A stretch of 64,000 nucleotides of DNA from Elusimicrobia bacterium RIFOXYA2_FULL_47_53. Lineage in GTDB: Bacteria; Elusimicrobiota; Endomicrobiia; Endomicrobiales; XYA2-FULL-47-53. A program made the translations under genes and the position numbers. Of the stretch, positions 1 to 64,000 are shown piece by piece. Under the pieces are notes generated by a model, which made no database searches, was not told the origin of the DNA, and saw only the letters and a program-made list of their open reading frames with translations. Numbering within the stretch: the first letter of the stretch is position 1; the number at the start of each line of letters is the position of its first letter. The stretch lies in assembly GCA_001800315.1 (NCBI GenBank), contig MGVE01000017.1, positions 4,942-68,941 on the forward strand. Reading direction: 5' to 3'.

Positions 1-100
1 GAATAAGGTAGGCGCTCACCTGCTCGCGCCTGTTGCAAACCTCGTGTGGCTTATTCGCCACACTGCAACTGTCTCGGCATTTAAGCTCGTACGCTAATTC

Positions 101-175
101 GTCATGCCGGAAATGTGTTGTCCGGCATCCATAACAAAGTCATTTTGAATGACTTTTGGAAGTGGATATTCAATA
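101..175. repeat. Intergenic hairpin repeat modules (member of family seen at 9368, 14627, 17996)
   Basis: 'gtcATGCCGGAaatgtgttgTCCGGCATcc': 8-bp stem 104-111/121-128. Followed by 'cttttggaagtggat', which recurs at 9421-9440 and, inverted, at 18296-18315. Confidence 0.6.
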
Positions 176-287
176 GAGAAACTTGGGTATGACTTCTGAA
201 AATATAATATAAACAACCAAGCAATTGACTCATACATTATAGCCTGTCATAAATATAGTTTTGGCCGGCGGAAAAAGGAAAGCAATA

Positions 288-1562
288 ATGGAAAACATGA
301 AAGTAGTAGTAGAAAGTGAAAAGCCATGCGCCGTAACCCTGTCAGTTGAGTTACCATCCTCGGCCGTAAGCAGTGAAACCGAAAAAGTCTACGCTGAGAT
401 ACAGAGATCCGCTCAGATACCGGGTTTCAGGGCCGGCAAAGCTCCTATGGATATGGTTAAGAAAAACTTTGTTTCTACCGCGAAACAGAAAGTGGCAGAA
501 AACCTTATTCATAACTCGGTTTTCAAGGCTTTGGCCGATAAGAAAGTTGAGCCTGTATATTTTCCGAAAGTTGAGAATATTGATTTTGATTTTGAGAAGC
601 CTTTTAAATTTAAATTCACGGCCGAGCGCCATCCCGTTGTAAAGGCCGTTGACTATAAGGGTATTAAAATTGCAAAAAAAGAGAACCATGTTGACGATGC
701 CAGGGTGAAGGAAAGTCTTGAAGCTTTGCTTGAAAGAAACTCACGGCTTGAAGAGTCAAAAACCGATATCGTAAATGACAAGCATTTTCTTATGGTTGAC
801 TACGACGCTTCTATTGACGGCCAGCCGGTTGCTGAGTTAAAGGCTAAGAACCATCTCATTGATATGTCTTCTCCGCAGACGATAGCCGGTTTCAAGGAGG
901 GCCTCACTGGGGTTAAAAAAGGCGAAGCCAGGGAAGTAAAAGTTAAATTTCCGGCCGAGCATCCCAATAAGAAAATCGCCGGAAAGGAAGCGGTTTTTAC
1001 AATCACCGTGAAAGAAATGAAGGAAAAAGTGCTGCCGGCCTTAGACGATGAGTTCGCCAGGGATCTCGGCTTAAAAGACCTTGCCGAGTTAACGCAGCGC
1101 GTAAAAGAAAGCCTTGAGATAGAGGAAAAAAGGCGTCAGGATCAGGAAGTCAATAATCAGATCATTGAGAGCCTTGTAAAATCCAATCAGTTTGAGGTCC
1201 CTGCCACTATGGTGGAAGAACAGTCCGCTTTTCTGTTTTCCAAGGCCTCCGATTATCTCAAACAGCAGGGAGTCCCGGAAGCATCGCTTAAGGGCAATCT
1301 GGATAAATTAAAAGACAAGTATAAAGAACAGGCCGATAAGGATGTAAGGCTTTCGTATATATTAAATTCTATTTCTGAGATTGAAAAGATTTCCGTATCT
1401 GACGAAGATCTTAAAAAAGAGCTTGAGGCTATGTATTCGCAGAACAAAGGGCGGGAGAAGGATGTTGAAAAGTATTTTAATGAGAATAAGGATAAGCTCT
1501 CCGCTCATATAAAAGAAGAAAAGATATTTAAGTTCATTTTAGATAACGCCAAGATAAAATAG
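288..1562 (+). CDS. tig: Trigger factor (ribosome-associated chaperone / PPIase)
   Basis: ORF 261..1562. ATG 288 lies 8 nt after 'aaaggaa'; ATG 297 is an alternative start. Length and layout fit tig, with an FKBP-like central part ('DYDASIDGQP...FKEGLTGVKKGE'), and it sits directly upstream of clpP-clpX. Confidence 0.88.
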   Translation: MENMKVVVESEKPCAVTLSVELPSSAVSSETEKVYAEIQRSAQIPGFRAGKAPMDMVKKNFVSTAKQKVAENLIHNSVFKALADKKVEPVYFPKVENIDFDFEKPFKFKFTAERHPVVKAVDYKGIKIAKKENHVDDARVKESLEALLERNSRLEESKTDIVNDKHFLMVDYDASIDGQPVAELKAKNHLIDMSSPQTIAGFKEGLTGVKKGEAREVKVKFPAEHPNKKIAGKEAVFTITVKEMKEKVLPALDDEFARDLGLKDLAELTQRVKESLEIEEKRRQDQEVNNQIIESLVKSNQFEVPATMVEEQSAFLFSKASDYLKQQGVPEASLKGNLDKLKDKYKEQADKDVRLSYILNSISEIEKISVSDEDLKKELEAMYSQNKGREKDVEKYFNENKDKLSAHIKEEKIFKFILDNAKIK

Positions 1563-1646
1563 TTCAGCGGTAAGCGCAGGGCGGTTATTCGTACGCGTTA
1601 GAGTTTCGTGCCGCGAAGCCGCTTAATCCGCATAGAGGAGTCTAAT

Positions 1647-2258
1647 ATGTCCGGTTTAGTCCCGACGATTATTGAAAGATGGAACCAGGGAGCGGCGGTT
1701 GGCTACGACATTTATTCCAGGCTGCTCAAAGACAGGATAATTTTTGTGGGCGGTTACGGCGGCGCCGTGACAACTGATTCCGCGAACCTCATTATAGCTC
1801 AGCTTCTTTACCTTGAAGCCGAAGACCCCGACAAAGACATAAACCTTTATGTAAACTCTCCCGGAGGCATGGTTACGGCAGGCCTCGCGGTTTACGACAC
1901 CATGCAGCACATCAAATGCCCCATAACCACCATCTGCATGGGAATGGCTATGTCTTTCGGCGCTCTGCTTCTTGCGGCCGGAAGCAAAGGCAGGCGTTAC
2001 GCCCTGCCGCATTCCCGCATTATGATTCATCAGCCCCTTATTTACGGCGAAGGGCTTTCCGGGCCAGTCACGGACATTGATATTGAGGCCAAGGAACTGC
2101 TCAATACCAAGGACAAGCTTATAGACATACTCGCGCTGCATACCGGCCAGCCCAAGGAACGGGTGCGCCAGGACACCGAGAGAAATTTTTATATGTCTTC
2201 AGAGGACGCGAAGAAGTACGGAATTATAGACGAAATAATGATCACAAGGAAGAAATAA
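1647..2258 (+). CDS. clpP: ATP-dependent Clp protease proteolytic subunit
   Basis: Start at ATG 1647, 6 nt after GAGGAG. ClpP motifs '[14 protein letters not shown]', '[10 protein letters not shown]', '[14 protein letters not shown]' (Ser) and 'IMIHQP' (His). See the finding on Asn at the Asp position. Confidence 0.93.
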
Positions 2259-2262
2259 TAAT

Positions 2263-3519
2263 ATGGCTGACGCTAAGGCTCCCGAAAACGAATATCAATG
2301 CGCGTTCTGCCACAAGGGCAAGGTCCACGGCCTTCGCCTGATCGGCGGACAGGGTGTCTATGTCTGTGAGGAATGCGTAAGAAATTCCGCCCAGCTTCTT
2401 GAAAAGATAGAAGCCGAGGAGTCCAGAAGGGCTTTAAAAAACCTTCCAAGGCCGAAAGAAATCAAAAAGTCTCTGGATGAATATGTCATAGGCCAGGAAA
2501 ACGCCAAGAAATCGCTTTCCGTCGCGGTATATAACCACTACAGGCGGCTTGAGTCTCAATCTTCAGGTAAAAGCGATGTTGAGCTTCAGAAGTCAAATAT
2601 ACTTTTAATCGGGCCGACCGGCACCGGCAAAACCCTGCTGGCGCAGACTCTCGCCAAACTCCTGCATGTCCCTTTCGCCATGGCTGACGCCACTACGCTT
2701 ACCGAGGCCGGCTATGTAGGGGAAGATGTTGAAAATATAATCCTGCGCCTCCTGCATAACGCTTCCTTTGAAGTCAAGAGAGCGGAAAAGGGAATAATTT
2801 ACATTGATGAGATTGATAAAATATCCCGCCGTTCCGACAGCCCTTCTATAACCAGGGATGTCTCGGGGGAAGGGGTTCAGCAGGCATTGCTCAAGATTCT
2901 TGAGGGCACCGTTGCCAATGTCCCGCCCCAGGGCGGCAGAAAACACCCCCAGCAGGAATACATAAGGGTTGACACTTCCAATATACTGTTTATCTGTGGC
3001 GGCGCTTTTGACGGCCTTGAAAAAGTCATTGAAGGCCGCATAGTTGAAAGAAAGCTCGGGTTCGGAGCCGAGGTCAAAGGCAAGCAGGACAGAACATCAG
3101 ACGAAATTCTTGCCATGACTCAGCCGGAGGACCTTATCAGATACGGCCTGATTCCGGAATTCATAGGCAGGCTGCCCGTTGTTTCCACGCTTGAAAAACT
3201 CACTCAAAAAGACCTTGTCAGGATACTCACCCAGCCAAAAAATGCCCTTATAAAACAGTACAGGAAAATGTTCGCCCTTGAAGGGGTGGAGCTTGAGTTC
3301 ACTCCGGAAGCCGTTGAGGAGATAGCGGGGCTTTCAATAAGAAGAGGCTCTGGCGCGAGAGGCCTTCGCGCCATACTTGAAAGCCTGCTGATGGAAACGA
3401 TGTACGAGCTCCCGGAACTGAAAGGGGCCGAGCGCTGCGTTGTGGATTTGGATGTTGTCTTGAAAAAAATTCAGCCAAAGCTTATTTTCCGCGCGGACAC
3501 GCAGAAGGAGTCGGCATGA
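2263..3519 (+). CDS. clpX: ATP-dependent Clp protease ATP-binding subunit ClpX
   Basis: N-terminal zinc-binding 'CAFC...CEEC', Walker A 'GPTGTGKT', Walker B 'IIYIDEIDK', 'GRLPV' and a sensor region 'GARGLR'. Confidence 0.97.
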
Positions 3520-5897
3520 GCGAACTGGATAGAAGGCAGTCAGGCGAGAAAAAAGACCAGATACAGAACATTCCCTCAAAACTTCCTCTTTTGCCCGTAA
3601 GGGATATAGTTATTTTCCCGGCGATGGTTCTGCCGCTTGCTGTCGGAAGGGAAAAATCAATTAAGGCCCTTGAAGAAGCCATGTCTTCCCACAGGCTTAT
3701 TTTTCTCGCGACCCAGAAAAATGTTCAGACGGAAGACCCTTCCCCCGACGATATACACAGAATCGGCACGGTCTCCGAGGTCTTGCAGCTGCTTAAGATG
3801 CCTGACGGAACTCTAAAGGTTCTTGTGGAAGGCATACAGCGCGCGAGATGGACCGATTTCAGGGTTAGTGATAAAGGGTATGTTGAGGTAGAGCTTAACA
3901 TATTGGCTGAAACAGCCGAGAAGACTCCCGAGACCGAAGCGCTGATGAGGCGCTCTTTGTCTTTGTTTGAGCAGTATGTAAAGCTCAATACAAGGCTCCC
4001 CATGGAAATATTCGTGGCTGTAACCAATATAGTAGACCCGGGCAGGCTTGCCGATACCATTGCCTCCCACCTCATGATAAAAGTCGCGGACAAACAGGCC
4101 ATTTTGGAGCTTCCCGTTCCTCATGAGCGCCTTGAAAAGCTTGTTGAAATACTCAATGCCGAGATAGAGATATTAAATATTGAGCGCAGGATTCAGAACC
4201 GCGTCCGCAGCCAGATAGAAAAAACCCAGAAAGAATATTATCTTACCGAGCAGATGAAGGCTATTCAAAAAGAGCTCAAGCAGAAGGACGATTACGCCAA
4301 AGAACTTGATGAACTGCGCGTTAAGATAAAAGAAGCCAAGCTTCCTAAAGAAGCGTCAGAGGTAGCCGACAAGGAGCTTGTCAGGCTTGAAAAAATGATG
4401 CCGTTTTCGCCCGAGGCAACGGTAATCCGCACTTATTTGGACTGGCTTATCAGTCTGCCCTGGGAAGTAACCACCAAAGACAACCTGGACTTAAAGCGCG
4501 CCCAAAAAATATTAGACGAGGATCATTTCGGGCTTGAAAAACCCAAAGACAGGGTGCTTGAATACCTTGCGGTTTTAAAAAGGGTGCAAAAAATTAAAGG
4601 GCCTATTCTTTGCTTTATCGGGCCTCCCGGAGTGGGGAAAACATCCATAGCAAAATCCGTGGCCAGAAGCCTGGGAAGAAACTTTGTCAGAATCTCGCTT
4701 GGCGGAGTCAGAGACGAGGCTGAGGTCAGGGGCCACAGAAGAACCTATATCGGAGCCCTGCCCGGCAGGATAATTCAGTCGCTGAGAAAAGCCAAATCTA
4801 ATAACCCGGTATTTATTCTTGACGAGATTGACAAGATGGGTTCAGACTGGAGGGGCGACCCTTCCGCGGCTCTGCTGGAGGTTTTAGACCCAGAGCAGAA
4901 CTACGCGTTTGCCGACCATTACCTGGATGTGGATTTTGACCTTTCAAAGGTAATGTTTATTACCACGGCAAATACTTTGTATAACATTCCAACCACGCTT
5001 TTAGACCGCCTTGAAGTCATAAGATTTTCAGGCTATACCACCGACGAAAAGGTTCAGATAGCCCAGAAATTCCTTATACCCAAGCAGTTAAAAGAGCACG
5101 GCCTTTCGGAAAACGAGATTGAGATAGCCGCCGACGCGATAAAGGCCGTTATCAACGATTACACTCATGAAGCCGGCGTAAGAAATTTAGACCGCGAGAT
5201 GGCCAATCTCTGCCGTAAGGTCGCAAAGGACCTTGGCATGGAAGAAAACGCCAAGCCCCGCAAAATAAAGATAACAGCCCAGAATGTCGGCGAATTTCTC
5301 GGCGTGCCAAGGTATTCCAAGGATAAAATAGCTCCCAACGATGTAGGCGTGGCTACGGGGCTTGCCTGGACCGAGGTCGGCGGCGAGACACTGACCATTG
5401 AAGTCAATAAAATGAAGGGAAAAGGTTCCATGAGCCTGACAGGCAAGCTCGGCGATGTGATGAAAGAGTCAGCCCAGGCCGCCTTGTCCTATGTCAGGGC
5501 CTCGGCTAAAAAACTTAAAATTAACGAAGACATATTTAAAGAAACCGATTTCCATGTCCATGTGCCTGAGGGCGCGGTGCCAAAAGACGGCCCCAGCGCC
5601 GGAATAGCCATGGCGACGGCTCTTGCCTCCATAGCCAGCGGCAGGCCGCTTAAAAAGGGCCTTGCAATGACAGGCGAAGTGACTTTGAGGGGCAGGGTTC
5701 TTTCAATCGGCGGGCTCAAAGAAAAGGTGCTGGCCGCCTATCGCGAGGGGATGAAAACCGTAATTTTCCCTGACGGCAACAGAAAAGACCTTGCCGACAT
5801 ACCAAAGGACATTCAGAAGGAGATAAAACTTATCCCCGTTAAGCACATGGATGATGTCATAAGGCTCGCGCTGGAAGGAAAGGCATCAAAGAAATAG
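3516..5897 (+). CDS. lon: Lon protease (LonA type)
   Basis: ATGA overlap with the clpX stop. N-terminal LON domain '[13 protein letters not shown]', Walker A 'GPPGVGKTS', 'ILDEIDK' and catalytic 'PKDGPSAG'. Confidence 0.97.
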
Positions 5898-5940
5898 TTT
5901 CAGTATAGGTTGTCCGCTCGTATGGTGGTGGCTTTGGGAT

Positions 5941-5970
5941 TGCACGGATGACGCGTTATCCGTGCATTTT
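5941..5970 (+). terminator. Rho-independent terminator after lon
   Basis: 'TGCACGGATgacgcgttATCCGTGCAtttt': perfect 9-bp stem plus a T run. Confidence 0.75.
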
Positions 5971-5999
5971 CTGTTATAGGAAATATATTTTTCGGGTAG

Positions 6000-6028
6000 T
6001 TGACAATTACTTCAAAAAAAACAATAAT
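6000..6028 (+). promoter_or_regulatory. Possible sigma70-type promoter for the aminotransferase-serA pair
   Basis: TTGACA at 6000-6005, a 17-nt spacer, then AATAAT at 6023-6028. About 100 nt of leader precede ATG 6128. Confidence 0.4.
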
Positions 6029-6127
6029 ATATACATTGTGAAAGATTTCACGAAGTATGGTGAAACGGATTTCGCAAAATTAAAGGCGCCGGCCCTACAA
6101 CTACCTGCCGGCAAAAGGAGAGTCAAG

Positions 6128-7264
6128 ATGAAAAAGCATTATTTGTTAACGCCAGGGCCTACGCCTATCCCGCCGGAGATCGCTCAGAAAGAGTCGCTTC
6201 CCATTCTGCACCACAGGACCAGTGAGTTCTCCGCGATATTTTCCGAAGTCGCTGAAGGCCTGAAGTATGTGTTTCAGACAAAGAATGATGTTTTGATCCT
6301 GGCTACCTCCGGAACCGGCGCCATGGAATCGTCCATCTCCAATCTTTTGTCGCCCGGGGACGCTGCTCTTGTCGCTTCCTGCGGCAATTTTGGCGAACGC
6401 TGGGGCAAAATAATGGAAGCTTACGGCATTAAGCCCACGATTATCGCCGCCGAATGGGGCAAGACAGTAAATCCGGCCGATATCGCCAAGGCTCTTGCCG
6501 ATAACCCGCAGATTAAAGCCGTTTACGCAACCCATACTGAAACCTCTACCGGCGTTGTCAATGACATAGCCGCGATCGGAGAGATAGTCGCAAAAACCAA
6601 TGCGGTTCTTGTCGTTGACAGCATATCCGGCCTTGTAGGGCAGGAAATGCGCACCGATGACTGGAAGGTGGATGTGGTCGTTTCCGGCTCGCAGAAGGGC
6701 TTTATGCTGGCCCCGGGCCTTGCTTTTGCGTCTGTAAGCGAAAAAGCCTGGAAGCTTGCCGAAACCGCCAAGCTCCCGAGATTTTATCTGGACTGGCGTA
6801 AGATGAAAAAATCGCTTGCCACGAAAGAAACGCCGTTTACTCCGGCTATTACACTTATAGTTTCTCTTGCCGAGGCCATAAAAATGATTAAAGCCAAGGG
6901 CATTGAGAATATATGGGCTGAATGCAAACTGCTTGCCAGGGCATCTCGCGCTGGAATGAAAGCCATAGGGCTTGAACTTTTCGGCGACAAACCCTGCGAA
7001 GTTGTTACCAGCGCCAAGGTTCCCGCCGGTGTTGAAGGCGGCAAAATCGTGAAAATGCTCCGCGAGGAGTTTGGAGTTTCTATAGCCGGAGGCCAGGGCG
7101 CCCTAAAGGGCAAGATCATCCGTTTCGCCCACATGGGCTACATCGGCAAGGCGGATATTCTTGTCGGTTTCGCGTGCCTTGAGATGGTTCTCTCCAAGCT
7201 CGGCTATAAGCTTGAAAAAGGCAAAGCCGTGGCGGCCGCCGAGGAAGCATTGATCAACGGCTGA
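6128..7264 (+). CDS. Class V pyridoxal-phosphate aminotransferase (serine-glyoxylate / archaeal-type phosphoserine aminotransferase family)
   Basis: Start at ATG 6128 after 'aaaggagag'. The upstream extension in the track has no RBS. 'LLTPGPTPIP', 'TSGTGAME' and 'SGSQKG' (PLP lysine). Adjacent to serA. Confidence 0.85.
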   Translation: MKKHYLLTPGPTPIPPEIAQKESLPILHHRTSEFSAIFSEVAEGLKYVFQTKNDVLILATSGTGAMESSISNLLSPGDAALVASCGNFGERWGKIMEAYGIKPTIIAAEWGKTVNPADIAKALADNPQIKAVYATHTETSTGVVNDIAAIGEIVAKTNAVLVVDSISGLVGQEMRTDDWKVDVVVSGSQKGFMLAPGLAFASVSEKAWKLAETAKLPRFYLDWRKMKKSLATKETPFTPAITLIVSLAEAIKMIKAKGIENIWAECKLLARASRAGMKAIGLELFGDKPCEVVTSAKVPAGVEGGKIVKMLREEFGVSIAGGQGALKGKIIRFAHMGYIGKADILVGFACLEMVLSKLGYKLEKGKAVAAAEEALING

Positions 7265-7339
7265 TGATAAGTTCTAAGTGTAAATAAAATATAGTAATCG
7301 CCCGCCGTTTGTTGCGTCAGTTTGAATAAGGAGATAAAA

Positions 7340-8920
7340 ATGCATAAAATATTAATGACTTACGCCAGCACAGAGGGATTAGACCCCATACTTAATAATC
7401 CCGAGTTTAAAATAGAAGTTGTCGCCAAGCCGACCCCTGAGAAATTCAAGGAAATTATAGGCGAATACGACGGGCTTCTTATCCGTTCGGAAGTTAAGGT
7501 TACCCCGGAGATCATTGAAGCGGGTAAAAAGCTTAAATTCATAGGCCGCGCCGGAACCGGCGTGGACAATGTAGATATTCCTTCCGCTACTCAGCGCGGA
7601 ATTGTCGTGGCGAATGTTCCGGGAGGCAATACCATATCGGCGGCCGAGCATACCATTGGCCTTATGCTGGCTATGGCGCGCAATATCCCCCAGGCGCACG
7701 GTTTATTCAAAAACAAAGAGTGGAAACGCGAGAAATTCATGGGTACCGAGCTTCAGGGCAAAGTGCTCGGGCTTATAGGTATTGGCAGAATAGGCCGCGA
7801 AGTGGCTTATAGAATGATAGCGTTCGGAATGAAGGTCATCGCTTATGACCCGTTTGTGAACGCCGATTTCGTTAAGAGTCTCGGGATTGAGCTAAAATCT
7901 CTTGACGAGATCTACGCTCAGGCTGATTATATATCCATCCATTCGCCTCTCAACGATTCCACCAGGAATTTGATCAACGCCGAAGTCTTAAAGAAAATGA
8001 AAAAGGGTGTTAGAATAGTAAATTGCGCCCGCGGCGGCATAATTGACGAAAAAGCTCTCTCGGAAGCTATTAAATCAGGCCATGTCAAAGGGGCGGCGAT
8101 AGATGTGTTCGCGAAAGAGCCTCCCGTTGACTGGACGATAATTGAAACCGAGGGCGTGGTCGTTACTCCGCATCTTGCCGCTTCTACCGAAGAGGCGCAG
8201 ATTAAAATAGCGCAGGAGTTAAGCGAAGTTGTGGTTGATTTCTACACAAAGGGCATTATCAGAAATGCCGTAAATGTTCCGACCCTTGACTGGGAAACCT
8301 ACAAGAAACTTGAGCCCTACATAATCCTTGCCGAGAAAATAGGCCTCTTCCAGAGCCAGATCGCTGAGGGCGGCATAAAAGAAGTTGAGATTGAATACGC
8401 CGGCGAGATCTCTAAGTTTAACACCAATCCCATCAATGTGGCTTATCTCAAGGGCCTGCTTTCTACCGCTCTTGATGTAAAGGTTAACTTTGTCAACGCT
8501 CCCTCGCTGGCTAAAGAGCGCGGCATAAAGATAAAGGAAACCCGCACCGAGTCTTCCCAGGATTACACTTCGCTTCTTAAGGCGAAAGTATTTACGGACA
8601 AGGAAACTCTTAAGGTATCCGCCACGCTGTTCGGACAGAAAACAGCAAAAATAGTTATGGTTGACTCGCTCGGCATGGACATCCCTCCGGCCGGCAATAT
8701 GGTTTATCTGACCAATATTGACCGCCCGGGAATAGTCGGACAGGTCGCAACCATACTGGGGAAAAACAATATCAATATCGCCGGTATGCAGGTAGGGCGC
8801 AGAGAGCAGGGCGGCGAAGCGGTAACGATAATCAATGTTGACGCGGCCGTTCCTCAGGATATTGTAAAGCAGATAGCAAACCTTTCCGGAATAAACAAAG
8901 TTAAGTACATAGCGCTATAA
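7340..8920 (+). CDS. serA: D-3-phosphoglycerate dehydrogenase, long form with a C-terminal ACT domain
   Basis: ATG 7340 lies 6 nt after AAGGAG. NAD-binding 'GLIGIGRIGREVA' and catalytic 'NCARGG...TPHLAAST'. The C-terminal 'DRPGIVGQVATILGKNNINIAGMQVGR' is ACT-like. Confidence 0.92.
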   Translation: MHKILMTYASTEGLDPILNNPEFKIEVVAKPTPEKFKEIIGEYDGLLIRSEVKVTPEIIEAGKKLKFIGRAGTGVDNVDIPSATQRGIVVANVPGGNTISAAEHTIGLMLAMARNIPQAHGLFKNKEWKREKFMGTELQGKVLGLIGIGRIGREVAYRMIAFGMKVIAYDPFVNADFVKSLGIELKSLDEIYAQADYISIHSPLNDSTRNLINAEVLKKMKKGVRIVNCARGGIIDEKALSEAIKSGHVKGAAIDVFAKEPPVDWTIIETEGVVVTPHLAASTEEAQIKIAQELSEVVVDFYTKGIIRNAVNVPTLDWETYKKLEPYIILAEKIGLFQSQIAEGGIKEVEIEYAGEISKFNTNPINVAYLKGLLSTALDVKVNFVNAPSLAKERGIKIKETRTESSQDYTSLLKAKVFTDKETLKVSATLFGQKTAKIVMVDSLGMDIPPAGNMVYLTNIDRPGIVGQVATILGKNNINIAGMQVGRREQGGEAVTIINVDAAVPQDIVKQIANLSGINKVKYIAL

Positions 8921-8930
8921 GTGTTTCGTT

Positions 8931-8968
8931 AACCCGCGAGGTTGGAATTAGTTCCGGTCTCGCGGGTT
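8931..8968 (+). terminator. Stem-loop after serA (terminator-like, weak T tract)
   Basis: 'AACCCGCGAG...18 nt...CTCGCGGGTT': 10-bp perfect stem. Confidence 0.5.
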
Positions 8969-8989
8969 AATTTAGTTGAGTAAGTTGAA

Positions 8990-9610
8990 AAAGTGTTTCA
9001 GTCCGGAAACCATCAAACGCCGTCATTCCTGCGAAAGCAGGAATCCAGGAAAACCTCTGGATACCAGTTTTCGCGGGGCTGCTGCCCCTGCACCCCGTTT
9101 TAACTTTCTTTGGGTGCGCAAATAAAGTTAATAAAGAAACTCGCGACGCCTCACTATCTCGGCGTCCTCATGGAAGTCCGCACTTATTCGTGCGAACATT
9201 CGACCCGCGAGCCATTCGCAAAAGTATTTTAGGCAGTCTTGCAAACTCCCTGCCTTGTCGGCAGGTCAAACAGGCAAGACTGAAAGCCTCCAAAAATACT
9301 TTTGCTCATAATCGGCTCGGAAGGGGGTATAAAAAAGCCCCTTAAAAACATAAAGTCACAAAACTCCGTCATCCCCGAAATGTTCTGTCGGGGATCCAGA
9401 ACAATGGCGTTTGTTAATGGCTTTTGAAGTGGATCCCGGACTACTACCTCTGGTTATAATGACGACGGAGAAAAAACGCCGTCGTTGCGAGCGAAGCGCG
9501 GTAATCTTGACTTAATATCGTGATTTCCTCGGCCATACACAAAAACCTGCCTCGCAGTGGCAAAACTGCAAGATTGCTTCTCTCCCTTCGGGAGATCGCA
9601 ATGACAGGGT
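8990..9610. repeat. Block of concatenated hairpin repeat modules filling the serA / ABC intergenic gap
   Basis: Modules include 'gtcATTCCTGCgaaaGCAGGAATcc' (9014-9040), the composite element at 9098-9325, 'cgtcATCCCCGAaatgttctgTCGGGGATccag' (9368-9399), 'gtcgttgcgagcgaagcgcggtaatc' (9481-9507), and an inverted copy of the 28323 module at 9572-9608. No ORF of 60 aa or more. Confidence 0.8.
9098..9325. repeat. Composite multi-hairpin element, copy 1 (about 230 bp)
   Basis: Aligns by eye along its whole length with 14311..14540, with scattered substitutions. It contains nested inverted repeats, such as 'gacgcc...ggcgtc', 'gtccgcacttattcgtgcg(a/g)ac' and 'gcaaaagtattttaggcagtcttgc...gcaagactga..cctccaaaaatacttttgc'. 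Confidence 0.85.
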
Positions 9611-9665
9611 CTTATTAAGGCTTTTTCAATTGACTCAAATTTGTAATCTCAATTTAAGGGGAAAA

Positions 9666-10421
9666 ATGCACGCTATTGAAGCTGAAAAACTCACCAAGAT
9701 ATATAAAAAACAGCACCTCTTTTCGGTAAGCCGGACCAGCGGAGTGGAAGAGTTAAGCTTTTCTGTAAAGGAAGGCGAGATTTTCGGGTTGCTGGGTTTA
9801 AACGGCTCCGGAAAAACCACCACTATAAAACTTATCCTGGGACTGCTTAAGCCGACCGCGGGCGGAGTATCTATTTTCGGTAGCAGAATGCCCGCCGTGG
9901 ATGTGCTGAGCCGCGTGGGTTATCTTCCCGAAGTGCCGTACTTTTACAGGTACCTCACCGCCGCCGAGATTCTGGAGTTTTATGCCAATCTTTCAGGCCT
10001 TAAAGACGGTAAAAAATTAGCGAGAAAAATGCTGGAGCTCGTGGGGCTTTCGGAACGCGCCGATAAAAAACTATCGGAATTTTCCAAAGGCATGCTCCAG
10101 AGGATAGGGCTGGCCCAGAGCCTTCTGCACGAGCCGCGCCTGCTTGTTTACGATGAGCCTGTCAGCGGGCTTGATCCTCTGGCGGTGCAGGAAATGAGAG
10201 GCCTGCTTCTTAAACTGAAAACGCAGGGGAAAACTATATTTCTTTCGTCTCACATGATTTCAGAAGTTGAAAAGGTATGTGACAGGGTCGGAATACTTGT
10301 AAGGGGCAGGCTGGTGAGGGTTTTAGAGCAGAAAGAATGGTCCCAGAACCCCGGCACTCTTGAGAATATTTTTGTCTCCCACGCGGGCGAATCATCCGAA
10401 ATGGGAAGAATATCATTGTAG
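9666..10421 (+). CDS. ABC transporter ATP-binding protein
   Basis: ATG 9666 follows 'aaggggaaaa'. Walker A 'GLNGSGKTT', signature 'FSKGMLQR' and Walker B 'LLVYDEPVSGLD'. Confidence 0.9.
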   Translation: MHAIEAEKLTKIYKKQHLFSVSRTSGVEELSFSVKEGEIFGLLGLNGSGKTTTIKLILGLLKPTAGGVSIFGSRMPAVDVLSRVGYLPEVPYFYRYLTAAEILEFYANLSGLKDGKKLARKMLELVGLSERADKKLSEFSKGMLQRIGLAQSLLHEPRLLVYDEPVSGLDPLAVQEMRGLLLKLKTQGKTIFLSSHMISEVEKVCDRVGILVRGRLVRVLEQKEWSQNPGTLENIFVSHAGESSEMGRISL

Positions 10422-10502
10422 TCCGGCGCTAAGCGGTAAGATGGTGATTTACAGCCTTAATCCATACGCCTGCGTGGTTTAAATCCGTCTTGAAGGTAAT
10501 TT

Positions 10503-11267
10503 ATGAAAAAAATATTGTCCATAGCTAGGTACACTTTTATTGAAAATGTCCGTAACAGGGTGTTTTATATACTTATTTTGTTCGGTGTCGTTATTATTGG
10601 CGCGTCGCTCCTGCTCGCGGCTTTGGGCGGCGAACAGCAGCAAAGGATACTGCTGAATATCGGGCTCGGGGCCATAGAGGTTTTCGCGCTTTTGACGGTC
10701 AGCTTCTCGGCCGTTACGCTTATTCTTGAGGAAATGGAATCCAAGACCATTTACCTTGTTCTGACAAGGCCGGTCCCGAGAGGGGTTTACCTTTTCGGCA
10801 GGTACTTAGGCCTCGCCGCCGCCGTATATTGCGGCATGGCCATAATGTCGGTTATGCATCTGGGAGTACTGCTTTTAAAAGGCTGGAATCCCGGGCTAAA
10901 ATATTTCATTGCCATACTTCTCTCGGCTGAAAAAATTACCATAATCAGTTCTCTGGCGCTGTTTTTTTCGCTGTTTTCGTCGTCAGCTGTTTCCTCGGTT
11001 AGTTTCACTTTCTTTCTCTGGGTAATGGGCCATTTCAGCGAGGAACTTAATTTTCTGGCCAATAAGCTCCAGCTGGTTGTCCCGAAGCTGTTAATCAAGA
11101 CTTTTTACTATATAGCGCCCAACCTTCAATACTACAACCTTAGGGATTTCTGGGATGTGCCGGGCCTGAGCATCAAGTGGCTCTCCGCGGCTTCCGCCTA
11201 TGGCGTAGCTTACTCGCTTGTGTTTCTTTTCCTTTCGCTGTGGCTGTTCAAAAACAGGGAATTCTGA
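10503..11267 (+). CDS. ABC-2 type transporter permease
   Basis: 254 aa with about 6 hydrophobic helices. The N-terminal 'ARYTFIENVRNRVFY' and 'EEMESKTIYLVLTRPVPR' are typical of ABC-2 permeases. It follows the ATPase. Confidence 0.72.
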   Translation: MKKILSIARYTFIENVRNRVFYILILFGVVIIGASLLLAALGGEQQQRILLNIGLGAIEVFALLTVSFSAVTLILEEMESKTIYLVLTRPVPRGVYLFGRYLGLAAAVYCGMAIMSVMHLGVLLLKGWNPGLKYFIAILLSAEKITIISSLALFFSLFSSSAVSSVSFTFFLWVMGHFSEELNFLANKLQLVVPKLLIKTFYYIAPNLQYYNLRDFWDVPGLSIKWLSAASAYGVAYSLVFLFLSLWLFKNREF

Positions 11268-12085
11268 TGCGTGATACGAATAAATATTTCCTGCTGGCGG
11301 CTGTCGTTTTATCCTCAGTGCTTCTGGTAAACGCATTTTTTATAGCCTCCCGGTTTAAATACCCTTTTGCTCCGATTGATACCGCTGTCGGTAAGCTTCC
11401 GCCCTACACCGGCCTTGATATGGCGGCGATTCTCACCGGCAACAGGCGGATAGCCGGAGACCTTTCGTGGATTGGGCTTCTTCAGTACTACGGAAAATCG
11501 GAAAGGCTCCTGAGTAAAGAACAGGAGTACGAACTTTCCATGGATGTGGTGAAGTATTATCTCGGGATAGGTAACCATGAAGAGTGCACGCATCACCATG
11601 TTACGAGCTACGAGGCCGGCAATTACTTTGATTTTCTTAATTACTCCTACCGTACGGTCAGGATAGATCCCTTTTTCTACTATGCTTACCTTTACAGCGC
11701 CGGCGCTTTAGCGTGGAACCTGGACCGTCCGGACGAGGCCGTTGAGCTCTTGCGTTACGGCATCGCCGAGCTGGAAAGGTATAAGTCTGATGTTACAAGA
11801 GATGTTCATGAGCCATTCTGGCAGTTGAATCTCTACATGAGCGCTATAATATACCGCAAAATGGGAGATTATACCAAAATGACCGGACTACTTGAGACAG
11901 CGGCCCGCCAGCCCGGGGCGCCTAACATGATAAAGACTATCCTGGCAAATATTTATCAGAAACAGGGTATGCTGCTCGCTTCTCTTAAGATTTGGCTGGA
12001 AGTCTATGATTCCAAGGACCCATCCTATCAAACCCGTTCCCTGGAGAAAATCCAGGAGCTTCGCGGCAAACTCAATATCCAATAA
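11267..12085 (+). CDS. Membrane-anchored hypothetical protein with TPR-like helical repeats
   Basis: ATG 11267 overlaps the permease stop (TGATG). It has an N-terminal TM ('YFLLAAVVLSSVLLVNAFFI'). The C-terminal half looks like helical repeats. No family recognised. Confidence 0.55.
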   Translation: MRDTNKYFLLAAVVLSSVLLVNAFFIASRFKYPFAPIDTAVGKLPPYTGLDMAAILTGNRRIAGDLSWIGLLQYYGKSERLLSKEQEYELSMDVVKYYLGIGNHEECTHHHVTSYEAGNYFDFLNYSYRTVRIDPFFYYAYLYSAGALAWNLDRPDEAVELLRYGIAELERYKSDVTRDVHEPFWQLNLYMSAIIYRKMGDYTKMTGLLETAARQPGAPNMIKTILANIYQKQGMLLASLKIWLEVYDSKDPSYQTRSLEKIQELRGKLNIQ

Positions 12086-12131
12086 TTCTTGTCTCCGAAT
12101 GTTTTCCTTTATCGTGTATTCCTTTGTTGTC

Positions 12132-12160
12132 TTGACAGGCTCAAGCATTTAATATATAAT
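12132..12160 (+). promoter_or_regulatory. Consensus sigma70-type promoter of the tetR-tolC-RND operon
   Basis: TTGACA at 12132-12137, a 17-nt spacer, then TATAAT at 12155-12160. Confidence 0.7.
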
Positions 12161-12175
12161 TAACGAAATCGTTAA
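12160..12175 (+). promoter_or_regulatory. Inverted repeat, probable TetR operator
   Basis: 'TTAACGA aa TCGTTAA': 7-bp perfect arms abutting the -10 box, 16 nt upstream of the tetR ATG. Confidence 0.55.
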
Positions 12176-12190
12176 ACGAAAGAGTTAAAT

Positions 12191-12811
12191 ATGGATACAA
12201 AAGAAAAAATACTTTCAGCGGCGGCAGGGGTTTTTTCAAGCAAAGGCAAGCACGGAACCACTATGGAAGAGGTGGCTGCGGCTGCAGGCGTGAACAAGGC
12301 CATGCTCTATTATTACTATTCCACCAAGGAAAACCTCTACAGGGAAGTCCTCTCGGTAACTTTTAAAAAAATATTTAAGAATATATCTAAATCCTGCGGC
12401 AAAACCTGCGGGGGAGACAGCCATATTGGAACTATAAAAAGGTTCATTGAGGCGCATTTTGACGCTTTTTCCCTGAACGGCCCCGCCTCAAGGATTTTTA
12501 TTGAAGCCGCGACGAGCGAGCACGAAGATTTTAAACAGGCCGTTTTAAGCAATATGAATAATATGGAACACAGAAGCGCCATGCATAAAATGATAAATGA
12601 CGGGATAGCACGCGGCATTTTCAGGAAAATTGATCCGAGGCAGATGATAATGAATATTATAGGCATGAACATGATATATATGGCGACCAAGCCAATGGCC
12701 GGAACAATGCTGGGTTTTGATGTCAAAGGCGAGAAAAAATTCCTGAAGGACAGAAAAAAGAGCATTGTTGATATGGTTCTAAACGGAATAGTCGCGAAAA
12801 GGGAAAAATAA
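12191..12811 (+). CDS. TetR/AcrR family transcriptional regulator
   Basis: N-terminal HTH 'KEKILSAAAGVFSSKGKHGTTMEEVAAAAGVNKAMLYYYYSTKENLY'. First gene of the efflux operon. Confidence 0.87.
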   Translation: MDTKEKILSAAAGVFSSKGKHGTTMEEVAAAAGVNKAMLYYYYSTKENLYREVLSVTFKKIFKNISKSCGKTCGGDSHIGTIKRFIEAHFDAFSLNGPASRIFIEAATSEHEDFKQAVLSNMNNMEHRSAMHKMINDGIARGIFRKIDPRQMIMNIIGMNMIYMATKPMAGTMLGFDVKGEKKFLKDRKKSIVDMVLNGIVAKREK

Positions 12812-14262
12812 TGAAAAAACGGATATTGCTGACAGCGCTCGCGGGTTTTGCCGCGGCCGGAATTGGTTTCGCCCAGGAACAGCTTGCGTTGCAGGATTAT
12901 CTTTCGCAGGTGGAGCAAAACAGCGCCGAAATAAAATCGGTGAATCTTGCCATTGACTCCGCTGTCAATAAGACAAGAGAGCTTGATATGGCCTATTCTC
13001 CCTATTTTTCGGCTGCCGCCAGCTACGCCGTTGAAAGCGGCGCAGGTTTTGGCTCAGCTCTTCCGGCAAAAGAGATGGATGTCACGGCCTGGAACCTCGG
13101 TTTATCAAAGAAGTGGCAGACGGGTTCCACTCTGACGCTCGGCTATTCGGACACCAGCATGATGTTTGACCTTCTTTATCCGACCGCCATAATAGGACCT
13201 GAAAAATTATCCAGTTTTACGGGCTACGAAGTTAAGCCAAGCGTTAAAATTGAACAGTCGCTTATGAAGGAATTTCTCGGCGGGCAGTCCCAGTCCGCTG
13301 TCAATAAGGCCAAGTCCTTAAACCGTGCCGGCATTTACGGTTTAATATTTAAAAAGCAGCAGCTTTTGCTCAGGGCCAGGCTCGCCTACTGGTCTCTTTC
13401 ACTGTCAAGAGAAGTTGTGGCATTCAGGAAAACATCCCTGGACAGGGCCCAGGAGCTTTTAAAATGGAGCGAAAACAGGGTCTCGCTTGACCTTGCCGAT
13501 AGGAGCGACCTGCTTCAGGCACAGGCAGCCTATAAAATGAGGCAGTTGAATTACCAGCTTGCCCTTGAGGACGAGGTGAAGGCCTGCAGGGTATTTAACG
13601 AACTGCGCGGTTCCGCCGCCGAAACTGTTGAGCAGGCGCTTGAAAGAATATCCGATGCACCAAAAAAATATGAAGGGCTTGATTCAATCCGCTGTAACGG
13701 CGAGAGGGCCGACCTGCTGGCGGCAAAAGAGGTTTTAAAAGGCGCCCAATACGCTCAGAAAGAAGCTTTTAAGCGCTCCGGCCCCGAACTTAGTGTATTC
13801 GGTACGGCATCGCTTAAAGGTCTGGATTTAAGTTATTCAGGGGCCTTGCAGCAGATAAGCGACGCGGATAAGCCTGCTTACGCCGTTGGGCTGGTCTTTT
13901 TCGCTCCGATAGATTTTAAAGTTGTTTCACGCGTGAGGAAAGCTTACAAAAGCGATTATGAATCCGCCCGCGAAGCTCTCGGTAAAACTGAGCTGTCGGT
14001 TAAAAATGACTGGGATGAACTTTTCAGGACCTGGAAAAATGTAAAATCAAGGGTCAGTCTGGCAAAAGAGATAAAGGATATTCAGTCCGAGCGGGTTGCG
14101 GTTGAAAGAGATAAGTCAAAGAGGGGAAGAACGACGACCTTTCTTCTTTTGAATTCCGAAAATGACCTTGATGACGCCACCCTTAACGAATACAGGCTGA
14201 TATTTGAAGAGCTAAATATCAATGCCCAGTCCGAGCTTTATTGCACCACGCCGGTTGAATAG
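12811..14262 (+). CDS. TolC-family outer membrane efflux protein
   Basis: The start overlaps the tetR stop (TAATG). It has a signal peptide 'LLTALAGFAAAGIGFAQE'. The two-repeat helical/beta architecture and the ~480 aa length are typical of OMF proteins. Confidence 0.8.
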   Translation: MKKRILLTALAGFAAAGIGFAQEQLALQDYLSQVEQNSAEIKSVNLAIDSAVNKTRELDMAYSPYFSAAASYAVESGAGFGSALPAKEMDVTAWNLGLSKKWQTGSTLTLGYSDTSMMFDLLYPTAIIGPEKLSSFTGYEVKPSVKIEQSLMKEFLGGQSQSAVNKAKSLNRAGIYGLIFKKQQLLLRARLAYWSLSLSREVVAFRKTSLDRAQELLKWSENRVSLDLADRSDLLQAQAAYKMRQLNYQLALEDEVKACRVFNELRGSAAETVEQALERISDAPKKYEGLDSIRCNGERADLLAAKEVLKGAQYAQKEAFKRSGPELSVFGTASLKGLDLSYSGALQQISDADKPAYAVGLVFFAPIDFKVVSRVRKAYKSDYESAREALGKTELSVKNDWDELFRTWKNVKSRVSLAKEIKDIQSERVAVERDKSKRGRTTTFLLLNSENDLDDATLNEYRLIFEELNINAQSELYCTTPVE

Positions 14263-14285
14263 GCAGAGTGTAGTTATAGTTTTTT

Positions 14286-14308
14286 AGCTGTTGAATATAC
14301 CAACAGCT
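14286..14308 (+). terminator. Hairpin after the tolC-like gene
   Basis: 'AGCTGTTGaatatacCAACAGCT': 8-bp perfect stem with only a short T run after it. Confidence 0.45.
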
Positions 14309-14310
14309 GA

Positions 14311-14540
14311 TTTTAACTTTCTTTGGACGCACAAAGAAAGTTAATAAAGAAACGCGCGACGCCTCACCATCTCGGCGTCCTCATGGTAGTCCGCACTTAT
14401 TCGTGCGGACATTCGCCAGCGCGAGCCATTCGCAAAAGTATTTTAGGCAGTCTTGCAAACTCCCTGCCTATCGGCAGGTCAAACAGGCAAGACTGAATGC
14501 CTCCAAAAATACTTTTGCTCATAGCCGGCTCTAAGGGGTA
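14311..14540. repeat. Composite multi-hairpin element, copy 2
   Basis: Same order of hairpins as 9098..9325. It lies between the tolC-like and RND genes. Confidence 0.85.
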
Positions 14541-14583
14541 TGAAAACAGAAAAACCAATAAGGGCATTAAATCACAAAACCAG

Positions 14584-14806
14584 GCCGTCATACTGATCTC
14601 CCGAGGGGAGAGAAGTATCTCGCTTTGCCGTCATTCCAGAGAGGTTCTGTCTGGAATCCAGAAAAGGTTGTCATTGCGAGGAACGAAGCAATCTCGTCGT
14701 CAAAATGATTTTCCGAGCTTGCTCGGCTGATGTTGTCGTAGTCTCGCCGTGCCGTTACACATGCAGTTGAAGTTTCTTAAAACTTAGAACTTAGAACTTA
14801 TAACTG
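14584..14806. repeat. Hairpin repeat modules plus an 'aactta' short tandem repeat
   Basis: 'gccgtcatactgatctcccgaggggagagaagtatctcgc', 'gccgtcATTCCAGAgaggttctgTCTGGAATccag' and 'gtcattgcgaggaacgaagcaatctcgtc', then 'aaacttagaacttagaacttataactg' (14780-14806). Compare 28471-28504. Confidence 0.75.
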
Positions 14807-14832
14807 TAGTAAAAAGTTTCCGGAGGAATTAA

Positions 14833-17800
14833 ATGAATCTCGCAGGTTTGTCCATCAAAAGGCCAACATTTATTTCGTCAATAATCGCGCTTATGCTTAT
14901 CGTCGGTTTTATCTTTATGAACCGTCTTCCAGTGGACATGTTCCCGGATGTGAATTTTCCGTTCATAATGGTTACCACAATATACCCCGGCGCCGGCCCC
15001 AAAGAAATGGAGACAATGGTTTCCAAAATACTTGAAGAGCAGATAAGCTCTATCTCGGGACTTAAAAATGTTACATCCATCAGCCAGGACGGGGTATCAA
15101 TGGTATTCGGCGAGTTTACCCTTGAAACCGACCCGAAATACGCCGAACAGCAGGTAAAAGACAAAATAGCCCAGATCCGCAACAGCCTGCCGGCCGACAT
15201 TAAAGAACCGATTATCAGAAGATTTGACCCCGCCGACAGGCCTGTGCTTACCGTTAGCGTATCGGCCGACCTTTCAGCGGCTGAGTTATATGATTTGGCT
15301 GATACCGTTATAAGGAATTCGCTTGAGCAGATAGCCAATGTAAGCACCGTTGAGCTTATAGGCGGAACGAAGCGCGAAATACATGTTGACCTTGATCTGG
15401 CTAAACTCAAAGAGTATGAAACAAACCTTTCCCTTGTTTCCGGGCGAATCACCGCCAATTCGCAGAATATTCCCATAGGGAAGGTGGCTCAGGGCGCGAG
15501 CGAACTGTCGTTTCGCAGTATGGGCGAGTTCCGCACAGTCCAGCAGATTAAAGATGTAGTCGTGAGCTTTTTCGGGAGTGATGTGCCGATAACAATTGAT
15601 AAAATAGGCAAAGTCAGCGATTCCGTTGAGGATGTTAAAACTCTCGGTTATTTGAACGGCAAATCAGCGCTTGTTATAAATATTTATAAACAGTCCGGAT
15701 CAAACACAGTGAGCGTTTCTGACGCGCTTATCAAGAGAATAGACAAGATAAATGAAAAGATTAAAAGCGCCAGGGGCAATCCGAATATCCTTGTTGTCAG
15801 AGACGGCGCGCGGCCCATCAGGATGAACCTTGAAGATGTGAAGCAGACGATCTTTGAGGGTATCCTGCTGGCGATAATCGTAGTGTATTTCTTTTTGGGT
15901 AATTTCCGTTCCACTCTGATTACGGCGGCGGCTCTTCCCAACAGCCTTATAGGAGCCTTTATATTCATGGGCCTGGCGGGTTTTAGTATCAATATGCTTT
16001 CACTAATGGCGCTATCGCTCGCCGTGGGGTTATTAATTGATGATGCTATAGTGGTCAGGGAAAATATATTCCGACATATAGAAAACGGCGAAAAGCCGAT
16101 GGTCGCGGCTCTTAAAGGAACCAACGAGGTTACTCTGGCGGTAATAGCCACAACGCTGACTGTCGTCGCCGTCTTCCTGCCGGTGGCCTTCCTTCAGGGT
16201 ATCGTAGGCCAGTTTTTCAAGCAGTTCGGCCTGACCGTAGTATTTGCAATGGGAATATCGCTTTTTGACGCTTTAACAACCGCGCCGATGCTTTCGGCGT
16301 ACCTGATAGGCCAGTTGGAACATGAAAAGAAAAAAACAGGTTTTATGGCCCTTGTTAACGCTCCCGCGGCCTGGTTCGGGCGCGTTCAGGACAAAGTGGA
16401 TATCCTTTACGAAAGAGCCATGCGCTATGCCCTAAAGCATAAAAACTTTGTTCTTGTCGGAGCTTTCTTAATATTTGTTTCCAGCCTCGTGCTCGTAAGG
16501 GGCATACCAAAGACCTTTATGCCTTCCAACGAATGGGGGGAGTTCTTTGTAGATATGGAAGCCGAGCCCAGTATTTCTCTTGGAGAGATGGATAAAACTG
16601 TCCGGGAAATTGAAGCCCTGATAAGGCTGGAAAAGGATGTTGAGCTCGTTTCCACGACAGTCGGCAACACAAACGGCGAAAGCAATGTGGCTTCATTGTT
16701 TATTAAAATGATTCCCTCAAACAAAAGAAAACGCTCAACCGCGGAGCTGAAAGAATATTTAAGAAAAGAGCTCTCGCCTTACGAGCCAAAAATGCATCCG
16801 AGAGTCAACGACCAGTCCATGGCGGGCGGGTCAGATCAGCCGTTTTCTTTGATAATTACAGGGGACGATATTTCCCAGCTGGCCAGGGTCGCCGAGGATT
16901 TAAAGGTTAAGTTTAAGGACATAAAAGGCCTGGTTGATTTAAGCACCAATTACAGGGAAGGCAAGCCCGAGTTCCAGTTTAAAATGGACGCGCGCAAGAT
17001 GGAAAAGCTCGGAGTGCAGTCGGTAATGGCCGGCCTTGAGCTCAGGGCCATGGTTGAGGGCACGGTTCCCGCTAAATTCAGGGAGCACGACCTTGAATAC
17101 GATATAAGGGTCAGGGCTATTGAAGAACAGAGAGATCTGAGCCGCAGCTTCGGGATGCTTTATGTGCCCAATGTAAATATGCAGCTCGTAAAACTTAAAA
17201 ATATAGCCGATCCCGTAAAAACAACGGGCCCTTCAAAGGTTTACCGCAGAAACCGTTCCCGTTATGTAATGGTAAGCGGCAACCTCGGGAAAGGCGGCGC
17301 CATAGGCAACATAACGGACGAGGCCAAAAAAATCATTGGCAAAGAAAAACTGCCTGAAGGCGTAGCCTACGAGTTTATCGGTTCTTCAGAGGATATGATA
17401 GATCTGTTTAGAAGCATGCTTATAGCCGGTGTCTTGTCCATAATATTTATTTACATTGTTCTGGCAAGTTTGTACGAGTCTATAATTATCCCTTTTACCA
17501 TCATGCTGGCTCTGCCGCTTGCCATTGTGGGCGGCCTGATAGCGCTTTTTGTAACCGGGGAAACCATAAGCATGTTTACCATGATAGGTTTCATCATGCT
17601 GCTCGGGCTTGTGACAAAGAATTCAATTCTGCTCGTGGATTACGCTCAGAAACTTATGAGGGGCGGCCTCCACAGGGATGAAGCTATTATCAAGGCCGGC
17701 CTTACCAGGCTTCGCCCCATTCTTATGACCACCTTCGCTCTTATAGCCGGCATGCTTCCGCTCGCTTTAGGGTTAAGCGAGGTGGGAAAATTCAGAAGAA

Positions 17801-17964
17801 GCATGGGTATAACCATAATAGGCGGCCTTATAAGCTCTACTTTCCTGACGCTTGTGGTAATACCGGCGGTATTCGGCTATATGGACGGCTTCAGGAACAG
17901 GATGAGAAAAGTTATGAAAAGGCCCGCCCTTCGCGAGATTGATAAAACGGACAACGAGTTATAA
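14833..17964 (+). CDS. RND family efflux transporter, inner-membrane permease (AcrB/HAE1-like)
   Basis: 1,043 aa. 'LSIKRPTFISSIIALMLIVG' N-terminus, a 12-TM layout with two large periplasmic loops, 'LLIDDAIVVRENI' and 'VTKNSILLVDYA'. Confidence 0.95.
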   Translation: MNLAGLSIKRPTFISSIIALMLIVGFIFMNRLPVDMFPDVNFPFIMVTTIYPGAGPKEMETMVSKILEEQISSISGLKNVTSISQDGVSMVFGEFTLETDPKYAEQQVKDKIAQIRNSLPADIKEPIIRRFDPADRPVLTVSVSADLSAAELYDLADTVIRNSLEQIANVSTVELIGGTKREIHVDLDLAKLKEYETNLSLVSGRITANSQNIPIGKVAQGASELSFRSMGEFRTVQQIKDVVVSFFGSDVPITIDKIGKVSDSVEDVKTLGYLNGKSALVINIYKQSGSNTVSVSDALIKRIDKINEKIKSARGNPNILVVRDGARPIRMNLEDVKQTIFEGILLAIIVVYFFLGNFRSTLITAAALPNSLIGAFIFMGLAGFSINMLSLMALSLAVGLLIDDAIVVRENIFRHIENGEKPMVAALKGTNEVTLAVIATTLTVVAVFLPVAFLQGIVGQFFKQFGLTVVFAMGISLFDALTTAPMLSAYLIGQLEHEKKKTGFMALVNAPAAWFGRVQDKVDILYERAMRYALKHKNFVLVGAFLIFVSSLVLVRGIPKTFMPSNEWGEFFVDMEAEPSISLGEMDKTVREIEALIRLEKDVELVSTTVGNTNGESNVASLFIKMIPSNKRKRSTAELKEYLRKELSPYEPKMHPRVNDQSMAGGSDQPFSLIITGDDISQLARVAEDLKVKFKDIKGLVDLSTNYREGKPEFQFKMDARKMEKLGVQSVMAGLELRAMVEGTVPAKFREHDLEYDIRVRAIEEQRDLSRSFGMLYVPNVNMQLVKLKNIADPVKTTGPSKVYRRNRSRYVMVSGNLGKGGAIGNITDEAKKIIGKEKLPEGVAYEFIGSSEDMIDLFRSMLIAGVLSIIFIYIVLASLYESIIIPFTIMLALPLAIVGGLIALFVTGETISMFTMIGFIMLLGLVTKNSILLVDYAQKLMRGGLHRDEAIIKAGLTRLRPILMTTFALIAGMLPLALGLSEVGKFRRSMGITIIGGLISSTFLTLVVIPAVFGYMDGFRNRMRKVMKRPALREIDKTDNEL

Positions 17965-17995
17965 GTGCGCGGGTTGCCCCGCATTTTGTAGCATG

Positions 17996-18345
17996 TAGTC
18001 ATTCCGGAAATGTTCTGTCCGGAATCCAGTAGGCCGCCTTTGCGAGGAGTGAAATGACGCGCCAGCCCGCCGAAGGCTCAGTGGCGGGCGCCAGCCCGCC
18101 AGAGGTTCAGTGGCGGGACAATCTCTTTGTCAATAAAGGCCGTCAGAAATGTTCACAGACTGTGTCGTAACTGCCATTAACGAGGGCTTTGAGCTGTCAT
18201 GCTGAACGCAGTGAAGCATCTCGACGGTAACAATAACTTCGCGATCCTTCGCTAACGCTCAGGATGACATTGCCACACAGTCTGTCAGCCTGGGATCCAC
18301 TTCAAAAAGTCTTTCTCAAATGCCATTGAACCGGATCCCCGATGC
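17996..18345. repeat. Block of hairpin repeat modules between convergent genes
   Basis: 'gtcATTCCGGAaatgttctgTCCGGAATccag' (17996-18029). Two tandem copies of 'cagCCCGCC..g..g..tcagtGGCGGG' (18061-18118). Then 'gtcatgctgaacgcagtgaagcatc' and an inverted 'gatccttcgctaacgctcaggatgac'. Confidence 0.8.
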
Positions 18346-18375
18346 CCCATTTGGGGTGGTAAATCTAACAAAAAA

Positions 18376-18408
18376 AGAACCCGTGATTTCTCAGGGGTTC
18401 TTTTTTTG
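18376..18408. terminator. Bidirectional rho-independent terminator
   Basis: 'aaaaaAGAACCCgtgatttctcaGGGGTTCTttttttg': A run, stem, then T run, between the RND gene (+) and the 18430 gene (-). Confidence 0.75.
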
Positions 18409-18429
18409 TTTAAACTATTGCTAAGTCGT

Positions 18430-19251
18430 TTATTTCCTGTTTGTTTCGCTGTCAGAATCAAGTATAAGATCAGTTAAATCGGAGTTGTAAACCTTAACCG
18501 CAGAAAAAGGCACATAGGAGATTGATGCGGGTAAGGTAAGAATAACGCTTGGATCCATTAGACTTACTTTTCCTACAACAATAACCTCAATTTCTGCAGC
18601 CGCTATCTTAAGGTATTGTTTGTAGGGTTTTTTAAGAGCCCCTCCGTTTAATAGAAAGAAAAAGTCGCCGTATTTATCCTGGATCATAATTCCGAATTGC
18701 TCTTTAGGATCTCCCATATATAGGCAGCTTTCTACCATTGCCATTTTCCCAGCTACAACATCCATGTTCGGGTCTTTTATGCCGAGTTTTTTAAGTGTCG
18801 CTTCACGAAATGTTGTTTTGTCCTGAACTTTTTTCTTTATGGCATCCGCAACTTCGGTTGAGAGCTTTTGTCCGATTGTGAAATCTTTTGTATTAAATTC
18901 GTCAACTTCAATGCGGTATCTTATTTCTTTGCCTCCGATATTCTTCGGGTCAGGCGACATTAACGATCCGAACACGAAAACATTCTGTTTGCTTCCTGCC
19001 AAAGACTGCAGTTCTTTTGTTCTTGTACCTACTAAAACATAGTTGTTGGTGCCGCGGGGAGTTGTAAGTACAATATGTTCGTCAATTTGGGACAGAGAGC
19101 CGCTTGCCTTGATTTTTATCGGAGCAGTCTTTACTGGAACCTGAGCGGGGGTCTTCTTTATCATCCAAGTAAGTAATTTTGGCCCCGCAACAAAAAAAAG
19201 AATCGCTGCCACTATAAGTACAATGGCGATTACAATCATTTTGCTTTTCAT
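18430..19251 (-). CDS. Membrane-anchored hypothetical protein
   Basis: ORF 18430..19281. ATG 19251 is preferred because 'aaggagaa' lies upstream. It has an N-terminal TM 'MIVIAIVLIVAAILFFVAG'. No family recognised. Confidence 0.6.
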   Translation of the reverse strand: MKSKMIVIAIVLIVAAILFFVAGPKLLTWMIKKTPAQVPVKTAPIKIKASGSLSQIDEHIVLTTPRGTNNYVLVGTRTKELQSLAGSKQNVFVFGSLMSPDPKNIGGKEIRYRIEVDEFNTKDFTIGQKLSTEVADAIKKKVQDKTTFREATLKKLGIKDPNMDVVAGKMAMVESCLYMGDPKEQFGIMIQDKYGDFFFLLNGGALKKPYKQYLKIAAAEIEVIVVGKVSLMDPSVILTLPASISYVPFSAVKVYNSDLTDLILDSDSETNRK

Positions 19252-19414
19252 GCGGCTGTTCTCCTTTAGGGTAGAATGCAATTTCTTGAGTTAATTATAT
19301 AGTAAAATGCATTGATAGTCAATAGATTTATTAGGTGATTTTGTAAATATAAAGAAGGCTTGCCTTTTATAAGGCAAGCCTTCTTTAGTAAATCAATTGC
19401 TTTGGCTGTATTCC

Positions 19415-21247
19415 TTAGAAAGTCGGCCCGCTTGAATTGGCCAGAGCGTTCCACTGGTCTTTCCATGAGGCGTCTCCGACGCCAAGCGCGTCATAAACAT
19501 TTATCATGGTGTTGACCATGTTCTTGTAGAATGACTCGTTCTGCTTCATCCAGGTTTTGTTGGTAGTCCCGGCTTCGCCGACAACATAGCCGCCTTCATT
19601 TACTGTCATAGTAAGGTGGCCGTCAACACTGGCTGAAACATTTCCGGATATGGTTATCTCTTGGCCGACCTTGTCTTTCATGTTCGCGGCGGTTGCGGCG
19701 TCAACCTCAATTAATATTGTTTCGCCGTCCGCATCTTTCTGCCCTTTGCCGTCAAACATGTCAACTCCGGATGCATTGACAGACAGGTAGTAGTGTGTAA
19801 CCCCATTGGCATCTTTTATTGAGAGGACATCATTAATTGCGCCCGTAACCAATGGATCGCGTTGAGCATTTGACCCTAACGAAGATGCGCAAATATTCAC
19901 TGTAAGTGACTTTTGCTGAGCAGAATCAAAATAGCTTAATGTGTTTGCTAAGCCGTCAGCTCCCATTTGAACAGTAAATGTTGAGTAAGGTGATTCTTTG
20001 GCTGCTGCCCGAATGGCATCTAATCCAAGAGTTTGACCTTCAATCTTCCAAGTAATTTTGGAGTAGCTCTGCAGAGGCTGGGTGCCAGGTTGAATTTGTG
20101 TTACATGTTGGTCATCAATAGGAACCGTTATGCCATCGCCAATTTTACCTTTTTCAATTGTTCCAACCTCAACACCGGTGGAGGTGAATAGCTTTCCATC
20201 TTTTTCGTAATACAACTTTCCATTTATGATATATGAATTTGCATCTTTGAGTCCAGAGCCGGCTGTTGAGGCTGTCTTGGTTGTGTATGCCCCTTGAGTG
20301 GTTGTGAGTGCATTTTTGCCTGTATCAGTCTTTGAGACAGTAACTGTTCCATCAGTATTTACTGTGCATTCGCCAGTCCATGAATTCGCTCCATTCATGG
20401 TGTTGTGCTTAACCACGACTTTTAAGCTCCCGTCAGCATTTTGCGTGAATGTGCCCCAGGAACCTACTTGATATTGACCTGTTGAAGCATTTCTGCGGAC
20501 AAGGTTGCCGTTTGATGAAAGTCCGTAAGTAGTTCCGTCAATGGTGACAGATCCTACAATGTGTTCTCCGGCAATTCCGCCTGTTACAGTGTCACCAATC
20601 TTAAATGTATTGTTGGGGTCAATAGCGCCTGTGCCACCTGTTATTGTTGAGAGATTGAAAACTCTCGCTAGTCCGGCATCGTCAAGGTTTGCTATCTGTG
20701 AACCGGTGAGAGAAACATTTGAAACATTTATGCCGGCTTCTTTCCAAGTTTTGCGGCCGGCTAAAACATCAGCAAAAGCCTGCTGAACCTGGGCTACTGT
20801 ATAATTGTTGGTGCCTCCAGATGATCCATTGGAAGTAATAGTCAGCCCATCTTTTCCTATAGCTCCACGGTCGACGGTTACTGCTGCTCCATCGATATAA
20901 AATGTGGTATAAACATGCGGTGCTCCATCCGCTCCATTTGAAGTAAAATCTGCAGAAGTTAAGTTGCCGGCTGCATTGTAGTGGCGAACAGAGAGAACTT
21001 TGTTATCTCCATCAGTTGTGTAAGCGAGTTGCCCCGCTATGTTGAAGTGCGATATCTGTGCATTTTGTCCGAGTCCGTCCGTAGATTTAGCTATCTGAAG
21101 TATGCCGTTGGCAGCATAAGAATAGGATGTCTGGCTTTGGATTAGATTTGTATTCCAGTTGTATCCCATTGATGTTGATGACAATACATTCAACATCATG
21201 AGTGCGGCTATGCTTGTTGAAAGTATTTTTGCGATTAGTTTTTTCAT
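19415..21247 (-). CDS. Secreted Gly/Thr/Asn-rich hypothetical protein (610 aa)
   Basis: AGGAGG RBS and signal peptide 'ILSTSIAALMMLNVLSSTS'. It shares a module with the 949-aa protein and with the N-terminus of giant ORF 1 (see findings). Confidence 0.7.
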   Translation of the reverse strand: MKKLIAKILSTSIAALMMLNVLSSTSMGYNWNTNLIQSQTSYSYAANGILQIAKSTDGLGQNAQISHFNIAGQLAYTTDGDNKVLSVRHYNAAGNLTSADFTSNGADGAPHVYTTFYIDGAAVTVDRGAIGKDGLTITSNGSSGGTNNYTVAQVQQAFADVLAGRKTWKEAGINVSNVSLTGSQIANLDDAGLARVFNLSTITGGTGAIDPNNTFKIGDTVTGGIAGEHIVGSVTIDGTTYGLSSNGNLVRRNASTGQYQVGSWGTFTQNADGSLKVVVKHNTMNGANSWTGECTVNTDGTVTVSKTDTGKNALTTTQGAYTTKTASTAGSGLKDANSYIINGKLYYEKDGKLFTSTGVEVGTIEKGKIGDGITVPIDDQHVTQIQPGTQPLQSYSKITWKIEGQTLGLDAIRAAAKESPYSTFTVQMGADGLANTLSYFDSAQQKSLTVNICASSLGSNAQRDPLVTGAINDVLSIKDANGVTHYYLSVNASGVDMFDGKGQKDADGETILIEVDAATAANMKDKVGQEITISGNVSASVDGHLTMTVNEGGYVVGEAGTTNKTWMKQNESFYKNMVNTMINVYDALGVGDASWKDQWNALANSSGPTF

Positions 21248-21297
21248 TGTAGTGTTCCTCCTTTTTTGATTTTTTGCAGTTACAAGGTGCGCTCAAA

Positions 21298-21774
21298 TCA
21301 AAAAAGGAGAGGGTTGTCGCCCCTGGGGAGCGATGGAGTGGATAGCCTGACAGTTTGTGCGCGGAAAAAGACAGATGCGAATAGGGGGAATAATACCAGA
21401 AACGCAAGGTTTGGTTTGTAGTGGAGCGCTGAATCAAATATCGCCAAAAGCTTTGAAAGCGGGAGGATGGTAATCCTTGTTACGGCGACTGAAATATTGT
21501 TAGGTGTGGCGGCCCTGGAAAAAGCATCGTCATCCGGGAGAGGCGCTGAATTGTTATTCTCGGTATTTTCAATAGGTTTTATGTTTGCCGGAGGCAGTAT
21601 TTTTTCAATTACAAGCATGCTGATTTCCATTACAGGCACCCATACGAAAGAATACACAAGAATAGGTTGCTTGGCGAGAGCCTCAATAAGAGCATTCCGG
21701 CTTAAGCGGGGATAGACCGCTTGAGCGAGAATTATAGGAATTATTAAGAGGATGATTTTGTTGATTTTATTCAT
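21298..21774 (-). CDS. Small secreted or membrane hypothetical protein (158 aa)
   Basis: Signal-like N-terminus 'INKIILLIIPIILAQAVYP' and a second hydrophobic segment. It lies between two secreted-protein genes on the same strand. Confidence 0.5.
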   Translation of the reverse strand: MNKINKIILLIIPIILAQAVYPRLSRNALIEALAKQPILVYSFVWVPVMEISMLVIEKILPPANIKPIENTENNNSAPLPDDDAFSRAATPNNISVAVTRITILPLSKLLAIFDSALHYKPNLAFLVLFPLFASVFFRAQTVRLSTPSLPRGDNPLLF

Positions 21775-21896
21775 ATTGTTATCCCTTAACTATCTCTATT
21801 GTTATACATTATAAATGTAAAATGCAAATAAATCAAGTGTGAAATATTTGTGAAATATTAATATAGGATATGTTCAACACTGCCAAGACACCAATA

Positions 21897-24716
21897 CTAA
21901 TTAGCTGCCGCATCCTTGACAGGGGTTATCTTCCTAATGGGCTGGGTAGATAACCTCCCGTCCCTTCTGGGCGGCGTAGGTTCAGAGCTGGGCGGTAAAG
22001 GTTTTATGCTTTCATCGGGAGCAGGGATATTGTTGTTGTCAGCATTTCCGGTTAAATTAGCGGCAATTTCAGAAATTATATCAATCCCGGCGGCCTGAGT
22101 TATTATGTTGCCGGCCGCTTCAAATTCCATTATGTAGGGCCTCAGTGAAAGTGTCGCAATATTGCCGGACCCGCGGTCAATTTGAATTTGATATGCCTCT
22201 GAAGAATCTCTTGTATAGCCTATAGTCAGTGTCGCGCTTATGCCGACATCGTACGCGCAATTCTTAACAAAGGCCGCGGCGTCCTGGCTTAGGCCGAGCA
22301 GTTCGCTTATCTGTTTGTTCTCCATTTTAAGAATCTGTGCGGGATTCACGCTTATGAACTGGATTGTCCTTGCAAAAGAAGTCAGTTCCGTGTTTTTTCT
22401 GCCGTTTGTTATATCGTTAATGCTTGAGCCCGAGTTAACCGCATCCCAAAGTTTTGCCGCGAGTTCGGCATTGTTTTCCTGGTCGCCCCATACGGTTATA
22501 GAGGGTTGATCGCTGCCCGCAGCGCCCCAGCCGACATAGAAAGTTGTTACGAATTCCGGACGGCCTGACTGGTCAGTAGACATTGTTTTAACGCTCTTAA
22601 GCGCCCCATTTCTTGCGTATGTAAATGACTGGGCAAGATTGCCGTCACGGTCATAAATTTTGGTTCTCTTTCCGAAGTTATCGTATTCAACCATGCCCTC
22701 TTTGCTTGACTCTGTAAGAATGTTTCCGTTATCAGAATAAGTGCGGGTAACGCCGTTGACAGTCCTCGTCCTTTCGGTTGAGGGGGAATGTTTGGCAAGT
22801 TTCCTTCTTTCCGATGAGGCAAGATTGCTTCCGCCCGCTTCAGCCACGCTCTGTCTGTCAGCTTCGCTTGCCAGATAAAGCATATTATCATTTTGTATGC
22901 CAGTTAATCCCGCGACATAGAACTGGTCTGCGTCAATCGCGGATATCGTATGCGCATATACTCTGCTGCCGCCTAATGAAATGTTAACTGTTCCGTCTGT
23001 GCCTGCATTTTCAGCTCTTACAATAACATCGGAAAGATATTTCTGTGTGGCAGAGGCCGAACGGTTCCATCCAAATAGATTGCAGATCTGGGCGTCTGAG
23101 AGTTCTGAAAATACTCTTGCGTTTATGCTGATGTTTTTGATTTTCTGGGCAATCTTTGCCAGTTCACCATCTTCTGCGGATATATCGCCTATGTTCTTTG
23201 CTCCGTCAACAACAGCTTTCCACAGTTCCTTTACGAGGGCCGCGTTTGCTGTCTGATCTCCGGAAAGTATTATTGCGGTTCTTTCGTTTGAGCTTGTATT
23301 TGGCAGGTCAATAAATATCTGGGTGACCATGCCCGCGCCGTCAGAAAGGTCTTCCGACAACACGCTTTCCAGCCTGCCGTCAACCGCGGAATAGTTGTAC
23401 TTGGCCTTCTGCACGCCGGTATTTGCCGCAAGGCCGCCTTCCTTAGGCACGGCAACCGTGTTAAATACCTTGTTGTCCAGTATTGTGGGGGAAAGCTTGC
23501 GGGGGGCGCTTACAAGCATTTTAGTCACCGGCTTGGAAATAACCGCCGCTACATTGGATTCGCCTACATCGTGCATCTGTCCGCTCTGCTCATAGTATTC
23601 CTCAAGCTGTTTGGCGGTGGGCCTGTCGGATTGGGCGTATACTTTCGCGACCTGGTCCACCCGCTCGTACTTGAACATAGTAACGGTTTTTTCCAATTCG
23701 TCAAAATAGCCTACAAGGCGGGATTTGTGATAGAGCCATTCTTTCGTGAGGTTTTCGTTGAAAGTTGTTTTTGTCTGTTTGCCTGCCACATCATACCAGG
23801 TTGTTTCGTTTGTCCTCGTGTCAAAAGTGAAAACCAGCTTGGTTCCGTCGTAGTGGTACTCTTTGGCTGTGCCTCCGAAGCGGGAATCGGTCCTGACCGC
23901 TCTGCCGTTTTTAAAGTAGGTCACATCGCCGCTTTGAGGCCCGGGGGAGACATCCGTCATTTTGTCAAGGATATACCTGCCTTCCTCATCAAATTTGTAT
24001 GAATATTCAGCCATTTTTTCGCCGTTGGCGTTTTCGGTGTAAGTTAAGTTTCCGTCAGAATTGAAGTAGGTCTTATTTTTGTAGTTATCTTCTTTGTAGA
24101 GGAGCCTGTCGTCGTCATCATAGGCATACTCGGCGATCCTTGCTCCCTCAAAATTCTCGTCGTAAGATGGTTGGCCTTTGTAATTGAAAACGGTTTTAGA
24201 CATTGTAAGTTCATCAACCGTAAGTTCAAGGTTCTTGCCGTAAGTGTCGTATTTGTAGCTCTTTATCTTGTTTCCTTCGGCGTCAAATTCGCCTACTGTT
24301 TTTCCGCCGAGGCCGTATTCCCTGTATCCGGTTACCTCTCCCTTGGCGTTTTTAACAACCGCCTCGCCTGTCCCCTGGATGTTTTCTACGGTCTGGGTTA
24401 TGTTGCCTTCGGCGTCTTTGCTTACGGTTTTGCCTTTAACTGAAAAAGACATGCTCCCGTCTCTGGAAACCGAGAGGACAAGGCTTCCTCCCGGGGTATA
24501 ATAAACTCTGTTGCCGTTTTTGTCTCTCGCGGAAACCGGCCTGTTGGGGAGAATGTTTACCATCTCGCTGGGTTTGCCGAAGTCAAGCTGCTCGGCGGGC
24601 CTGAGCTGGTCTCTCGGGCCAAAAGACGGATGCTGCGGCTCCAGGGTTTCCATAAAACCGAAAGCCATGTTGCTCGCTAAAACAAGCATGGATATCAGGC
24701 CGATTGTTTTTTTCAT
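21897..24716 (-). CDS. Secreted YD/RHS-repeat-like protein with an internal duplication
   Basis: ORF 21897..24746. ATG 24716 is preferred, because the GTG at 24746 sits inside a TATAAT-like box. Signal peptide 'IGLISMLVLASNMAFG'. YD-like repeats 'YKYDTYGKN', 'YAYDDDDRLLY', 'YSYKFDEEGRYI' and 'YDNFGKRTKIYDRDGNL'. Confidence 0.75.
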   Translation of the reverse strand: MKKTIGLISMLVLASNMAFGFMETLEPQHPSFGPRDQLRPAEQLDFGKPSEMVNILPNRPVSARDKNGNRVYYTPGGSLVLSVSRDGSMSFSVKGKTVSKDAEGNITQTVENIQGTGEAVVKNAKGEVTGYREYGLGGKTVGEFDAEGNKIKSYKYDTYGKNLELTVDELTMSKTVFNYKGQPSYDENFEGARIAEYAYDDDDRLLYKEDNYKNKTYFNSDGNLTYTENANGEKMAEYSYKFDEEGRYILDKMTDVSPGPQSGDVTYFKNGRAVRTDSRFGGTAKEYHYDGTKLVFTFDTRTNETTWYDVAGKQTKTTFNENLTKEWLYHKSRLVGYFDELEKTVTMFKYERVDQVAKVYAQSDRPTAKQLEEYYEQSGQMHDVGESNVAAVISKPVTKMLVSAPRKLSPTILDNKVFNTVAVPKEGGLAANTGVQKAKYNYSAVDGRLESVLSEDLSDGAGMVTQIFIDLPNTSSNERTAIILSGDQTANAALVKELWKAVVDGAKNIGDISAEDGELAKIAQKIKNISINARVFSELSDAQICNLFGWNRSASATQKYLSDVIVRAENAGTDGTVNISLGGSRVYAHTISAIDADQFYVAGLTGIQNDNMLYLASEADRQSVAEAGGSNLASSERRKLAKHSPSTERTRTVNGVTRTYSDNGNILTESSKEGMVEYDNFGKRTKIYDRDGNLAQSFTYARNGALKSVKTMSTDQSGRPEFVTTFYVGWGAAGSDQPSITVWGDQENNAELAAKLWDAVNSGSSINDITNGRKNTELTSFARTIQFISVNPAQILKMENKQISELLGLSQDAAAFVKNCAYDVGISATLTIGYTRDSSEAYQIQIDRGSGNIATLSLRPYIMEFEAAGNIITQAAGIDIISEIAANLTGNADNNNIPAPDESIKPLPPSSEPTPPRRDGRLSTQPIRKITPVKDAAAN

Positions 24717-24908
24717 GGTTATTTTTGCCTCGCTTATGTTTTTCACATCATTATTATAGTGTATTAGTATGAAAAAAACATCAAATATTTGAAAATTTTT
24801 TGTGAAATGTCATTAGTCAGCGGCAAGGGGGCAATGCTTTTCCGTTTGAAATAGAATATCGAAACGAATGCCTTTAACTTACATCTTACCCCTTATCACT
24901 TACCGCTG

Positions 24909-25127
24909 TTAAATATCCCAGTTTTTCGGTATCATCTGATAGCACAACTCTGTCCAGCAAATGTTCACAAGGTCTTCAAGCTTTACATCGTAATTATGAT
25001 TTTCCGCGTACATGCGCATTTTTTCCGCTGCTCCGCATTCAATTGCTTTCCAGACCATGTCAGGATCCTTGCTTTTGAGAACATTAAATGCCTTTACTTC
25101 AAGCTGAATGAATTCCTGGAAAGACAT
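24909..25127 (-). CDS. Small hypothetical protein (72 aa)
   Basis: ATG 25127 lies 9 nt after AAGGAG. No signal peptide and no recognised family. Confidence 0.4.
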   Translation of the reverse strand: MSFQEFIQLEVKAFNVLKSKDPDMVWKAIECGAAEKMRMYAENHNYDVKLEDLVNICWTELCYQMIPKNWDI

Positions 25128-25319
25128 GTTAATCATCTCCTTTTGAGGATTCCCTGCTTTCTACGATTAACTAATATGCGTTTGTATTGAAAATCACGCG
25201 TTTAAGGTGTAAAAGAAATGTGAAAGTTGGTTGGCGGTAAGGGGTAGGTGAATGGCGCGGACCTGAAAAACCCCGTAGGTCCGTATTCATATATGGCCTG
25301 GCGGCTACAAAACCACTCA

Positions 25320-25445
25320 TACGGCGAGATTCTTCGCCCGCCGCGGCGGACTCAGAACAACGGCGTTTGTAGTGTCATCCGAAAAAGCTTTCCGCCACTG
25401 AACCATAGGCGGACTGTTGCGTCGTGCCGCGCAGAGTTTGTAAGT
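25320..25445. repeat. Hairpin repeat modules
   Basis: 'cagaacaacggcgtttgt' (compare 9396-9413) and 'ttCCGCCactgaaccataGGCGGactg' (compare 28395-28420 and 18061-18118). Confidence 0.65.
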
Positions 25446-25501
25446 CATTTGCGGTGCAGTAAGGCAATAAGTGCTTGAAAATACTATTATTATTTCAACC
25501 A

Positions 25502-25530
25502 TTGACAAAAGAAATATTTGCGTATATACT
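25502..25530 (+). promoter_or_regulatory. Sigma70-type promoter for the OMP-TPR gene
   Basis: TTGACA at 25502-25507, a 17-nt spacer, then TATACT at 25525-25530. The GGAGGTG RBS and ATG 25558 lie downstream. Confidence 0.6.
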
Positions 25531-25557
25531 ATTATAAATTTCACGGAGGTGCGGATA

Positions 25558-27669
25558 ATGGTAAGTTCAAAAACATATATAAATACATCGCTGATTTTTT
25601 TTATGTGCGTTGTTCAGGCCATTGCCGCGAAGCCCGTTTCACCTGTTAAAACCAATATTGACTTTTATAAAATAGCGCCCGACGCTAAAACATCCGCGGT
25701 TGGAGGTGACAATGTTGCCCTCACCGCTTCTCTCGCCTCAGTAATCTCAAACCCCGCCGGCCTCGCCGGTATTTATCAGCACAAACTTTCTTTAAGCCAT
25801 ATCGTCTGGACGGACAACACGAAATTCGGTTTTGCGTCCTATGCTGTGCCGCTTGAGCACGCTACACTCGCCTTGTCCGCGGGATATCTCGGCTACGGCG
25901 ACACCCCCGGCTATGATAATAACTTAAAACCATATTCACTTTCTTCGTCGTACGAAACCGATTTGGTGCTGAGTTACGCGAGAAAATTCGGCGCCGGCGA
26001 AGATTCCATGCTGGGAATAAATACCAAGTTTGTTAATAAAAAACTCGCTTATTTTACTCATGAGCCTATTACAATGGATTTGGGCGGTATATGGAAGCTT
26101 CCTTTTCTGAGTGAGGGTTTATCTTTGGGGCTGGTTTACAAAAATGCAGGCTCAACACAGCCTCAATCGTTAGTTACCGGCTTCGGGTATCACAATGAGG
26201 GATATAACGATCTGTCCGTCAATGTTAATGCTGATGCCACCTCAAATTCCATGCCGTCATATTCCGCCGGTATCAGTATCGCGCCGGCGCATTTCCTCAG
26301 GATGAGAGCCGGCTGGAGAGAGACAGTTAACAAATATGAGTCTGGGCTCAGAGTCGGTTTGGGGGTGGAAGTCGGAAATTTTTCGGTTGATTACGCCCTT
26401 CTTCCCTACGACGGAGTGCTTGCGCTCCACCATATCGGGATTGACATTGCCATCGGGAGCATTTTTAAGCCGCAGACTGACCCGGAGTACCATTTGAAAA
26501 GGCATTTTACTCACGCGAAAAAGCTGTTTGACGCGAAGAAATATGTCAGGGCCAGAGCTGAGTTTGAGCAGATACTCGCTCTTTATCCCGATTATGTGCC
26601 TGCCATTGACTATATCAATCGCATGGCGCAGGCTATGAAAGAAGGTTCCAGTACGGACGAGATAGGCGCCTACTTAAGAAAAGCCGATGAGTGTCTGGCC
26701 AATAACGATTTCCTTGCCGCCAGAAAGTACTACGGCATGGTTCTCGCTGCGGAAAACGGGAATTCCATGGCTGTTGCCGGGCTGACCAGAGTAAACGAGT
26801 TAATAGACGGGCTGCAATCAGATAAGGCGCGGGATGATAACCGCGATGTCATAGCTAAAATATGGGAAGAGGCCAGTGTTTTGTACGCGAGGGGAGAGTA
26901 CTTAAACGCAAAGGAAGTTTTCAGGGGAATACTGGCTCTGGATCCGAAACATAAGGAAACTCTTGAACGAATCGTTGAAATAGACAACCAGCTTGCCAAG
27001 ATAAACGCAAGCAGGGTAAACGAGATGTTTGATTCCGGCATGGACCTCTATAATACGGGGAAATACAAAGAGGCTATCAGGTATTTTGAAGCGGTTGTGA
27101 TAGCCGCGCCCCACAGGATGGACGCCGAGGAGCTGGTCGCGAAGTGCAAGCAAAGGCTTGTTGATGATGAGGCGAGGGCCAAGAGGGAGCGCCTGGCTAA
27201 AGAACAGAGCAGAATGAAAGGCGAGGTTGAGGGCGCTTTCGCCAGGGCCATGAGTTTTTACGAAGAAGGCGATTATATAAAGGCTATGGAGTGGTTTAAT
27301 AAAACCGATGATGTTGCTTCTCAGTATGAGTTTGAGGAGTATCAGGATGACTCAAAAAAATACATCGCCACAATAAAGTCAACATTGTCCGAGAGGCACT
27401 ATAAATTCGGGTTTAACTTCTACCAGCAGAACAGGTTTGAGAGCGCCTATTCAGAATACAGAAAGGCTATTCAGTATAATCCCGACAACTCTTCGGCCAA
27501 ATTGGAACTGGATCGCCTTGCTAAAATGCTGGCGCAGAATTACTACGAACGGGGAATGAGCTATTATACCCAGGGCGATTACAATAAGGCCAGGGAGCTT
27601 TTCTCAAAATCTCTCTCTTATCAGCCCGATAAACTGGAGCCGCAGCGAGCGCTTGACCGCATGAAATAG
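25558..27669 (+). CDS. Outer-membrane beta-barrel-like domain fused to C-terminal TPR repeats
   Basis: Signal peptide 'LIFFMCVVQAIAAKP'. The N-terminal ~320 aa have alternating beta-strand character and an 'ISNPAGLAG' motif (PorV/FadL-like, tentative). The C-terminal ~380 aa hold clear TPR units, such as 'YYERGMSYYTQGDYNKARELFSKSLSYQPD'. Confidence 0.72.
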   Translation: MVSSKTYINTSLIFFMCVVQAIAAKPVSPVKTNIDFYKIAPDAKTSAVGGDNVALTASLASVISNPAGLAGIYQHKLSLSHIVWTDNTKFGFASYAVPLEHATLALSAGYLGYGDTPGYDNNLKPYSLSSSYETDLVLSYARKFGAGEDSMLGINTKFVNKKLAYFTHEPITMDLGGIWKLPFLSEGLSLGLVYKNAGSTQPQSLVTGFGYHNEGYNDLSVNVNADATSNSMPSYSAGISIAPAHFLRMRAGWRETVNKYESGLRVGLGVEVGNFSVDYALLPYDGVLALHHIGIDIAIGSIFKPQTDPEYHLKRHFTHAKKLFDAKKYVRARAEFEQILALYPDYVPAIDYINRMAQAMKEGSSTDEIGAYLRKADECLANNDFLAARKYYGMVLAAENGNSMAVAGLTRVNELIDGLQSDKARDDNRDVIAKIWEEASVLYARGEYLNAKEVFRGILALDPKHKETLERIVEIDNQLAKINASRVNEMFDSGMDLYNTGKYKEAIRYFEAVVIAAPHRMDAEELVAKCKQRLVDDEARAKRERLAKEQSRMKGEVEGAFARAMSFYEEGDYIKAMEWFNKTDDVASQYEFEEYQDDSKKYIATIKSTLSERHYKFGFNFYQQNRFESAYSEYRKAIQYNPDNSSAKLELDRLAKMLAQNYYERGMSYYTQGDYNKARELFSKSLSYQPDKLEPQRALDRMK

Positions 27670-27849
27670 TGTGTTTAGCACATTTATGATTGCTCAGGCA
27701 GATAATACCTTAACCGTTGTTCACTGAATTCTCTTCTGTGCCGCTTTCCTGTTTATTTCATAATAATTTCACAAAATTTTTTAAGCTTTTGCGCATTGTT
27801 CTGGTAATACTCCCACAGGACAGGTCTGTAAACTAAGGCGGTGTTCTGT

Positions 27850-28209
27850 ATGGGAACAATTCTCATTATTGAAGACGAGTTGCCGATAGCGAATCTTTTG
27901 AAAATACGCTTTGAGGCCGAGGGTTTTAAGGCTCAAATAGCCCTTTCCGCGGCAGAGTGCCTGAAAAAGATAATGACTGCTATACCGGACGCTATTACGC
28001 TGGATATCACGCTTCCGGATTGCCGAGGGTTTGGCCTGCTTCAGGTACTCAAGTGTAACCCGAAGACTGCCAAGGTTCCGATTATCGTGATTTCTTCAAG
28101 CGATGAGGCGGAATCTGCCGCTGAGATCGGAGCGGTAAGTGTAATATCAAAACCCATTGATTTTAAAAGGCTTTTGGAGGTTTTAAAAAAGGTGTGTGGC
28201 AGTAAGTAG
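27850..28209 (+). CDS. Stand-alone response-regulator receiver domain (CheY-like)
   Basis: 'ILIIEDE', the phospho-acceptor context 'ITLDITLPD', 'PIIVISS' and 'ISKP'. No output domain and no kinase in the window. Confidence 0.85.
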   Translation: MGTILIIEDELPIANLLKIRFEAEGFKAQIALSAAECLKKIMTAIPDAITLDITLPDCRGFGLLQVLKCNPKTAKVPIIVISSSDEAESAAEIGAVSVISKPIDFKRLLEVLKKVCGSK

Positions 28210-28322
28210 CCTCAGCTTGCATGTGTTTTTGCAGTTGCCAGGTTTGCCTGTCTGATTAGGCTGTTGAATCGTTTTCTCGTATGACTTATAGCTTGTGTCA
28301 ATTGAAAAAGCCTTTAAAATGC

Positions 28323-28504
28323 CCTGTCATTGCGATCTCCCGCAGGGAGAGAAGCAATCTCGTCTTACCGTCGTAAACTACGAGATAGCTTCCCGCCACT
28401 AAAGCTTTGGCGGACTGCCGTGTTGTTGCGCTTCTCGCAAAGACGGCCCGAAACACATTTTTTGCAGGCTCAACTTAAAACTTATAGCTGAAAACTTAAA
28501 ACTG
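28323..28504. repeat. Hairpin repeat modules plus an 'aactta' short tandem repeat
   Basis: 'cctgtcattgcgatctcccgcagggagagaagcaatctcgtc' is a near-identical inverted copy of 9572-9608. Then 'cccgccactaaagctttggcgg' and 'caacttaaaacttatagctgaaaacttaaaactg' (28471-28504). Confidence 0.75.
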
Positions 28505-28593
28505 TCGTTTTAATGTTTCACAAAGATTTTACATGTATTGCGCAAGTATTTTTATATATAAATACACAATTATATAGCATTCAGAGAAAAGTG

Positions 28594-28621
28594 TTGCATT
28601 TACGCGATAATTAGCTATAAT
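28594..28621 (+). promoter_or_regulatory. Sigma70-type promoter of the small TM gene / giant ORF 1 unit
   Basis: TTGCAT at 28594-28599, a 16-nt spacer, then TATAAT at 28616-28621. The -10 region and leader ('ctataattgta.cgg...cggatttga...tgttgaa') are homologous to 47044-47100. Confidence 0.6.
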
Positions 28622-28672
28622 TGTATCGGATTTGATGTTGACAATTTGTTGAAGTTGTAACGGGTGAACATT

Positions 28673-29227
28673 ATGGGAAAAAGTGCAGCAATCATCCTGC
28701 TTTTTTCTATGCTGGCGAACACACTGTCGCCGCGCAGTTTTCTTTTTGACGAAAACAGCGGCCTTGTCGCCGGAGCCTTAGGCGCGCAGACTATGGTCGT
28801 CAGCGTTCTTCGCTTCCCTTTTCATCCCATGAAGGCTGTAAAGGAACTCTACGATAAAAAAACCCCTCTTCCCTTTTCTCCGTCTAAAAACAGCGGCAAA
28901 CAGGGCCGCAGGACGGCCGGGGAATTTGAATATACGGTTTCGCTTGATAACCTGAAAGACAACAGGTTTGACAACACCTTCATTCTTGTAAATACTTTGG
29001 TTTCCTGCTCGCGTTCGCTTACTTTAACCGTCGGTAATATTAAGAATAATTCTCCCGGCGGGAATACTTTCGCGGCACTTTTGATATTCCTGATGTTGTT
29101 TGCTCTGCGCCCGAGAAGCTCAATAAACAGCGACAATATATTTCCGATAAAATATACAACTCTTAATCTCCGCCTCTTAACTGACGGCGGGGATTTTTTT
29201 ACTTACGGTACAGGGGAGATTTTATGA
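28673..29227 (+). CDS. Small membrane protein, paralog A (precedes giant ORF 1)
   Basis: ORF 28664..29227. ATG 28673 was chosen because 'MGKSAAIILLFSMLANTLSPR' aligns residue for residue with 'MKKALVLIILAAMVANFLVPR' of 47105. It has a second shared hydrophobic block, 'LLIFLMLFALRPRS'. Its stop overlaps the giant ORF start (ATGA). Confidence 0.6.
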   Translation: MGKSAAIILLFSMLANTLSPRSFLFDENSGLVAGALGAQTMVVSVLRFPFHPMKAVKELYDKKTPLPFSPSKNSGKQGRRTAGEFEYTVSLDNLKDNRFDNTFILVNTLVSCSRSLTLTVGNIKNNSPGGNTFAALLIFLMLFALRPRSSINSDNIFPIKYTTLNLRLLTDGGDFFTYGTGEIL

Positions 29228-32200
29228 AAACAACTAACTTTTCGTCGGAGAGCCTTCTGCGAATGCCGCTTGGCATTCTGTGGAAAATGCTTTTTTCGTG
29301 GATAAGAAAAAACGCGAAAAAAATTACCGCGGTAAATGTAATTATGGTTTTTTTGTCGTTTGAAATGATGTGGGTCAGCGGCTACGCGAGCACCATTAAG
29401 GAAATTCAGGACAAAAAAGTCTCCGAGCAGGCATTGGGCCGATGGGATAAGAAAGTTGAATTTAACGGTAAGTCAATTACTTACGCGCCAAACGGCGCGG
29501 CCAAGTCCGTAAAAGATAATAAGACGGGAATGACAGAGGATTTCATGGAAACTGACGGCAAGGTTTCCGTGATAATTAGCGATGCTCAGGGCAATGTATT
29601 ATCTCAGAAAGAAATGTCTAAACAGGATTTTGTTAATTATTTTAAGGCGCTGACATCGGGCGATTCTTCCAAACCCGATAAAGACGCCTCAAATGTTCAG
29701 TATGGAAAAGTTAAGGTAGAAGATAAATCAGCAAAGAAGTCCGATGGCCAGTATAATCTGGACAGCGGCGTTAAACAGGCGGGAACCGCGAAATCAAATG
29801 TCGGCGGGCAGGTGGATCTGGCGGCGCTTGCCGCTCAGTCGTGGCAGAAGGAATATTCCGCGGCCAGCCTTTCCGGGAAAAAACAGATGGTGGAACAGGT
29901 TGGTATAACCGAGGCGGAAGCTCAGAATTTCTCTCGTGAGACCGCCAAAAAAGTTCAGGCTCACCTCGGTTTTACCGATAAGAAACAGGATGAAAGCGGC
30001 ATAACGATAAAAGGCCTCGCTGATGTGCCCGAACAGATAGGCAGGTATGTAAATAAGGCGCTCGCGGGCATGGTTAATGTCGTAAAGAGCCTCGTTAAAG
30101 GAAAAGAGGGAAAAGAAGTTGAAGTCAGTATCGCGGATATCCAGGGCGCAGCGGAGAAATACGGCATCCGCCTTAAGAGTTCCAGAGGGACGGTCACTGA
30201 CCTGAAAGGTGTTGTCGCGGACGGGCCGGCGATAGCTCATTTGAACACCGGCGGCAAGACGGGAACTTTCGTTGTTGTTAAAAGCATTGACGATGACAAC
30301 GCTGCGATAATAAATTCGGATGGCAGTGAGTCAACCATTTCGGTTCAAGATTTTGAGGCCTCCTGGTCAGGGAAAATGATGTCGCAGAAATCTGACGGTC
30401 CGGAACTGGTAATAAGCGAGAAAAAAGAAACAAAAGGCAGGTTCTATAGTGAATTTTTCAGTTCAATAGGCAAGGTTTTCGGCGGCAGATCTGGTGATTT
30501 GAAAAACGCTGTCCGCGGTTCTCCTTCCGACACAGAGCCCGTGGTAGCTGGCGCTGTCGGCGGACAGATTTCAGAGGGAACGAAAACTGGACAGGTGTCG
30601 GATCTGAAAGGCAAACCAGGACAAGTCCAATCCTCAGCAAACGACCAGAGTGTAGTAGGTCAGACCATCAGTCAGATTGAAAAATTTCTCAACGATTTTG
30701 TTAATGCCAGCCCTGCCGAAAAAGCCAAAATGGCTGCCTCTCTTGGAGTTCCTGTCAGCCAGCTTGCCAATATAACCGCGGAAACTGCCTCAAAAATAAT
30801 TGATTATCTTAAATCTCAGGGTGAGGGTATACTCAACTGCGCTGTGCAGTCGCTGTTCAATCTCTTTGATTCTTCCGGGAAAAGCTACAGCAAGAGCGAT
30901 GTGGCCGCAAAAGCGATTCTCGTTGATATTATAACAGGAAATGTTACAAAACAGGCGGAGCAGGGCGGTCCGTTGCGCCTGAGTATGAATGCCATACAGA
31001 AGACGGCCGGAGCGTACGGCGTTGACATGACCGGCTACAGTACGGATATGGCAGGACTCAAAGACGCGGTTGCCAATGGCCGCGGAGCGGTTGCATACAT
31101 CAATACCCCCGATGGACAGGGCCATTTCGTTGTTGTCACAGGCGCGAAAGACGGGATGATCACCTACACCGATGCTGACGGCAAGAGCTACACGGTCAGC
31201 GAGTCGGATTTTCAGTCAAAGTGGTCCGGCCAGGTGCTTTCCCAGGAAAAGGTAAAGAGCCCGAATGCCGTAGAGCTTGGGTTCTCGGCGCTGAAACAAA
31301 CTATGGGCGCTTCTATGCCTCCATCAAATACTTATCCCACAGGCGCAGGCGAGTCAACTCCGGATCCCGATGCCTCAGCCTCGGCCCCGGCTCCTGACGA
31401 GGAATCTGGTGATAGTGACAGAGGTGATGGAAGGTCGGGGATTTATGGATTTGGTGGCGACGATGATTCCGCCGCAAGAGCTGCTGAGGAAGCCAGGAAG
31501 GCAGCTGAAGATGCGAGAAAGGCCGCTGAGGAAGCTCAACGGAAGGCCGAGGAGGCCCGTAAAAAGGCTGAAGAAGCGCGCAAAGCAGCTGTTGATAGAG
31601 AAGAGCAGAAAGCGCTTGATAAGGCTGCCGATGAAGCGGAAAGGGCCGCCAAAGAAGCAATTAGAAAAGCAGATGAGCTGGCTAAGATTGCTGATAAAAC
31701 AAAAACATCCGCTGAAAGAAAATCTGTTGAGTCTGTTGCGAATTCGCAGCCGTCCGTCGGTGCCGATTCTCAGGATACGGCTGATGTCTCAGTAACAGGT
31801 AAGATGGTAAGAAGCGCTGAAAATGCCGCGGTTGCTCCCCAGCAGGCTCGCGGGACAATGTCGGACATAATTAAAAAATCATTCGGTTTAAGCGGTACTG
31901 AGGATAAGGGCGAGTCAAATGCGCGTTCAAATATTACCGGTGAGACTGCAGATACGGCTTCCGGACTTCAGGATATAGCTAATCTAAGAACTTCCGTGGG
32001 GGCTGTGCCGTCTGACGAAGTGCCGTCTGCGGCATCTAGAGTAGTTGGTCCCAGATCAATAGGAACAGAATCCTCGGATCAGGAGGAAACAGTTGATTCA
32101 GGGCGCAGCGCCATACAGGAAGGTTTGAGGAATGTTTTTGGGGATATTCCCGCACCTGTTGAAAGCGCGGTTTCCGCTTTAGAGGGAACTTTTAATGTTA

Positions 32201-35200
32201 GAAGCATTTTGGGTAGTTATCGTAAAGATGTCTCCGGAGATGAAAGCGATTCAAGCGGAAGTTCTTCGCAGTATGACTCGGTGTCAGGAAAAACCGCCAT
32301 TCAGACAGCAGGATTAGGTAATTCCGGTTCCTCTCCCGTTGGTAGACAAGTTAGGAGCGAAGCTTCTGCCGGATTGTCGGAATCGGAATATGATAGTGGA
32401 TATAGCGGCAGAAGAGTTCTTTCAAGGACGGATGAGTCAGATATGTCCTACGGCCGCCGGATAGTTGACAGTTCCAGCGGCGATGAATCCTTTACTATGG
32501 CTATGGCCGGTTTTGGCGCCAAAAGATTTGGCGCTCAGGATGAATTATCCGAAGAGGATCAGGCTCTTGCTGAAGAGTCTGAAAAAATGGTTGACGATAT
32601 TGAAACCAAACTGAAAAACTATCAGAAAGCAAGCGCTAAGGAAAAAGCAAAGATAGCCGAAGAGCTGGGTGTAAAGCCTGAAGATCTGATGAATTTGACG
32701 GATCTGGAGATAAAAAGAATTGTTCATAATCTCAGGTCTATGGGCGGCGATCTGGCGAGAAATTATCAAAAAGCTAAGGATGAAAATACTTCCGGAAGTT
32801 TTTCGCTTGATGCTTTGCAAAACAGGGGATTTGATACTTCTCGTACAACGGCTGAAAAAACCAATGATTTATTCAAAGATATTATAACCGGCAAGGGTGT
32901 CAGGAACTCTTCGGAAAACAAAGATGGTCAAAATGAACCGCAATTTGATGAGTTTGGCGGCGCTTCTTATCAGTCTGCGGGCATGCGCGGGCAGAGTGAC
33001 GGCTACAACAAAAGTGTTTATGGTAGCGGGACCACTCTTCAGGAGTTGGGTGCCCGCGGCGCGAGTGCGCTGAATGATTTATTCCACCAGGGTTATAGTC
33101 TTTTTGAGGCCGCCGGGATGCTTGCCCAGGCAAAAGAGTTTTCTAAACTGCCTCAGGAAGTGCAGGACCAGTATAATCAGGCAGCTGATAAGATGACCGA
33201 TGAAATTGAAGAATGGTTATACGATTTTGAATCTGCCGATGCTGCCGGTAAAGAGAAAATGGCCAAAAAATTCGGCCTTACGGTTGACGAGGTAAAAAAC
33301 CTTACAGCTGATGGAATAGATCAGTTTGTTGGAATGCTCAGGATGCAGCGCGGCATGGCGCTGGCATTTAGTCCGGGCCTGAATAAACTATTTTCAGCTT
33401 TGCAGGGAAACGGCAAGAAATTTGACATGGCAAAGGTCGCCGGAGAGGCATTTTTGACCAATTTCCTTGTCGGCGGTTCGCGGGCATCAATTAAGAATGA
33501 GTCAAACGATGTGACAGGTGAAAATTATTCTACGAGAATTCCGCCCAGCCTCACCCTTGACCTGTACAGCGTGCGCAAAGTAGCAGCAAAATATGGCGTT
33601 GAAATGGGTATGGCATACAGGACCGATCTGCAGGGGCTTAAAGACGCCCTGGCCAACGGAACGGAGGTGGAAGTATACTGGTCACAGTATGGAAATAATA
33701 ACCTTGTCAAACTAATAGCGATAGATGGCGGACAGGTAGCTTTCATGACTGAGAGCGGCCAGGTTATGAATATTCCGGAAAAAGACTTCATATATAACTG
33801 GAAAGACGGCCTGGTTTTTACAAATGAGGAAATAACCAGAGGAGTAGCTGTCAGTGAAACTGAACTGAAGGGCCTTGGAATAAATAACTTTTCAGGAATC
33901 AAAAAAGAAAAAAGCAAAAAGGGTTTCCTTGGCGCAATAATAGGAGTTGTGGCCATTGTGGCCATGGTAGTAATATCCATATATTGCCCTCCTGCTGGTG
34001 CCGCTATAGGTACAGCTGCGGCCGGTGCGGGTACCGGTACGGCAGCTGCCGTAGGAACAACTGCTGCAATTGGAACATCATTGACTGCGACAGGTGTGGG
34101 TATGATGTCAGCCGGCGCGGCCATGATAGGTACGGGTATAGGAGCAACGATTGCAGGAGTAGGTATGGTTGCTGCCGGTGCTGTTGTTGCCGCAGCTGGT
34201 GCCATTGCCACAGCTGCTGCAGCGATAGGTGCGGCATTTTCCGCTGCTGGAGCTGCTGTCAGTAGCGCCATGGGACTTACTGGCGTCGCAGGTTCATTTG
34301 TTTCTGGATTTGTCTCAGGCGCTCTCTCGTCAATGGCCATGAGTATGGGTACTCAGCTGATAATGACCGGCTCAATAGATTTCGGCCAGGTTTTAAAATC
34401 AGGGCTAACTGGCGGTTTGACGGCAGGCATAATGCAGGGAATAAATGCAGGATTTGATGTGGCCATGGGCAACCCAATAGGATCAGCTGGTGGTGGCCTT
34501 TCAGGATTTGTAGAGAATTCGTTGGGTTTTGGAAGTTCTGCCGGCGGTTTTGCAAGTAATTTGATGCAGGGCGCAATAAGCGCGACGGTGGATTATGGTA
34601 TAAATGGTGGAAATTTTGTTGATAAACTTTCAAATCTAGGAATGAGTATCGGTAGCGGATTATTGGGTTTTGCTTCGGAAACATTAGGACTGGGTAAGGT
34701 ATTTAATAATATTGGGGCGTTGGCAGGTGAAATAGTTTCCAATGCGGTTAAAGGAGCTGTAGGAGCGTTGGTAGATTATGCCATAAACGGCGGCAATCTT
34801 GCTGAAAGCCTTACCAGGTCAATTGTCGGGTCAGCAATGAATGGCTTGGTTGGAGTAAATGGCTTAGGGCTTACTGGACAGCCCGCAAGCTCATTTATGG
34901 GAGATTTCTTTGGTACTGCTATCGTGAACTTTGTCACTGATACCGTTACAGCTTTGGTAAGCGGGAATGAATACGATTTTATGGACACTCTAACAAATAG
35001 CTTGTTGTCCGGATTTACAACAGCTACGACCAATTATGTGCTGGAGAAGCTATTTACTGAGAACGAAATTAAATTTGCGGATAAATATGGCTTTATTAAT
35101 GACCCCACGAGAACAGCTGACTACGCATCTGTATCGTTTGTTATGTCAGCTTTATCAAGTTTGACGGGTATAGCGGTAAAAAGCGCTCTCGGAATAAAAA

Positions 35201-38200
35201 TCCAGGATGGCGCAATCAATAGCGCCATTGCGGCAGCTTTTGAATCAGCCTTTAAGCCCTATTTGATTGGTATGTATAACAGAGGTGAGGCAGCTGTTTT
35301 GAGCGCTCAGGCAAGAGCAAATGGCTGGGGAGATAAAGACAGCGGCTTCTATATGGCTCCCCAGGATGACATAGAATTATTGCGTGACATTGACGGCAAT
35401 ATTAATATTATTAACGGTACCGCTCGGTACGGTTATGAAGATGGTGTGCATTATAATGTTTCTTATAAAGAAGGTAATTATTCTGAAATCCGTGTTAATG
35501 ATAAAGAGAAGGGTATTGTTAACGAATTGGCTGTCACAGGCCCTCAGAATGGCCTTGCTCAGGGTATTCTTGGCATTGATCCCCAAGGCATAATTAAGGG
35601 CAAAATGGTATTTGGACAGATTTACTATTGGAATGGTGGAACCGGAGTTGGCAGACTTTCTGATTCAAGCCTTTTTAAGGATGGCAAGTATTCTTACACC
35701 CTGGGTGACGGCAGGCTGGGCGTTGATATTACTCAAGAGCAGGGTAAATATGTACTGAACTTTAGTGTTGATAATGCTGCGGTGGATATGTATGGTTCAT
35801 CAATCGCGGGCACTGTTTTTACTTCGGATAACAAAAAAGAAGTCTATGTTCTTGATAAGAACGGCGAGCTTGTTGATGTAAAGGCAGGTGGTGTAACAAA
35901 AATGTCGGTAGGCGATGTTACCGTGGAATTTGGTTTTGATGATCGCGGCTATTTTAAAGGCGATATAGTTTCCAAAACAACTTTCACGAATATTGATGGG
36001 GTTACTAATACCTATACCCTGGACAGAGCGCTTATGCAGAAGGGTAAGACCACGATTTATTCTGCCAAGGGAGAAGATGGTAAGTCGTATCTCCTGGAAT
36101 TTAATGCCGATTTTGAGCTTGTGATTAAAGATGTTTTAAAAGTAAATCAGTCTTCTGCTAAAAATGGTGTTAAAGATGTTATAGAAGTGGATAAGAATAC
36201 CGGCGAGATTACAGACAGTTATCAGATGTTGTTAAAACAGCAGGATATGAGCGAAGCGACGAAGGCGATGTTCGGAAATAAATCCGAATTAAGAATAACG
36301 AGTTCGTTGATGAAAAATTTTGATGAAACGGCGGAGTCAAGTAAGTTCGCTTTCGTAAAAGGCGCTGATGGAAAAGAGTATGTGGTCGGATTGGATGATG
36401 AAAATAATATCAAAGATATTTTGACGGGCGAAGTGGCAAATAAAAATGGTGATTGTTTAATAACTTATAGTTCTGATGAAAACGGTGTTTTGGAAAGCAC
36501 AAAAACTCGGCTGATGAATAGTGACACGCTTAACCTTGAGGATAACGAGCGTGATGCCCTTTTTGGGGATAAAGACTTAATTGATGTGACAACGCAAAAA
36601 ACTGGTAGTGGCAAAGATCTTAAGATGTATGGCGAGATAAAAGACAAAGAAGGTAATGTTATTTATGTTTTGGATTTTGGGAGTGATTATGTGGTTGACG
36701 GGCTTCTCAGGAATAACACTACTCTTAATAACGGTATTCAGAAGATAAATTATACTTTTGACAGCAGTGGAAAAGTTAATAAGAGCGAGACTTGGACTGT
36801 CGCCGGTTCCGATTACGACGCCGATCAACTGAAGTTTACGGAAAATGCCGACGGGCGGAGCGTTGTTCAGGCAAGAGACAAGGATGGCAAAATTAAAGCC
36901 ATTGATTATGTAGATTATAAGGATGGGGAGTATCTTGATGGAGGGGCAATAGACAAGGACGATGAGTTTGTGCAATATAGGGGTGAAAATGGTACGGCAT
37001 TATATGCTTCTTGGGACGGCAAGTCCGAGCTTCTTTCAAGTTTTGGCGATGGCAGAAAGACAGCAGAGCTGGTAATAGGCGGGAAAACATTAAAAGTTGA
37101 GATAACTAAAGACGGAAAAGGTTTGCGTCTTACTGACGGGCCTGCAAAGATTGGCCTTCCCGGCGGCAAAGACCTGGTGATTGATGAGGTAATTAAATTA
37201 GATACCGAGAGAGGAGACCTTACCTGCACCGGCAAGTTGAATGTCGGAGCAGGCGAATCGGCTGAATTTGACAAGGAACATGTTTTTGCTGAGAAAAATT
37301 CTCAGGGTGGGGATCCGGGTCCGGATAAGTCGAAAACTAAGGCCAATACTGAAGTAGGACTGCAAATAGACAAAGATGGAAAAGTAACTATAACCGGTGA
37401 AAAAGGCGAATCATCGCTTGATGTCAGTTTCAGTTTTGAAGCTGCCCTTGGCGGTACGGACAGTATTGAAAGAAATATGCGCCTTGAAGGTTTTGCAAAA
37501 GGGACGCAGATTAACTTTAGATCTGATTATAGCGCCTCTGTTTCAGGCACCGGCTATAACAGCCTGCTCGTGACTGCCGGATCTTCAATAGTCATTCAGA
37601 GAGAAGGCGGCATAATGCAGAACCTTGACGGCCTTGCTAAAGGTTCGTATATCGTAAAGGGTGTAAACGCGGATGGCGCTAAAGTGACACACGAGGAGCG
37701 CGCCGCGTCATCTGTCGGGCAAATCAAGTCAATTGATACAATTCAAAAAGGTTCCCAGACTACGACAGTTGAAACAAAAATTGGAAGTGTTGAAAACGGG
37801 AAAGTAACGGATTATACCTATACTTACAATGGGGTTGCTTCTTCTGAAGACGCTCAGTTAGATGGTGATAGAGGAACACTTATTGTTTTTGAAGACATGG
37901 GTGGTGTTATTTTAGGCAGGGATGCTAATGGCATAACTACGCTTTCAGGAATTGTTATGTCCGGCACCCTGAAGTCTGGTGTAGTTGATGGGAGAGATTA
38001 CGCGTATTCATTTAATATTTCAGGGCATAAAGGGGATTATCGGCTTGACACACAACTTTTTGTTGGCGGTGTGCCTTACAATCCGGTTGACCTGATTTCC
38101 AGGCAGGGTAATGTGTCGCGTAGTTTGTATTTTGGCGGCAAGGAAGGTAAATACTCCGCGCTTGCAATAGATTTTAAAGATGGCGATATCGTTGGTATTC

Positions 38201-41200
38201 ATGGTGTCCAGTTAACTGGGAATAATCAGGAAGTTGAGCTGGGTAACGGTAAATCGGCAATATTCTTCAGGAACGCAGATGAAGTTCTGACTTACCAGGG
38301 GAGTTATGATACAGGAAGAATAAGTGAGAAAAATGGAGACATATATGTGTCCGATTCTATATTGAAATCCTTTGGTGTTAATAACAGTATGAATATTAAA
38401 GGAGATTTAATATTTAGAAATAACGGGACAATGAGCTCGGAATATAAAGAACTCTACAAAGGTAAAGAACTTGTAGGTAATCTTGAAAACAAGGGCAATG
38501 GTTTATATGCTGTCATCCCTCCTAATGGAAGCGATAAGATAGACCCAATCGCAGTTAAGGCCAAGGACGGCAAGGGCGGCTGGACGGATGCCGATTTTGA
38601 AATATCCAGCCTCCAGTTTAGCAATGATGGAACAACTACCGCCATGGGAAGGCTATTGCTTGATTCCGGTGAAAGTGTTGGCGGAGCAAAACTAAGTGAA
38701 ACTCTTGGAGGGGAAGGTGGGAGCGCCCCGGAGAATAAGCTTGGCAAGCCTGATTATTTCTTAACAATAGATGGTGATACGATAACAAATACTGGCGCGA
38801 ATGAGGTTGGATTCAGCGTTTCAGTGTCTATGGATCAGCTTGCTAACGGTCAGATAACAGAAATGACAGTAACTGGTTTTGATACTTCAACCCAAGTCAC
38901 GGTTTTGAAAGCTCAGCTTAATTATTCAAGGCCGCTTGGAAATGGACTTACAGCTACAGGCACAGTCACTATTCAGAATAAAATATTTAGTATTTCCCGG
39001 CCTGGTGGTTTGATGGCAAACTGGGATACAATGGAAAATGTCCAGGGTAAAAATGGTGCGGCGTTTGAAGCGGTTTCAATAATTGATTCCAAGGGAAATA
39101 TCGTTAAAGATGAAAAAGGTAACTTGGCTCAGGGTGTAAGAGTATTTGGCGACAAAGGCAAGGTGGAGCAGAGTGGAATAGCCAATATTCAGCTCCAGGG
39201 TAGCTGGATTGATACTTCAACGGCTGAGTTTGCTACAAGGACAGTATACCAGGACTTCGGCGCCGGAGTTGTTGATGTGCTTGCGGGTTCAGTAAAGGTG
39301 CTGTTTGAGGATTCTACTGAATCCGGTTGGAATAAAATATTTAGTGGCGTTGCTCAGATGTATGGTGGTGGTTTGGGTGTCATTTCTGATATTTATGCTA
39401 CAGCAAGTAATTTAGTGAAGCTTATTCCGGCATCGACACGAGTTGAAGCGGAAGAATATTTAATGAATAACAGTATCCTCGCCCAAGGAGCAGTTAGCTT
39501 ATATAATGCATCTTCAGAGCTTGTTCAGTCTGTATTGGGGTATGTGACTGATTCTGGTGTAGATAAAAATAAAGCGATAGACAATATTAAAAATAATCCA
39601 ATAATTATTGGTTTTGAAAATGCAATGTCGGGATTAGCTTCTTTTGCAAATAAAACTTATGATTTCTTGGTCGCCGTCGGTTCCGTTACTACAGGTCTGA
39701 TAATTAAGGCTGTAACTTGGATCCCAAATGCAATAATGGGTATAAAGGCTGGTGATTACAGCGATGATTTTGCAATTAAAAATAACAGCTGGACTAAGTT
39801 TGGTGATGAGATGGAAGCCTGGGGTTTAAGTACTTTGACGGGCAAACAATATGCCTCAGGTAAGGATTTGACATATTCTGATGCTTTTATCGTAGGCGCA
39901 AAGATTGGTGCAACACTTGCCGTTGGGACAAAATTATTGACTGCCGCAAAATCCATATTTGGTGTCAGTTTTAAATCAATTGTTACCGATGCTGTAAATG
40001 CTGGTGTAATAACTACGGCGGCAAATATGGGTACTAATGTTGTTTTGGGTAAGCCGATAACCGCTGAGAATATTACATCTTCATTCTTGTCAGGAGTACT
40101 TATGGGCGGAGGGTTGTCATTAGGTTTAAGAGGTATAGGCGCTGCTCTGGGTACATCAAGCTTTATTGCAAATAGGGTTGCCGGTGGTAAATTGTTTGGT
40201 CAGATAGCAACTTTTGAAAAGACTTACCTTGCAGGTATGGATTGGTTGGGTATGTCGGCGATCAATGGTACTATCCGCGTGGTTAATGCAGTAGATGCAT
40301 GGGCTGCCACCGTTGCTAAAGGAGTTATGACCGCGGCTTCAAGCGGAACGGCTATGATAACCTATGGAGGCGTCTGGAATTTCGCAAAAGTCGCTCCGAT
40401 TTTTGGTGTCGTTGAGACTGTTGGCGGCCTAACCTGGGATATGGTAGTCAAGGGTAAGGATGTAAATGAGAGCATTGAATCAAGGGGTGGGATCTATGCC
40501 ATGGCAACAAGAATAGTAACTCAGCCGTTTGAGTTTGCAAAAATGGCCCTCTGGCTTCAGCCTATGATGGGGGTTGCCCAAGCGACTGATAAAGTTGTAA
40601 AGGCATTGCTTGGAGAAGGGCGTTTTGGCCAGACAATGAGAGTTCTCTCTGGCGAGCATAGCGCGAGCAATCTTATTAGAAGCGGAAAAGTGCTTTTTGA
40701 CTACTCCGGTAAAATTAATGTGGAAGCTTTAATCGCGAGAAATCTTGAAAGACAGGCGGCTAAGCATGGGTTGGCTGCACAGTTTGATAGCGCAATATTT
40801 ATTTCCGGAACGCTTTCAGCAAGCGCTTCAATAGGTACACTGATAGGCTCAACGGTTTTTGGTAAAGATAATAGCGCTATAAATCCTCTGACCGGTATGA
40901 CCGAGGCTCAGGAATGGGGGCAGTCATTTGCTTTCTGGTCTCTGTTGTTCCTGCCTCGTTCTACCGTTACGGGGGTTAAACTTTCCAAAGCTCTTGGAGT
41001 TGAGAATGCTAACAAGTTGCTGAGTGGGTCTGCGGCAGGTGATGTTAAGATTAAAGACATACTTACCGGCGACATTCCTGCTTTTGGAGAAATGCCTGTC
41101 GCGAAGGCTCGGGAGTATATAGCTAATGAGTTTCTTGGAAAAAGGTTTGAGGTCGGTTCAATAGATTTTGAGAACAGTAAAATTGCCATAAAAGAAATAG

Positions 41201-44200
41201 GTGAAGGGAATTATGCTCTTAAAGGTGAAATAGTAGCCAATCGCGGCGCTAATGTTAAAGTTGATATCAAGGATTATGGTTCGGTCACGCTTGAAACTGC
41301 GAGCGAACAGGCAAAGTTTGAAGTCACTTACGATGTTGGAACTAATATGTCCAGAGTAACCCTCAAAGAGGGCGGAAAATTAAGTATTAATGAGAATACG
41401 GGTTCAATGAAACTTCTGGTTAAAGAAAACGCAGGTTCAGCTGAGGGCACGAAAGTAATTGAGGTTGTTTCAGGGGAAGTTGAGGTTCGTGGCGGGAAGC
41501 TTATTCTTGACCTTGCAAATGTTAAATATGAGGTTACTGACAAAAATGGAGATGTTAAAGAAGAGAGCGGCATGATTCTTAATCTGGAGCTGGCAAGCCG
41601 TGGTGAAAGCGGTGATTTCAAATTCAATTCTGATATTTCCTTTGATATTGTCCGTGCTGGTAATGATGCCGGTAAGTTTATCGGAGATGCTAAGGAAAAG
41701 ATTGGCTCGGTTATATCTAAAATGAGTGAGGGGGACACAGCATTTTCTTACAAAGAATTGCTTAGTAGTGCTTTTAATCTTTCTGCCGGCAACAAAAAAA
41801 TAGTTATTGATTTTATTAAAGAAAACTTTAAGGCGAAAACAAAAGATGGTCAGAAAGAAGGGCAAGAGATGGGAACGGAACAAGCCGAACATTATTATAA
41901 TCGGGCTATGGATGCGTATAAGAAGGATGTTTTAAAAGCAAATCGTTTCGTTGATGAAGCGATTGGTAAAAATGAAGTCTCAGGTGAAAGTAAAGTCGTT
42001 TTGGAGAAGAACTCAAAAGCAGATAAGGATGGTTTTAAAGGGGCAGTTAACAGATATACAGGCCAAGTTATTGAAACCCTTAGAAAAAATGGTGTTGATT
42101 TGGATAAGACAACAAAAGATCTCGTGCGCGAGTATGTGTCTGGTAGGCTGTCTGAATTAATTAATGAACGCATTAAGAACCTTTCTGGTAAACACGGAGA
42201 CAATATCTTGGCTGCCGCCAAAGAGTTGGGAGATTTGATGGGTGTTGATACAAATCACATGCAAGGGATTATTAATGGTAAAATGGTTGGCGATGCTGTT
42301 ATAAAGGTGCTTAATGCGTTGTCTCGTGATGGTATTGATCTTCGTCCCGGCCAGTGGGACACATTGCGCTGGGCTATCGAGCTGACCGTAGGGAAAACTG
42401 ACAGGGTGCTTCTAAATAACCCTACTGCGGCCGGAAAAACTCTGAGCGGACATATCATTGCGCTATTCAGGGGCTCTTTAGGTTTGAAAACAGATATTTT
42501 CGCGCCCAATACTGCCCTTGCCAAGCAGGCTATGGAAGGCAAGGTGAATGGAAAAGCTTATGAAACTTTACACGGATTTAAAAAACCGGTAATGTTTGAC
42601 GATATTGTGCGGCAATATACTGATCCTAACAACAAACTTTCAGCGGCAGAAGTTATTAAAATTCTTGAAACAGCTGATACTTTGATATACACTCAGAATT
42701 CATTTTTCCTTATGCAGAATGCAAGAACCAATGGGGACAAGGCTTTAATGAAGGCGCTTGAGACAAGAATGCGCGACACTATGCTTGTGCTTGATGAAGC
42801 CCATCTCTATATGAAAAATGTTATGGACCTCATAATAGCGGGTGATCCTATCCCGCTTGACGCGTTGGAAAGACAGCACTTTGAAATGGTGTTTGACAAA
42901 TTGCAGCAAGCCGGGCTTGTTGATAAGGACGGGCATGTTGAACAAAAAGTTGTTAGGGATATGGTTGAGGACGGCGGGGCTCATGTTGCTTTTAAAAAGA
43001 CGGCTGAGGAAAAGCTTCTGAAAACTTTCAGTAAAAATGAGCTTGGTACTGCGGAAAGTATTCTTTCCGGTATGCTTGGGGTTGTTAAAGGGCAGATACA
43101 TGTTGACATAAATGGAGTCAAGCCTATAAGCGGTTCTACCGGACAGATAGAATATTCAAGGCAGTTCCAGGATATGAGTTTTATTCTTGGAGCGGGCAAA
43201 CAGGGTAATCTTGGAAAGCATAATAAAGAAGCCTTGTATGCTGCCGCAACCAGGTCGCGCACTGTTTCAAGTGAGGGGCTTGTTACAATATTCGGCCGTT
43301 TTGGCAAGGTCCTCGCGATGACAGGCACGCCGCCCGATCGCGCGGTTGCTAAACTTTGGGGCTTTGGAGAAGCGAAATCTATTGGTTTTGCCGGTGGTGT
43401 TGACATTAACTATGTGAATGTCAGCGGAGAGAGCATCCCTGCTATGGTGAAATTTATTGTAGACAGATATATAGCAAATGATAAAATTCAATACATTATA
43501 CAGCATGAGCAGGTTGATAAGGTTATGGATGCTCTAAAGAATTATATCGGTGAAATAAAAGACCCTGCCATGCGGCAAAAACTTTTAGATAATCTTGTAA
43601 GAGTTGGGGAAGACAGGATAAGCCCTCTTGCATCCGGCGGGTATATTGGGAAAATAGTTGCCGCCAACAAAATCGCCGGACTCGGCGTTGACTATAAAAT
43701 TGATCTTGTTTTTGCCACCGACGCGAGATATTCGGAAGCCATTGTAAGGCAAGCCAAGGGAAGGCCGAGCAGGAGCGGTGAATATGGCGAATTTCATGTT
43801 TTCGGTGAAAGAGAATGGATTGACAAGAGATATAGTGAACTTTATGAACTTAAGTGGCGGAGCACTACAAATGAAATCCTGGAAGGACTTGGTGAAGTGG
43901 AAAGATTTGAAAAACAAAAAGCAGAGCTTTCAGGCAAAAAGGATTCTGCCGATAGAACAGCCGCCGAAGCCGAAATTAATGAAAAGCTTTATATTGAGAA
44001 GCTTCAGTTTATTCAGAAATATATGGATGCAAAAGACGAGGCTGATGTGTGTGTGCAGACCGTTTCTCAGGCACTAAGGGATTATGTTATTGAAAGAATC
44101 AGCGTGTCAGAGGCTGATAGAGCCCTGTTTATGAAGGAATTTCATAAGAATGAGGGCATTGAAAAAGGCAAAGCCTCAAAACAATTTAATAAAGGCAGCT

Positions 44201-46872
44201 TTGACGGCGAAATGCAGTTGAGAAACACCTTAGAGGTTACGGTGGCTTCGCTTAAGGCGGTCGTTAAAGACAAGGCGATCCTTGCAGAGCTTAATTCACT
44301 TAAGCTTAAACCCGGCGAAGGCAAAACCGGTGTTGAGTCTTTGACGGAGGCATTGAAGGGAACTGAAAATGTAATGCAGAGGATAGTTGACGCCGGCTAT
44401 TCCAACGCAAAAGACCTGGTTCCTGTTGAGATACTTTTTGGCGCTCCTGTTGTATCCCAGCAGTTTGTTGATTCTCGCGCGGCTAAATCGCAGAAAATCA
44501 ACGAAGTCACAGGTCCGGCGGAAAGGTACCTGTCGGACATTAAGGAAAACAATGATAAATATACCTATTCGCGGTATGTTGAGGAGAACGGCAATCTTAC
44601 CGTTGCCGGACAGATGTTGGTTTACCTTGTAAATTCTGCCGGCAGTTTATACAGCGCCATGGTGAGCGATGATGTTTCTGCCGCCAGACCGATTGATTTA
44701 ATCCTCAAAACAATGGAAGGTATAATGAATTCCAACGACTGGGAGCAGGAGTTGCTCTCAACGGTCATGGATGAGGCAAAGAAGAATTCCCAGAGTTTCG
44801 CGCAGGCCAACTCCGGAACAGCGGCAGATGTCAAGCTCACTCCGTTATATGACGACTTTAGACAGCTTAAGGAGGGCGGAGACAATATTCGCAATCTTTC
44901 TAAGCCTGGGGTTTCCGGTCTGAAATCTTTGGCATTAAATTATTACGCAAGATTAATGCCAATGCGTCAATCTAAAAACGCCATAAACTCAATCTATCGG
45001 CGTGTTGTGGGCGATCCGACTATAGCTCCTGAGGAGAAAGCCGCGCTTATAGACGCTTTATGGACAGTTGCTTCTTCAAATCCAGCGATGGCGGGAAAAG
45101 TTAAAGGCACAGGTGCTTATAGGGCTTCTATAATGACTGCCGATCAAGCCAATGCTCTGAAGAATTTGATCGCATTCCCTAACTCAGGATTTATTTGGAA
45201 AAATGTCATTATAAATGATGTAGTAAAATCAATACAAAGTGGAAATATTGCCAATCTAATACTCAGCCTGAGTCCAGGCGATAGTGTTCTTCCGCTTGTC
45301 GCTAAGGCTATTCAGGAAATCCCGGGGAACAGGGTGCTTACTATGGCTCAGGCAAATGCGCTTGCGACTGATATTGCCGGCAAGGCGAACATGCAGGGTA
45401 ATGTGCAAGATATTCTTGAAAAGGTACTGTTTGCTGGCGGGTTGGCCTATTCTGAAAACTTCAAGATTGATATTGAAAATGTTATTAATAGATTTGCCGA
45501 GGTTAAAAATTTAATTCAGGACACGGACTTTACCGACCGCATTACTATTGATCAGCTTGTTGCCAAAGATTTCGATGCCAAGAACTCATATAAGCAATAT
45601 CTTGCATCGGTTAGATCGAGCGCATTGGCAAGATCGGTCTCTAGGGCTGATATATTCGAGGGAGTAGTAGATTCATATTTGAGCAATTCTGCGGATAATC
45701 TGAAGGATTATTCAGCTGCGGATGACTATGTTATGTCTAAACGTGCGGCAAGCGGCCTGCAGACAGTCGATGGTATTGTCGCTTCGGTTTCCGATGAGGC
45801 AAGCGCAATAAAAGCTGCAGATATATTCCGTCGCAATATTGACTTCCTAGTTGATGACAGCCTTTTAAAAAGTATACATATGGCCGGTATGTTTATTAAG
45901 ATAGAAAAATCCATGGCAGACGCAGTAAAAGTTAATAATAGTGCACGTGTTCAGGCACTGGATGTTTTAAAGGGTGAGGTGTTAAAGTTTGTAACGGACA
46001 TGGAAGTTACAAAAATGGCTGAGCTTGAAGCAATAGGTTTTGAGTCTATAGTCTCGCTCGGGGCCGGTAAAGCTATAGAAGGCGCTGCGAATGCAATGGG
46101 TGTAAACACAAGGGGTTATATTGCTCCAGATATAATTGAGACGCTTTTGCCGAGCGTATATTCAATAACCGTTTACAATGCAAATACTGAAGACGCTATG
46201 TTCGCTTCTATTTTGCGCAATTATAGAAGCGGCCAAGAGCTTATTGTTAACGGTCTTGGTATGAAAGCTGATGAGGCTCTTACGGTCGCAGCGATTGAGG
46301 GTGCTTTCCTCGATAAATGTACAAAAATAATGGCCAGATTCAATAATGCTGATATCACTCTTGAAGAGGCGCTTCTTGAGATAGAAACTGTAAAGAAGAT
46401 CAAGTTTATTCTCTCGGTTGAGAACGGTGTTTCGAAATACAACGAGGTTAGAAGTGAATTGGTGGGCAAATTTGGGGACGAGCTGTCTGATATCGATCTC
46501 AAGAGTCTGCGGAAAATTGAAGCATATGCCAGCTTGACCAAGGAAGTAAGGGGGATCGAAGCTGTCCAGAAAGACATCGCAACACTGGAGTTTGTCGGCA
46601 GGCTAAGGGCTGAATCGCAGAAGAAGATGGTGTCCGATATTAAGGCCGGGACAGTCAATCCTTGGATGGTTTCAATCAGGACGATTAAGGGACTTGGCGA
46701 AACAATATCGGGATTTGTAGAGGGAGTCACGGGTTTTGCTCAGGGAAATAAGAAAGGTCCAGATGAACTGCTAAAAGATGCTTTGAGGAAATATGAGGGA
46801 TTTGACGAGGAAAATCTCAAAGTCAAGAGGATTGATGTGCAAAAATCTATGAAGATTAAATTAGCGGCGTAA
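29224..46872 (+). CDS. Giant mosaic membrane protein 1 (5,882 aa)
   Basis: Single uninterrupted frame in the ORF track. GGGGAG RBS 5 nt before the ATG. All other-frame ORFs across these 17.6 kb are short. Sub-domains are listed separately. Confidence 0.9.
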   Translation: MKTTNFSSESLLRMPLGILWKMLFSWIRKNAKKITAVNVIMVFLSFEMMWVSGYASTIKEIQDKKVSEQALGRWDKKVEFNGKSITYAPNGAAKSVKDNKTGMTEDFMETDGKVSVIISDAQGNVLSQKEMSKQDFVNYFKALTSGDSSKPDKDASNVQYGKVKVEDKSAKKSDGQYNLDSGVKQAGTAKSNVGGQVDLAALAAQSWQKEYSAASLSGKKQMVEQVGITEAEAQNFSRETAKKVQAHLGFTDKKQDESGITIKGLADVPEQIGRYVNKALAGMVNVVKSLVKGKEGKEVEVSIADIQGAAEKYGIRLKSSRGTVTDLKGVVADGPAIAHLNTGGKTGTFVVVKSIDDDNAAIINSDGSESTISVQDFEASWSGKMMSQKSDGPELVISEKKETKGRFYSEFFSSIGKVFGGRSGDLKNAVRGSPSDTEPVVAGAVGGQISEGTKTGQVSDLKGKPGQVQSSANDQSVVGQTISQIEKFLNDFVNASPAEKAKMAASLGVPVSQLANITAETASKIIDYLKSQGEGILNCAVQSLFNLFDSSGKSYSKSDVAAKAILVDIITGNVTKQAEQGGPLRLSMNAIQKTAGAYGVDMTGYSTDMAGLKDAVANGRGAVAYINTPDGQGHFVVVTGAKDGMITYTDADGKSYTVSESDFQSKWSGQVLSQEKVKSPNAVELGFSALKQTMGASMPPSNTYPTGAGESTPDPDASASAPAPDEESGDSDRGDGRSGIYGFGGDDDSAARAAEEARKAAEDARKAAEEAQRKAEEARKKAEEARKAAVDREEQKALDKAADEAERAAKEAIRKADELAKIADKTKTSAERKSVESVANSQPSVGADSQDTADVSVTGKMVRSAENAAVAPQQARGTMSDIIKKSFGLSGTEDKGESNARSNITGETADTASGLQDIANLRTSVGAVPSDEVPSAASRVVGPRSIGTESSDQEETVDSGRSAIQEGLRNVFGDIPAPVESAVSALEGTFNVRSILGSYRKDVSGDESDSSGSSSQYDSVSGKTAIQTAGLGNSGSSPVGRQVRSEASAGLSESEYDSGYSGRRVLSRTDESDMSYGRRIVDSSSGDESFTMAMAGFGAKRFGAQDELSEEDQALAEESEKMVDDIETKLKNYQKASAKEKAKIAEELGVKPEDLMNLTDLEIKRIVHNLRSMGGDLARNYQKAKDENTSGSFSLDALQNRGFDTSRTTAEKTNDLFKDIITGKGVRNSSENKDGQNEPQFDEFGGASYQSAGMRGQSDGYNKSVYGSGTTLQELGARGASALNDLFHQGYSLFEAAGMLAQAKEFSKLPQEVQDQYNQAADKMTDEIEEWLYDFESADAAGKEKMAKKFGLTVDEVKNLTADGIDQFVGMLRMQRGMALAFSPGLNKLFSALQGNGKKFDMAKVAGEAFLTNFLVGGSRASIKNESNDVTGENYSTRIPPSLTLDLYSVRKVAAKYGVEMGMAYRTDLQGLKDALANGTEVEVYWSQYGNNNLVKLIAIDGGQVAFMTESGQVMNIPEKDFIYNWKDGLVFTNEEITRGVAVSETELKGLGINNFSGIKKEKSKKGFLGAIIGVVAIVAMVVISIYCPPAGAAIGTAAAGAGTGTAAAVGTTAAIGTSLTATGVGMMSAGAAMIGTGIGATIAGVGMVAAGAVVAAAGAIATAAAAIGAAFSAAGAAVSSAMGLTGVAGSFVSGFVSGALSSMAMSMGTQLIMTGSIDFGQVLKSGLTGGLTAGIMQGINAGFDVAMGNPIGSAGGGLSGFVENSLGFGSSAGGFASNLMQGAISATVDYGINGGNFVDKLSNLGMSIGSGLLGFASETLGLGKVFNNIGALAGEIVSNAVKGAVGALVDYAINGGNLAESLTRSIVGSAMNGLVGVNGLGLTGQPASSFMGDFFGTAIVNFVTDTVTALVSGNEYDFMDTLTNSLLSGFTTATTNYVLEKLFTENEIKFADKYGFINDPTRTADYASVSFVMSALSSLTGIAVKSALGIKIQDGAINSAIAAAFESAFKPYLIGMYNRGEAAVLSAQARANGWGDKDSGFYMAPQDDIELLRDIDGNINIINGTARYGYEDGVHYNVSYKEGNYSEIRVNDKEKGIVNELAVTGPQNGLAQGILGIDPQGIIKGKMVFGQIYYWNGGTGVGRLSDSSLFKDGKYSYTLGDGRLGVDITQEQGKYVLNFSVDNAAVDMYGSSIAGTVFTSDNKKEVYVLDKNGELVDVKAGGVTKMSVGDVTVEFGFDDRGYFKGDIVSKTTFTNIDGVTNTYTLDRALMQKGKTTIYSAKGEDGKSYLLEFNADFELVIKDVLKVNQSSAKNGVKDVIEVDKNTGEITDSYQMLLKQQDMSEATKAMFGNKSELRITSSLMKNFDETAESSKFAFVKGADGKEYVVGLDDENNIKDILTGEVANKNGDCLITYSSDENGVLESTKTRLMNSDTLNLEDNERDALFGDKDLIDVTTQKTGSGKDLKMYGEIKDKEGNVIYVLDFGSDYVVDGLLRNNTTLNNGIQKINYTFDSSGKVNKSETWTVAGSDYDADQLKFTENADGRSVVQARDKDGKIKAIDYVDYKDGEYLDGGAIDKDDEFVQYRGENGTALYASWDGKSELLSSFGDGRKTAELVIGGKTLKVEITKDGKGLRLTDGPAKIGLPGGKDLVIDEVIKLDTERGDLTCTGKLNVGAGESAEFDKEHVFAEKNSQGGDPGPDKSKTKANTEVGLQIDKDGKVTITGEKGESSLDVSFSFEAALGGTDSIERNMRLEGFAKGTQINFRSDYSASVSGTGYNSLLVTAGSSIVIQREGGIMQNLDGLAKGSYIVKGVNADGAKVTHEERAASSVGQIKSIDTIQKGSQTTTVETKIGSVENGKVTDYTYTYNGVASSEDAQLDGDRGTLIVFEDMGGVILGRDANGITTLSGIVMSGTLKSGVVDGRDYAYSFNISGHKGDYRLDTQLFVGGVPYNPVDLISRQGNVSRSLYFGGKEGKYSALAIDFKDGDIVGIHGVQLTGNNQEVELGNGKSAIFFRNADEVLTYQGSYDTGRISEKNGDIYVSDSILKSFGVNNSMNIKGDLIFRNNGTMSSEYKELYKGKELVGNLENKGNGLYAVIPPNGSDKIDPIAVKAKDGKGGWTDADFEISSLQFSNDGTTTAMGRLLLDSGESVGGAKLSETLGGEGGSAPENKLGKPDYFLTIDGDTITNTGANEVGFSVSVSMDQLANGQITEMTVTGFDTSTQVTVLKAQLNYSRPLGNGLTATGTVTIQNKIFSISRPGGLMANWDTMENVQGKNGAAFEAVSIIDSKGNIVKDEKGNLAQGVRVFGDKGKVEQSGIANIQLQGSWIDTSTAEFATRTVYQDFGAGVVDVLAGSVKVLFEDSTESGWNKIFSGVAQMYGGGLGVISDIYATASNLVKLIPASTRVEAEEYLMNNSILAQGAVSLYNASSELVQSVLGYVTDSGVDKNKAIDNIKNNPIIIGFENAMSGLASFANKTYDFLVAVGSVTTGLIIKAVTWIPNAIMGIKAGDYSDDFAIKNNSWTKFGDEMEAWGLSTLTGKQYASGKDLTYSDAFIVGAKIGATLAVGTKLLTAAKSIFGVSFKSIVTDAVNAGVITTAANMGTNVVLGKPITAENITSSFLSGVLMGGGLSLGLRGIGAALGTSSFIANRVAGGKLFGQIATFEKTYLAGMDWLGMSAINGTIRVVNAVDAWAATVAKGVMTAASSGTAMITYGGVWNFAKVAPIFGVVETVGGLTWDMVVKGKDVNESIESRGGIYAMATRIVTQPFEFAKMALWLQPMMGVAQATDKVVKALLGEGRFGQTMRVLSGEHSASNLIRSGKVLFDYSGKINVEALIARNLERQAAKHGLAAQFDSAIFISGTLSASASIGTLIGSTVFGKDNSAINPLTGMTEAQEWGQSFAFWSLLFLPRSTVTGVKLSKALGVENANKLLSGSAAGDVKIKDILTGDIPAFGEMPVAKAREYIANEFLGKRFEVGSIDFENSKIAIKEIGEGNYALKGEIVANRGANVKVDIKDYGSVTLETASEQAKFEVTYDVGTNMSRVTLKEGGKLSINENTGSMKLLVKENAGSAEGTKVIEVVSGEVEVRGGKLILDLANVKYEVTDKNGDVKEESGMILNLELASRGESGDFKFNSDISFDIVRAGNDAGKFIGDAKEKIGSVISKMSEGDTAFSYKELLSSAFNLSAGNKKIVIDFIKENFKAKTKDGQKEGQEMGTEQAEHYYNRAMDAYKKDVLKANRFVDEAIGKNEVSGESKVVLEKNSKADKDGFKGAVNRYTGQVIETLRKNGVDLDKTTKDLVREYVSGRLSELINERIKNLSGKHGDNILAAAKELGDLMGVDTNHMQGIINGKMVGDAVIKVLNALSRDGIDLRPGQWDTLRWAIELTVGKTDRVLLNNPTAAGKTLSGHIIALFRGSLGLKTDIFAPNTALAKQAMEGKVNGKAYETLHGFKKPVMFDDIVRQYTDPNNKLSAAEVIKILETADTLIYTQNSFFLMQNARTNGDKALMKALETRMRDTMLVLDEAHLYMKNVMDLIIAGDPIPLDALERQHFEMVFDKLQQAGLVDKDGHVEQKVVRDMVEDGGAHVAFKKTAEEKLLKTFSKNELGTAESILSGMLGVVKGQIHVDINGVKPISGSTGQIEYSRQFQDMSFILGAGKQGNLGKHNKEALYAAATRSRTVSSEGLVTIFGRFGKVLAMTGTPPDRAVAKLWGFGEAKSIGFAGGVDINYVNVSGESIPAMVKFIVDRYIANDKIQYIIQHEQVDKVMDALKNYIGEIKDPAMRQKLLDNLVRVGEDRISPLASGGYIGKIVAANKIAGLGVDYKIDLVFATDARYSEAIVRQAKGRPSRSGEYGEFHVFGEREWIDKRYSELYELKWRSTTNEILEGLGEVERFEKQKAELSGKKDSADRTAAEAEINEKLYIEKLQFIQKYMDAKDEADVCVQTVSQALRDYVIERISVSEADRALFMKEFHKNEGIEKGKASKQFNKGSFDGEMQLRNTLEVTVASLKAVVKDKAILAELNSLKLKPGEGKTGVESLTEALKGTENVMQRIVDAGYSNAKDLVPVEILFGAPVVSQQFVDSRAAKSQKINEVTGPAERYLSDIKENNDKYTYSRYVEENGNLTVAGQMLVYLVNSAGSLYSAMVSDDVSAARPIDLILKTMEGIMNSNDWEQELLSTVMDEAKKNSQSFAQANSGTAADVKLTPLYDDFRQLKEGGDNIRNLSKPGVSGLKSLALNYYARLMPMRQSKNAINSIYRRVVGDPTIAPEEKAALIDALWTVASSNPAMAGKVKGTGAYRASIMTADQANALKNLIAFPNSGFIWKNVIINDVVKSIQSGNIANLILSLSPGDSVLPLVAKAIQEIPGNRVLTMAQANALATDIAGKANMQGNVQDILEKVLFAGGLAYSENFKIDIENVINRFAEVKNLIQDTDFTDRITIDQLVAKDFDAKNSYKQYLASVRSSALARSVSRADIFEGVVDSYLSNSADNLKDYSAADDYVMSKRAASGLQTVDGIVASVSDEASAIKAADIFRRNIDFLVDDSLLKSIHMAGMFIKIEKSMADAVKVNNSARVQALDVLKGEVLKFVTDMEVTKMAELEAIGFESIVSLGAGKAIEGAANAMGVNTRGYIAPDIIETLLPSVYSITVYNANTEDAMFASILRNYRSGQELIVNGLGMKADEALTVAAIEGAFLDKCTKIMARFNNADITLEEALLEIETVKKIKFILSVENGVSKYNEVRSELVGKFGDELSDIDLKSLRKIEAYASLTKEVRGIEAVQKDIATLEFVGRLRAESQKKMVSDIKAGTVNPWMVSIRTIKGLGETISGFVEGVTGFAQGNKKGPDELLKDALRKYEGFDEENLKVKRIDVQKSMKIKLAA
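29323..29391 (+). other. N-terminal TM / signal-anchor of giant protein 1
   Basis: 'ITAVNVIMVFLSFEMMWVSGYAS' preceded by the basic 'RKNAKK'. Confidence 0.6.
29990..30387 (+). other. C39-like module A, degenerate (no Cys or His at the aligned positions)
   Basis: 'IAHLNTGGKTGTFVVVKSIDDDNAAIINSDGSESTISVQDFEASWSGKMM' aligns with the C-terminal half of module B. Confidence 0.45.
30820..31250 (+). other. C39-like papain-fold cysteine peptidase module B (Cys and His present)
   Basis: 'GILNCAVQSLFNL' (Cys codon 30838-30840) ... 'GQGHFVVVTGAKDGMITYTDADG...FQSKWSGQVL' (His codon 31123-31125). This pattern is typical of the peptidase C39 / C39-like families. Confidence 0.6.
31471..31698 (+). repeat. 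Charged Ala/Glu/Lys/Arg coiled-coil-like low-complexity repeat
   Basis: 'AARAAEEARKAAEDARKAAEEAQRKAEEARKKAEEARKAAVDREEQKALDKAADEAERAAKEAIRKADELAKIADK'. Confidence 0.8.
33355..33825 (+). other. C39-like module C, degenerate
   Basis: 'SPGLNKLFSAL' replaces 'NCAVQSLFNL', and 'NNNLVKLIAIDGGQVAFMTESGQVMNIPEKDFIYNWKDGLVF' replaces 'GHFVVV...WSGQVL'. Confidence 0.45.
33921..35060 (+). other. Gly/Ala/Ser/Thr-rich hydrophobic region (multi-helix membrane block 1 of giant protein 1)
   Basis: 'GAIIGVVAIVAMVVISIY...AAGAGTGTAAAVGTTAAIG...GMVAAGAVVAAAGAIATAAAAIGAAF...'. Small-xxx-small patterns run for about 380 aa. At DNA level, GCWG-rich low complexity gives spurious ORFs in several frames. Confidence 0.6.
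39240..40980 (+). other. Second hydrophobic region of giant protein 1
   Basis: Many 18-25 residue apolar segments, such as 'FLVAVGSVTTGLIIKAVTWIP', 'AFIVGAKIGATLAVGTKLLTA', 'FLSGVLMGGGLSLGLRGIGAAL' and 'AFWSLLFLPRS'. Confidence 0.5.
42343..43815 (+). other. SecA-like DEAD-motor ATPase domain inside giant protein 1
   Basis: Walker A 'NNPTAAGKTL' (42427-42441 = AAGKT). 'LVLDEAHLYMKNVMDLIIAG' (DEAH 42793-42804). About 176 aa to 'VLAMTGTPP' (43318-43329). Then 'AANKIAGLGVDYK' and 'QAKGRPSRSGEYGEFHVF' (43750-43773). Confidence 0.6.
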
Positions 46873-47022
46873 ACTATCGGCCTGTGGCTGAAAAGCTAAG
46901 AGCTGGCCGGTGTGGTGAATTGAGATGGGGGCTAAGTTTTACATCAAATTCACAAAAGTTTTTAATCTATTTTTCATCTAAAACGGAGTATTTGAACGAG
47001 GTGTATAGTATCAAAAAAAGCA

Positions 47023-47051
47023 TTGACAACAGCGGTAAACTCGCCTATAAT
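47023..47051 (+). promoter_or_regulatory. Perfect-consensus sigma70-type promoter of the small TM gene / giant ORF 2 unit
   Basis: TTGACA at 47023-47028, a 17-nt spacer, then TATAAT at 47046-47051. Confidence 0.7.
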
Positions 47052-47104
47052 TGTACCGGGTACGGATTTGAGAATTGTTTGAAACTCTTGTTCAATTTTA
47101 TTCT

Positions 47105-47614
47105 ATGAAAAAAGCGCTTGTGCTTATCATTTTAGCGGCGATGGTCGCCAACTTCCTGGTTCCGAGGTTTTCTCTGAGCCGGCAGGATAGCTTTACGCTC
47201 ACGCAGATAATTAAAACGCAGTCCACTCTGCTTTACTTCTTTTCTCTGACGACGCTCCCGATGAAAATGGTAAACGACCTGTTTCACCGCTCGCAGAGCG
47301 CCCCTCTTACTTCTCAGGATAAACAGGATGGCAAGCCGCATAATGCTTCGGATACTTCGGCGGATTTCACCATTCTCTCCGCGAATAAAACAGTGGCTTC
47401 CGAGAGAAATGATCTCGGGAGCGCCTGGGTTCCGTTTGCTCTTGCTGAGGGGATAGAGCTTGTCGCCGGCAGGTTGTATAAACTATTTGGTACGGCTCAG
47501 GGGTCCGGTGTCCCTCTGATATGCATGCTTATGTTTTTTTTCCTTCGTCCAAGAAGCGCGATTGACGACATAATTTTTTCCTATACAAATAATAAAACCC
47601 AGCTTATAAACTAA
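47105..47614 (+). CDS. Small membrane protein, paralog B (precedes giant ORF 2)
   Basis: ORF 47075..47614. ATG 47105 gives an N-terminus collinear with paralog A. Shared 'PMK.V..L' and 'LMFFFLRPRS' blocks. Confidence 0.6.
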   Translation: MKKALVLIILAAMVANFLVPRFSLSRQDSFTLTQIIKTQSTLLYFFSLTTLPMKMVNDLFHRSQSAPLTSQDKQDGKPHNASDTSADFTILSANKTVASERNDLGSAWVPFALAEGIELVAGRLYKLFGTAQGSGVPLICMLMFFFLRPRSAIDDIIFSYTNNKTQLIN

Positions 47615-47628
47615 GCTGGGTTTTTTCT
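47595..47628 (+). terminator. Rho-independent terminator / possible attenuator between small gene B and giant ORF 2
   Basis: 'AAACCCAGCTTataaactAAGCTGGGTTTtttc': 11-bp perfect stem plus a T run. The loop/stem contains the TAA stop of 47105..47614, and the hairpin ends 31 nt before ATG 47659. Confidence 0.75.
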
Positions 47629-47658
47629 TTGCTTAATTCTTACTTTTGAGAGGGTAAA

Positions 47659-50600
47659 ATGAACATTCAAAAACTTAAGCGGAAGCTGATGGAAGGCGTT
47701 GCCCGGCCGGTCTGGGGAACTCTTAACGCTCCGGTGCCGGTTCTTCTGGAAACGGCCTCGGAGTATTTTAGCTTTATCCGCGCGGTAGCTATTGTCACGG
47801 TCACATGCTTTATCGTCTCCTCAATAGCGGGGCCGGCCATTGCCCAGGTTTCGCAGGTGGCGGAGGAAAACAGAAAATACGCGCAGGTTTTTGATGATTT
47901 CGTTCTTCCCTATACGGCCGCCCGCATTACAGGAGCAAGCTATTCCGCCAGCCCCAGGGTTGTAATTCAGATACAGGACCTTCACTGTCACGGCGAAGTT
48001 CAGCGCAATATAAACAGGGTTTTAAGCCTTGTAAACGAGAAGTATCCGGTCTCAAAGATCTATCTTGAGGGCGCCTATGGTTCTGTTGACACCTCCTGGC
48101 TTAATGCCATATCTGATAAAGAAATGCGGCAGGCTGTCGTTGAATCCCTCGTGGATCAGGGCAAGCTGACCGGCGTTGAATATTTCTCCGCTTCAGGAAA
48201 CTCAGTTCCGGTTATGGGGCTTGAGGATAAGGATATATATAACGCAAACCTTTTGCGTCTTGGCAGGATACTTGATAGCCAAGCGGATGTGGATAAGGCG
48301 CTTTCAGGAATTGAGTTGGAGCTTGCAAGGCTTAAAGCCAGGTACTACAACCCTAAACAAAAGGCGCTTGACATTCTATCTGCCAAATACAGAAAGGAAG
48401 AGGTAAAAACCAACGATTTCTACCGCGAGCTTAAAAAATTAGGCGATAAAAACGGACTTGACATATACGAGTACAGGAATATGACGGCATTTCTCGGGCT
48501 TATGGAGCTTGAGAAAGAGCTCAACTACAAGAGGATAAGCCGCCAGCTGCAGGAGTTTATAATAACACTCAAACAGCGCCTTCCCTACGACGCCTACAAG
48601 GTGCTTCTTGAAAAAATGAACGATTTCTCGCGTTTAGACGAGCTCTATGTTTACCTTATTAAACTTGACCGCGATTTTAAGTTGGGACTTTCTAATACAT
48701 TCCCGAATCTGAGCACTTTTTTCGCTTATATTGACGCAAGCCAGAAGGTAAATCCAGTTAATCTCGTTAATGAAGAGAGAAGGTTTGTGCGGGAACTGCA
48801 GAAAAAGCTTTCCGCCAATGCCACCGAGAAAGAAGTGGTTTTTATAGCGGATTTCTATTCAACACTTGCGGAATACTATACAAACCGCCTGACAGCGGAA
48901 GATTATGAATACTATTTGAAAAATGAAAGAGAATTTAAGGTATTGTGGTCCAAGTATTCGGATTCCTACTATTTGTCCGGATTAGAACCCTTTAACGCCA
49001 TTCTTAACGACTACTATGTCGCCAACATTGAGCGCAACAGGCGTTTTGTCAAGAATATTCTATCGGCCTCGGATACCCCGGCTGGAACAGAGGCGTCGCC
49101 TTATGTTAATAGTGTTTCTGAAACGCTGAAATCACTGAAAAATGCGACTGAAATTGACATTGTAGTAACCGGAGGTTTCCATACTTTAGGGTTGAGCGAA
49201 CTGCTTGCGGAAAAGAATATTTCGTACCTTGTAATAACCCCTAATGTCACAAAGGACACAAAGTATGCCAGCGATGTCTATAACGCTCTGGCTAAACAAC
49301 AGTTCAAAGTTCTATTAGGAGAGGAGAGGCCTTCAACCTCGGCCCAAATCCAGGGCCAAACGACCGATCGTTTTGCTAAGAACACGCCGCAGAAAGGCGC
49401 GTTAGCGTTGCCGGTTATTTCTGGAGATGAATGGGATGCGGGTTACATCCATTCCGCCACCTTGGCTCAAGGTGGTTTAGGGGCACTTGTCAAAGCGAAC
49501 AGCGATCCGAATTCAGTCGTAGGCCAAATCAACCGTGAAATTTTAAAGGACGGCAGAATTAAGATGTCTTACAATGGCGAAAATGAGTATTCACTCCGCG
49601 ACGGCAGTTACGGTAAAATAATACAAAAATACACCGTTACTCCGGAAGGTAATGTGGAGATCGTTGGTTCAAGCGAATTCTCGTCAAAGCCCCAGGCGTT
49701 TGGCCTGACCAGCAAAACCCAGCTGATTAGCGAAGTCTATATTTCCATGCTTTCGGTAGGCGTGTCAGCCGTTCCTTTTATGAAATTAGCCGAGTACACC
49801 TTGGCTTTTCAGAATATGTCGGTAAAGGCGCTTGATAACTTAGTCGGCAAGTCAAGAAGTTATGACGGCAAAACTTTCAAAATAGTTAATGATAGCAGGC
49901 TTGAACCCGCCAGTCAAAAGGCTCTTGCCGCGCTAAAGACAAAATTGTTGGAGAGAAGAACTGAGTTAAGGCAAATTACCGAGAAATTCGCCCCGGAAAA
50001 CACAAACGGTAGAATGCCGGTCACTATCAATGTTGTAGAGGGCGATGTGCTGCCTATTGACGATGATTCTCTCGCTTTTGCTACCGTTAAACTGGATAAC
50101 GGCACGCTTGTTTTATATATCACGGAAGGGCTTTTGAAGAGTATTTCCAGGATTCCGGCCGGCGACAAGAAGGAAAGGATTATTAAGTCGCTGTTGCAGT
50201 GGGAATTGTCCGAGTATATTTATCTTAACGTGGCGGATAACGCGCTTGAAACAAAGGACGGGCTCGGCCGTGTGGTAAGCCTGACTTATCGCGATTTCTA
50301 CAATAAAGAGATGAAAGAAGCGCAGGTTAAAGGGGATAAGTGGGAGTTCGCGGAACTCTTTGCTTTTGCAGATAGGGAAAGGGCCAAACTGCAAAAGCTG
50401 GTCTATGAAGAAGCCAAGCGGGTTACATTGGTTCCGTCCACCAGAAACTCAATAGATAAAATTTCCGATCCGGTTGAAAAGAGGCAGGCTTACGCGGCAG
50501 CAATAAGGTCTGCGGTTAGAGCATGGACAATCTCGTATTTGAACGAATACAAGAAGGAGCGCGCGGGTGATTTAGTCGCGTTAGTTGGAGAAATTACTCC

Positions 50601-53600
50601 TTCAAGTTTCTACAGGAACGCCGAGAGCGATGAATATGTGTTCGCGGTTGAAGAAAATGCCAGGGCGTTATCTTTAGATGACTTGATTGCGGGGATAAGA
50701 GAAAAACTTGTCAATGATCAGCTTTTGGGGCTTGGTATCGCGAAGGGCAGTCAGGAGGAGAAGGATTTCTTTAGATTGGAAGCGAGAATACCTGAAGCTT
50801 TTTATTCTATAAGCAATGAGTTTAATAATCTTATGCCCGTTAAGGCGGTTTTAACAAAATTAGAGGGGCCGCAGGATGCATTGACGGCTGCCGAGTTAAA
50901 GAATACGGACTTAGCGCGTAGCATTCAGGTCAAAGTTGTAATGAATGAGTTGAGTGACAAGGCCAATAAAATCAAGGCCGATCTTGTCCAAAAAGTGCTT
51001 CCGGCACAGATATACCGAAATATTCCAACAGCTTCCATTTTGGATCCTCTTATTAACAGGCTGAATATTAGCCAGTCGTTTGCCAAATTCTTTACGGTTA
51101 TTCTTGCCCCGGGCTGGGAAACCATTGCCCTGTATTTCGCGTTTAACGCGTTTGGCTTTGGATGGGCGGTTCTTGGTTTTGCTTTTGCTCATACCATAGT
51201 GGACTGGGTTGTAAGAACCAATCAGGATGGATTGGCAAAGGCATTCAGCATTAATAATCTGAAAAGCGATATAAGTAAGTTCTCTGTTCGGTTGCTCCTC
51301 GCGGGCGCTTTTGTGGTTCCTTTTGAATTTTTCTCTCCTATAGCGGCCGGAGTAATAAGCTTTATTACTCACGCGGTATACAATTATGCCGTTCTCAGTA
51401 GAGGGTGGTCGCTGCCCCTGGCCTCTTTGACAACCCCAGCTTTTGATCTCAATAAAGAAAATAGAAAATTGCGGATATATAGATTCCTTGACGAAAAATG
51501 TGGCATCAGAACGGATAAGTTGAACTCTAAAGAAGTTTTCTGGAAGGACGGTGTTAGAACTAATTTATATACCTGGATAGCTCGCAGGAGACTGCTTCCG
51601 GAAAGCACATTAACTGTCGCTTGGGGCGCTGCCCTTTCTGATGCGGCCTATATAAAGAGTCTTGATAAATCTAAATTAAGAGATTTTGCGGCCCAACAGG
51701 GTATTGATATTACAAATAGCAGGCAACCATGGGCTGATGTGACAAACTTATATCAGGAAAAATCAAGATTCTTTTCTTTGCTGCGTTCGGAATTATTTGG
51801 CTCAAAAAATATGACTTTTGACGAACTTAAATTTATTCCTGTCAGGGTAAACGATAAAGGCGAGTTTGAAATCATAGAATACCTGCTTGAAACAACAGAT
51901 AAGAACGGTAACGATAAAACCTGGGTCTCTCGTGAGTTTGGATTAACTCCGTCAAAATATTATTACGATAAGAAGCTTATGAAAGTGTCAATTAGACAGT
52001 ATATTGACGGCTATTCGGCTGTTAAACAAGAATTGGATGAGAAAAATTTGTTCTATGAAGAAGAGCTTGACAGGCTGATTGAAACCGGCGAAATAAGTAA
52101 TATTGGAAGATTCGGCAATATTATAAAGCCCGCTGTGATAGCGGTAGGTACATTCTTCTCAACAATGTTTTTAAGCGGCACGAGCTATGCGGCACAGGTT
52201 ATTCAAAAAGGGGACAGCCTGTGGAAAATAGCTAAAAATCAATTGATAAATTCGGGCATTTCGTCTCCCAGAAATGCCCAGATTTCTGAAATGGTAGACA
52301 AAATAAAGGAAGTAAATCCAGCCATTAATCCTAATCTGCTAAGAATTGGCCAGGAAATAAATGTTGATGTGGCGGAAAAAGTTCAGCCGAGTGTTCAGCC
52401 GCTTGTTGAAGCTGTAGCGAATACTCCGCAGGCCGCTGAAACTGCAGCCCAGGCAGTCACAAATGTTTCAGCTAACGCAGCGCCGGCGGCTGATGTCGTT
52501 TCTCAGGCACTTCCGCAGGTAGCCGATGCCGCATCAAAACTTGCCGATTTTTATCAGGCTGTAGAGCCGGGCGCAAGGCAAGGCGCTGAAATTGCATATC
52601 CTGTCGTAAATGCAGTTCAGAATGCCGTGCCAGCCGTCAATACAGCCGTGCCTTCCGTTAACATGTTTGATTCACTGGTAACATCAATGCAATCCACAAT
52701 TTTAGATGCTTTTACATACATTCAATCTATCGGTCAGTCATATCCGTCAATTGCGGCGACAGTGGGAATAATAGCGATCGCGGTCGGAGTAGTCTTTTTG
52801 GGATACAAGGCATTCTTGCGAAATAAGGCAGTTGAAACTCTTGTTTTTAGGACAAAAGATGAGGGGCTGAGAAGTAAGAACTTAACTTGGCTGTATGAAT
52901 CTAATAGGCCAATAGCCTTAAATACTGCTGCAAAAGACTACACATTAAATAATGTCAGGGAAATAATAAAAATAAACAGGCAGAGTAAAAATGGTGTTGA
53001 AGGGTTAAGCGGTGGGAAGATAAAAGTTGATTACAGCGACTCAGTGTTGAAGCAATATTCTATTTATGAACTCTCAAGGCTTGTTGAGGAGATAATAAGG
53101 CCCCAGCTAAGCACAGGATCAAAAATCAGGCTTAGTGTGATAAACGACTTAAAGCGCGCGCCCGGAGTTTCAATCAGTCTGCTTTACAGAGTTACAAACG
53201 GAGCATTTGGAAGTGTCTCGCTTAATCTTGCGGGCCATCCCGAGGCACGGTTGTTGTACGAGCAGGCCGGCATTTTCTTTGATTCCGGTTTAATAGTTCC
53301 GTTGTTAGCCATTGGAAAAGAGCTTTATGGCGCATCTTACGAGTTCCCCGAACCTAAAGATGTCGGACAAGAAGAAAGTATGAAAGAACAGGAATCCGTT
53401 CTTGCAAAGTCTCTGGAGACGGCCAGAAGAGTAGCCGCTCAGGAAAAAAAGATAGAGAAGCCTAATGAAATGGATGCTCTCGCCTCTGAGGTTGTGACCT
53501 ATATGCACGAAAAGGCGCGCTCCGGAATTCTGCTTCCTTGGCCGGTGTTTTCATTCCTATATAAACGCGGTTTTTTCAAAAAGTCGGCAGAAAAGTTCAG

Positions 53601-56600
53601 GTACGCCGCCGAGGGCCAGCGCAGGTTTACAATGCCGGAGTTGTTGGTAAGCGGCAGGGTAGCTAAGCTCGCCTCAGTTAGGCTTGCGGCTATGGGAAAG
53701 GGTGACGCTGAAACTAAGAAAAAAGAGCTTGAGATTGAGCGCGCCAAGGCTGAGCCTGATGCCGCAATAATCAATGAACTTGAGCGTTCAATTGACATGA
53801 TTGAAGCCAATGGGAAAATTGAAGCTTTAAGAAAAGAATTAGATTCTATAAACGCCGACATTAAAAAACAGGCCAAACAGGGAGTTGACAATCCGCTGAA
53901 GGGCAATGCGCGCAAGGGTGCTATAGAGTTTGAGATTGAAAGGAGTGAATTCAATCTGCTTAATATGAAGTATCAAGTTCAGAGCGAAATTAGAAACGAG
54001 TTTATTGCTAAGTACCAGGCGCTTGCGAAAAAAGAAGTCGGCGATATGGATTTCTCTTCCTATGACAAGCTGTTTAATAATATAGTTGACAAGATTAATA
54101 TAGTTGTTAAAGCCGCCGGCAATGATAAGGATATAGCCGATTTAAGCGAGATGCTCGGCCTTCCGTTAGAGGTGGTTGTGGGAGCCATTGAAGGGCACCG
54201 TATCGGCAGCGATAAACTTTATTTGGTAAACAGGTTAATAAAAGAACTGAATAGATACGGAAGCAAATACTCCTCCGCGCTTGAGATGCTTAACTACTAC
54301 AAGTACGATGTTGAGGCAAGGGACTTTGTGGCTGGCCTTGTGAAAAACGCGGACACCATAATACCGGATTCGTTTGTAAAGTCAAATCCCGCGTATTTCT
54401 ATGAATGGTTTAGAATTTCCTTGCAGGCTTTCATGGGCCTCGGCATCTATGTGCTTCCGGCCTTAATATTTTACGGCACAGCTTTTGTGTTTATGCCCAT
54501 TCCGATTATTTTCGGGGTAATATTCGGATTGATAACCTATTATGTCGCATGGGCTCCGGCGCACAAGTTCTCTCTTCATGTGACGGGTGTTTTTGTAAAA
54601 TGGTTCGGCAGGGGCGTAAGGGGTCACGAGAGAATAAAATATATTGACAGATATATTGACGACAAATATACGGCAGATGTTCCTTTGAGGGTTTCCAATG
54701 TAATCTCAAAGATTAGTGCGAGCGAGGATGATTTTGATGTTGCAATAAAATATCTCAGGCAGACTCTTGAAAGGGATATAGCGTTACTTAAAAGGCATCC
54801 TAATAATCTTGAATTTAACATAATAATCAGGTCTGATACCAATCCGTATAAGAGCGCGAGAAACAAGGAGATTGTTGACTATGAAATGAAGGTTATGCGG
54901 GAACTTATTGAGGAATACCGTGAGGAACTTCCCAATCTCAATATAGGCTATTTTAATATGGGCGCAAGGGAATGGGTTAATAACACTAATGGCAAACTAG
55001 GTCAGGGCGGTTTTGGAATGAAAGCGGGTGGTATTGCCCTTCAGATGCAGTTGTTTGAAGAGGGATATACCAAATCAAGAATATATGTTGATGAGTCACA
55101 CGAACATTCCATGCGTGACAACCCAGTCTTCTGTGCGGTTGTTGCAACAGATCTTGCTAAGATGCTGGGGCATGAAAAATCCCATGACACGAGAGATAAA
55201 GCGGCAAGGGGTGAACTCAATGAGAGTATTCATAGAGATATTCTTGCCGGTAATGACTTAAAGCTGACAAAAGATTACGGTTACAGAGATACGCTTTCAT
55301 TGCTTTCTGATGATAAGAATATAGTGCTTGAGGTTGGAGAAACTGACAAAATGCTCGCCATAATGCTTCATCCGGCTAACAAACATATAGTTATGACAAC
55401 TCCTCACATTGTGGTAACGCCGCCATATATAGATGGTGTTCCGCAATCAAGCTGGTGGTGGAAACTTATGAAGGTCTCGCGGGATATTCATAACGAATTT
55501 AACGCCCGCCTGATGGCTAGTATTTACGGCAATGGATCTGCTTTCTTCGGGAAGGGGGTCGTAAGACAGGGTAAGTATTATCAAAATGTCTTCAAAAGAG
55601 AGACGCTTTCTATAGCCAGAATACTTTCTCATGATTGGCAGGAATCAATATTCAGTGTTTACACTGAAGCGCTCTACGGGTCACTGAATTATAGCGTTGA
55701 GATTCTGCAAAAGTCTGAAGATGAAATGCTTCTGCAGGTGAATCTTAACGACGATACCAGATTTGTTAAGATAGTTTTTGACAGAAAAAAAGGCCAGGTA
55801 GAGGTTTATGAAGAGGATTACGCAGGCGGGGATGGTAAATTTACTCTTGCGAAGGTCTTTTTGCTGAAAGATATATGCGTAAGTACCGAGTTTAACGATC
55901 TGGCCGGCATATTAAAGCTTTCGCCGGAGGCGGCCAAAGATTTTAAAGAGCTCCAGAGTAAGGAAGTTCTTAGAGTTTACGATTTAGTGTCATCTGGAGA
56001 ATTGAAGAAAGTGAAAGATGAGAAGGATAAGAAAGAGTTTATAAGTAAAAAGTTGTCTGAATTTGAAAATCTGAGAGGTGTATCTAATCTCAGTGCTGCT
56101 GAAAAAGAAAAAGCGGTAGAGAATTACAAAAATGATTTGCTCGCGGCTTTTGATAAGAAACATATTTTGGACAAGAAAATCGGGGCTCATATGGCGGAAC
56201 TGGCCGAAAGAGCGGAGATTAAATTTAATGGCGACGCCCGCAAAATCGCGGAGTATATGTTGAGAAGAGGGAACGCTTATCAAAATCAACTGCTTGCCGA
56301 ACTTAAATCGGCGGAACTGGCGAGGAATATCCCTATAATAAAAGCTCGTATGATTGATGAATTTGGCCACTTAATGACGATTGATCATGTGTCCAAGATT
56401 GTTACAAACTCTTACGGCAATTCTTACAGCATGGGAGAGCGCGATCAGCTAAATCCGCTGACCTATCTTATGAGAGATGCCAGATGGCTCCTGGGCGATA
56501 TTCAGATGGCCAGGACAGAGCTTCCATATAAAGCATTTCTACCGCCTGCCCATCAAACGCATACTGAGGGAATTATGCGGCGTTTGCTTGGGAATTCATT

Positions 56601-59600
56601 TTTCCTTGCTTTTGTCGTGCTAAGCAATTTGATATGGATCTTTCCTACGGTATTAGCTTTGCCCGCCGTGGTGCCTATTCAGGTTGCTCTAATATTAATT
56701 ACTGCGTTCGGGATTTTATATAAAGACAGGATAGGTGACCCGTTCTCGTATGCCGTAAATATGGCAAAAGCAGAAGGAAGGGAGCTTTCGTTAGTGGGTA
56801 GGGTTGTAACATATATACCTCTGTTTTTTCAAGGTATTTTTGAGATCGTTGTAACAACACTTGTTTCTTTGCTGCTGGTTGTCATTAGTCCGCTTATTAC
56901 TTTCGCGATGTATTTGTACGAAAAAAGCGGAAAAAGCCCGTCGTGGACACCTTCCTCGGTTGTTTCAACAATGGAACTTAAAAAACCTATTTCCAGAAAA
57001 GAATTTGCCGATATGTCCGCGCGGCTTGAACTTGAAGGTCTTTCAAAGGATGAGATTCAAATGTTGAGGGATTCATTAAGTAAGGAAGGTAACGAGAAAT
57101 CAGAGATAATTTCGTACATATTGCAAAGCGCGCAAAATCAGGGGTTGGATATTAAAGCGATGCAAAAAGATATTAAGAGGATAGCCGGCGGAATAAGCCA
57201 AAAGGAATACAAAGATGTGCTTTTGTTTAAAGCGGTTAAGATTGGTATTTTTGCCGTTCTGACTTTCGGTGTGTTTATATGGCTTGGCGTAACCCCGGTA
57301 ACGGCATTTTCGGTTTATGGCATTTTGCCACTTTCATTTTCTTTGCTTGGGGGTATGCTGGCAATGAGATGGGCTGGACAGGTAAGAGCGTATTCTTCTT
57401 CCAGTACTCCGCTTTGGAAAAAAGGAGTAGCTTCAGCGGTTTTGGTTTCCATAATGGCTGGTAGTGTAGCCGGAGTTATGACGGCAAGGTCTGTGCCCAC
57501 TTACGATAAAAGCATGATTGAAAGAGCTTTGCCGCTGCTTTCAGAGAGCCCGGAAAGATATGGGTATAGCGAAGAGGTAAAAAAAGCCTTTGACCAAGTG
57601 AAGGAAAGCCAGGCCAGGGCAAATGCTTATGTGCCGAAAAGTACCGTGCCGGGCATGGCGCTCTCCGGGAAGATTAGCGATGTAGCGGCAGCTCAGGTAC
57701 CGCTGACAAAAGTTGAGGCCAAACCCGGGGTAGTAATGACCAAGCCTGCCGCCAGTGTTGATGTGGTCCTTCCGCCTATAAATGCCAAGGCCGGAAGAAT
57801 CAATACTGTTAGGGAAGTTTTTAGTGCTGATCTTTTGAAATTCATGAAGTATGCTAAAGTGAGAGCTGAAAGAAAGCCTCTCTCGGAAATATCGCTTCCT
57901 GATGAAGAAATAAAAAGAGGCGGCGGTGGCGAGTTGATTAAGACAGGCGCTGCGCTTGGTTTTAAAAGAACTCAAAAAAGTATTGCGTGGGCTGCCGTTC
58001 AAACCGTGGCAGCTTCGTTCTCGTCTTATATTGGTATTGGAATAAACCTGATTTCTAAGGTGGAAGCTATTGCTGTTATATGGGAGTACGGCGATAAATA
58101 TCCATGGCTTTCTCTGACCGGCGATATCTCGTCAACTGTTTTCTGGTCTGAATCGCGGTTGTATGCCGACAGGAGTATGGAGGATTTTGCCAGAATATAC
58201 AGGTGGGATGATATTGCCGCCATGTGGAAAGCTGGGGTGGCGGAAGATATCCCGGGTTATGAACGATATGAATACCTTCAGACAGCCGTTGTGACATTGC
58301 ATTACGCCGGACTGCCTGTTACCGAACAAAATGTGAATAAGTTTCTGGGCCATTTTACAAAAGAAAATATAAATAAATTGGTCGCAAAATATCCTGCTTT
58401 GGAGAACTCATTAAGGCCGTATCAACTGCTTCCGGAAAAAGCCAGGACAGGCATTAAACTTTTCGGTATACTGAACCTGCTTCTTCCTCCGGGTATGGGC
58501 GTCCAGTTGCCGACTGATCTGCCGGTAATTACTTTAGCGCAGGTGGCACACCAGGTTATTTCCGGGGACTCGGGCACCGTGGAGGTATTGACGGCGCTGG
58601 CAATAGCAAATGATATGACGCTTGAGTCGCTGCTTGATAGAATGGGTTTTGGGTATGTAAACGAGGCTATTGATAAGAAATGGGCTGTCAATGAAAAGGT
58701 TTTTGCCGAGTATGTAAACAGGTTCCAATCAGATATGAAGATGCAGGGTCTGGAAAAACCCGAAGATTTCATGAAACCTGAATCCGTCACATTGTCTGCA
58801 CATATGGCGAATTATCAGATGGTTGAGGCTGTTTGGGACACTCTTGTAAATGAAGGTTTGCGTTCGGGCCGTCCGTCTAACAACGAAATAAGGGAAATAG
58901 GCGAAAAACTGAATAATAATATGGTTGAGATGTGGGATATTTTCAGTGTCTGGGAAAGAGGGGGTAAGGAAAAGTATCCAAAAATATTTAAGCAGGCAAT
59001 GATCTCTAAGGGTGTTGCTGATCAATATGCGATGAACATGTATCTGGCGATGGAGTTAGCAGGCAAGGATAAGACGGTTCAGGAAAAGGCAAAGCAAGAT
59101 TATCTTATGCTGTTGAAAAAACTTCAGTTTGATCCCGCGCTTGCTGTTTATAATCAATATGGTTTTGTTGAAGAAGGTATTGTTAATGATTTGATGTTTA
59201 TGAATGAAGTGGGCCGTAGAAAGCTTTCTTATGACCCGCGGAGTGACGAGGCGAATAATAAGGATTTGATTGAGAATATAAATAAAACTATAAATGGGCA
59301 GCGGTTTGAGGCCAAACAGCTTACGGCCTTGTTGTGGCTGGCTTCTCTTGATGAGGAGCTTAGGGCGAATGGCTTTGTTCATACTGATGAAAATGGCAAT
59401 AAAAAATACGCGGAATATGAGGTTAAAACTTCTGACAGGGGGAATGTGCTGATAAAAGTTACGCCCTTAAATGCCGCTAAGACATATTTGGAATTGTATG
59501 GTCAGGGTGTGAGGTCTTATCCGGATATTCCATGGTCAAAGGTTGTGGGAAGCTATCTCATGCTTTTTTACCACGGTCATTTTGGAAAAGTTAGTGACCT

Positions 59601-62600
59601 GATGAATCATTCCAAGGATGATTTTTCCGATGCGCAAAAATGGTTTACTCAGGGCTATTTAATGCAAGAGTATTCTATGTCTAAAGAAGAACACGCGAAG
59701 TTAAGGTCGGAGGTGAATAGTGCTTTTGATGAATACCAGAGACTTGTGTCAAAGGATAAGTCGGCTTTGAATCAGCGGGACAGAGATTCTATCGCTGATT
59801 ATGAAAATAAAGAACTGACCCTCGCCAAAAAGGATCTTATTGAAGTCGTTATGAAGGACAAATATACAAAGATTGGTATCACGGATGAAGAAGAAATAGA
59901 AATGATGCACAGGAGGTCCGAAGATAAGGAGAATCTTTTCGGTGTGTATACATTTATCTCTAATATGATTATTTCGGCCAGGGTAAATAATATTGATGCT
60001 GAGGAAAATGAGCTTATCAGGGTTTTTATGAAAGCCTATAATTTCGGCACAAAAAGTATGGATTTTTCTGAAAAGAATATGGTCCCATGGCTGGATGTGT
60101 CACTTTTTATCGTAATAAACTATTTTAAGACAGATTTTGCCGCGCAGTTCAATGAGAAGGATATCAGGTCGCCTGACTCTAAGATAAAAATATTGTTTGA
60201 AAAACTCAATGCTCCGATGCGTTATTCCAATAGGTGGCTTTTTAATAAGTATGACCCGGCCGGCAGTGGGGAAGCTCCCGAAATTACGGATAAACAGATT
60301 GAGCTGATTGCCCGTAAGATGTATGAGAGGATGGGCTATGTTGACCAGCAGATTGATATTCTTATTTCTATATTAAATACTGACCAGGCCGGAATAATAA
60401 AACTATATACCGCGTATATGTTTGTAGGTACCCTGCTGGAAGACTATGAGAAGAACAGAGTTAAGCAGATTGATGCGGATAAGGACCCTGTTAAAGACCT
60501 CGGCGAAGTTGACAAAGCGTCAAAACTGGCGGAGATGTATTTTAAATTATACCTGAAAGGCAAGGGTGGAGACTATCAAAACATACCCTGGTGGGATATC
60601 ACCAGGTTCATGCTTCAGGCGGAGATACTGGCAGGATTTAAATCGGAGGAAGAAGTTTTTGAGTATTATAAGAAAAGCTTTGGGTATGTGAATGCCTGGC
60701 TTGCGGATAAAAATTTTAAGGTGCCGGAAGATTTTGTTATTACGGTTGTAAAAAAGCCATATGGGGATTTGAATTACCCTGAAAGTAAAATAGATGTTAT
60801 TGTGAGAGAAACCTTGCCGCAGCTGAAACTATACACGGCATATATGTTCGCGGCTAAAATCATTGAGAGCCTTGATTATAATGGCGTTAAAGTTGACCCC
60901 CAGGAAGTTATCGCGGACTTTATGGAACTTTACAAATATGGCATTGCCGAGCAGAAAGACAAGCTGGGTGCTATACCATGGTTTGATTTTGCGAGTTATG
61001 CCGTTGTTGAATATCATGTTAATAAAGCCGACAAAGGCTGGAAAAATGTGAAGGAATATATTAACTCGGATTATTATAAGGGAACGCTTCCGTTAGTTCA
61101 GCGGTACATTACTGACTCCACGAAGCTTCCTGATGGCTTTGCGTACGAGAATGCCTTTAGAACCGAGCTGGTCATAAAGAATAAAAACACCGATCCGCGA
61201 AACGACCTTAGTAAGGAAGAAAACAGAAAGCAGTTATTGGAGATAAATGCCGTTCTCGGAGATCAAAGCGATGCTGTTAAGAATTTTAACGGTTACCTCG
61301 TCTTGGCCTCGCTTAAATTAAAGTATGAGGCAAGGTTTGGAGCGATAGCTGACAGGGATGAAAGGGCATGGTTGGAAACTGCCGCGTCCAGGCTTTTAAA
61401 CGCGTGGAAGACCTATCCCGGCAAGTATCCGAATCTGCCGATGATGAAGTCCGGTGTGTTGGAAAGCATAGTAATGGATTCCATGGTTTTCAGCGATCCT
61501 CTTGAAATAGAAAGAGCTCTTGGTTTGGATGAAGCAAATAGGCTAATGAGTGCGGATAATAATCTAGGGGTTTCTCAGGCCGTAAAAGATGACATCGCGA
61601 AAGAATTTACTCTTAGAACCAAAGTTGAGATAAAAGATGAGGCGGTCAAGGAGTATATGGCGGTGCTGACGGCTGTCAATCTTCTGAAAGTAAACTTTAT
61701 GGATGTAAGTAACGAAAATATTAATAAAGTGCTGGAAACGCGCTTGGCTATAAGGAATTTAAGCGCAAAATATCCCAGGCTTAAAATTAGCGAAAAGAGG
61801 GGTAATGCCGAGACTTGGACAATCTTTGCCATTGAGAACGGAATTGCTGTCGGCGACCTTGAAACAAAATATTTTGAGGTTATTTCCGCTAATTTTGACA
61901 AAATAAAGAGTTCTTTTACAGATGATGAAATGGCGATAAAGTTAAATAAAGGCTTGATTTCAGCTTTGATTGACCGTCGTACCGCGGCGGCGGAGTTCGG
62001 CGCCGAAGAGGACATGCTCGCGGATCCCGATATTGATGCTGACGATATAGTAGTAGAATTGGGAAGGTATCAGGTATCTAAAAGTATCGCATTGGGGCAG
62101 GATGTTGCTGATTTAGCTGTTTTCTTTGAGCTTTCAGGCAAGGTTAAGGCTGCGAACAAACCCCAGCTTGATGCGATGACAAATTCTTATAATAATGTTT
62201 TATCAAAACTGGATCTGAAGAATAGAGTGGAATCCAGTGATGATCTTAAGGAACTGATATCATATATTGTGCTTACGGAAAAAATTCAGGGAAAGTGTGA
62301 TTCGTTTGCTTCATCCATTGTCGCGTTAAAAAATGCTGTTTATGGCCCGGCAGCAACTCCTGAAATACGGGAAGCTTTCAGCCAATTTAAAGGCTTTGAT
62401 GAGCTTAGTGCCGGTATAGTTAAGAACCTGACAGCGATAAACAATAGCACGCCGGTCCTTGGAAAAATTGAATCCGTGCGAAAAGATAATGAAAGGTTGG
62501 CGGCATCTCTTGAATTTTCCTGGGCATTGTGGATGACTTTAAAAAATGTCCCTATCGGTGCTCTTGAGGAAATTATTGGCAATATTGAGTATGTTGAGGA

Positions 62601-64000
62601 AAAATACAGAGATGTAATCGGATTTATACCTTCGGATGAATCCGGTGTTACATTTACAGACGCTCTTGGAGTATATATCAGGGGCGATTACTGGAAGCCA
62701 ATGTATTGGCTTAACGCGGAGTATAAAAAAATACAGCCTGAATGGTGGGTAAATAATATTGTTAAAGAGAGTTATCAGAGGCTTTTTGATAAAGTTTTGG
62801 ACGACTCCGATCCTGATGGGAATGACGCGAAACTGCTGAAAGCATTTTATAAGAAGTATGAGCGTAAGCGGCCGTTGGGAGACGGAAAGGGTTTATTTGA
62901 CGAAATTGTAGATGACCTGGCCAACAACGGAGCCTATGAGTTAAACAAATCAGGCGAATTGGTGAGAGCTGACAAAAATACTTATAAGTTGCGAATTGAA
63001 TTGGCTCAGGAGCTTTACAATGCGAAAAACGAGATTTTAAATGATATTCAAAAGCAAAGGCGTTCAGATACTTTTATTAGGGAGGATGTGTCCGCGGCTT
63101 CAAAGTTGCTTAATGAGTTGCTGGATTCTCCTTCCCAGATGAAGGCGGAAGCCGCAAATATTGAAAATATACTTAATAGAAATCTTTATATGAATAAGAA
63201 AATGGCTTTGTTGATTTCGGTTGCGATGGCCGGATTGCTGTATGTTTTATGGAAAGTGTTGGATTTCTTTGGTAGGTCGCGCCCGCTGCCGGCGTCTTCG
63301 GTAGGCTTAGGATTTACAAAGGATGAAGTTCTTTCCAGAGTTGCAATGGGGAGCGCCGAAGGGTCGCAGGTTCACAATCTTGCGGTATCCTTGGTTGACC
63401 GTATGTTCGCTGACAGCGATAAGAGGACAGTTCTTAGTAAGGGAGAAGCGCGTTTAAGACATTCTGAAAGCTTAGACTTGCTGTCTGCGGCTATTTCATC
63501 AAATACAGATCTGCTGAAGAGCGTAGGAGTAAACAAAAACAATATTGAGGTTCTGGTATCGGATCAAATGCTGACAAAAGAAAATTCGCTCAGCTTTGGT
63601 TTAGTTCAGGTGCGAGATGGGAAGCTCTATTTTATTGTTTCCGAGATATTCTTAAACAGGCTGACTGACAGCGATAAAGAGATGCGTATAGGTCAATTTG
63701 TCAATTATTCTCTTAGAGAGTACGCTGCTATCAATGCGAAGAATTCGGATGAATATAACAAATTTGTCTATTCCCTTGATTCAAAGGTCGATGAGAAGGA
63801 TAGGACAAGGAGTGCTGTGAATTACAGGAAATATGCCATGGCAGGCACTAATGAAGATTTGATAGATATATTGAGTTTTGCAAAAAATAATATCCCCATT
63901 GATATAACTTATAAAAAAGCTGTTGGTGGCTTGCTTGCTGCGAATAAAGATGTCAAGGGCAAAAAAGCGGCGATAAAAGCGCTACTTACGGTTGCTAAAC
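47659..64000 (+). CDS. Giant mosaic membrane protein 2, 5' partial (at least 5,447 codons, runs off the window)
   Basis: Not in the ORF track because it has no stop in the window. Hand translation of frame 1 from ATG 47659 (GAGAGGG RBS) to 64000 found no stop codon. Only short ORFs are listed in other frames over these 16.3 kb. Confidence 0.85.
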   Translation, partial: MNIQKLKRKLMEGVARPVWGTLNAPVPVLLETASEYFSFIRAVAIVTVTCFIVSSIAGPAIAQVSQVAEENRKYAQVFDDFVLPYTAARITGASYSASPRVVIQIQDLHCHGEVQRNINRVLSLVNEKYPVSKIYLEGAYGSVDTSWLNAISDKEMRQAVVESLVDQGKLTGVEYFSASGNSVPVMGLEDKDIYNANLLRLGRILDSQADVDKALSGIELELARLKARYYNPKQKALDILSAKYRKEEVKTNDFYRELKKLGDKNGLDIYEYRNMTAFLGLMELEKELNYKRISRQLQEFIITLKQRLPYDAYKVLLEKMNDFSRLDELYVYLIKLDRDFKLGLSNTFPNLSTFFAYIDASQKVNPVNLVNEERRFVRELQKKLSANATEKEVVFIADFYSTLAEYYTNRLTAEDYEYYLKNEREFKVLWSKYSDSYYLSGLEPFNAILNDYYVANIERNRRFVKNILSASDTPAGTEASPYVNSVSETLKSLKNATEIDIVVTGGFHTLGLSELLAEKNISYLVITPNVTKDTKYASDVYNALAKQQFKVLLGEERPSTSAQIQGQTTDRFAKNTPQKGALALPVISGDEWDAGYIHSATLAQGGLGALVKANSDPNSVVGQINREILKDGRIKMSYNGENEYSLRDGSYGKIIQKYTVTPEGNVEIVGSSEFSSKPQAFGLTSKTQLISEVYISMLSVGVSAVPFMKLAEYTLAFQNMSVKALDNLVGKSRSYDGKTFKIVNDSRLEPASQKALAALKTKLLERRTELRQITEKFAPENTNGRMPVTINVVEGDVLPIDDDSLAFATVKLDNGTLVLYITEGLLKSISRIPAGDKKERIIKSLLQWELSEYIYLNVADNALETKDGLGRVVSLTYRDFYNKEMKEAQVKGDKWEFAELFAFADRERAKLQKLVYEEAKRVTLVPSTRNSIDKISDPVEKRQAYAAAIRSAVRAWTISYLNEYKKERAGDLVALVGEITPSSFYRNAESDEYVFAVEENARALSLDDLIAGIREKLVNDQLLGLGIAKGSQEEKDFFRLEARIPEAFYSISNEFNNLMPVKAVLTKLEGPQDALTAAELKNTDLARSIQVKVVMNELSDKANKIKADLVQKVLPAQIYRNIPTASILDPLINRLNISQSFAKFFTVILAPGWETIALYFAFNAFGFGWAVLGFAFAHTIVDWVVRTNQDGLAKAFSINNLKSDISKFSVRLLLAGAFVVPFEFFSPIAAGVISFITHAVYNYAVLSRGWSLPLASLTTPAFDLNKENRKLRIYRFLDEKCGIRTDKLNSKEVFWKDGVRTNLYTWIARRRLLPESTLTVAWGAALSDAAYIKSLDKSKLRDFAAQQGIDITNSRQPWADVTNLYQEKSRFFSLLRSELFGSKNMTFDELKFIPVRVNDKGEFEIIEYLLETTDKNGNDKTWVSREFGLTPSKYYYDKKLMKVSIRQYIDGYSAVKQELDEKNLFYEEELDRLIETGEISNIGRFGNIIKPAVIAVGTFFSTMFLSGTSYAAQVIQKGDSLWKIAKNQLINSGISSPRNAQISEMVDKIKEVNPAINPNLLRIGQEINVDVAEKVQPSVQPLVEAVANTPQAAETAAQAVTNVSANAAPAADVVSQALPQVADAASKLADFYQAVEPGARQGAEIAYPVVNAVQNAVPAVNTAVPSVNMFDSLVTSMQSTILDAFTYIQSIGQSYPSIAATVGIIAIAVGVVFLGYKAFLRNKAVETLVFRTKDEGLRSKNLTWLYESNRPIALNTAAKDYTLNNVREIIKINRQSKNGVEGLSGGKIKVDYSDSVLKQYSIYELSRLVEEIIRPQLSTGSKIRLSVINDLKRAPGVSISLLYRVTNGAFGSVSLNLAGHPEARLLYEQAGIFFDSGLIVPLLAIGKELYGASYEFPEPKDVGQEESMKEQESVLAKSLETARRVAAQEKKIEKPNEMDALASEVVTYMHEKARSGILLPWPVFSFLYKRGFFKKSAEKFRYAAEGQRRFTMPELLVSGRVAKLASVRLAAMGKGDAETKKKELEIERAKAEPDAAIINELERSIDMIEANGKIEALRKELDSINADIKKQAKQGVDNPLKGNARKGAIEFEIERSEFNLLNMKYQVQSEIRNEFIAKYQALAKKEVGDMDFSSYDKLFNNIVDKINIVVKAAGNDKDIADLSEMLGLPLEVVVGAIEGHRIGSDKLYLVNRLIKELNRYGSKYSSALEMLNYYKYDVEARDFVAGLVKNADTIIPDSFVKSNPAYFYEWFRISLQAFMGLGIYVLPALIFYGTAFVFMPIPIIFGVIFGLITYYVAWAPAHKFSLHVTGVFVKWFGRGVRGHERIKYIDRYIDDKYTADVPLRVSNVISKISASEDDFDVAIKYLRQTLERDIALLKRHPNNLEFNIIIRSDTNPYKSARNKEIVDYEMKVMRELIEEYREELPNLNIGYFNMGAREWVNNTNGKLGQGGFGMKAGGIALQMQLFEEGYTKSRIYVDESHEHSMRDNPVFCAVVATDLAKMLGHEKSHDTRDKAARGELNESIHRDILAGNDLKLTKDYGYRDTLSLLSDDKNIVLEVGETDKMLAIMLHPANKHIVMTTPHIVVTPPYIDGVPQSSWWWKLMKVSRDIHNEFNARLMASIYGNGSAFFGKGVVRQGKYYQNVFKRETLSIARILSHDWQESIFSVYTEALYGSLNYSVEILQKSEDEMLLQVNLNDDTRFVKIVFDRKKGQVEVYEEDYAGGDGKFTLAKVFLLKDICVSTEFNDLAGILKLSPEAAKDFKELQSKEVLRVYDLVSSGELKKVKDEKDKKEFISKKLSEFENLRGVSNLSAAEKEKAVENYKNDLLAAFDKKHILDKKIGAHMAELAERAEIKFNGDARKIAEYMLRRGNAYQNQLLAELKSAELARNIPIIKARMIDEFGHLMTIDHVSKIVTNSYGNSYSMGERDQLNPLTYLMRDARWLLGDIQMARTELPYKAFLPPAHQTHTEGIMRRLLGNSFFLAFVVLSNLIWIFPTVLALPAVVPIQVALILITAFGILYKDRIGDPFSYAVNMAKAEGRELSLVGRVVTYIPLFFQGIFEIVVTTLVSLLLVVISPLITFAMYLYEKSGKSPSWTPSSVVSTMELKKPISRKEFADMSARLELEGLSKDEIQMLRDSLSKEGNEKSEIISYILQSAQNQGLDIKAMQKDIKRIAGGISQKEYKDVLLFKAVKIGIFAVLTFGVFIWLGVTPVTAFSVYGILPLSFSLLGGMLAMRWAGQVRAYSSSSTPLWKKGVASAVLVSIMAGSVAGVMTARSVPTYDKSMIERALPLLSESPERYGYSEEVKKAFDQVKESQARANAYVPKSTVPGMALSGKISDVAAAQVPLTKVEAKPGVVMTKPAASVDVVLPPINAKAGRINTVREVFSADLLKFMKYAKVRAERKPLSEISLPDEEIKRGGGGELIKTGAALGFKRTQKSIAWAAVQTVAASFSSYIGIGINLISKVEAIAVIWEYGDKYPWLSLTGDISSTVFWSESRLYADRSMEDFARIYRWDDIAAMWKAGVAEDIPGYERYEYLQTAVVTLHYAGLPVTEQNVNKFLGHFTKENINKLVAKYPALENSLRPYQLLPEKARTGIKLFGILNLLLPPGMGVQLPTDLPVITLAQVAHQVISGDSGTVEVLTALAIANDMTLESLLDRMGFGYVNEAIDKKWAVNEKVFAEYVNRFQSDMKMQGLEKPEDFMKPESVTLSAHMANYQMVEAVWDTLVNEGLRSGRPSNNEIREIGEKLNNNMVEMWDIFSVWERGGKEKYPKIFKQAMISKGVADQYAMNMYLAMELAGKDKTVQEKAKQDYLMLLKKLQFDPALAVYNQYGFVEEGIVNDLMFMNEVGRRKLSYDPRSDEANNKDLIENINKTINGQRFEAKQLTALLWLASLDEELRANGFVHTDENGNKKYAEYEVKTSDRGNVLIKVTPLNAAKTYLELYGQGVRSYPDIPWSKVVGSYLMLFYHGHFGKVSDLMNHSKDDFSDAQKWFTQGYLMQEYSMSKEEHAKLRSEVNSAFDEYQRLVSKDKSALNQRDRDSIADYENKELTLAKKDLIEVVMKDKYTKIGITDEEEIEMMHRRSEDKENLFGVYTFISNMIISARVNNIDAEENELIRVFMKAYNFGTKSMDFSEKNMVPWLDVSLFIVINYFKTDFAAQFNEKDIRSPDSKIKILFEKLNAPMRYSNRWLFNKYDPAGSGEAPEITDKQIELIARKMYERMGYVDQQIDILISILNTDQAGIIKLYTAYMFVGTLLEDYEKNRVKQIDADKDPVKDLGEVDKASKLAEMYFKLYLKGKGGDYQNIPWWDITRFMLQAEILAGFKSEEEVFEYYKKSFGYVNAWLADKNFKVPEDFVITVVKKPYGDLNYPESKIDVIVRETLPQLKLYTAYMFAAKIIESLDYNGVKVDPQEVIADFMELYKYGIAEQKDKLGAIPWFDFASYAVVEYHVNKADKGWKNVKEYINSDYYKGTLPLVQRYITDSTKLPDGFAYENAFRTELVIKNKNTDPRNDLSKEENRKQLLEINAVLGDQSDAVKNFNGYLVLASLKLKYEARFGAIADRDERAWLETAASRLLNAWKTYPGKYPNLPMMKSGVLESIVMDSMVFSDPLEIERALGLDEANRLMSADNNLGVSQAVKDDIAKEFTLRTKVEIKDEAVKEYMAVLTAVNLLKVNFMDVSNENINKVLETRLAIRNLSAKYPRLKISEKRGNAETWTIFAIENGIAVGDLETKYFEVISANFDKIKSSFTDDEMAIKLNKGLISALIDRRTAAAEFGAEEDMLADPDIDADDIVVELGRYQVSKSIALGQDVADLAVFFELSGKVKAANKPQLDAMTNSYNNVLSKLDLKNRVESSDDLKELISYIVLTEKIQGKCDSFASSIVALKNAVYGPAATPEIREAFSQFKGFDELSAGIVKNLTAINNSTPVLGKIESVRKDNERLAASLEFSWALWMTLKNVPIGALEEIIGNIEYVEEKYRDVIGFIPSDESGVTFTDALGVYIRGDYWKPMYWLNAEYKKIQPEWWVNNIVKESYQRLFDKVLDDSDPDGNDAKLLKAFYKKYERKRPLGDGKGLFDEIVDDLANNGAYELNKSGELVRADKNTYKLRIELAQELYNAKNEILNDIQKQRRSDTFIREDVSAASKLLNELLDSPSQMKAEAANIENILNRNLYMNKKMALLISVAMAGLLYVLWKVLDFFGRSRPLPASSVGLGFTKDEVLSRVAMGSAEGSQVHNLAVSLVDRMFADSDKRTVLSKGEARLRHSESLDLLSAAISSNTDLLKSVGVNKNNIEVLVSDQMLTKENSLSFGLVQVRDGKLYFIVSEIFLNRLTDSDKEMRIGQFVNYSLREYAAINAKNSDEYNKFVYSLDSKVDEKDRTRSAVNYRKYAMAGTNEDLIDILSFAKNNIPIDITYKKAVGGLLAANKDVKGKKAAIKALLTVAK
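47950..49260 (+). other. N-terminal domain with Tiki/ChaN/TraB-superfamily-like motifs (tentative)
   Basis: 'VVIQIQDLHCHGEVQRNINRVLSLVNEKYPVSKIYLEGAYG' ... 'IDIVVTGGFHTLGLSELLAEKNISYLVI'. This follows the GxxH...E...GxxH pattern. Recognised by eye only. Confidence 0.3.
52195..52371 (+). other. LysM peptidoglycan-binding domain
   Basis: 'QVIQKGDSLWKIAKNQLINSGISSPRNAQISEMVDKIKEVNPAINPNLLRIGQEINVDV'. It is bracketed by TM segments 52120-52194 and 52750-52806. Confidence 0.75.
54640..56510 (+). other. OpgH / cyclic-glucan-synthase-like family-2 glycosyltransferase domain with a large insertion
   Basis: 'FNIIIRSDTNP', 'GMKAGGIAL' (55021-), 'LLSDD' (DD 55309-55314), 'GNGSAFFGKGVVR', 'ILSHDWQE' (SHD 55627-55635) and 'RDARWLLGDIQ' (56473-56505). 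TM clusters lie at 54415-54560, 56578-56920 and 57235-57480. Confidence 0.65.
59440..61480 (+). repeat. Tandem divergent ~130-170 aa helical repeats within giant protein 2
   Basis: Recurrent '(E/K)LY..G......(I/V)PW.D' cores at about 59470, 60020, 60530, 60910 and 61390. 'KLYTAYMF' occurs at 60403 and 60826. Confidence 0.6.

Follow-up and report, generated by a model that had tools for sequence, protein, structure and literature searches.

A probable, highly diverged SecA-type ATPase motor within a giant membrane protein of a groundwater bacterium

Introduction

For the insertion and export by bacteria of proteins whose length ranges from thousands to more than 100,000 residues, the main published clue is the presence of built-in SecA-like motors. 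Most of the giant genes of Omnitrophota encode divergent forms of the DEAD helicase domain and the preprotein-binding domain of SecA, and these SecA-like domains stand behind transmembrane anchors, without scaffold and wing domains, in proteins that have C39 peptidases close to their N-terminal end (West-Roberts et al. 2023, bioRxiv 10.1101/2023.11.21.568195). Also, PF03412 and PF07517 correspond to the two largest architecture clusters of very long Omnitrophota proteins (Nielsen and Lui 2026, bioRxiv 10.64898/2026.06.07.730766). The order from an N-terminal C39 peptidase to transmembrane blocks and then to a SecA-like domain devoid of scaffold and wing is described in both works.

The domain analyzed here is embedded in a giant ORF of a groundwater bacterium, and the original prediction, made from the letters of the DNA, held that a SecA-type motor in a multi-transmembrane giant protein was not known to be a described architecture. 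This part of the proposal falls, such motors being already reported for the giant Omnitrophota proteins in the two preprints, and giant ORF 1 does not establish a new architecture.

Results

Layout of the host protein

Giant ORF 1 (29224..46872, plus strand) lies in a window of 64,000 nucleotides, which is the whole stretch of DNA that was analyzed, and encodes 5,882 aa according to the ORF list and its translation. Its N-terminal region (29842..33906, plus strand) contains three C39-peptidase-like domains, located by Pfam and BLAST at aa 207-388, 539-676, and 1300-1561, with Peptidase_C39 reaching E = 2e-20 in Pfam. All three segments match the C39 region of the protein P0003 in BLAST, and of these only the second one retains its catalytic residues, the Cys in ILNCAVQSL (aa 536-544) and the His in GHFVVV (aa 633-638). 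A crude Kyte-Doolittle scan delimits two hydrophobic blocks, the first being a Gly/Ala-rich putative transmembrane cluster (aa about 1568-1985; 33925..35178, plus strand) and the second a putative transmembrane anchor before the ATPase (aa about 3482-3875; 39667..40848, plus strand). The latter is also kept in P0001 and P0003, as judged by BLAST (ORF 1 aa 3556-3911 and 3585-3949).

The ATPase comes after both blocks, so that the domain order is C39, then the hydrophobic blocks, then the ATPase. Together with its conserved flanks, it makes up a conserved module of ~1,070 aa (aa 4022-5090; 41287..44493, plus strand), defined by BLASTP and by an alignment of the downstream part; the comparison of ORF 1 aa 4022-5072 with residues 1470-2514 of P0001 gives E = 4e-115 in BLASTP. 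Pfam finds no nuclease, methylase, or other DNA-related domain in ORF 1.

Motifs and spacing of the motor domain

Positions 42343-43815 correspond to aa 4374-4864 of giant ORF 1 and are free of stops in the translation. The SecA-like reading of this segment had been built on six motif strings, all of which are present in the translated protein: NPTAAGKTL at aa 4399-4407, LVLDEAHLYMKNVMDLIIAG at aa 4521-4540, GVKPISGSTGQIEYSRQFQD at aa 4631-4650, FGRFGKVLAMTGTPP at aa 4690-4704, AANKIAGLGVDYK at aa 4813-4825, and QAKGRPSRSGEYGEFHVF at aa 4843-4860. The Escherichia coli SecA strings given for comparison are likewise all found in K-12 SecA.

Three parts can be distinguished. The first part of RecA-like domain 1 (42340..42843, plus strand), placed by motif positions, Pfam, and hhalign to SecA, carries the Q-like motif LRPGQWDT (aa 4373), Walker A NPTAAGKT (4399), motif Ia PNTALAKQ (4428), and the Walker B DEAH box (4524), with LIIAG (aa 4536-4540) being the counterpart of LIISG in SecA. 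A 147-aa insert (aa 4541-4687; 42844..43284, plus strand) occupies in the hhalign alignment the place that the preprotein-binding domain (PPXD) has in SecA, and contains AHVAFKKTAEEKL (VxLTExG in SecA) besides the string at aa 4631-4650 (GEVxIVDExTGRxMxGRRxSD in SecA). The end of domain 1 and RecA-like domain 2 (43285..43863, plus strand), recognized by motifs, hhalign, and a weak Helicase_C match, hold motif III MTGTPP (aa 4699-4704), motif V LGVDY (aa 4819-4823), and motif VI QAKGRPSR (aa 4843-4850).

The DEAH box starts at aa 4524 and the TGT of motif III at aa 4700, 176 residues apart as had been stated, against 182 residues (DEVD to TGT) in E. coli SecA. Ordinary SF2 helicases had been said to have some 30 residues in between, which is true of DEAD-box proteins (31-33) and HsdR (44), but not of DinG, where there are about 170-215 aa; thus, a long distance between motifs II and III is not unique to SecA. 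The distance from Walker A to the DEAH box is 125 aa in ORF 1, against 106 aa for SecA and some 175-195 aa for DinG. Between these two motifs (aa 4407-4523), there are no cysteines, and therefore no Fe-S domain.

Curated models and sequence searches

The Pfam matches to the motor domain are only DEAD, ResIII, and Helicase_C, all generic and near threshold. The isolated part of domain 1 reaches 26.9 bits for DEAD and 24.2 bits for ResIII (cut-off 22.5), passing the gathering scores of both models, and PADLOC gives a weak Cas3 match to the domain. SecA_DEAD (PF07517) and SecA_PP_bind (PF01043) show no match at E ≤ 1 in Pfam for the protein of the window and five homologues, nor at E ≤ 10 for isolated sub-regions, and no NCBIfam SecA model matches the domain or any homologue. 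Moreover, neither phmmer nor hmmsearch with the clade profile retrieves SecA from the PDB sequences.

Relatives and conservation

An exhaustive search of representative proteins yielded five relatives. Word-indexed protein searches with the domain, a six-sequence alignment, or a 213-aa core returned no matches, and tblastn of plasmids with the domain returned nothing relevant. Altogether, seven distinct full-length copies of the clade were found, mostly in Omnitrophota MAGs, which account for three of the four genome matches, and the relatives occur only within very long ORFs of 3-7 kaa. The seven homologues share 34-45% identity and their motifs do not vary: the Walker A Lys and Thr, the Asp and Glu of DEAH, GTPP of motif III, and the Gln and both Arg of motif VI are invariant in all of them.

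Comparison with SecA and other SF2 families

Comparing the seven-sequence clade profile with a profile of 12 SecA/SecA2 sequences in hhalign gives a probability of 97% and P = 4.6e-11 in a collinear alignment of 420 columns that spans Walker A through motif VI. Depth-matched sets of five SecA sequences still reach P = 5e-9 and 4e-8 over about 400 columns. In contrast, the matches to the profiles of HsdR (P = 5e-6, 85 columns), DinG (P = 3e-5, 73 columns), and DEAD-box proteins (P = 9e-3, 72 columns) are confined to the surroundings of Walker A and motif Ia. The same ranking is obtained with the inserts deleted on both sides, being P = 8e-11 for SecA versus 3e-6 for HsdR, 2e-5 for DinG, and 7e-3 for DEAD-box, and the score of the SecA match is halved when the insert is deleted from one side only.

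With four housekeeping SecAs only, the match drops to P = 1.4e-4, weaker than that to HsdR, and single clade sequences against the SecA profile give P = 1e-3 to 4e-2, no better than RecG (3e-8) or DeaD (8e-5). Also, when single sequences are used as templates, HsdR, RecQ, RecG, and DinG score above E. coli SecA; hhalign to the E. coli SecA sequence alone, with a probability of 2.7%, is uninformative.

Predicted fold

An AlphaFold model from a six-row alignment without templates has a pLDDT of 66.7 and a pTM of 0.45, with low confidence around the TGQ...RQFQD loop; a single-sequence model reaches a pLDDT of 38. A Foldseek comparison of the moderate-quality model with the PDB places SecA or SecA2 at all ranks from 1 to 9 (E = 1.7e-11 to 3.8e-9, with TM-scores of only about 0.3), followed by XPD (7e-9), DinG (about 1e-7), and RapA and Hel308 (about 1e-6). 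The number of PDB matches with E ≤ 0.001 is 128, and the best 50 of these 128 are all SF2 ATPases. Restriction or SNF2-type enzymes as best structural match, the outcome that had been named as contrary to a SecA assignment, are not seen, RapA being at rank 29.

Therefore, the proposal that the segment resembles SecA better than a generic SF2 helicase stands for profile-profile comparison and predicted fold, but not for the curated models, where the SecA families that were expected to match do not, an outcome that had likewise been named as contrary, and only the generic DEAD, ResIII, and Helicase_C do. The domain is a two-RecA SF2/DEAD-like ATPase whose nearest family, by these two approaches, is SecA, and the SecA reading as a whole is partly supported.

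The insert and the C-terminal SecA domains

The insert alone aligns in register with the PPXD of SecA, although not significantly (hhalign, P = 0.08-0.13), and contributes about +9 score units to the full-length SecA alignment. Its identification as the PPXD insertion thus has SecA-like size and position in its favor, and against it the lack of a Pfam match and the P values of the insert taken by itself. Neither a scaffold nor a wing domain is detectable: against the SecA profile, the 410 aa that follow motif VI yield P = 0.21 and fall on the wrong region. The conserved segment LVQxYMDAxAEGxVYVQT, located after motif VI and considered as a candidate for the SecA scaffold helix (LLEYDDV...), was rejected on this same hhalign result.

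The neighboring giant ORF

Directly downstream is giant ORF 2 (47659..64000, plus strand; open frame 47650-63999), which has more than 5,440 aa and runs off the window. LysM is its only Pfam match. BLAST detects no similarity of ORF 2 to ORF 1 or to P0001-P0005, so ORF 1 and ORF 2 are not paralogues.

Discussion

We favor, with a probability of about two in three, the explanation that aa about 4373-4880 of ORF 1 are a highly diverged SecA-type ATPase motor in a giant membrane protein, belonging to a rare sub-clade of the SecA-like modules of giant proteins. The motor would comprise two RecA-like domains, with Walker B and motif III set apart by an inserted domain of ~150 aa, and would be an active ATPase, because all the nucleotide-binding and arginine-finger residues are invariant. 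Since it needs ATP, it would be cytoplasmic, following a transmembrane block, in a protein that bears its C39 peptidase domains close to the N-terminal end. The insert may work as a polypeptide clamp that handles or exports protein segments, with the preceding transmembrane block as the tether, polypeptide handling or export being the function that this arrangement suggests. The canonical push mechanism of SecA cannot apply unchanged because the scaffold with the two-helix finger is absent. Moreover, the motor is translated last, since every transmembrane and presumed extracellular part lies N-terminal to it, and therefore would act post-translation or in trans. In the latter case, its targets could be other copies of the protein or the neighboring giant ORF 2, which may be a partner or substrate.

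The main rival explanation is an SF2 helicase or translocase that depends on nucleic acids, acting on DNA or RNA and having no specific kinship to SecA; it would be restriction/Cas3/ResIII-like or else XPD/DinG-like, with an insert of the Arch type. The curated matches are indeed only to DEAD, ResIII, Helicase_C, and, weakly, the Cas3 model of PADLOC, and the DEAH box and the TGTP of motif III fit such an enzyme; DinG offers a comparable stretch between motif II and SAT, is with XPD the Foldseek runner-up, and is among the helicases that outscore E. coli SecA as single templates. What makes this explanation unlikely to us is that these families align with the clade over 72-85 columns and SecA over about 400, with P values from 4.6e-11 to 4e-8 for the latter, that the Fe-S domain is missing and the distance from Walker A to the DEAH box is closer to that of SecA than to that of DinG, and that the context is a membrane-anchored protein with no DNA-related domain. 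That short motifs came together by chance on an unrelated fold, for which the failure of sequence-to-profile methods to match SecA could speak, is effectively refuted by the profile-profile P values, by the SF2 ATPases found among the best PDB matches, and by the passing of the Pfam DEAD and ResIII gathering scores by the isolated N-terminal domain.

Two further explanations accept a SecA origin. According to one of them, the domain is a pseudo-enzyme, that is, a structural or regulatory module of a giant scaffold that has lost its motor function, in line with the extreme divergence from SecA, the loss of scaffold and wing, the very small family, and the Ala that replaces the usual Gly in Walker A (PTAAGKT). 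Nevertheless, the catalytic residues are invariant in homologues of 34-45% identity, which indicates selection on catalysis and makes the loss of function improbable. The other one, hardly more probable and to be taken as speculation, is a separate and unrecognized SecA-derived lineage, in which the scaffold with its two-helix finger was lost, the preprotein clamp was remodeled, and the motor was fused to its own transmembrane block, giving a self-contained device that would export or thread giant surface proteins, such as ORF 2, independently of SecYEG.

If the preferred explanation of a diverged SecA-type motor is correct, SecA-like motors are also present in a sub-clade whose divergence puts it beyond the reach of the Pfam SecA models, and surveys based on PF07517 would therefore undercount them. 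Also, the comparatively small host (5.9 kaa) and the compact module of ~500 aa could be expressed and assayed.

Regarding known systems, the domain differs from the restriction-type helicases of the ResIII/HsdR/SNF2 kind in the spacing between motifs II and III, 176 aa compared with 44 aa in HsdR. XPD and DinG (Rad3), its second-best fold matches, likewise have a DEAH box and a large insertion that separates motif II from motif III; unlike them, the domain of ORF 1 has no Fe-S cluster domain, and its motif III is TGTPP instead of SAT. The resemblance to housekeeping SecA and SecA2 lies in how motifs I, Ia, II, III, V, and VI are ordered and spaced, in the LIISG-like strand after Walker B, and in the insert of ~150 aa between motifs II and III, whereas the identity is about 15-17%, DEAH stands for DEVD and PTAAGKT for TGEGKT, and there is no helical scaffold with the two-helix finger, wing domain, or C-terminal tail. 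Besides, SecA is soluble and docks to SecYEG, whereas the domain of ORF 1 is embedded in a membrane protein. A 3,473-aa protein from plasmid pJCM18538 of Mycolicibacterium arabiense is likewise a very long non-SecA protein with an embedded SecA-type motor that lacks the canonical C-terminal domains. However, its domain is clearly related to SecA (hhalign to the SecA profile, P = 1.8e-34), whereas the clade's sequences taken singly get only to about 1e-3, and the direct match between both is weak (hhalign, P = 6e-4).

The closest likeness in layout is to the Archaeovorin- and Dockerin-type giant proteins of Omnitrophota. The published set of these proteins was defined with the Pfam SecA models, which miss the clade, and ORF 1 is much shorter, 5.9 kaa compared with more than 10-30 kaa, and lacks their glycosyl-transferase, dockerin, and methylase domains. 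Nonetheless, ORF 1 is, like them, a very long ORF with multiple transmembrane segments, as far as a crude scan can tell, with C39 near an N-terminal signal or anchor, anchors followed by the ATPase, no scaffold or wing, and relatives of its clade in Omnitrophota MAGs. The clade would be a rare and extra-divergent member of the SecA-like modules in giant proteins.

Probable SecA-like motor domain in ORF 1

The original prediction placed a SecA-like motor at 42343-43815, corresponding to residues 4374-4864 of ORF 1, a giant protein of 5,882 residues (29224-46872, + strand). All the quoted motifs occur in ORF 1 at the places given (Walker A at 4399, DEAH at 4524, TGT at 4700, and GRPSR at 4846), the E. 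coli SecA strings given for comparison are correct, and the feature is real. From Walker A to motif II there are 125 residues in ORF 1 and 106 in E. coli SecA, being 176 and 182 from motif II to motif III, and 146 and 182 from motif III to motif VI. The second interval contains an insert of 147 residues (4541-4687), at the position that the preprotein-binding domain occupies in SecA.

Curated models recognize this region only generically. The Pfam matches (DEAD, ResIII, and Helicase_C) are below threshold over the whole region, and the isolated N-terminal domain lies just over the cut-offs (DEAD, 26.9 bits versus 26; ResIII, 24.2 versus 22.5). The HMM check that the original prediction had set for itself was negative: neither SecA_DEAD nor SecA_PP_bind from Pfam matches any of six family members, the isolated insert has no match to the Pfam SecA models at E <= 10, and NCBIfam gives no match for the domain. 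Also, HMM searches of PDB sequences did not retrieve SecA, and PADLOC reports a weak match to Cas3.

A relationship with SecA appears when a seven-sequence profile of the clade (the ORF 1 domain and its homologues) is compared with family profiles. Against 12 SecA/SecA2 sequences (E. coli and 11 records from a plasmid collection), the alignment runs collinearly over 420 columns between Walker A and motif VI and includes the insert (P = 4.6e-11). Two five-sequence SecA subsets give P = 5e-9 and 4e-8 over approximately 400 columns, and four housekeeping SecA sequences alone give P = 1.4e-4 over 405 columns. The control families align over much shorter stretches, being 85 columns for four HsdR sequences (P = 5e-6), 73 for five DinG sequences (P = 3e-5), and 72 for five E. 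coli DEAD-box paralogues (P = 9e-3). Taken singly, clade sequences match the SecA profile no better than RecG or DeaD do, so the signal requires profiles on both sides.

When the insert is removed from both sides, the core still matches SecA with P = 8e-11 (controls, 3e-6, 2e-5, and 7e-3), and its removal from one side only lowers the SecA score from 96 to 46. The insert alone aligns in the same register with the preprotein-binding domain of SecA, with P of only 0.13 or 0.08; in this case, VxFTExG pairs with VxLTExG of SecA, and GVKPISxxTGQxEYSRQFQD with GEVxIVDExTGRxMxGRRxSD.

An AlphaFold2 model (six-row alignment, no templates; pLDDT 66.7, pTM 0.45) was compared with the PDB using Foldseek. 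SecA or SecA2 structures occupy ranks 1-9 (E 1.7e-11 to 3.8e-9), followed by XPD at rank 10 (E 7e-9), DinG from rank 16 onward (E ~1e-7), and Hel308, Brr2, and RapA at lower ranks (E ~1e-6). The TM-scores are low (~0.3), which is normal when a model is flexible, comprises three domains, and is of moderate quality, so the outcome ranks structures and does not superpose them. The second place of XPD and DinG has a reason, since a large insert also separates motifs II and III in these proteins (~170-215 residues in DinG); nonetheless, the clade has no cysteines at the position of their Fe-S domain. Conservation within the clade extends over the 410 residues past motif VI, which do not match the SecA scaffold or wing domains.

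The SecA-like reading thus has partial support, and the most favoured view of the domain is a SecA-type motor that has diverged very far. The relationship of the RecA core is shown, as are the size and placement of the insert, whereas homology of the insert to the SecA preprotein clamp is likely rather than demonstrated.

Genomic context and architecture

The window is bacterial chromosome. Genes for trigger factor, ClpX, Lon, a class-V aminotransferase, SerA, and TolC-like and AcrB-like proteins (261-17964) are followed by two very long ORFs on the + strand. The Lon protein has an exact match on contig MGVL01000023.1 (assembly GCA_001800475.1, from a groundwater metagenome), which assigns the window to that contig. 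Two large minus-strand ORFs of 610 and 949 residues (19415-24746) have no Pfam match, and a 732-residue TPR protein (25471-27669, + strand) lies upstream of ORF 1. Small + strand ORFs overlapping the ORF 1 start (28664-29227) and between the giant ORFs (46884-47614) gave no matches.

ORF 1 has three C39-peptidase-like domains (29842-33906, + strand), and the catalytic Cys (residue 539) and His (residue 634) are retained in the middle one only. In the first, Thr replaces the His (GTFVVV), and the third lacks both residues, a pattern reminiscent of the C39-like domains without activity that certain type I secretion ABC transporters carry. A DUF637 (possible hemagglutinin) match at 34315-34632 (+ strand), within the first Gly/Ala-rich hydrophobic block, scores 26.6 bits, exactly the Pfam cut-off, and could be a compositional artefact.

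The second giant ORF, ORF 2 (47659-64000, + strand, >5,440 residues), starts 790 bp past ORF 1 and continues past the window end. A hydrophobic anchor lies at its N-terminus, its hydrophobic segments number about 15, a LysM domain (~52198-52365) is its sole Pfam match, and it is not similar to ORF 1 or the relatives of the latter. The + strand GC skew is 0.14-0.27 over both giant ORFs (30000-64000) versus ~0.02-0.09 in the upstream housekeeping genes, probably reflecting Gly-rich and Asp/Glu-rich coding composition.

Distribution of the clade

Among 1.84 billion representative proteins, searched exhaustively with HMMER, only five relatives were found, three within proteins of 3,055-7,221 residues and two as fragments. 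A further three full-length copies, located by pattern scanning in collections of genomes and metagenomes, bring the total of distinct full-length copies to seven. The seven clade sequences are 34-45% identical, with invariant catalytic positions in all of them (T-A-x-G-K-T of Walker A, D-E-x-H, G-T-P-P, and Q-x-x-G-R-x-x-R). A more distant copy (Ga0124853_1121335, 26% identity) is interrupted by about 20 stop codons in the matched frame and is thus a pseudogene or else derives from a frameshifted assembly of low quality.

Four matches are from genomes, three of them Omnitrophota MAGs. The fourth, the 7,221-residue relative P0003 (L004, JAFGGC010000001.1), lies on a contig of 200 kb from a MAG that bears the label Endomicrobiales, not Omnitrophota. 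Mis-binning, mis-classification, or horizontal transfer may account for this. P0003 and ORF 1 share the entire layout of C39 region, hydrophobic block, and ATPase module, and another C39 domain, at the C-terminus of P0003, retains both Cys and His.

Comparison with known systems

The motor would be catalytically competent, since its catalytic residues are conserved, and presumably cytoplasmic, because it needs ATP and is preceded by a hydrophobic block. Family resemblance and the published hypothesis discussed below suggest a role in polypeptide handling or export. Two features limit this role. All transmembrane and presumed external parts of ORF 1 are encoded before the motor, which therefore cannot help in cis with their co-translational insertion. 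Also, SecA pushes its substrate with a two-helix finger that this motor lacks.

In the original prediction, a SecA-type motor within a multi-transmembrane giant protein was regarded as an architecture not known to be described, but the same layout is already reported. West-Roberts et al. (2023, bioRxiv 10.1101/2023.11.21.568195) described giant Omnitrophota proteins, the majority with diverged SecA DEAD helicase and preprotein-binding domains that have no scaffold or wing and follow transmembrane anchors, with C39 peptidases close to the N-terminal signal, and suggested self-export. In 916 long Omnitrophota proteins, the two biggest clusters by architecture are C39 and SecA_DEAD (Nielsen and Lui 2026, bioRxiv 10.64898/2026.06.07.730766). 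The novelty is then modest: a rare sub-clade missed by the Pfam SecA models, in a comparatively short host protein. Finally, a 3,473-residue hypothetical protein of the MOBF plasmid pJCM18538 from Mycolicibacterium arabiense (record positions 188139-198560) contains a SecA-like motor that is clearly recognizable and has an insert of the preprotein-binding type (hhalign P = 1.8e-34 versus the SecA profile), placing a SecA-type domain in a giant protein outside Omnitrophota.

Follow-up and report, generated by a model that had tools for sequence, protein, structure and literature searches.

The closest solved relative of the protein module described here, by both profile and fold, is Cgs (ChvB/NdvB) of Agrobacterium tumefaciens (PDB 8RF0, 8RF9 and 8RFE), for which residue roles have been assigned and D739 was named the catalytic base (PMC10901819). 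OpgH (MdoH), the GT2 enzyme of E. coli, synthesises and exports beta-1,2-glucan, and OpgG and OpgD are GH186 beta-1,2-glucanases (PMC11842490). An initial annotation of the window (the whole 64,000-nt stretch of DNA that was analysed) had placed a membrane glycosyltransferase resembling OpgH and cyclic-glucan synthases within a >5,400-aa protein, and profile and fold matches to Cgs together with the MdoH models bear this out. We read the module as a membrane-integrated processive polysaccharide synthase-translocase of the Cgs GT84/OpgH superfamily, set within a giant multi-domain envelope protein (probability about 0.68). The host is a member of the Elusimicrobiota. The features of the giant protein and the layout of the module are as follows; TM calls are hydrophobic 19-mers by Kyte-Doolittle.

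47659..64000, + strand: giant ORF 2, which carries the synthase module (>5,447 aa, continuing past the window end)
47830..49338, + strand: N-terminal 'X' domain (BLASTP and alignment)
52198..52365, + strand: LysM domain, giant-protein aa 1514-1569 (Pfam PF01476)
54340..57501, + strand: Cgs/OpgH-like synthase module of 1,054 aa (giant-protein aa 2228-3281, numbered here as module aa 1-1054)
54415..54534, + strand: N-terminal TM helices before the catalytic domain (Kyte-Doolittle peaks 1.9-2.4; AF2 helices 16-51 and 53-69; aligned with the Cgs TM region ahead of GT84)
54640..55653, + strand: GT-A catalytic core of alternating strands and helices (AF2; hhalign/HMMER alignment to Cgs GT84)
55657..55863, + strand: insert part 1, beta-rich subdomain of ~69 aa (AF2 strands within 442-508, pLDDT ~84-92)
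55864..56415, + strand: insert part 2, helical K/E-rich extension of ~184 aa (AF2, pLDDT ~50-75)
56584..56901, + strand: three TM helices that follow the RW helix (peaks 1.9-2.5; AF2 helices 736-767, 777-811 and 818-862; matched in alignment by TM regions of Cgs and OpgH)
56926..57222, + strand: soluble helical insert of ~99 aa between the TM groups, starting with conserved W869
57235..57480, + strand: three closing TM helices (peaks 1.6-2.2; aligned with the C-terminal TM regions of the relatives P0002-P0005, Cgs and OpgH)
57481..63174, + strand: long, internally repeated tail, giant-protein aa 3275-5172 (BLASTP)

The length of the protein held up on inspection. Frame 1 has no stop between 47650 and the last base of the window, a stretch of 5,450 codons, and a Shine-Dalgarno-like GAGAGGG lies upstream of its first ATG (47659). 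Continuity of the ORF is further backed by two other, independent assemblies of this organism in public data: assembly L002 is identical to the window from 42629 to 56742 apart from a 10-N scaffold gap at 52427-52434, because of which the public gene calls are split in this region, and P0054 is 99.9% identical to giant-protein aa 1095-4966. Furthermore, the ORF is colinear with one of at least 5,628 aa in another Elusimicrobia MAG (L006). The 'X' domain is found alongside the synthase module in P0010, P0020, P0023 and L006, with QDxH, EG and GGFHT invariant in the alignment; a fold search of its AF2 model (pLDDT 73.5) gave no significant match. The LysM domain scored 23.7 bits against a Pfam cut-off of 20.9 (E = 4.7e-5). 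The tail also accompanies the module in relatives (colinear BLASTP matches in P0007, P0008, P0033/36/40/43 and L006), and Pfam and PDB searches found no known domain in it. The adjoining giant ORF 1 contains C39 peptidase and SecA/DEAD-like domains. Searching the window for MdoG/OpgG, sugar-nucleotide and TolC-type partners beside the giant genes yielded none; the initial annotation had proposed looking for nearby sugar-nucleotide genes.

On its own, the window sequence gave no significant match in Pfam, NCBIfam or PDB searches. The plain HMM search that had been proposed as a check thus failed, with no Pfam hit and the NCBIfam MdoH models reached at E = 0.065-0.08 (11.6 bits, far under the equivalog cut-off of 829), so that the link to Cgs and OpgH emerges only from a family profile, by way of intermediate sequences or with a structure model. 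A 22-sequence family profile matched the GT84 domain of Cgs (8rf9/8rf0) at E = 6.4e-21 in three colinear stretches. For the narrower clade to which the module belongs, named D-x-K after its altered DxD motif, hhalign gave 95% probability against Cgs (E = 3.5e-8, 351 columns), and the clade HMM reached E = 0.09 only. A profile of the window module and P0002-P0004 picked out two small canonical relatives, P0037 and P0038 (E~1e-18), from 1.84e9 proteins. These two belong to a canonical sister clade of small, stand-alone, unannotated proteins (P0037, P0038, P0048, P0049 and P0053; 555-746 aa), which aligned with the D-x-K clade at 100% probability (hhalign, E = 5e-60, 611 columns) and whose profile in turn matched Cgs with 116 bits (E = 1.6e-32) and E. 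coli OpgH with 68 bits (E = 4e-18). Sister-clade members matched the MdoH models of NCBIfam with E-values down to 5.7e-24, and P0038 scored above the Pfam Glycos_transf_2 cut-off. Across the family, NCBIfam matches were almost all to MdoH/OpgH, other families matching at most one member each. The module is homologous over its full length with stand-alone proteins of ~1,086 aa and with modules inside other giant proteins. These comparisons show that it belongs to the superfamily holding the Cgs GT84 domain and OpgH, and the sequence scores suggest a place outside OpgH and GT84 proper.

The AF2 model of the module (pLDDT 79.6, pTM 0.77) shows a predicted GT-A-type synthase fold, with core strands at E116-124, E157-165, E200-206, E319-324 and E352-360. 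Its best PDB match was Cgs (Foldseek, E = 2.8e-7 to 1.3e-6), followed by Xenopus HAS (6.7e-4), BcsA (8.2e-4) and then chitin synthases, CesA and Fks1. The TM-scores were low (TMq 0.15-0.25) because of inserts and size mismatch. Hydrophobic 19-mers flank the catalytic domain, in agreement with the TM ranges claimed earlier. All six motif strings of the initial annotation are present in OpgH order, and MAFFT, HMMER and hhalign placed the six motifs in register and colinear with OpgH:

54829-54840, + strand: RSDT motif; D166 at 54835..54837 aligns with Cgs D527 and the nucleotide-binding Asp of OpgH LSDS
55018-55032, + strand: MKAGG motif; K228-A-G230 at 55021..55029 aligns with OpgH K-S-G-N and Cgs R-K-R-G-K
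55306-55320, + strand: SDDKN motif; D324-D325-K326-N327 at 55309..55320 occupies the DxD position (Cgs D624-A-D626, OpgH D-A-D)
55546-55557, + strand: FGKG motif
55627-55644, + strand: SHDWQE motif; S430-H431-D432 at 55627..55635 is the catalytic-base motif (Cgs D739/LSHD, OpgH SHD)
56473..56487, + strand: RDARW (R712-D-A-R715-W716), the RxxRW motif (Cgs RQHRW with R773, OpgH RDRRW), which opens an interface helix (AF2 helix 706-726)

By alignment, the module is shown to retain the putative nucleotide-site Asp (D166), K-x-G, D324, the catalytic base D432 and the acceptor-binding RxxRW (R715, W716). Thirteen residues are invariant in the 22-sequence alignment (G230, D324, N347, P355, R381, G404, K405, H431, D432, R712, W716, G719 and D720), with K228 and R715 almost so. 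Such constancy against an average of 17% identity per column speaks for retained catalysis. D166 itself is present in the window module, and D, N, G or A is found at the same position across the clade.

The string LLSDD, previously taken as the DxD motif, does not qualify as such: the aligned triad is D324-D325-K326, and all three alignment methods agree in placing K326 at the second Asp position. In the model, D324-D325-K326-N327 sits at the C-terminus of strand E319-324. Each of the 45 clade sequences inspected, 14 of them GTDB loci, carries D[DN]KN, with the Lys invariant. Loss of the second DxD Asp would also be expected of a dead enzyme. The second mark of the clade is the stretch between SHD and RxxRW, which spans 103-282 aa in every clade sequence with both motifs, compared with 33 aa in Cgs, 39 aa in E. 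coli OpgH and 33-40 aa in the canonical sister clade. The earlier estimate of about 280 aa for the window module was accurate (282 aa, the longest insert of the clade). Its description as helical and Lys/Glu-rich applies to 55864-56415 (K+E 24%; AF2 helices 529-551, 561-576, 586-628 and 633-678, two of them ~45 residues long), and not to 55657-55863, where beta strands are predicted. This beta-rich part 1 (~70-100 aa) is common to the whole clade; the helical part 2 is peculiar to the window protein and absent from P0002-P0005. Together, D-[D/N]-K-N and the beta-rich insert show that the module belongs to a distinct, rare clade, with 51 matches among 1.84 billion representative proteins, a span of six or more phyla, and every named relative annotated as "hypothetical".

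In five relatives (L019-L023) the module is encoded by two adjacent or overlapping genes that break inside the SHD-RxxRW insert, the second gene beginning with the beta-rich subdomain. Downstream of one split pair (L021), the operon encodes an OEP protein resembling TolC and a member of the MdoG/OpgG family (66.8 bits, E = 2.3e-18), the latter an association seen at this one locus only, from a distant split-gene lineage. At L019, a gene for a GlgC-type ADP-glucose pyrophosphorylase lies immediately upstream of the pair, also a single occurrence. Comparison of the stand-alone relatives revealed no conserved gene neighbourhood.

Judging from the conserved residues, the module is most likely enzymatically active as a processive glucan synthase-translocase. 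Its cytoplasmic GT-A core would use a nucleotide sugar to lengthen a chain at its non-reducing end; going by the family and the MdoG association, glucose is the likeliest sugar donated and a beta-1,2-type glucan the likeliest product. The RW helix would hold the chain while the module's own TM helices thread it to the periplasm. K326 could substitute for the divalent metal by neutralising the diphosphate leaving group, with metal-independent DxN/NxN GT-A enzymes as precedent, and catalysis is by this analogy possibly metal-independent. Variation of the first nucleotide-site Asp (D/N/G/A) in the clade suggests that the donor site has been remodelled. The insert, at a natural boundary between catalytic half and channel half, may be a separable regulatory or docking domain, enlarged in the window protein by a predicted helical extension of ~180 aa.

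The same alterations could also mark a pseudo-enzyme, which would keep the synthase fold without polymerisation and act in the giant protein as a membrane anchor that binds or conducts glycan, or as a scaffold. Lys replaces the second DxD Asp in all clade members, the first nucleotide-site Asp is not constant and a large insert separates the catalytic base from the RW motif; moreover, the clearly degenerated motifs of the family member P0046 indicate that activity loss does occur within the family. However, the substitution is a fixed Lys-Asn and not random decay, DxN/NxN GT-A enzymes elsewhere work without metal, and SHD, RxxRW, K-x-G, G-K-G and the first DxD Asp are invariant over at least six phyla at ~17% column identity, so we consider this reading unlikely.

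Less probable still is a true OpgH/Cgs orthologue that uses canonical Mg/Mn-dependent catalysis to make beta-1,2-glucan, either osmoregulated periplasmic or cyclic, and is merely domain-fused. Colinear motifs, the nearly exclusive NCBIfam matches to MdoH and the MdoG-family gene of one relative would fit it, but the MdoH score falls far short of its cut-off, the DxD is broken, the SHD-to-RW spacing is out of range, Pfam detects no GH94 or other Cgs domain, the window holds no opgG, and OpgH/Cgs-like features sit in the canonical sister clade, not the D-x-K clade. Alteration of donor-side residues (the Lys at DxD, the variable first Asp) beside invariant acceptor-side motifs might instead point to a transglycosylase or to a glycosyltransferase using another donor, such as ADP-glucose or a non-nucleotide donor, with a remodelled donor site and an intact acceptor site. 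The GlgC-type gene would suit such an enzyme, but it was seen once, D166 is present in the window module, and the module retains K-x-G and HPxN in common with Cgs and OpgH, which use UDP-glucose, making this the least probable of the readings.

The module follows Cgs in its order of TM helices, GT-A core, RW interface helix and TM helices. Both have xSD, K-x-G, HPxN, G-K-G, SHD and RxxRWxxGD, and in both a W lies in the loop behind the third TM helix downstream of the catalytic domain. Unlike Cgs, it has K326 for D626, ~70 additional aa between K-x-G and D-x-K, a Glu aligned with the autoglycosylation site Y694 and a position mid-chain in a >5,400-aa protein, and a Pfam search of the module detected no GH94 phosphorylase, cyclase or other Cgs domain. 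The ~70-aa insert in the core is family-wide and thus shared with the sister clade, which differs from the module in its intact D-A-D and short SHD-to-RW spacing. With OpgH, it has in common all six motifs and an alignable C-terminal TM region (hhalign 72%, E = 3.4e-5), and the opgGH pairing is mirrored in the L021 operon; it departs from OpgH in D-D-K for D-A-D, G-K-G for G-H-N and the large insert.

Two GT-A enzymes are active without metal, the DxN enzyme LtpM of Legionella (PMC6393602) and the NxN enzyme BoGT6a of Bacteroides, in which Lys/Arg contact the diphosphate (PMC3961637). Like the module, they have lost the second DxD carboxylate, and stabilisation of the diphosphate by basic residues has been proposed or demonstrated; unlike the module, they are soluble, non-processive and from unrelated GT families. 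To our knowledge, no such metal-independent enzyme carries a Lys at the DxD position itself. Giant multi-domain proteins with glycosyltransferase domains have been reported as 'Archaeovorins' in Omnitrophota (bioRxiv 10.1101/2023.11.21.568195), whose passages on glycosyl, glucan and transmembrane make no mention of a membrane-integrated Cgs/OpgH-type synthase module. As far as those passages go, our locus resembles them in its very long ORFs with numerous TM helices and in the presence of C39 peptidase and SecA/DEAD-like domains, whereas the host is an elusimicrobiote and the proteins measure ~5-6 kaa. BcsA, hyaluronan synthase, chitin synthase and CesA match the module at the level of fold (E = 7e-4 to 2e-2); they too dock a GT-A core beneath a bundle of TM helices and have the catalytic Asp and an interface helix with (Q/R)xxRW. 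The module differs from these processive GT2 synthases in its ~10% identity, broken DxD and lack of PilZ or another known regulatory domain. Inserts of plant CesA (P-CR, CSR) precede the catalytic base, and that of the module lies between the catalytic base and RW.

On its own, the 1,054-aa synthase module of giant ORF 2 (window 54340–57501, plus strand) matched no family in a single-sequence Pfam search, including the GT2 models PF00535 and PF13632, and phmmer found no match among PDB sequences. The only NCBIfam match was MdoH (OpgH), over the RW region, and was not significant (E = 0.065–0.08; 11.3–11.6 bits against an equivalog cut-off of 829, compared with 84 against 419 for the best family member). 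The plain HMM search proposed in the initial annotation, which had read this region as an OpgH/Cgs-like membrane glycosyltransferase, thus returned no significant GT2 or GT84 match for the module sequence alone; taken naively, this result therefore speaks against that reading. A word-indexed database of 5.8 billion proteins yielded just three distinct relatives, all stand-alone proteins of ∼1,086–1,090 aa that lack both a name and a Pfam domain. Scanning all 1.84 billion representatives with HMMER, with the module and stand-alone relatives as query, gave 51 proteins in four groups: modules of giant proteins (4,762–7,397 aa), proteins of 1,245–2,508 aa, fragments and small proteins of 555–746 aa.

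Five of the small proteins (P0037, P0038, P0048, P0049 and P0053) represent a canonical sister clade of what we call the D-x-K clade, i.e. the module and its relatives with D-[D/N]-K-N at the DxD position. They carry the textbook motifs xSDT, K-x-G, S-D-A-D, F-Y-G-K-G, S-H-D-F and Q/R-x-x-R-W, and in NCBIfam they matched MdoH/OpgH models only (E down to 5.7e-24, far under the equivalog cut-offs). P0038 was the sole relative above the Pfam threshold for Glycos_transf_2 (PF00535; 24.5 against 23.3 bits). A profile of the five sequences matched the GT84 region of Cgs, the Agrobacterium cyclic beta-1,2-glucan synthase, with 116 bits (E = 1.6e-32) and E. coli OpgH with 68 bits (E = 4e-18). Through these MdoH/OpgH, Pfam and Cgs matches, the small proteins bridge the D-x-K clade to known enzymes. 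The two clades were aligned by hhalign over 611 columns with 100% probability (E = 5e-60). The D-x-K clade alone reached Cgs with 95% probability in hhalign (E = 3.5e-8) and with only E = 0.09 in HMMER. Our 22-sequence family profile, A3, matched the Cgs cryo-EM entries 8RF9 and 8RF0 (E = 6.4e-21) in three colinear stretches spanning TM helices, the GT84 domain and the subsequent TM helices. With a 4-sequence profile, hhalign aligned the RW motif alone to the single OpgH sequence (5% probability). Matches of a 4-sequence profile to 14-3-3 proteins in the PDB were spurious and came from the K-rich N-terminus of the relatives.

An AlphaFold2 (AF2) model of the module, built on the 22-sequence alignment (mean pLDDT 79.6, pTM 0.77), showed a GT-A core docked to a TM bundle, and its Foldseek matches in the PDB were mostly of this class. 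The best were three Cgs entries (E = 2.8e-7 to 1.3e-6), followed by Xenopus hyaluronan synthase (6.7e-4) and BcsA (8.2e-4), then chitin synthases, plant CesA and Fks1. Down to rank 29, all matches were membrane-integrated processive synthases, with unrelated low-probability ones further down. TM-scores were low (TMq up to 0.25), given that inserts make up one third of the query and that Cgs has a length of 2,800 aa. A chance resemblance of motifs is ruled out by the profile, hhalign and fold statistics. Family profiles, hhalign and AF2 fold matches thus support the OpgH/Cgs-like reading of the initial annotation, with corrections.

The six motif strings behind that reading were all found in the proposed places and order, and strongly hydrophobic 19-mers at 54415–54534, 56584–56901 and 57235–57480 agree with TM helices on both sides. 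LLSDD, which had been taken for a DxD-type motif, is present in order but is not an intact DxD, as it corresponds to D324-D325-K326 (module numbering). We accepted residue equivalences on which MAFFT with E. coli OpgH, HMMER with Cgs and hhalign with Cgs agreed; the roles of Cgs residues, including the catalytic set D527, D624-x-D626, D739 and R773, are from PMC10901819.

Residue equivalences between the module and Cgs
D166 (RSDT): Cgs D527, UDP binding
K228-x-G230: Cgs K-R-G, conserved motif
D324-D325-K326: Cgs D624-A-D626, DxD position
H344-P-x-N347: Cgs H-P-I-N, conserved motif
G404-K-G: Cgs G-K-G, conserved motif
S430-H-D432: Cgs S-H-D739, catalytic base
R712-x-x-R715-W716: Cgs R-Q-H-R773-W, RW motif

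Four members of the Cgs catalytic set are thus kept in the module (D166, D324, D432 and R715), and the equivalent of D626 is K326, which is invariant in the clade. D432 and R712–W716 are invariant or nearly so in the 22-sequence alignment. In the AF2 model, D324 lies at the end of a beta strand, as does the DxD motif in the GT-A fold, and the RW motif starts helix 706–726, ahead of TM helices.

The Lys-Asn of D-[D/N]-K-N was found in all 45 clade sequences inspected, which include 14 loci of GTDB species representatives (Omnitrophota, Elusimicrobia, Actinomycetota, Clostridiales and Chloroflexota (Brevefilum)) and two bins labelled Planctomycetia. At the first nucleotide-site Asp, the window and its Omnitrophota relatives have D and the stand-alone proteins N, with G or A in other members. 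Overall, the alignments show a remodelled donor side next to an invariant acceptor side (SHD, RW). The second clade trait is the spacing from SHD to RW, which is 103–282 aa in the D-x-K clade compared with 33–40 aa in canonical enzymes. It is longest in the module (282 aa, close to the ∼280 aa noted initially), followed by the Elusimicrobia locus L006 (249 aa). The insert had been described as helical and Lys/Glu-rich, which holds for its second part and not for the first ∼69 aa, which are beta-rich:

Parts of the SHD–RW insert (plus strand)
55657–55863: beta-rich subdomain of ∼69 aa, AF2 pLDDT ∼84–92, common to the clade
55864–56415: helical extension of ∼184 aa with two ∼45-residue helices, pLDDT 50–75, K+E 24%, in this protein only

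Furthermore, the whole family, including the sister clade, has ∼70 additional residues between K-x-G and the DxD position, and a second soluble insert of ∼99 aa separates the module's two TM groups. Within the otherwise canonical sister clade, the 591-aa protein P0046 has D-T-N in place of DxD and S-S-N in place of SHD and has lost the RW motif; judging by these residues, it is probably a dead enzyme.

In one lineage, seen in five metagenomes or MAGs (L019–L023), a pair of genes that adjoin or overlap (in L021, 1060–3885 and 3854–10795) makes up the module, with the break inside the SHD–RW insert. The first (941–1,183 aa) comprises TM helices and the GT-A core and stops soon after SHD, and the second (2,313–2,347 aa) starts with the beta subdomain, followed by RW, TM helices and a long tail; the HMM ranges of the halves were verified in L019. 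The insert marks a real domain boundary. Its position between two separable halves, together with its expansion in giant proteins, suggests a role in regulation or in docking other parts of the giant protein. In four of the loci, a conserved gene for a ∼1,065-aa lipoprotein comes next after the split pair. On L021 (1060–19039), the only split-lineage contig long enough to show the genes past the lipoprotein, it is followed by a 1,268-aa protein with TolC-type OEP repeats and a 414-aa MdoG/OpgG-family protein (66.8 bits against a cut-off of 25, E = 2.3e-18), a gene set that looks like an envelope-spanning glucan system. OpgH is the inner-membrane enzyme that synthesises beta-1,2-glucan and delivers it into the periplasm, and OpgG and OpgD are GH186 beta-1,2-glucanases (PMC11842490); the MdoG protein of L021, a distant clade member, is the one context item pointing to the product. 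In a single occurrence, a gene for a GlgC-type nucleotidyltransferase (NTP_transferase and LbH_GLGC; L019 1–1212) lies just upstream of the split pair, a possible hint at ADP-glucose as donor. Around the stand-alone relatives L001, L003, L015 and L018, no neighbour recurred, and sugar-nucleotide and OpgG genes were absent. The window itself contains no sugar-nucleotide gene, no MdoG/opgG gene, no second copy of the module and no BLASTP match to the L021 partners (1,065 aa, 1,268 aa and MdoG) or to the neighbours of the 2,508-aa Omnitrophota genes (L008).

Frame 1 of the plus strand is open from 47650 to the window end (5,450 codons), and the first ATG of giant ORF 2, at 47659, is preceded by a Shine–Dalgarno-like element, GAGAGGG. 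A second public assembly of this organism, L002, matches window 42629–56742 exactly except for a 10-N scaffold gap (L002 9799–9808, window 52427–52434), which the window closes in frame. Because of this gap, giant ORF 2 appears in the public gene calls for L002 as two proteins, of 1,621 and 1,381 aa. In a third assembly, a protein is 99.9% identical to giant ORF 2 over aa 1095–4966. Giant ORF 2 is real, and an assembly artefact is ruled out.

Architecture of giant ORF 2 (plus strand)
aa 39–57: signal-anchor TM helix
aa ∼58–560 (window 47830–49338): N-terminal X domain
aa 1514–1569 (window 52198–52365): LysM domain (peptidoglycan-binding), with a weak hydrophobic segment on one side and a strong TM helix on the other
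aa 1697–1715: strong TM helix, then a ∼530-aa stretch before the module
aa 2228–3281: module
window 57481–63174: internally repeated tail of ∼1,900 aa, after the module
aa 5183–5201: further TM helix, after the tail

The position of the LysM domain is consistent with a periplasmic N-terminal third, and the strong TM segments by themselves would place X and LysM outside the cell and the GT core inside it, which is self-consistent. Outside the module, giant ORF 2 had no PDB-sequence match. The tail also lacks a Pfam match and is conserved in the 2,508-aa Omnitrophota proteins, in L006 and in the second of the two split genes; we therefore regard it as a conserved companion of the synthase. Module and tail (aa 1936–5172) are colinear with the 2,508-aa proteins. 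In L006 (2575–19459, Elusimicrobia MAG T1Sed10_83R1), an ORF of at least 5,628 aa that contains the X domain, the module with its 249-aa insert and the tail is colinear with giant ORF 2 throughout (∼25% identity), and the giant architecture is thus conserved within the phylum. The X domain also co-occurs with the module in P0010, P0020 and P0023, and its QDxH, EG and GGFHT motifs are invariant. Its model (pLDDT 73.5) has an alpha/beta core with a ∼290-aa helical insert and no significant fold match, HopBA1, RRSP and ChaN all being sub-threshold; in Pfam, ChaN was likewise sub-threshold (E = 0.13). These matches hint, and only hint, at an EreA/ChaN/Tiki-like hydrolase fold.

Other genes of the window
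upstream: housekeeping genes tig, clpP, clpX, lon, class-V aminotransferase, serA
upstream: transport genes for an ABC transporter, a TolC-like OEP protein and AcrB
18430–24746, minus strand: four consecutive ORFs of 283, 610, 158 and 949 aa, no Pfam match, between the AcrB gene and the TPR protein
between these four ORFs and the giant genes: TPR protein
29224–46872, plus strand: giant ORF 1, 5,882 aa, two Peptidase_C39 domains near the N-terminus
47075–47614: 179-aa ORF between giant ORFs 1 and 2, family unassigned

Around aa ∼4,400, giant ORF 1 also matches DEAD/ResIII helicases weakly, and passages of a study of giant Omnitrophota proteins report a combination of C39 and DEAD-like domains there as well (bioRxiv 10.1101/2023.11.21.568195). 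Lon (3516–5897) is 73–83% identical to Lon of MAGs from Endomicrobiales and other Elusimicrobiota, and 75% to that of Endomicrobium proavitum. The closest relatives of the module, at 37–40% identity, are the 2,508-aa ‘hypothetical proteins’ of Omnitrophota. Such Omnitrophota relatives in a host that is Elusimicrobiota (Endomicrobiales-like) by its Lon hint at lateral transfer of the module-plus-tail unit.

As to activity, donor and product, we infer that the module would build a polymer in the cytoplasm from a nucleotide-activated sugar, with D432 acting as the base and the RW helix holding the acceptor end, and that the TM helices of the module itself would pass the chain on. Given its family and the MdoG link, a beta-glucan is the most likely product. 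By neutralising the diphosphate, the fixed Lys at the second DxD position could plausibly replace the divalent cation, a proposal for which there are precedents among active GT-A enzymes without an intact DxD. LtpM, a DxN enzyme, is active in EDTA, and its D and N are both essential (PMC6393602); in the NxN enzyme BoGT6a, Lys231 and Arg243 contact the diphosphate (PMC3961637). The main rival explanation is that the module, with its altered DxD position, is a pseudo-enzyme. We rate this lower because the change is a fixed Lys-Asn and not decay. In addition, at a mean column identity of 17%, 13 positions do not vary across several phyla, among them the catalytic base and RW. That the module is an unusual enzyme variant we consider solid; the analysis shows its homology and fold, the conserved motifs, both clade traits and that the two halves are separable. 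Going further, the D-x-K clade may be a new class of processive synthase-translocase in which Lys stands in for the catalytic metal, the halves are separable at an inserted beta domain, and the enzyme is built into envelope-spanning giant proteins of Elusimicrobiota and Omnitrophota, a tentative reading to which we assign a probability of about 0.3.

Were this so, the giant proteins would link the polymerisation of glycans in the cytoplasm to LysM and hydrolase-like domains outside the cell, which could serve, for instance, to attach to other cells or manipulate them. For glycobiology, it would mean a processive, membrane-embedded GT2/GT84-type synthase with D-x-K in place of the DxD metal site, whose active site tolerates a domain between the catalytic base and the acceptor-binding RW helix and is split there in some genomes; the clade would then offer a direct test of whether this enzyme class needs a metal and a contiguous core. 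A concrete biochemical function could also be assigned to a ∼1,000-aa stretch of the dark giants of Elusimicrobiota and Omnitrophota, which suggests glycan making or export by these proteins beyond cell-wall degradation. The D-x-K clade is so far unannotated and missed by Pfam; it is invisible at Pfam and NCBIfam thresholds, its named relatives are all called ‘hypothetical protein’, and a profile like A3 would annotate it.

Among known systems, Cgs continues from GT84 into a cyclase domain and a GH94 phosphorylase, whereas giant ORF 2 has no such Pfam or PDB-sequence match anywhere. The autoglycosylated Tyr of Cgs (Y694, in the IF1-homology loop) would correspond to E386 in a conserved RDIHNE loop according to the HMMER alignment. 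The OpgH motifs LSDS, KSGN, DAD, GHN, SHDF and RDRRW align in order with the module, with DAD becoming DDK and GHN becoming GKG. OpgH is adjoined by opgG, of the MdoG family, whereas the window has no such gene and only the distant L021 has one in its operon. With the BcsA/HAS/CHS class the module has in common a GT-A domain on a TM bundle, the catalytic-base Asp and (Q/R)xxRW on an interface helix, but that class has an intact DxD metal site where the module has D-D-K-N. Of two Omnitrophota giant-protein papers, covered in their passages on relevant terms, one reports glycosyltransferase domains in such proteins and the other refers to them only in a different context; neither set of passages mentions a membrane-embedded synthase of the Cgs/OpgH type. 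The module would be similar to Cgs GT84 and OpgH in its working and is a member of neither, since it lacks an intact DxD and the multi-domain architecture of Cgs and falls below the NCBIfam MdoH thresholds. Among membrane-integrated GT2-type synthases, we would best place it in the GT84/OpgH branch, as a clade distinct from both.
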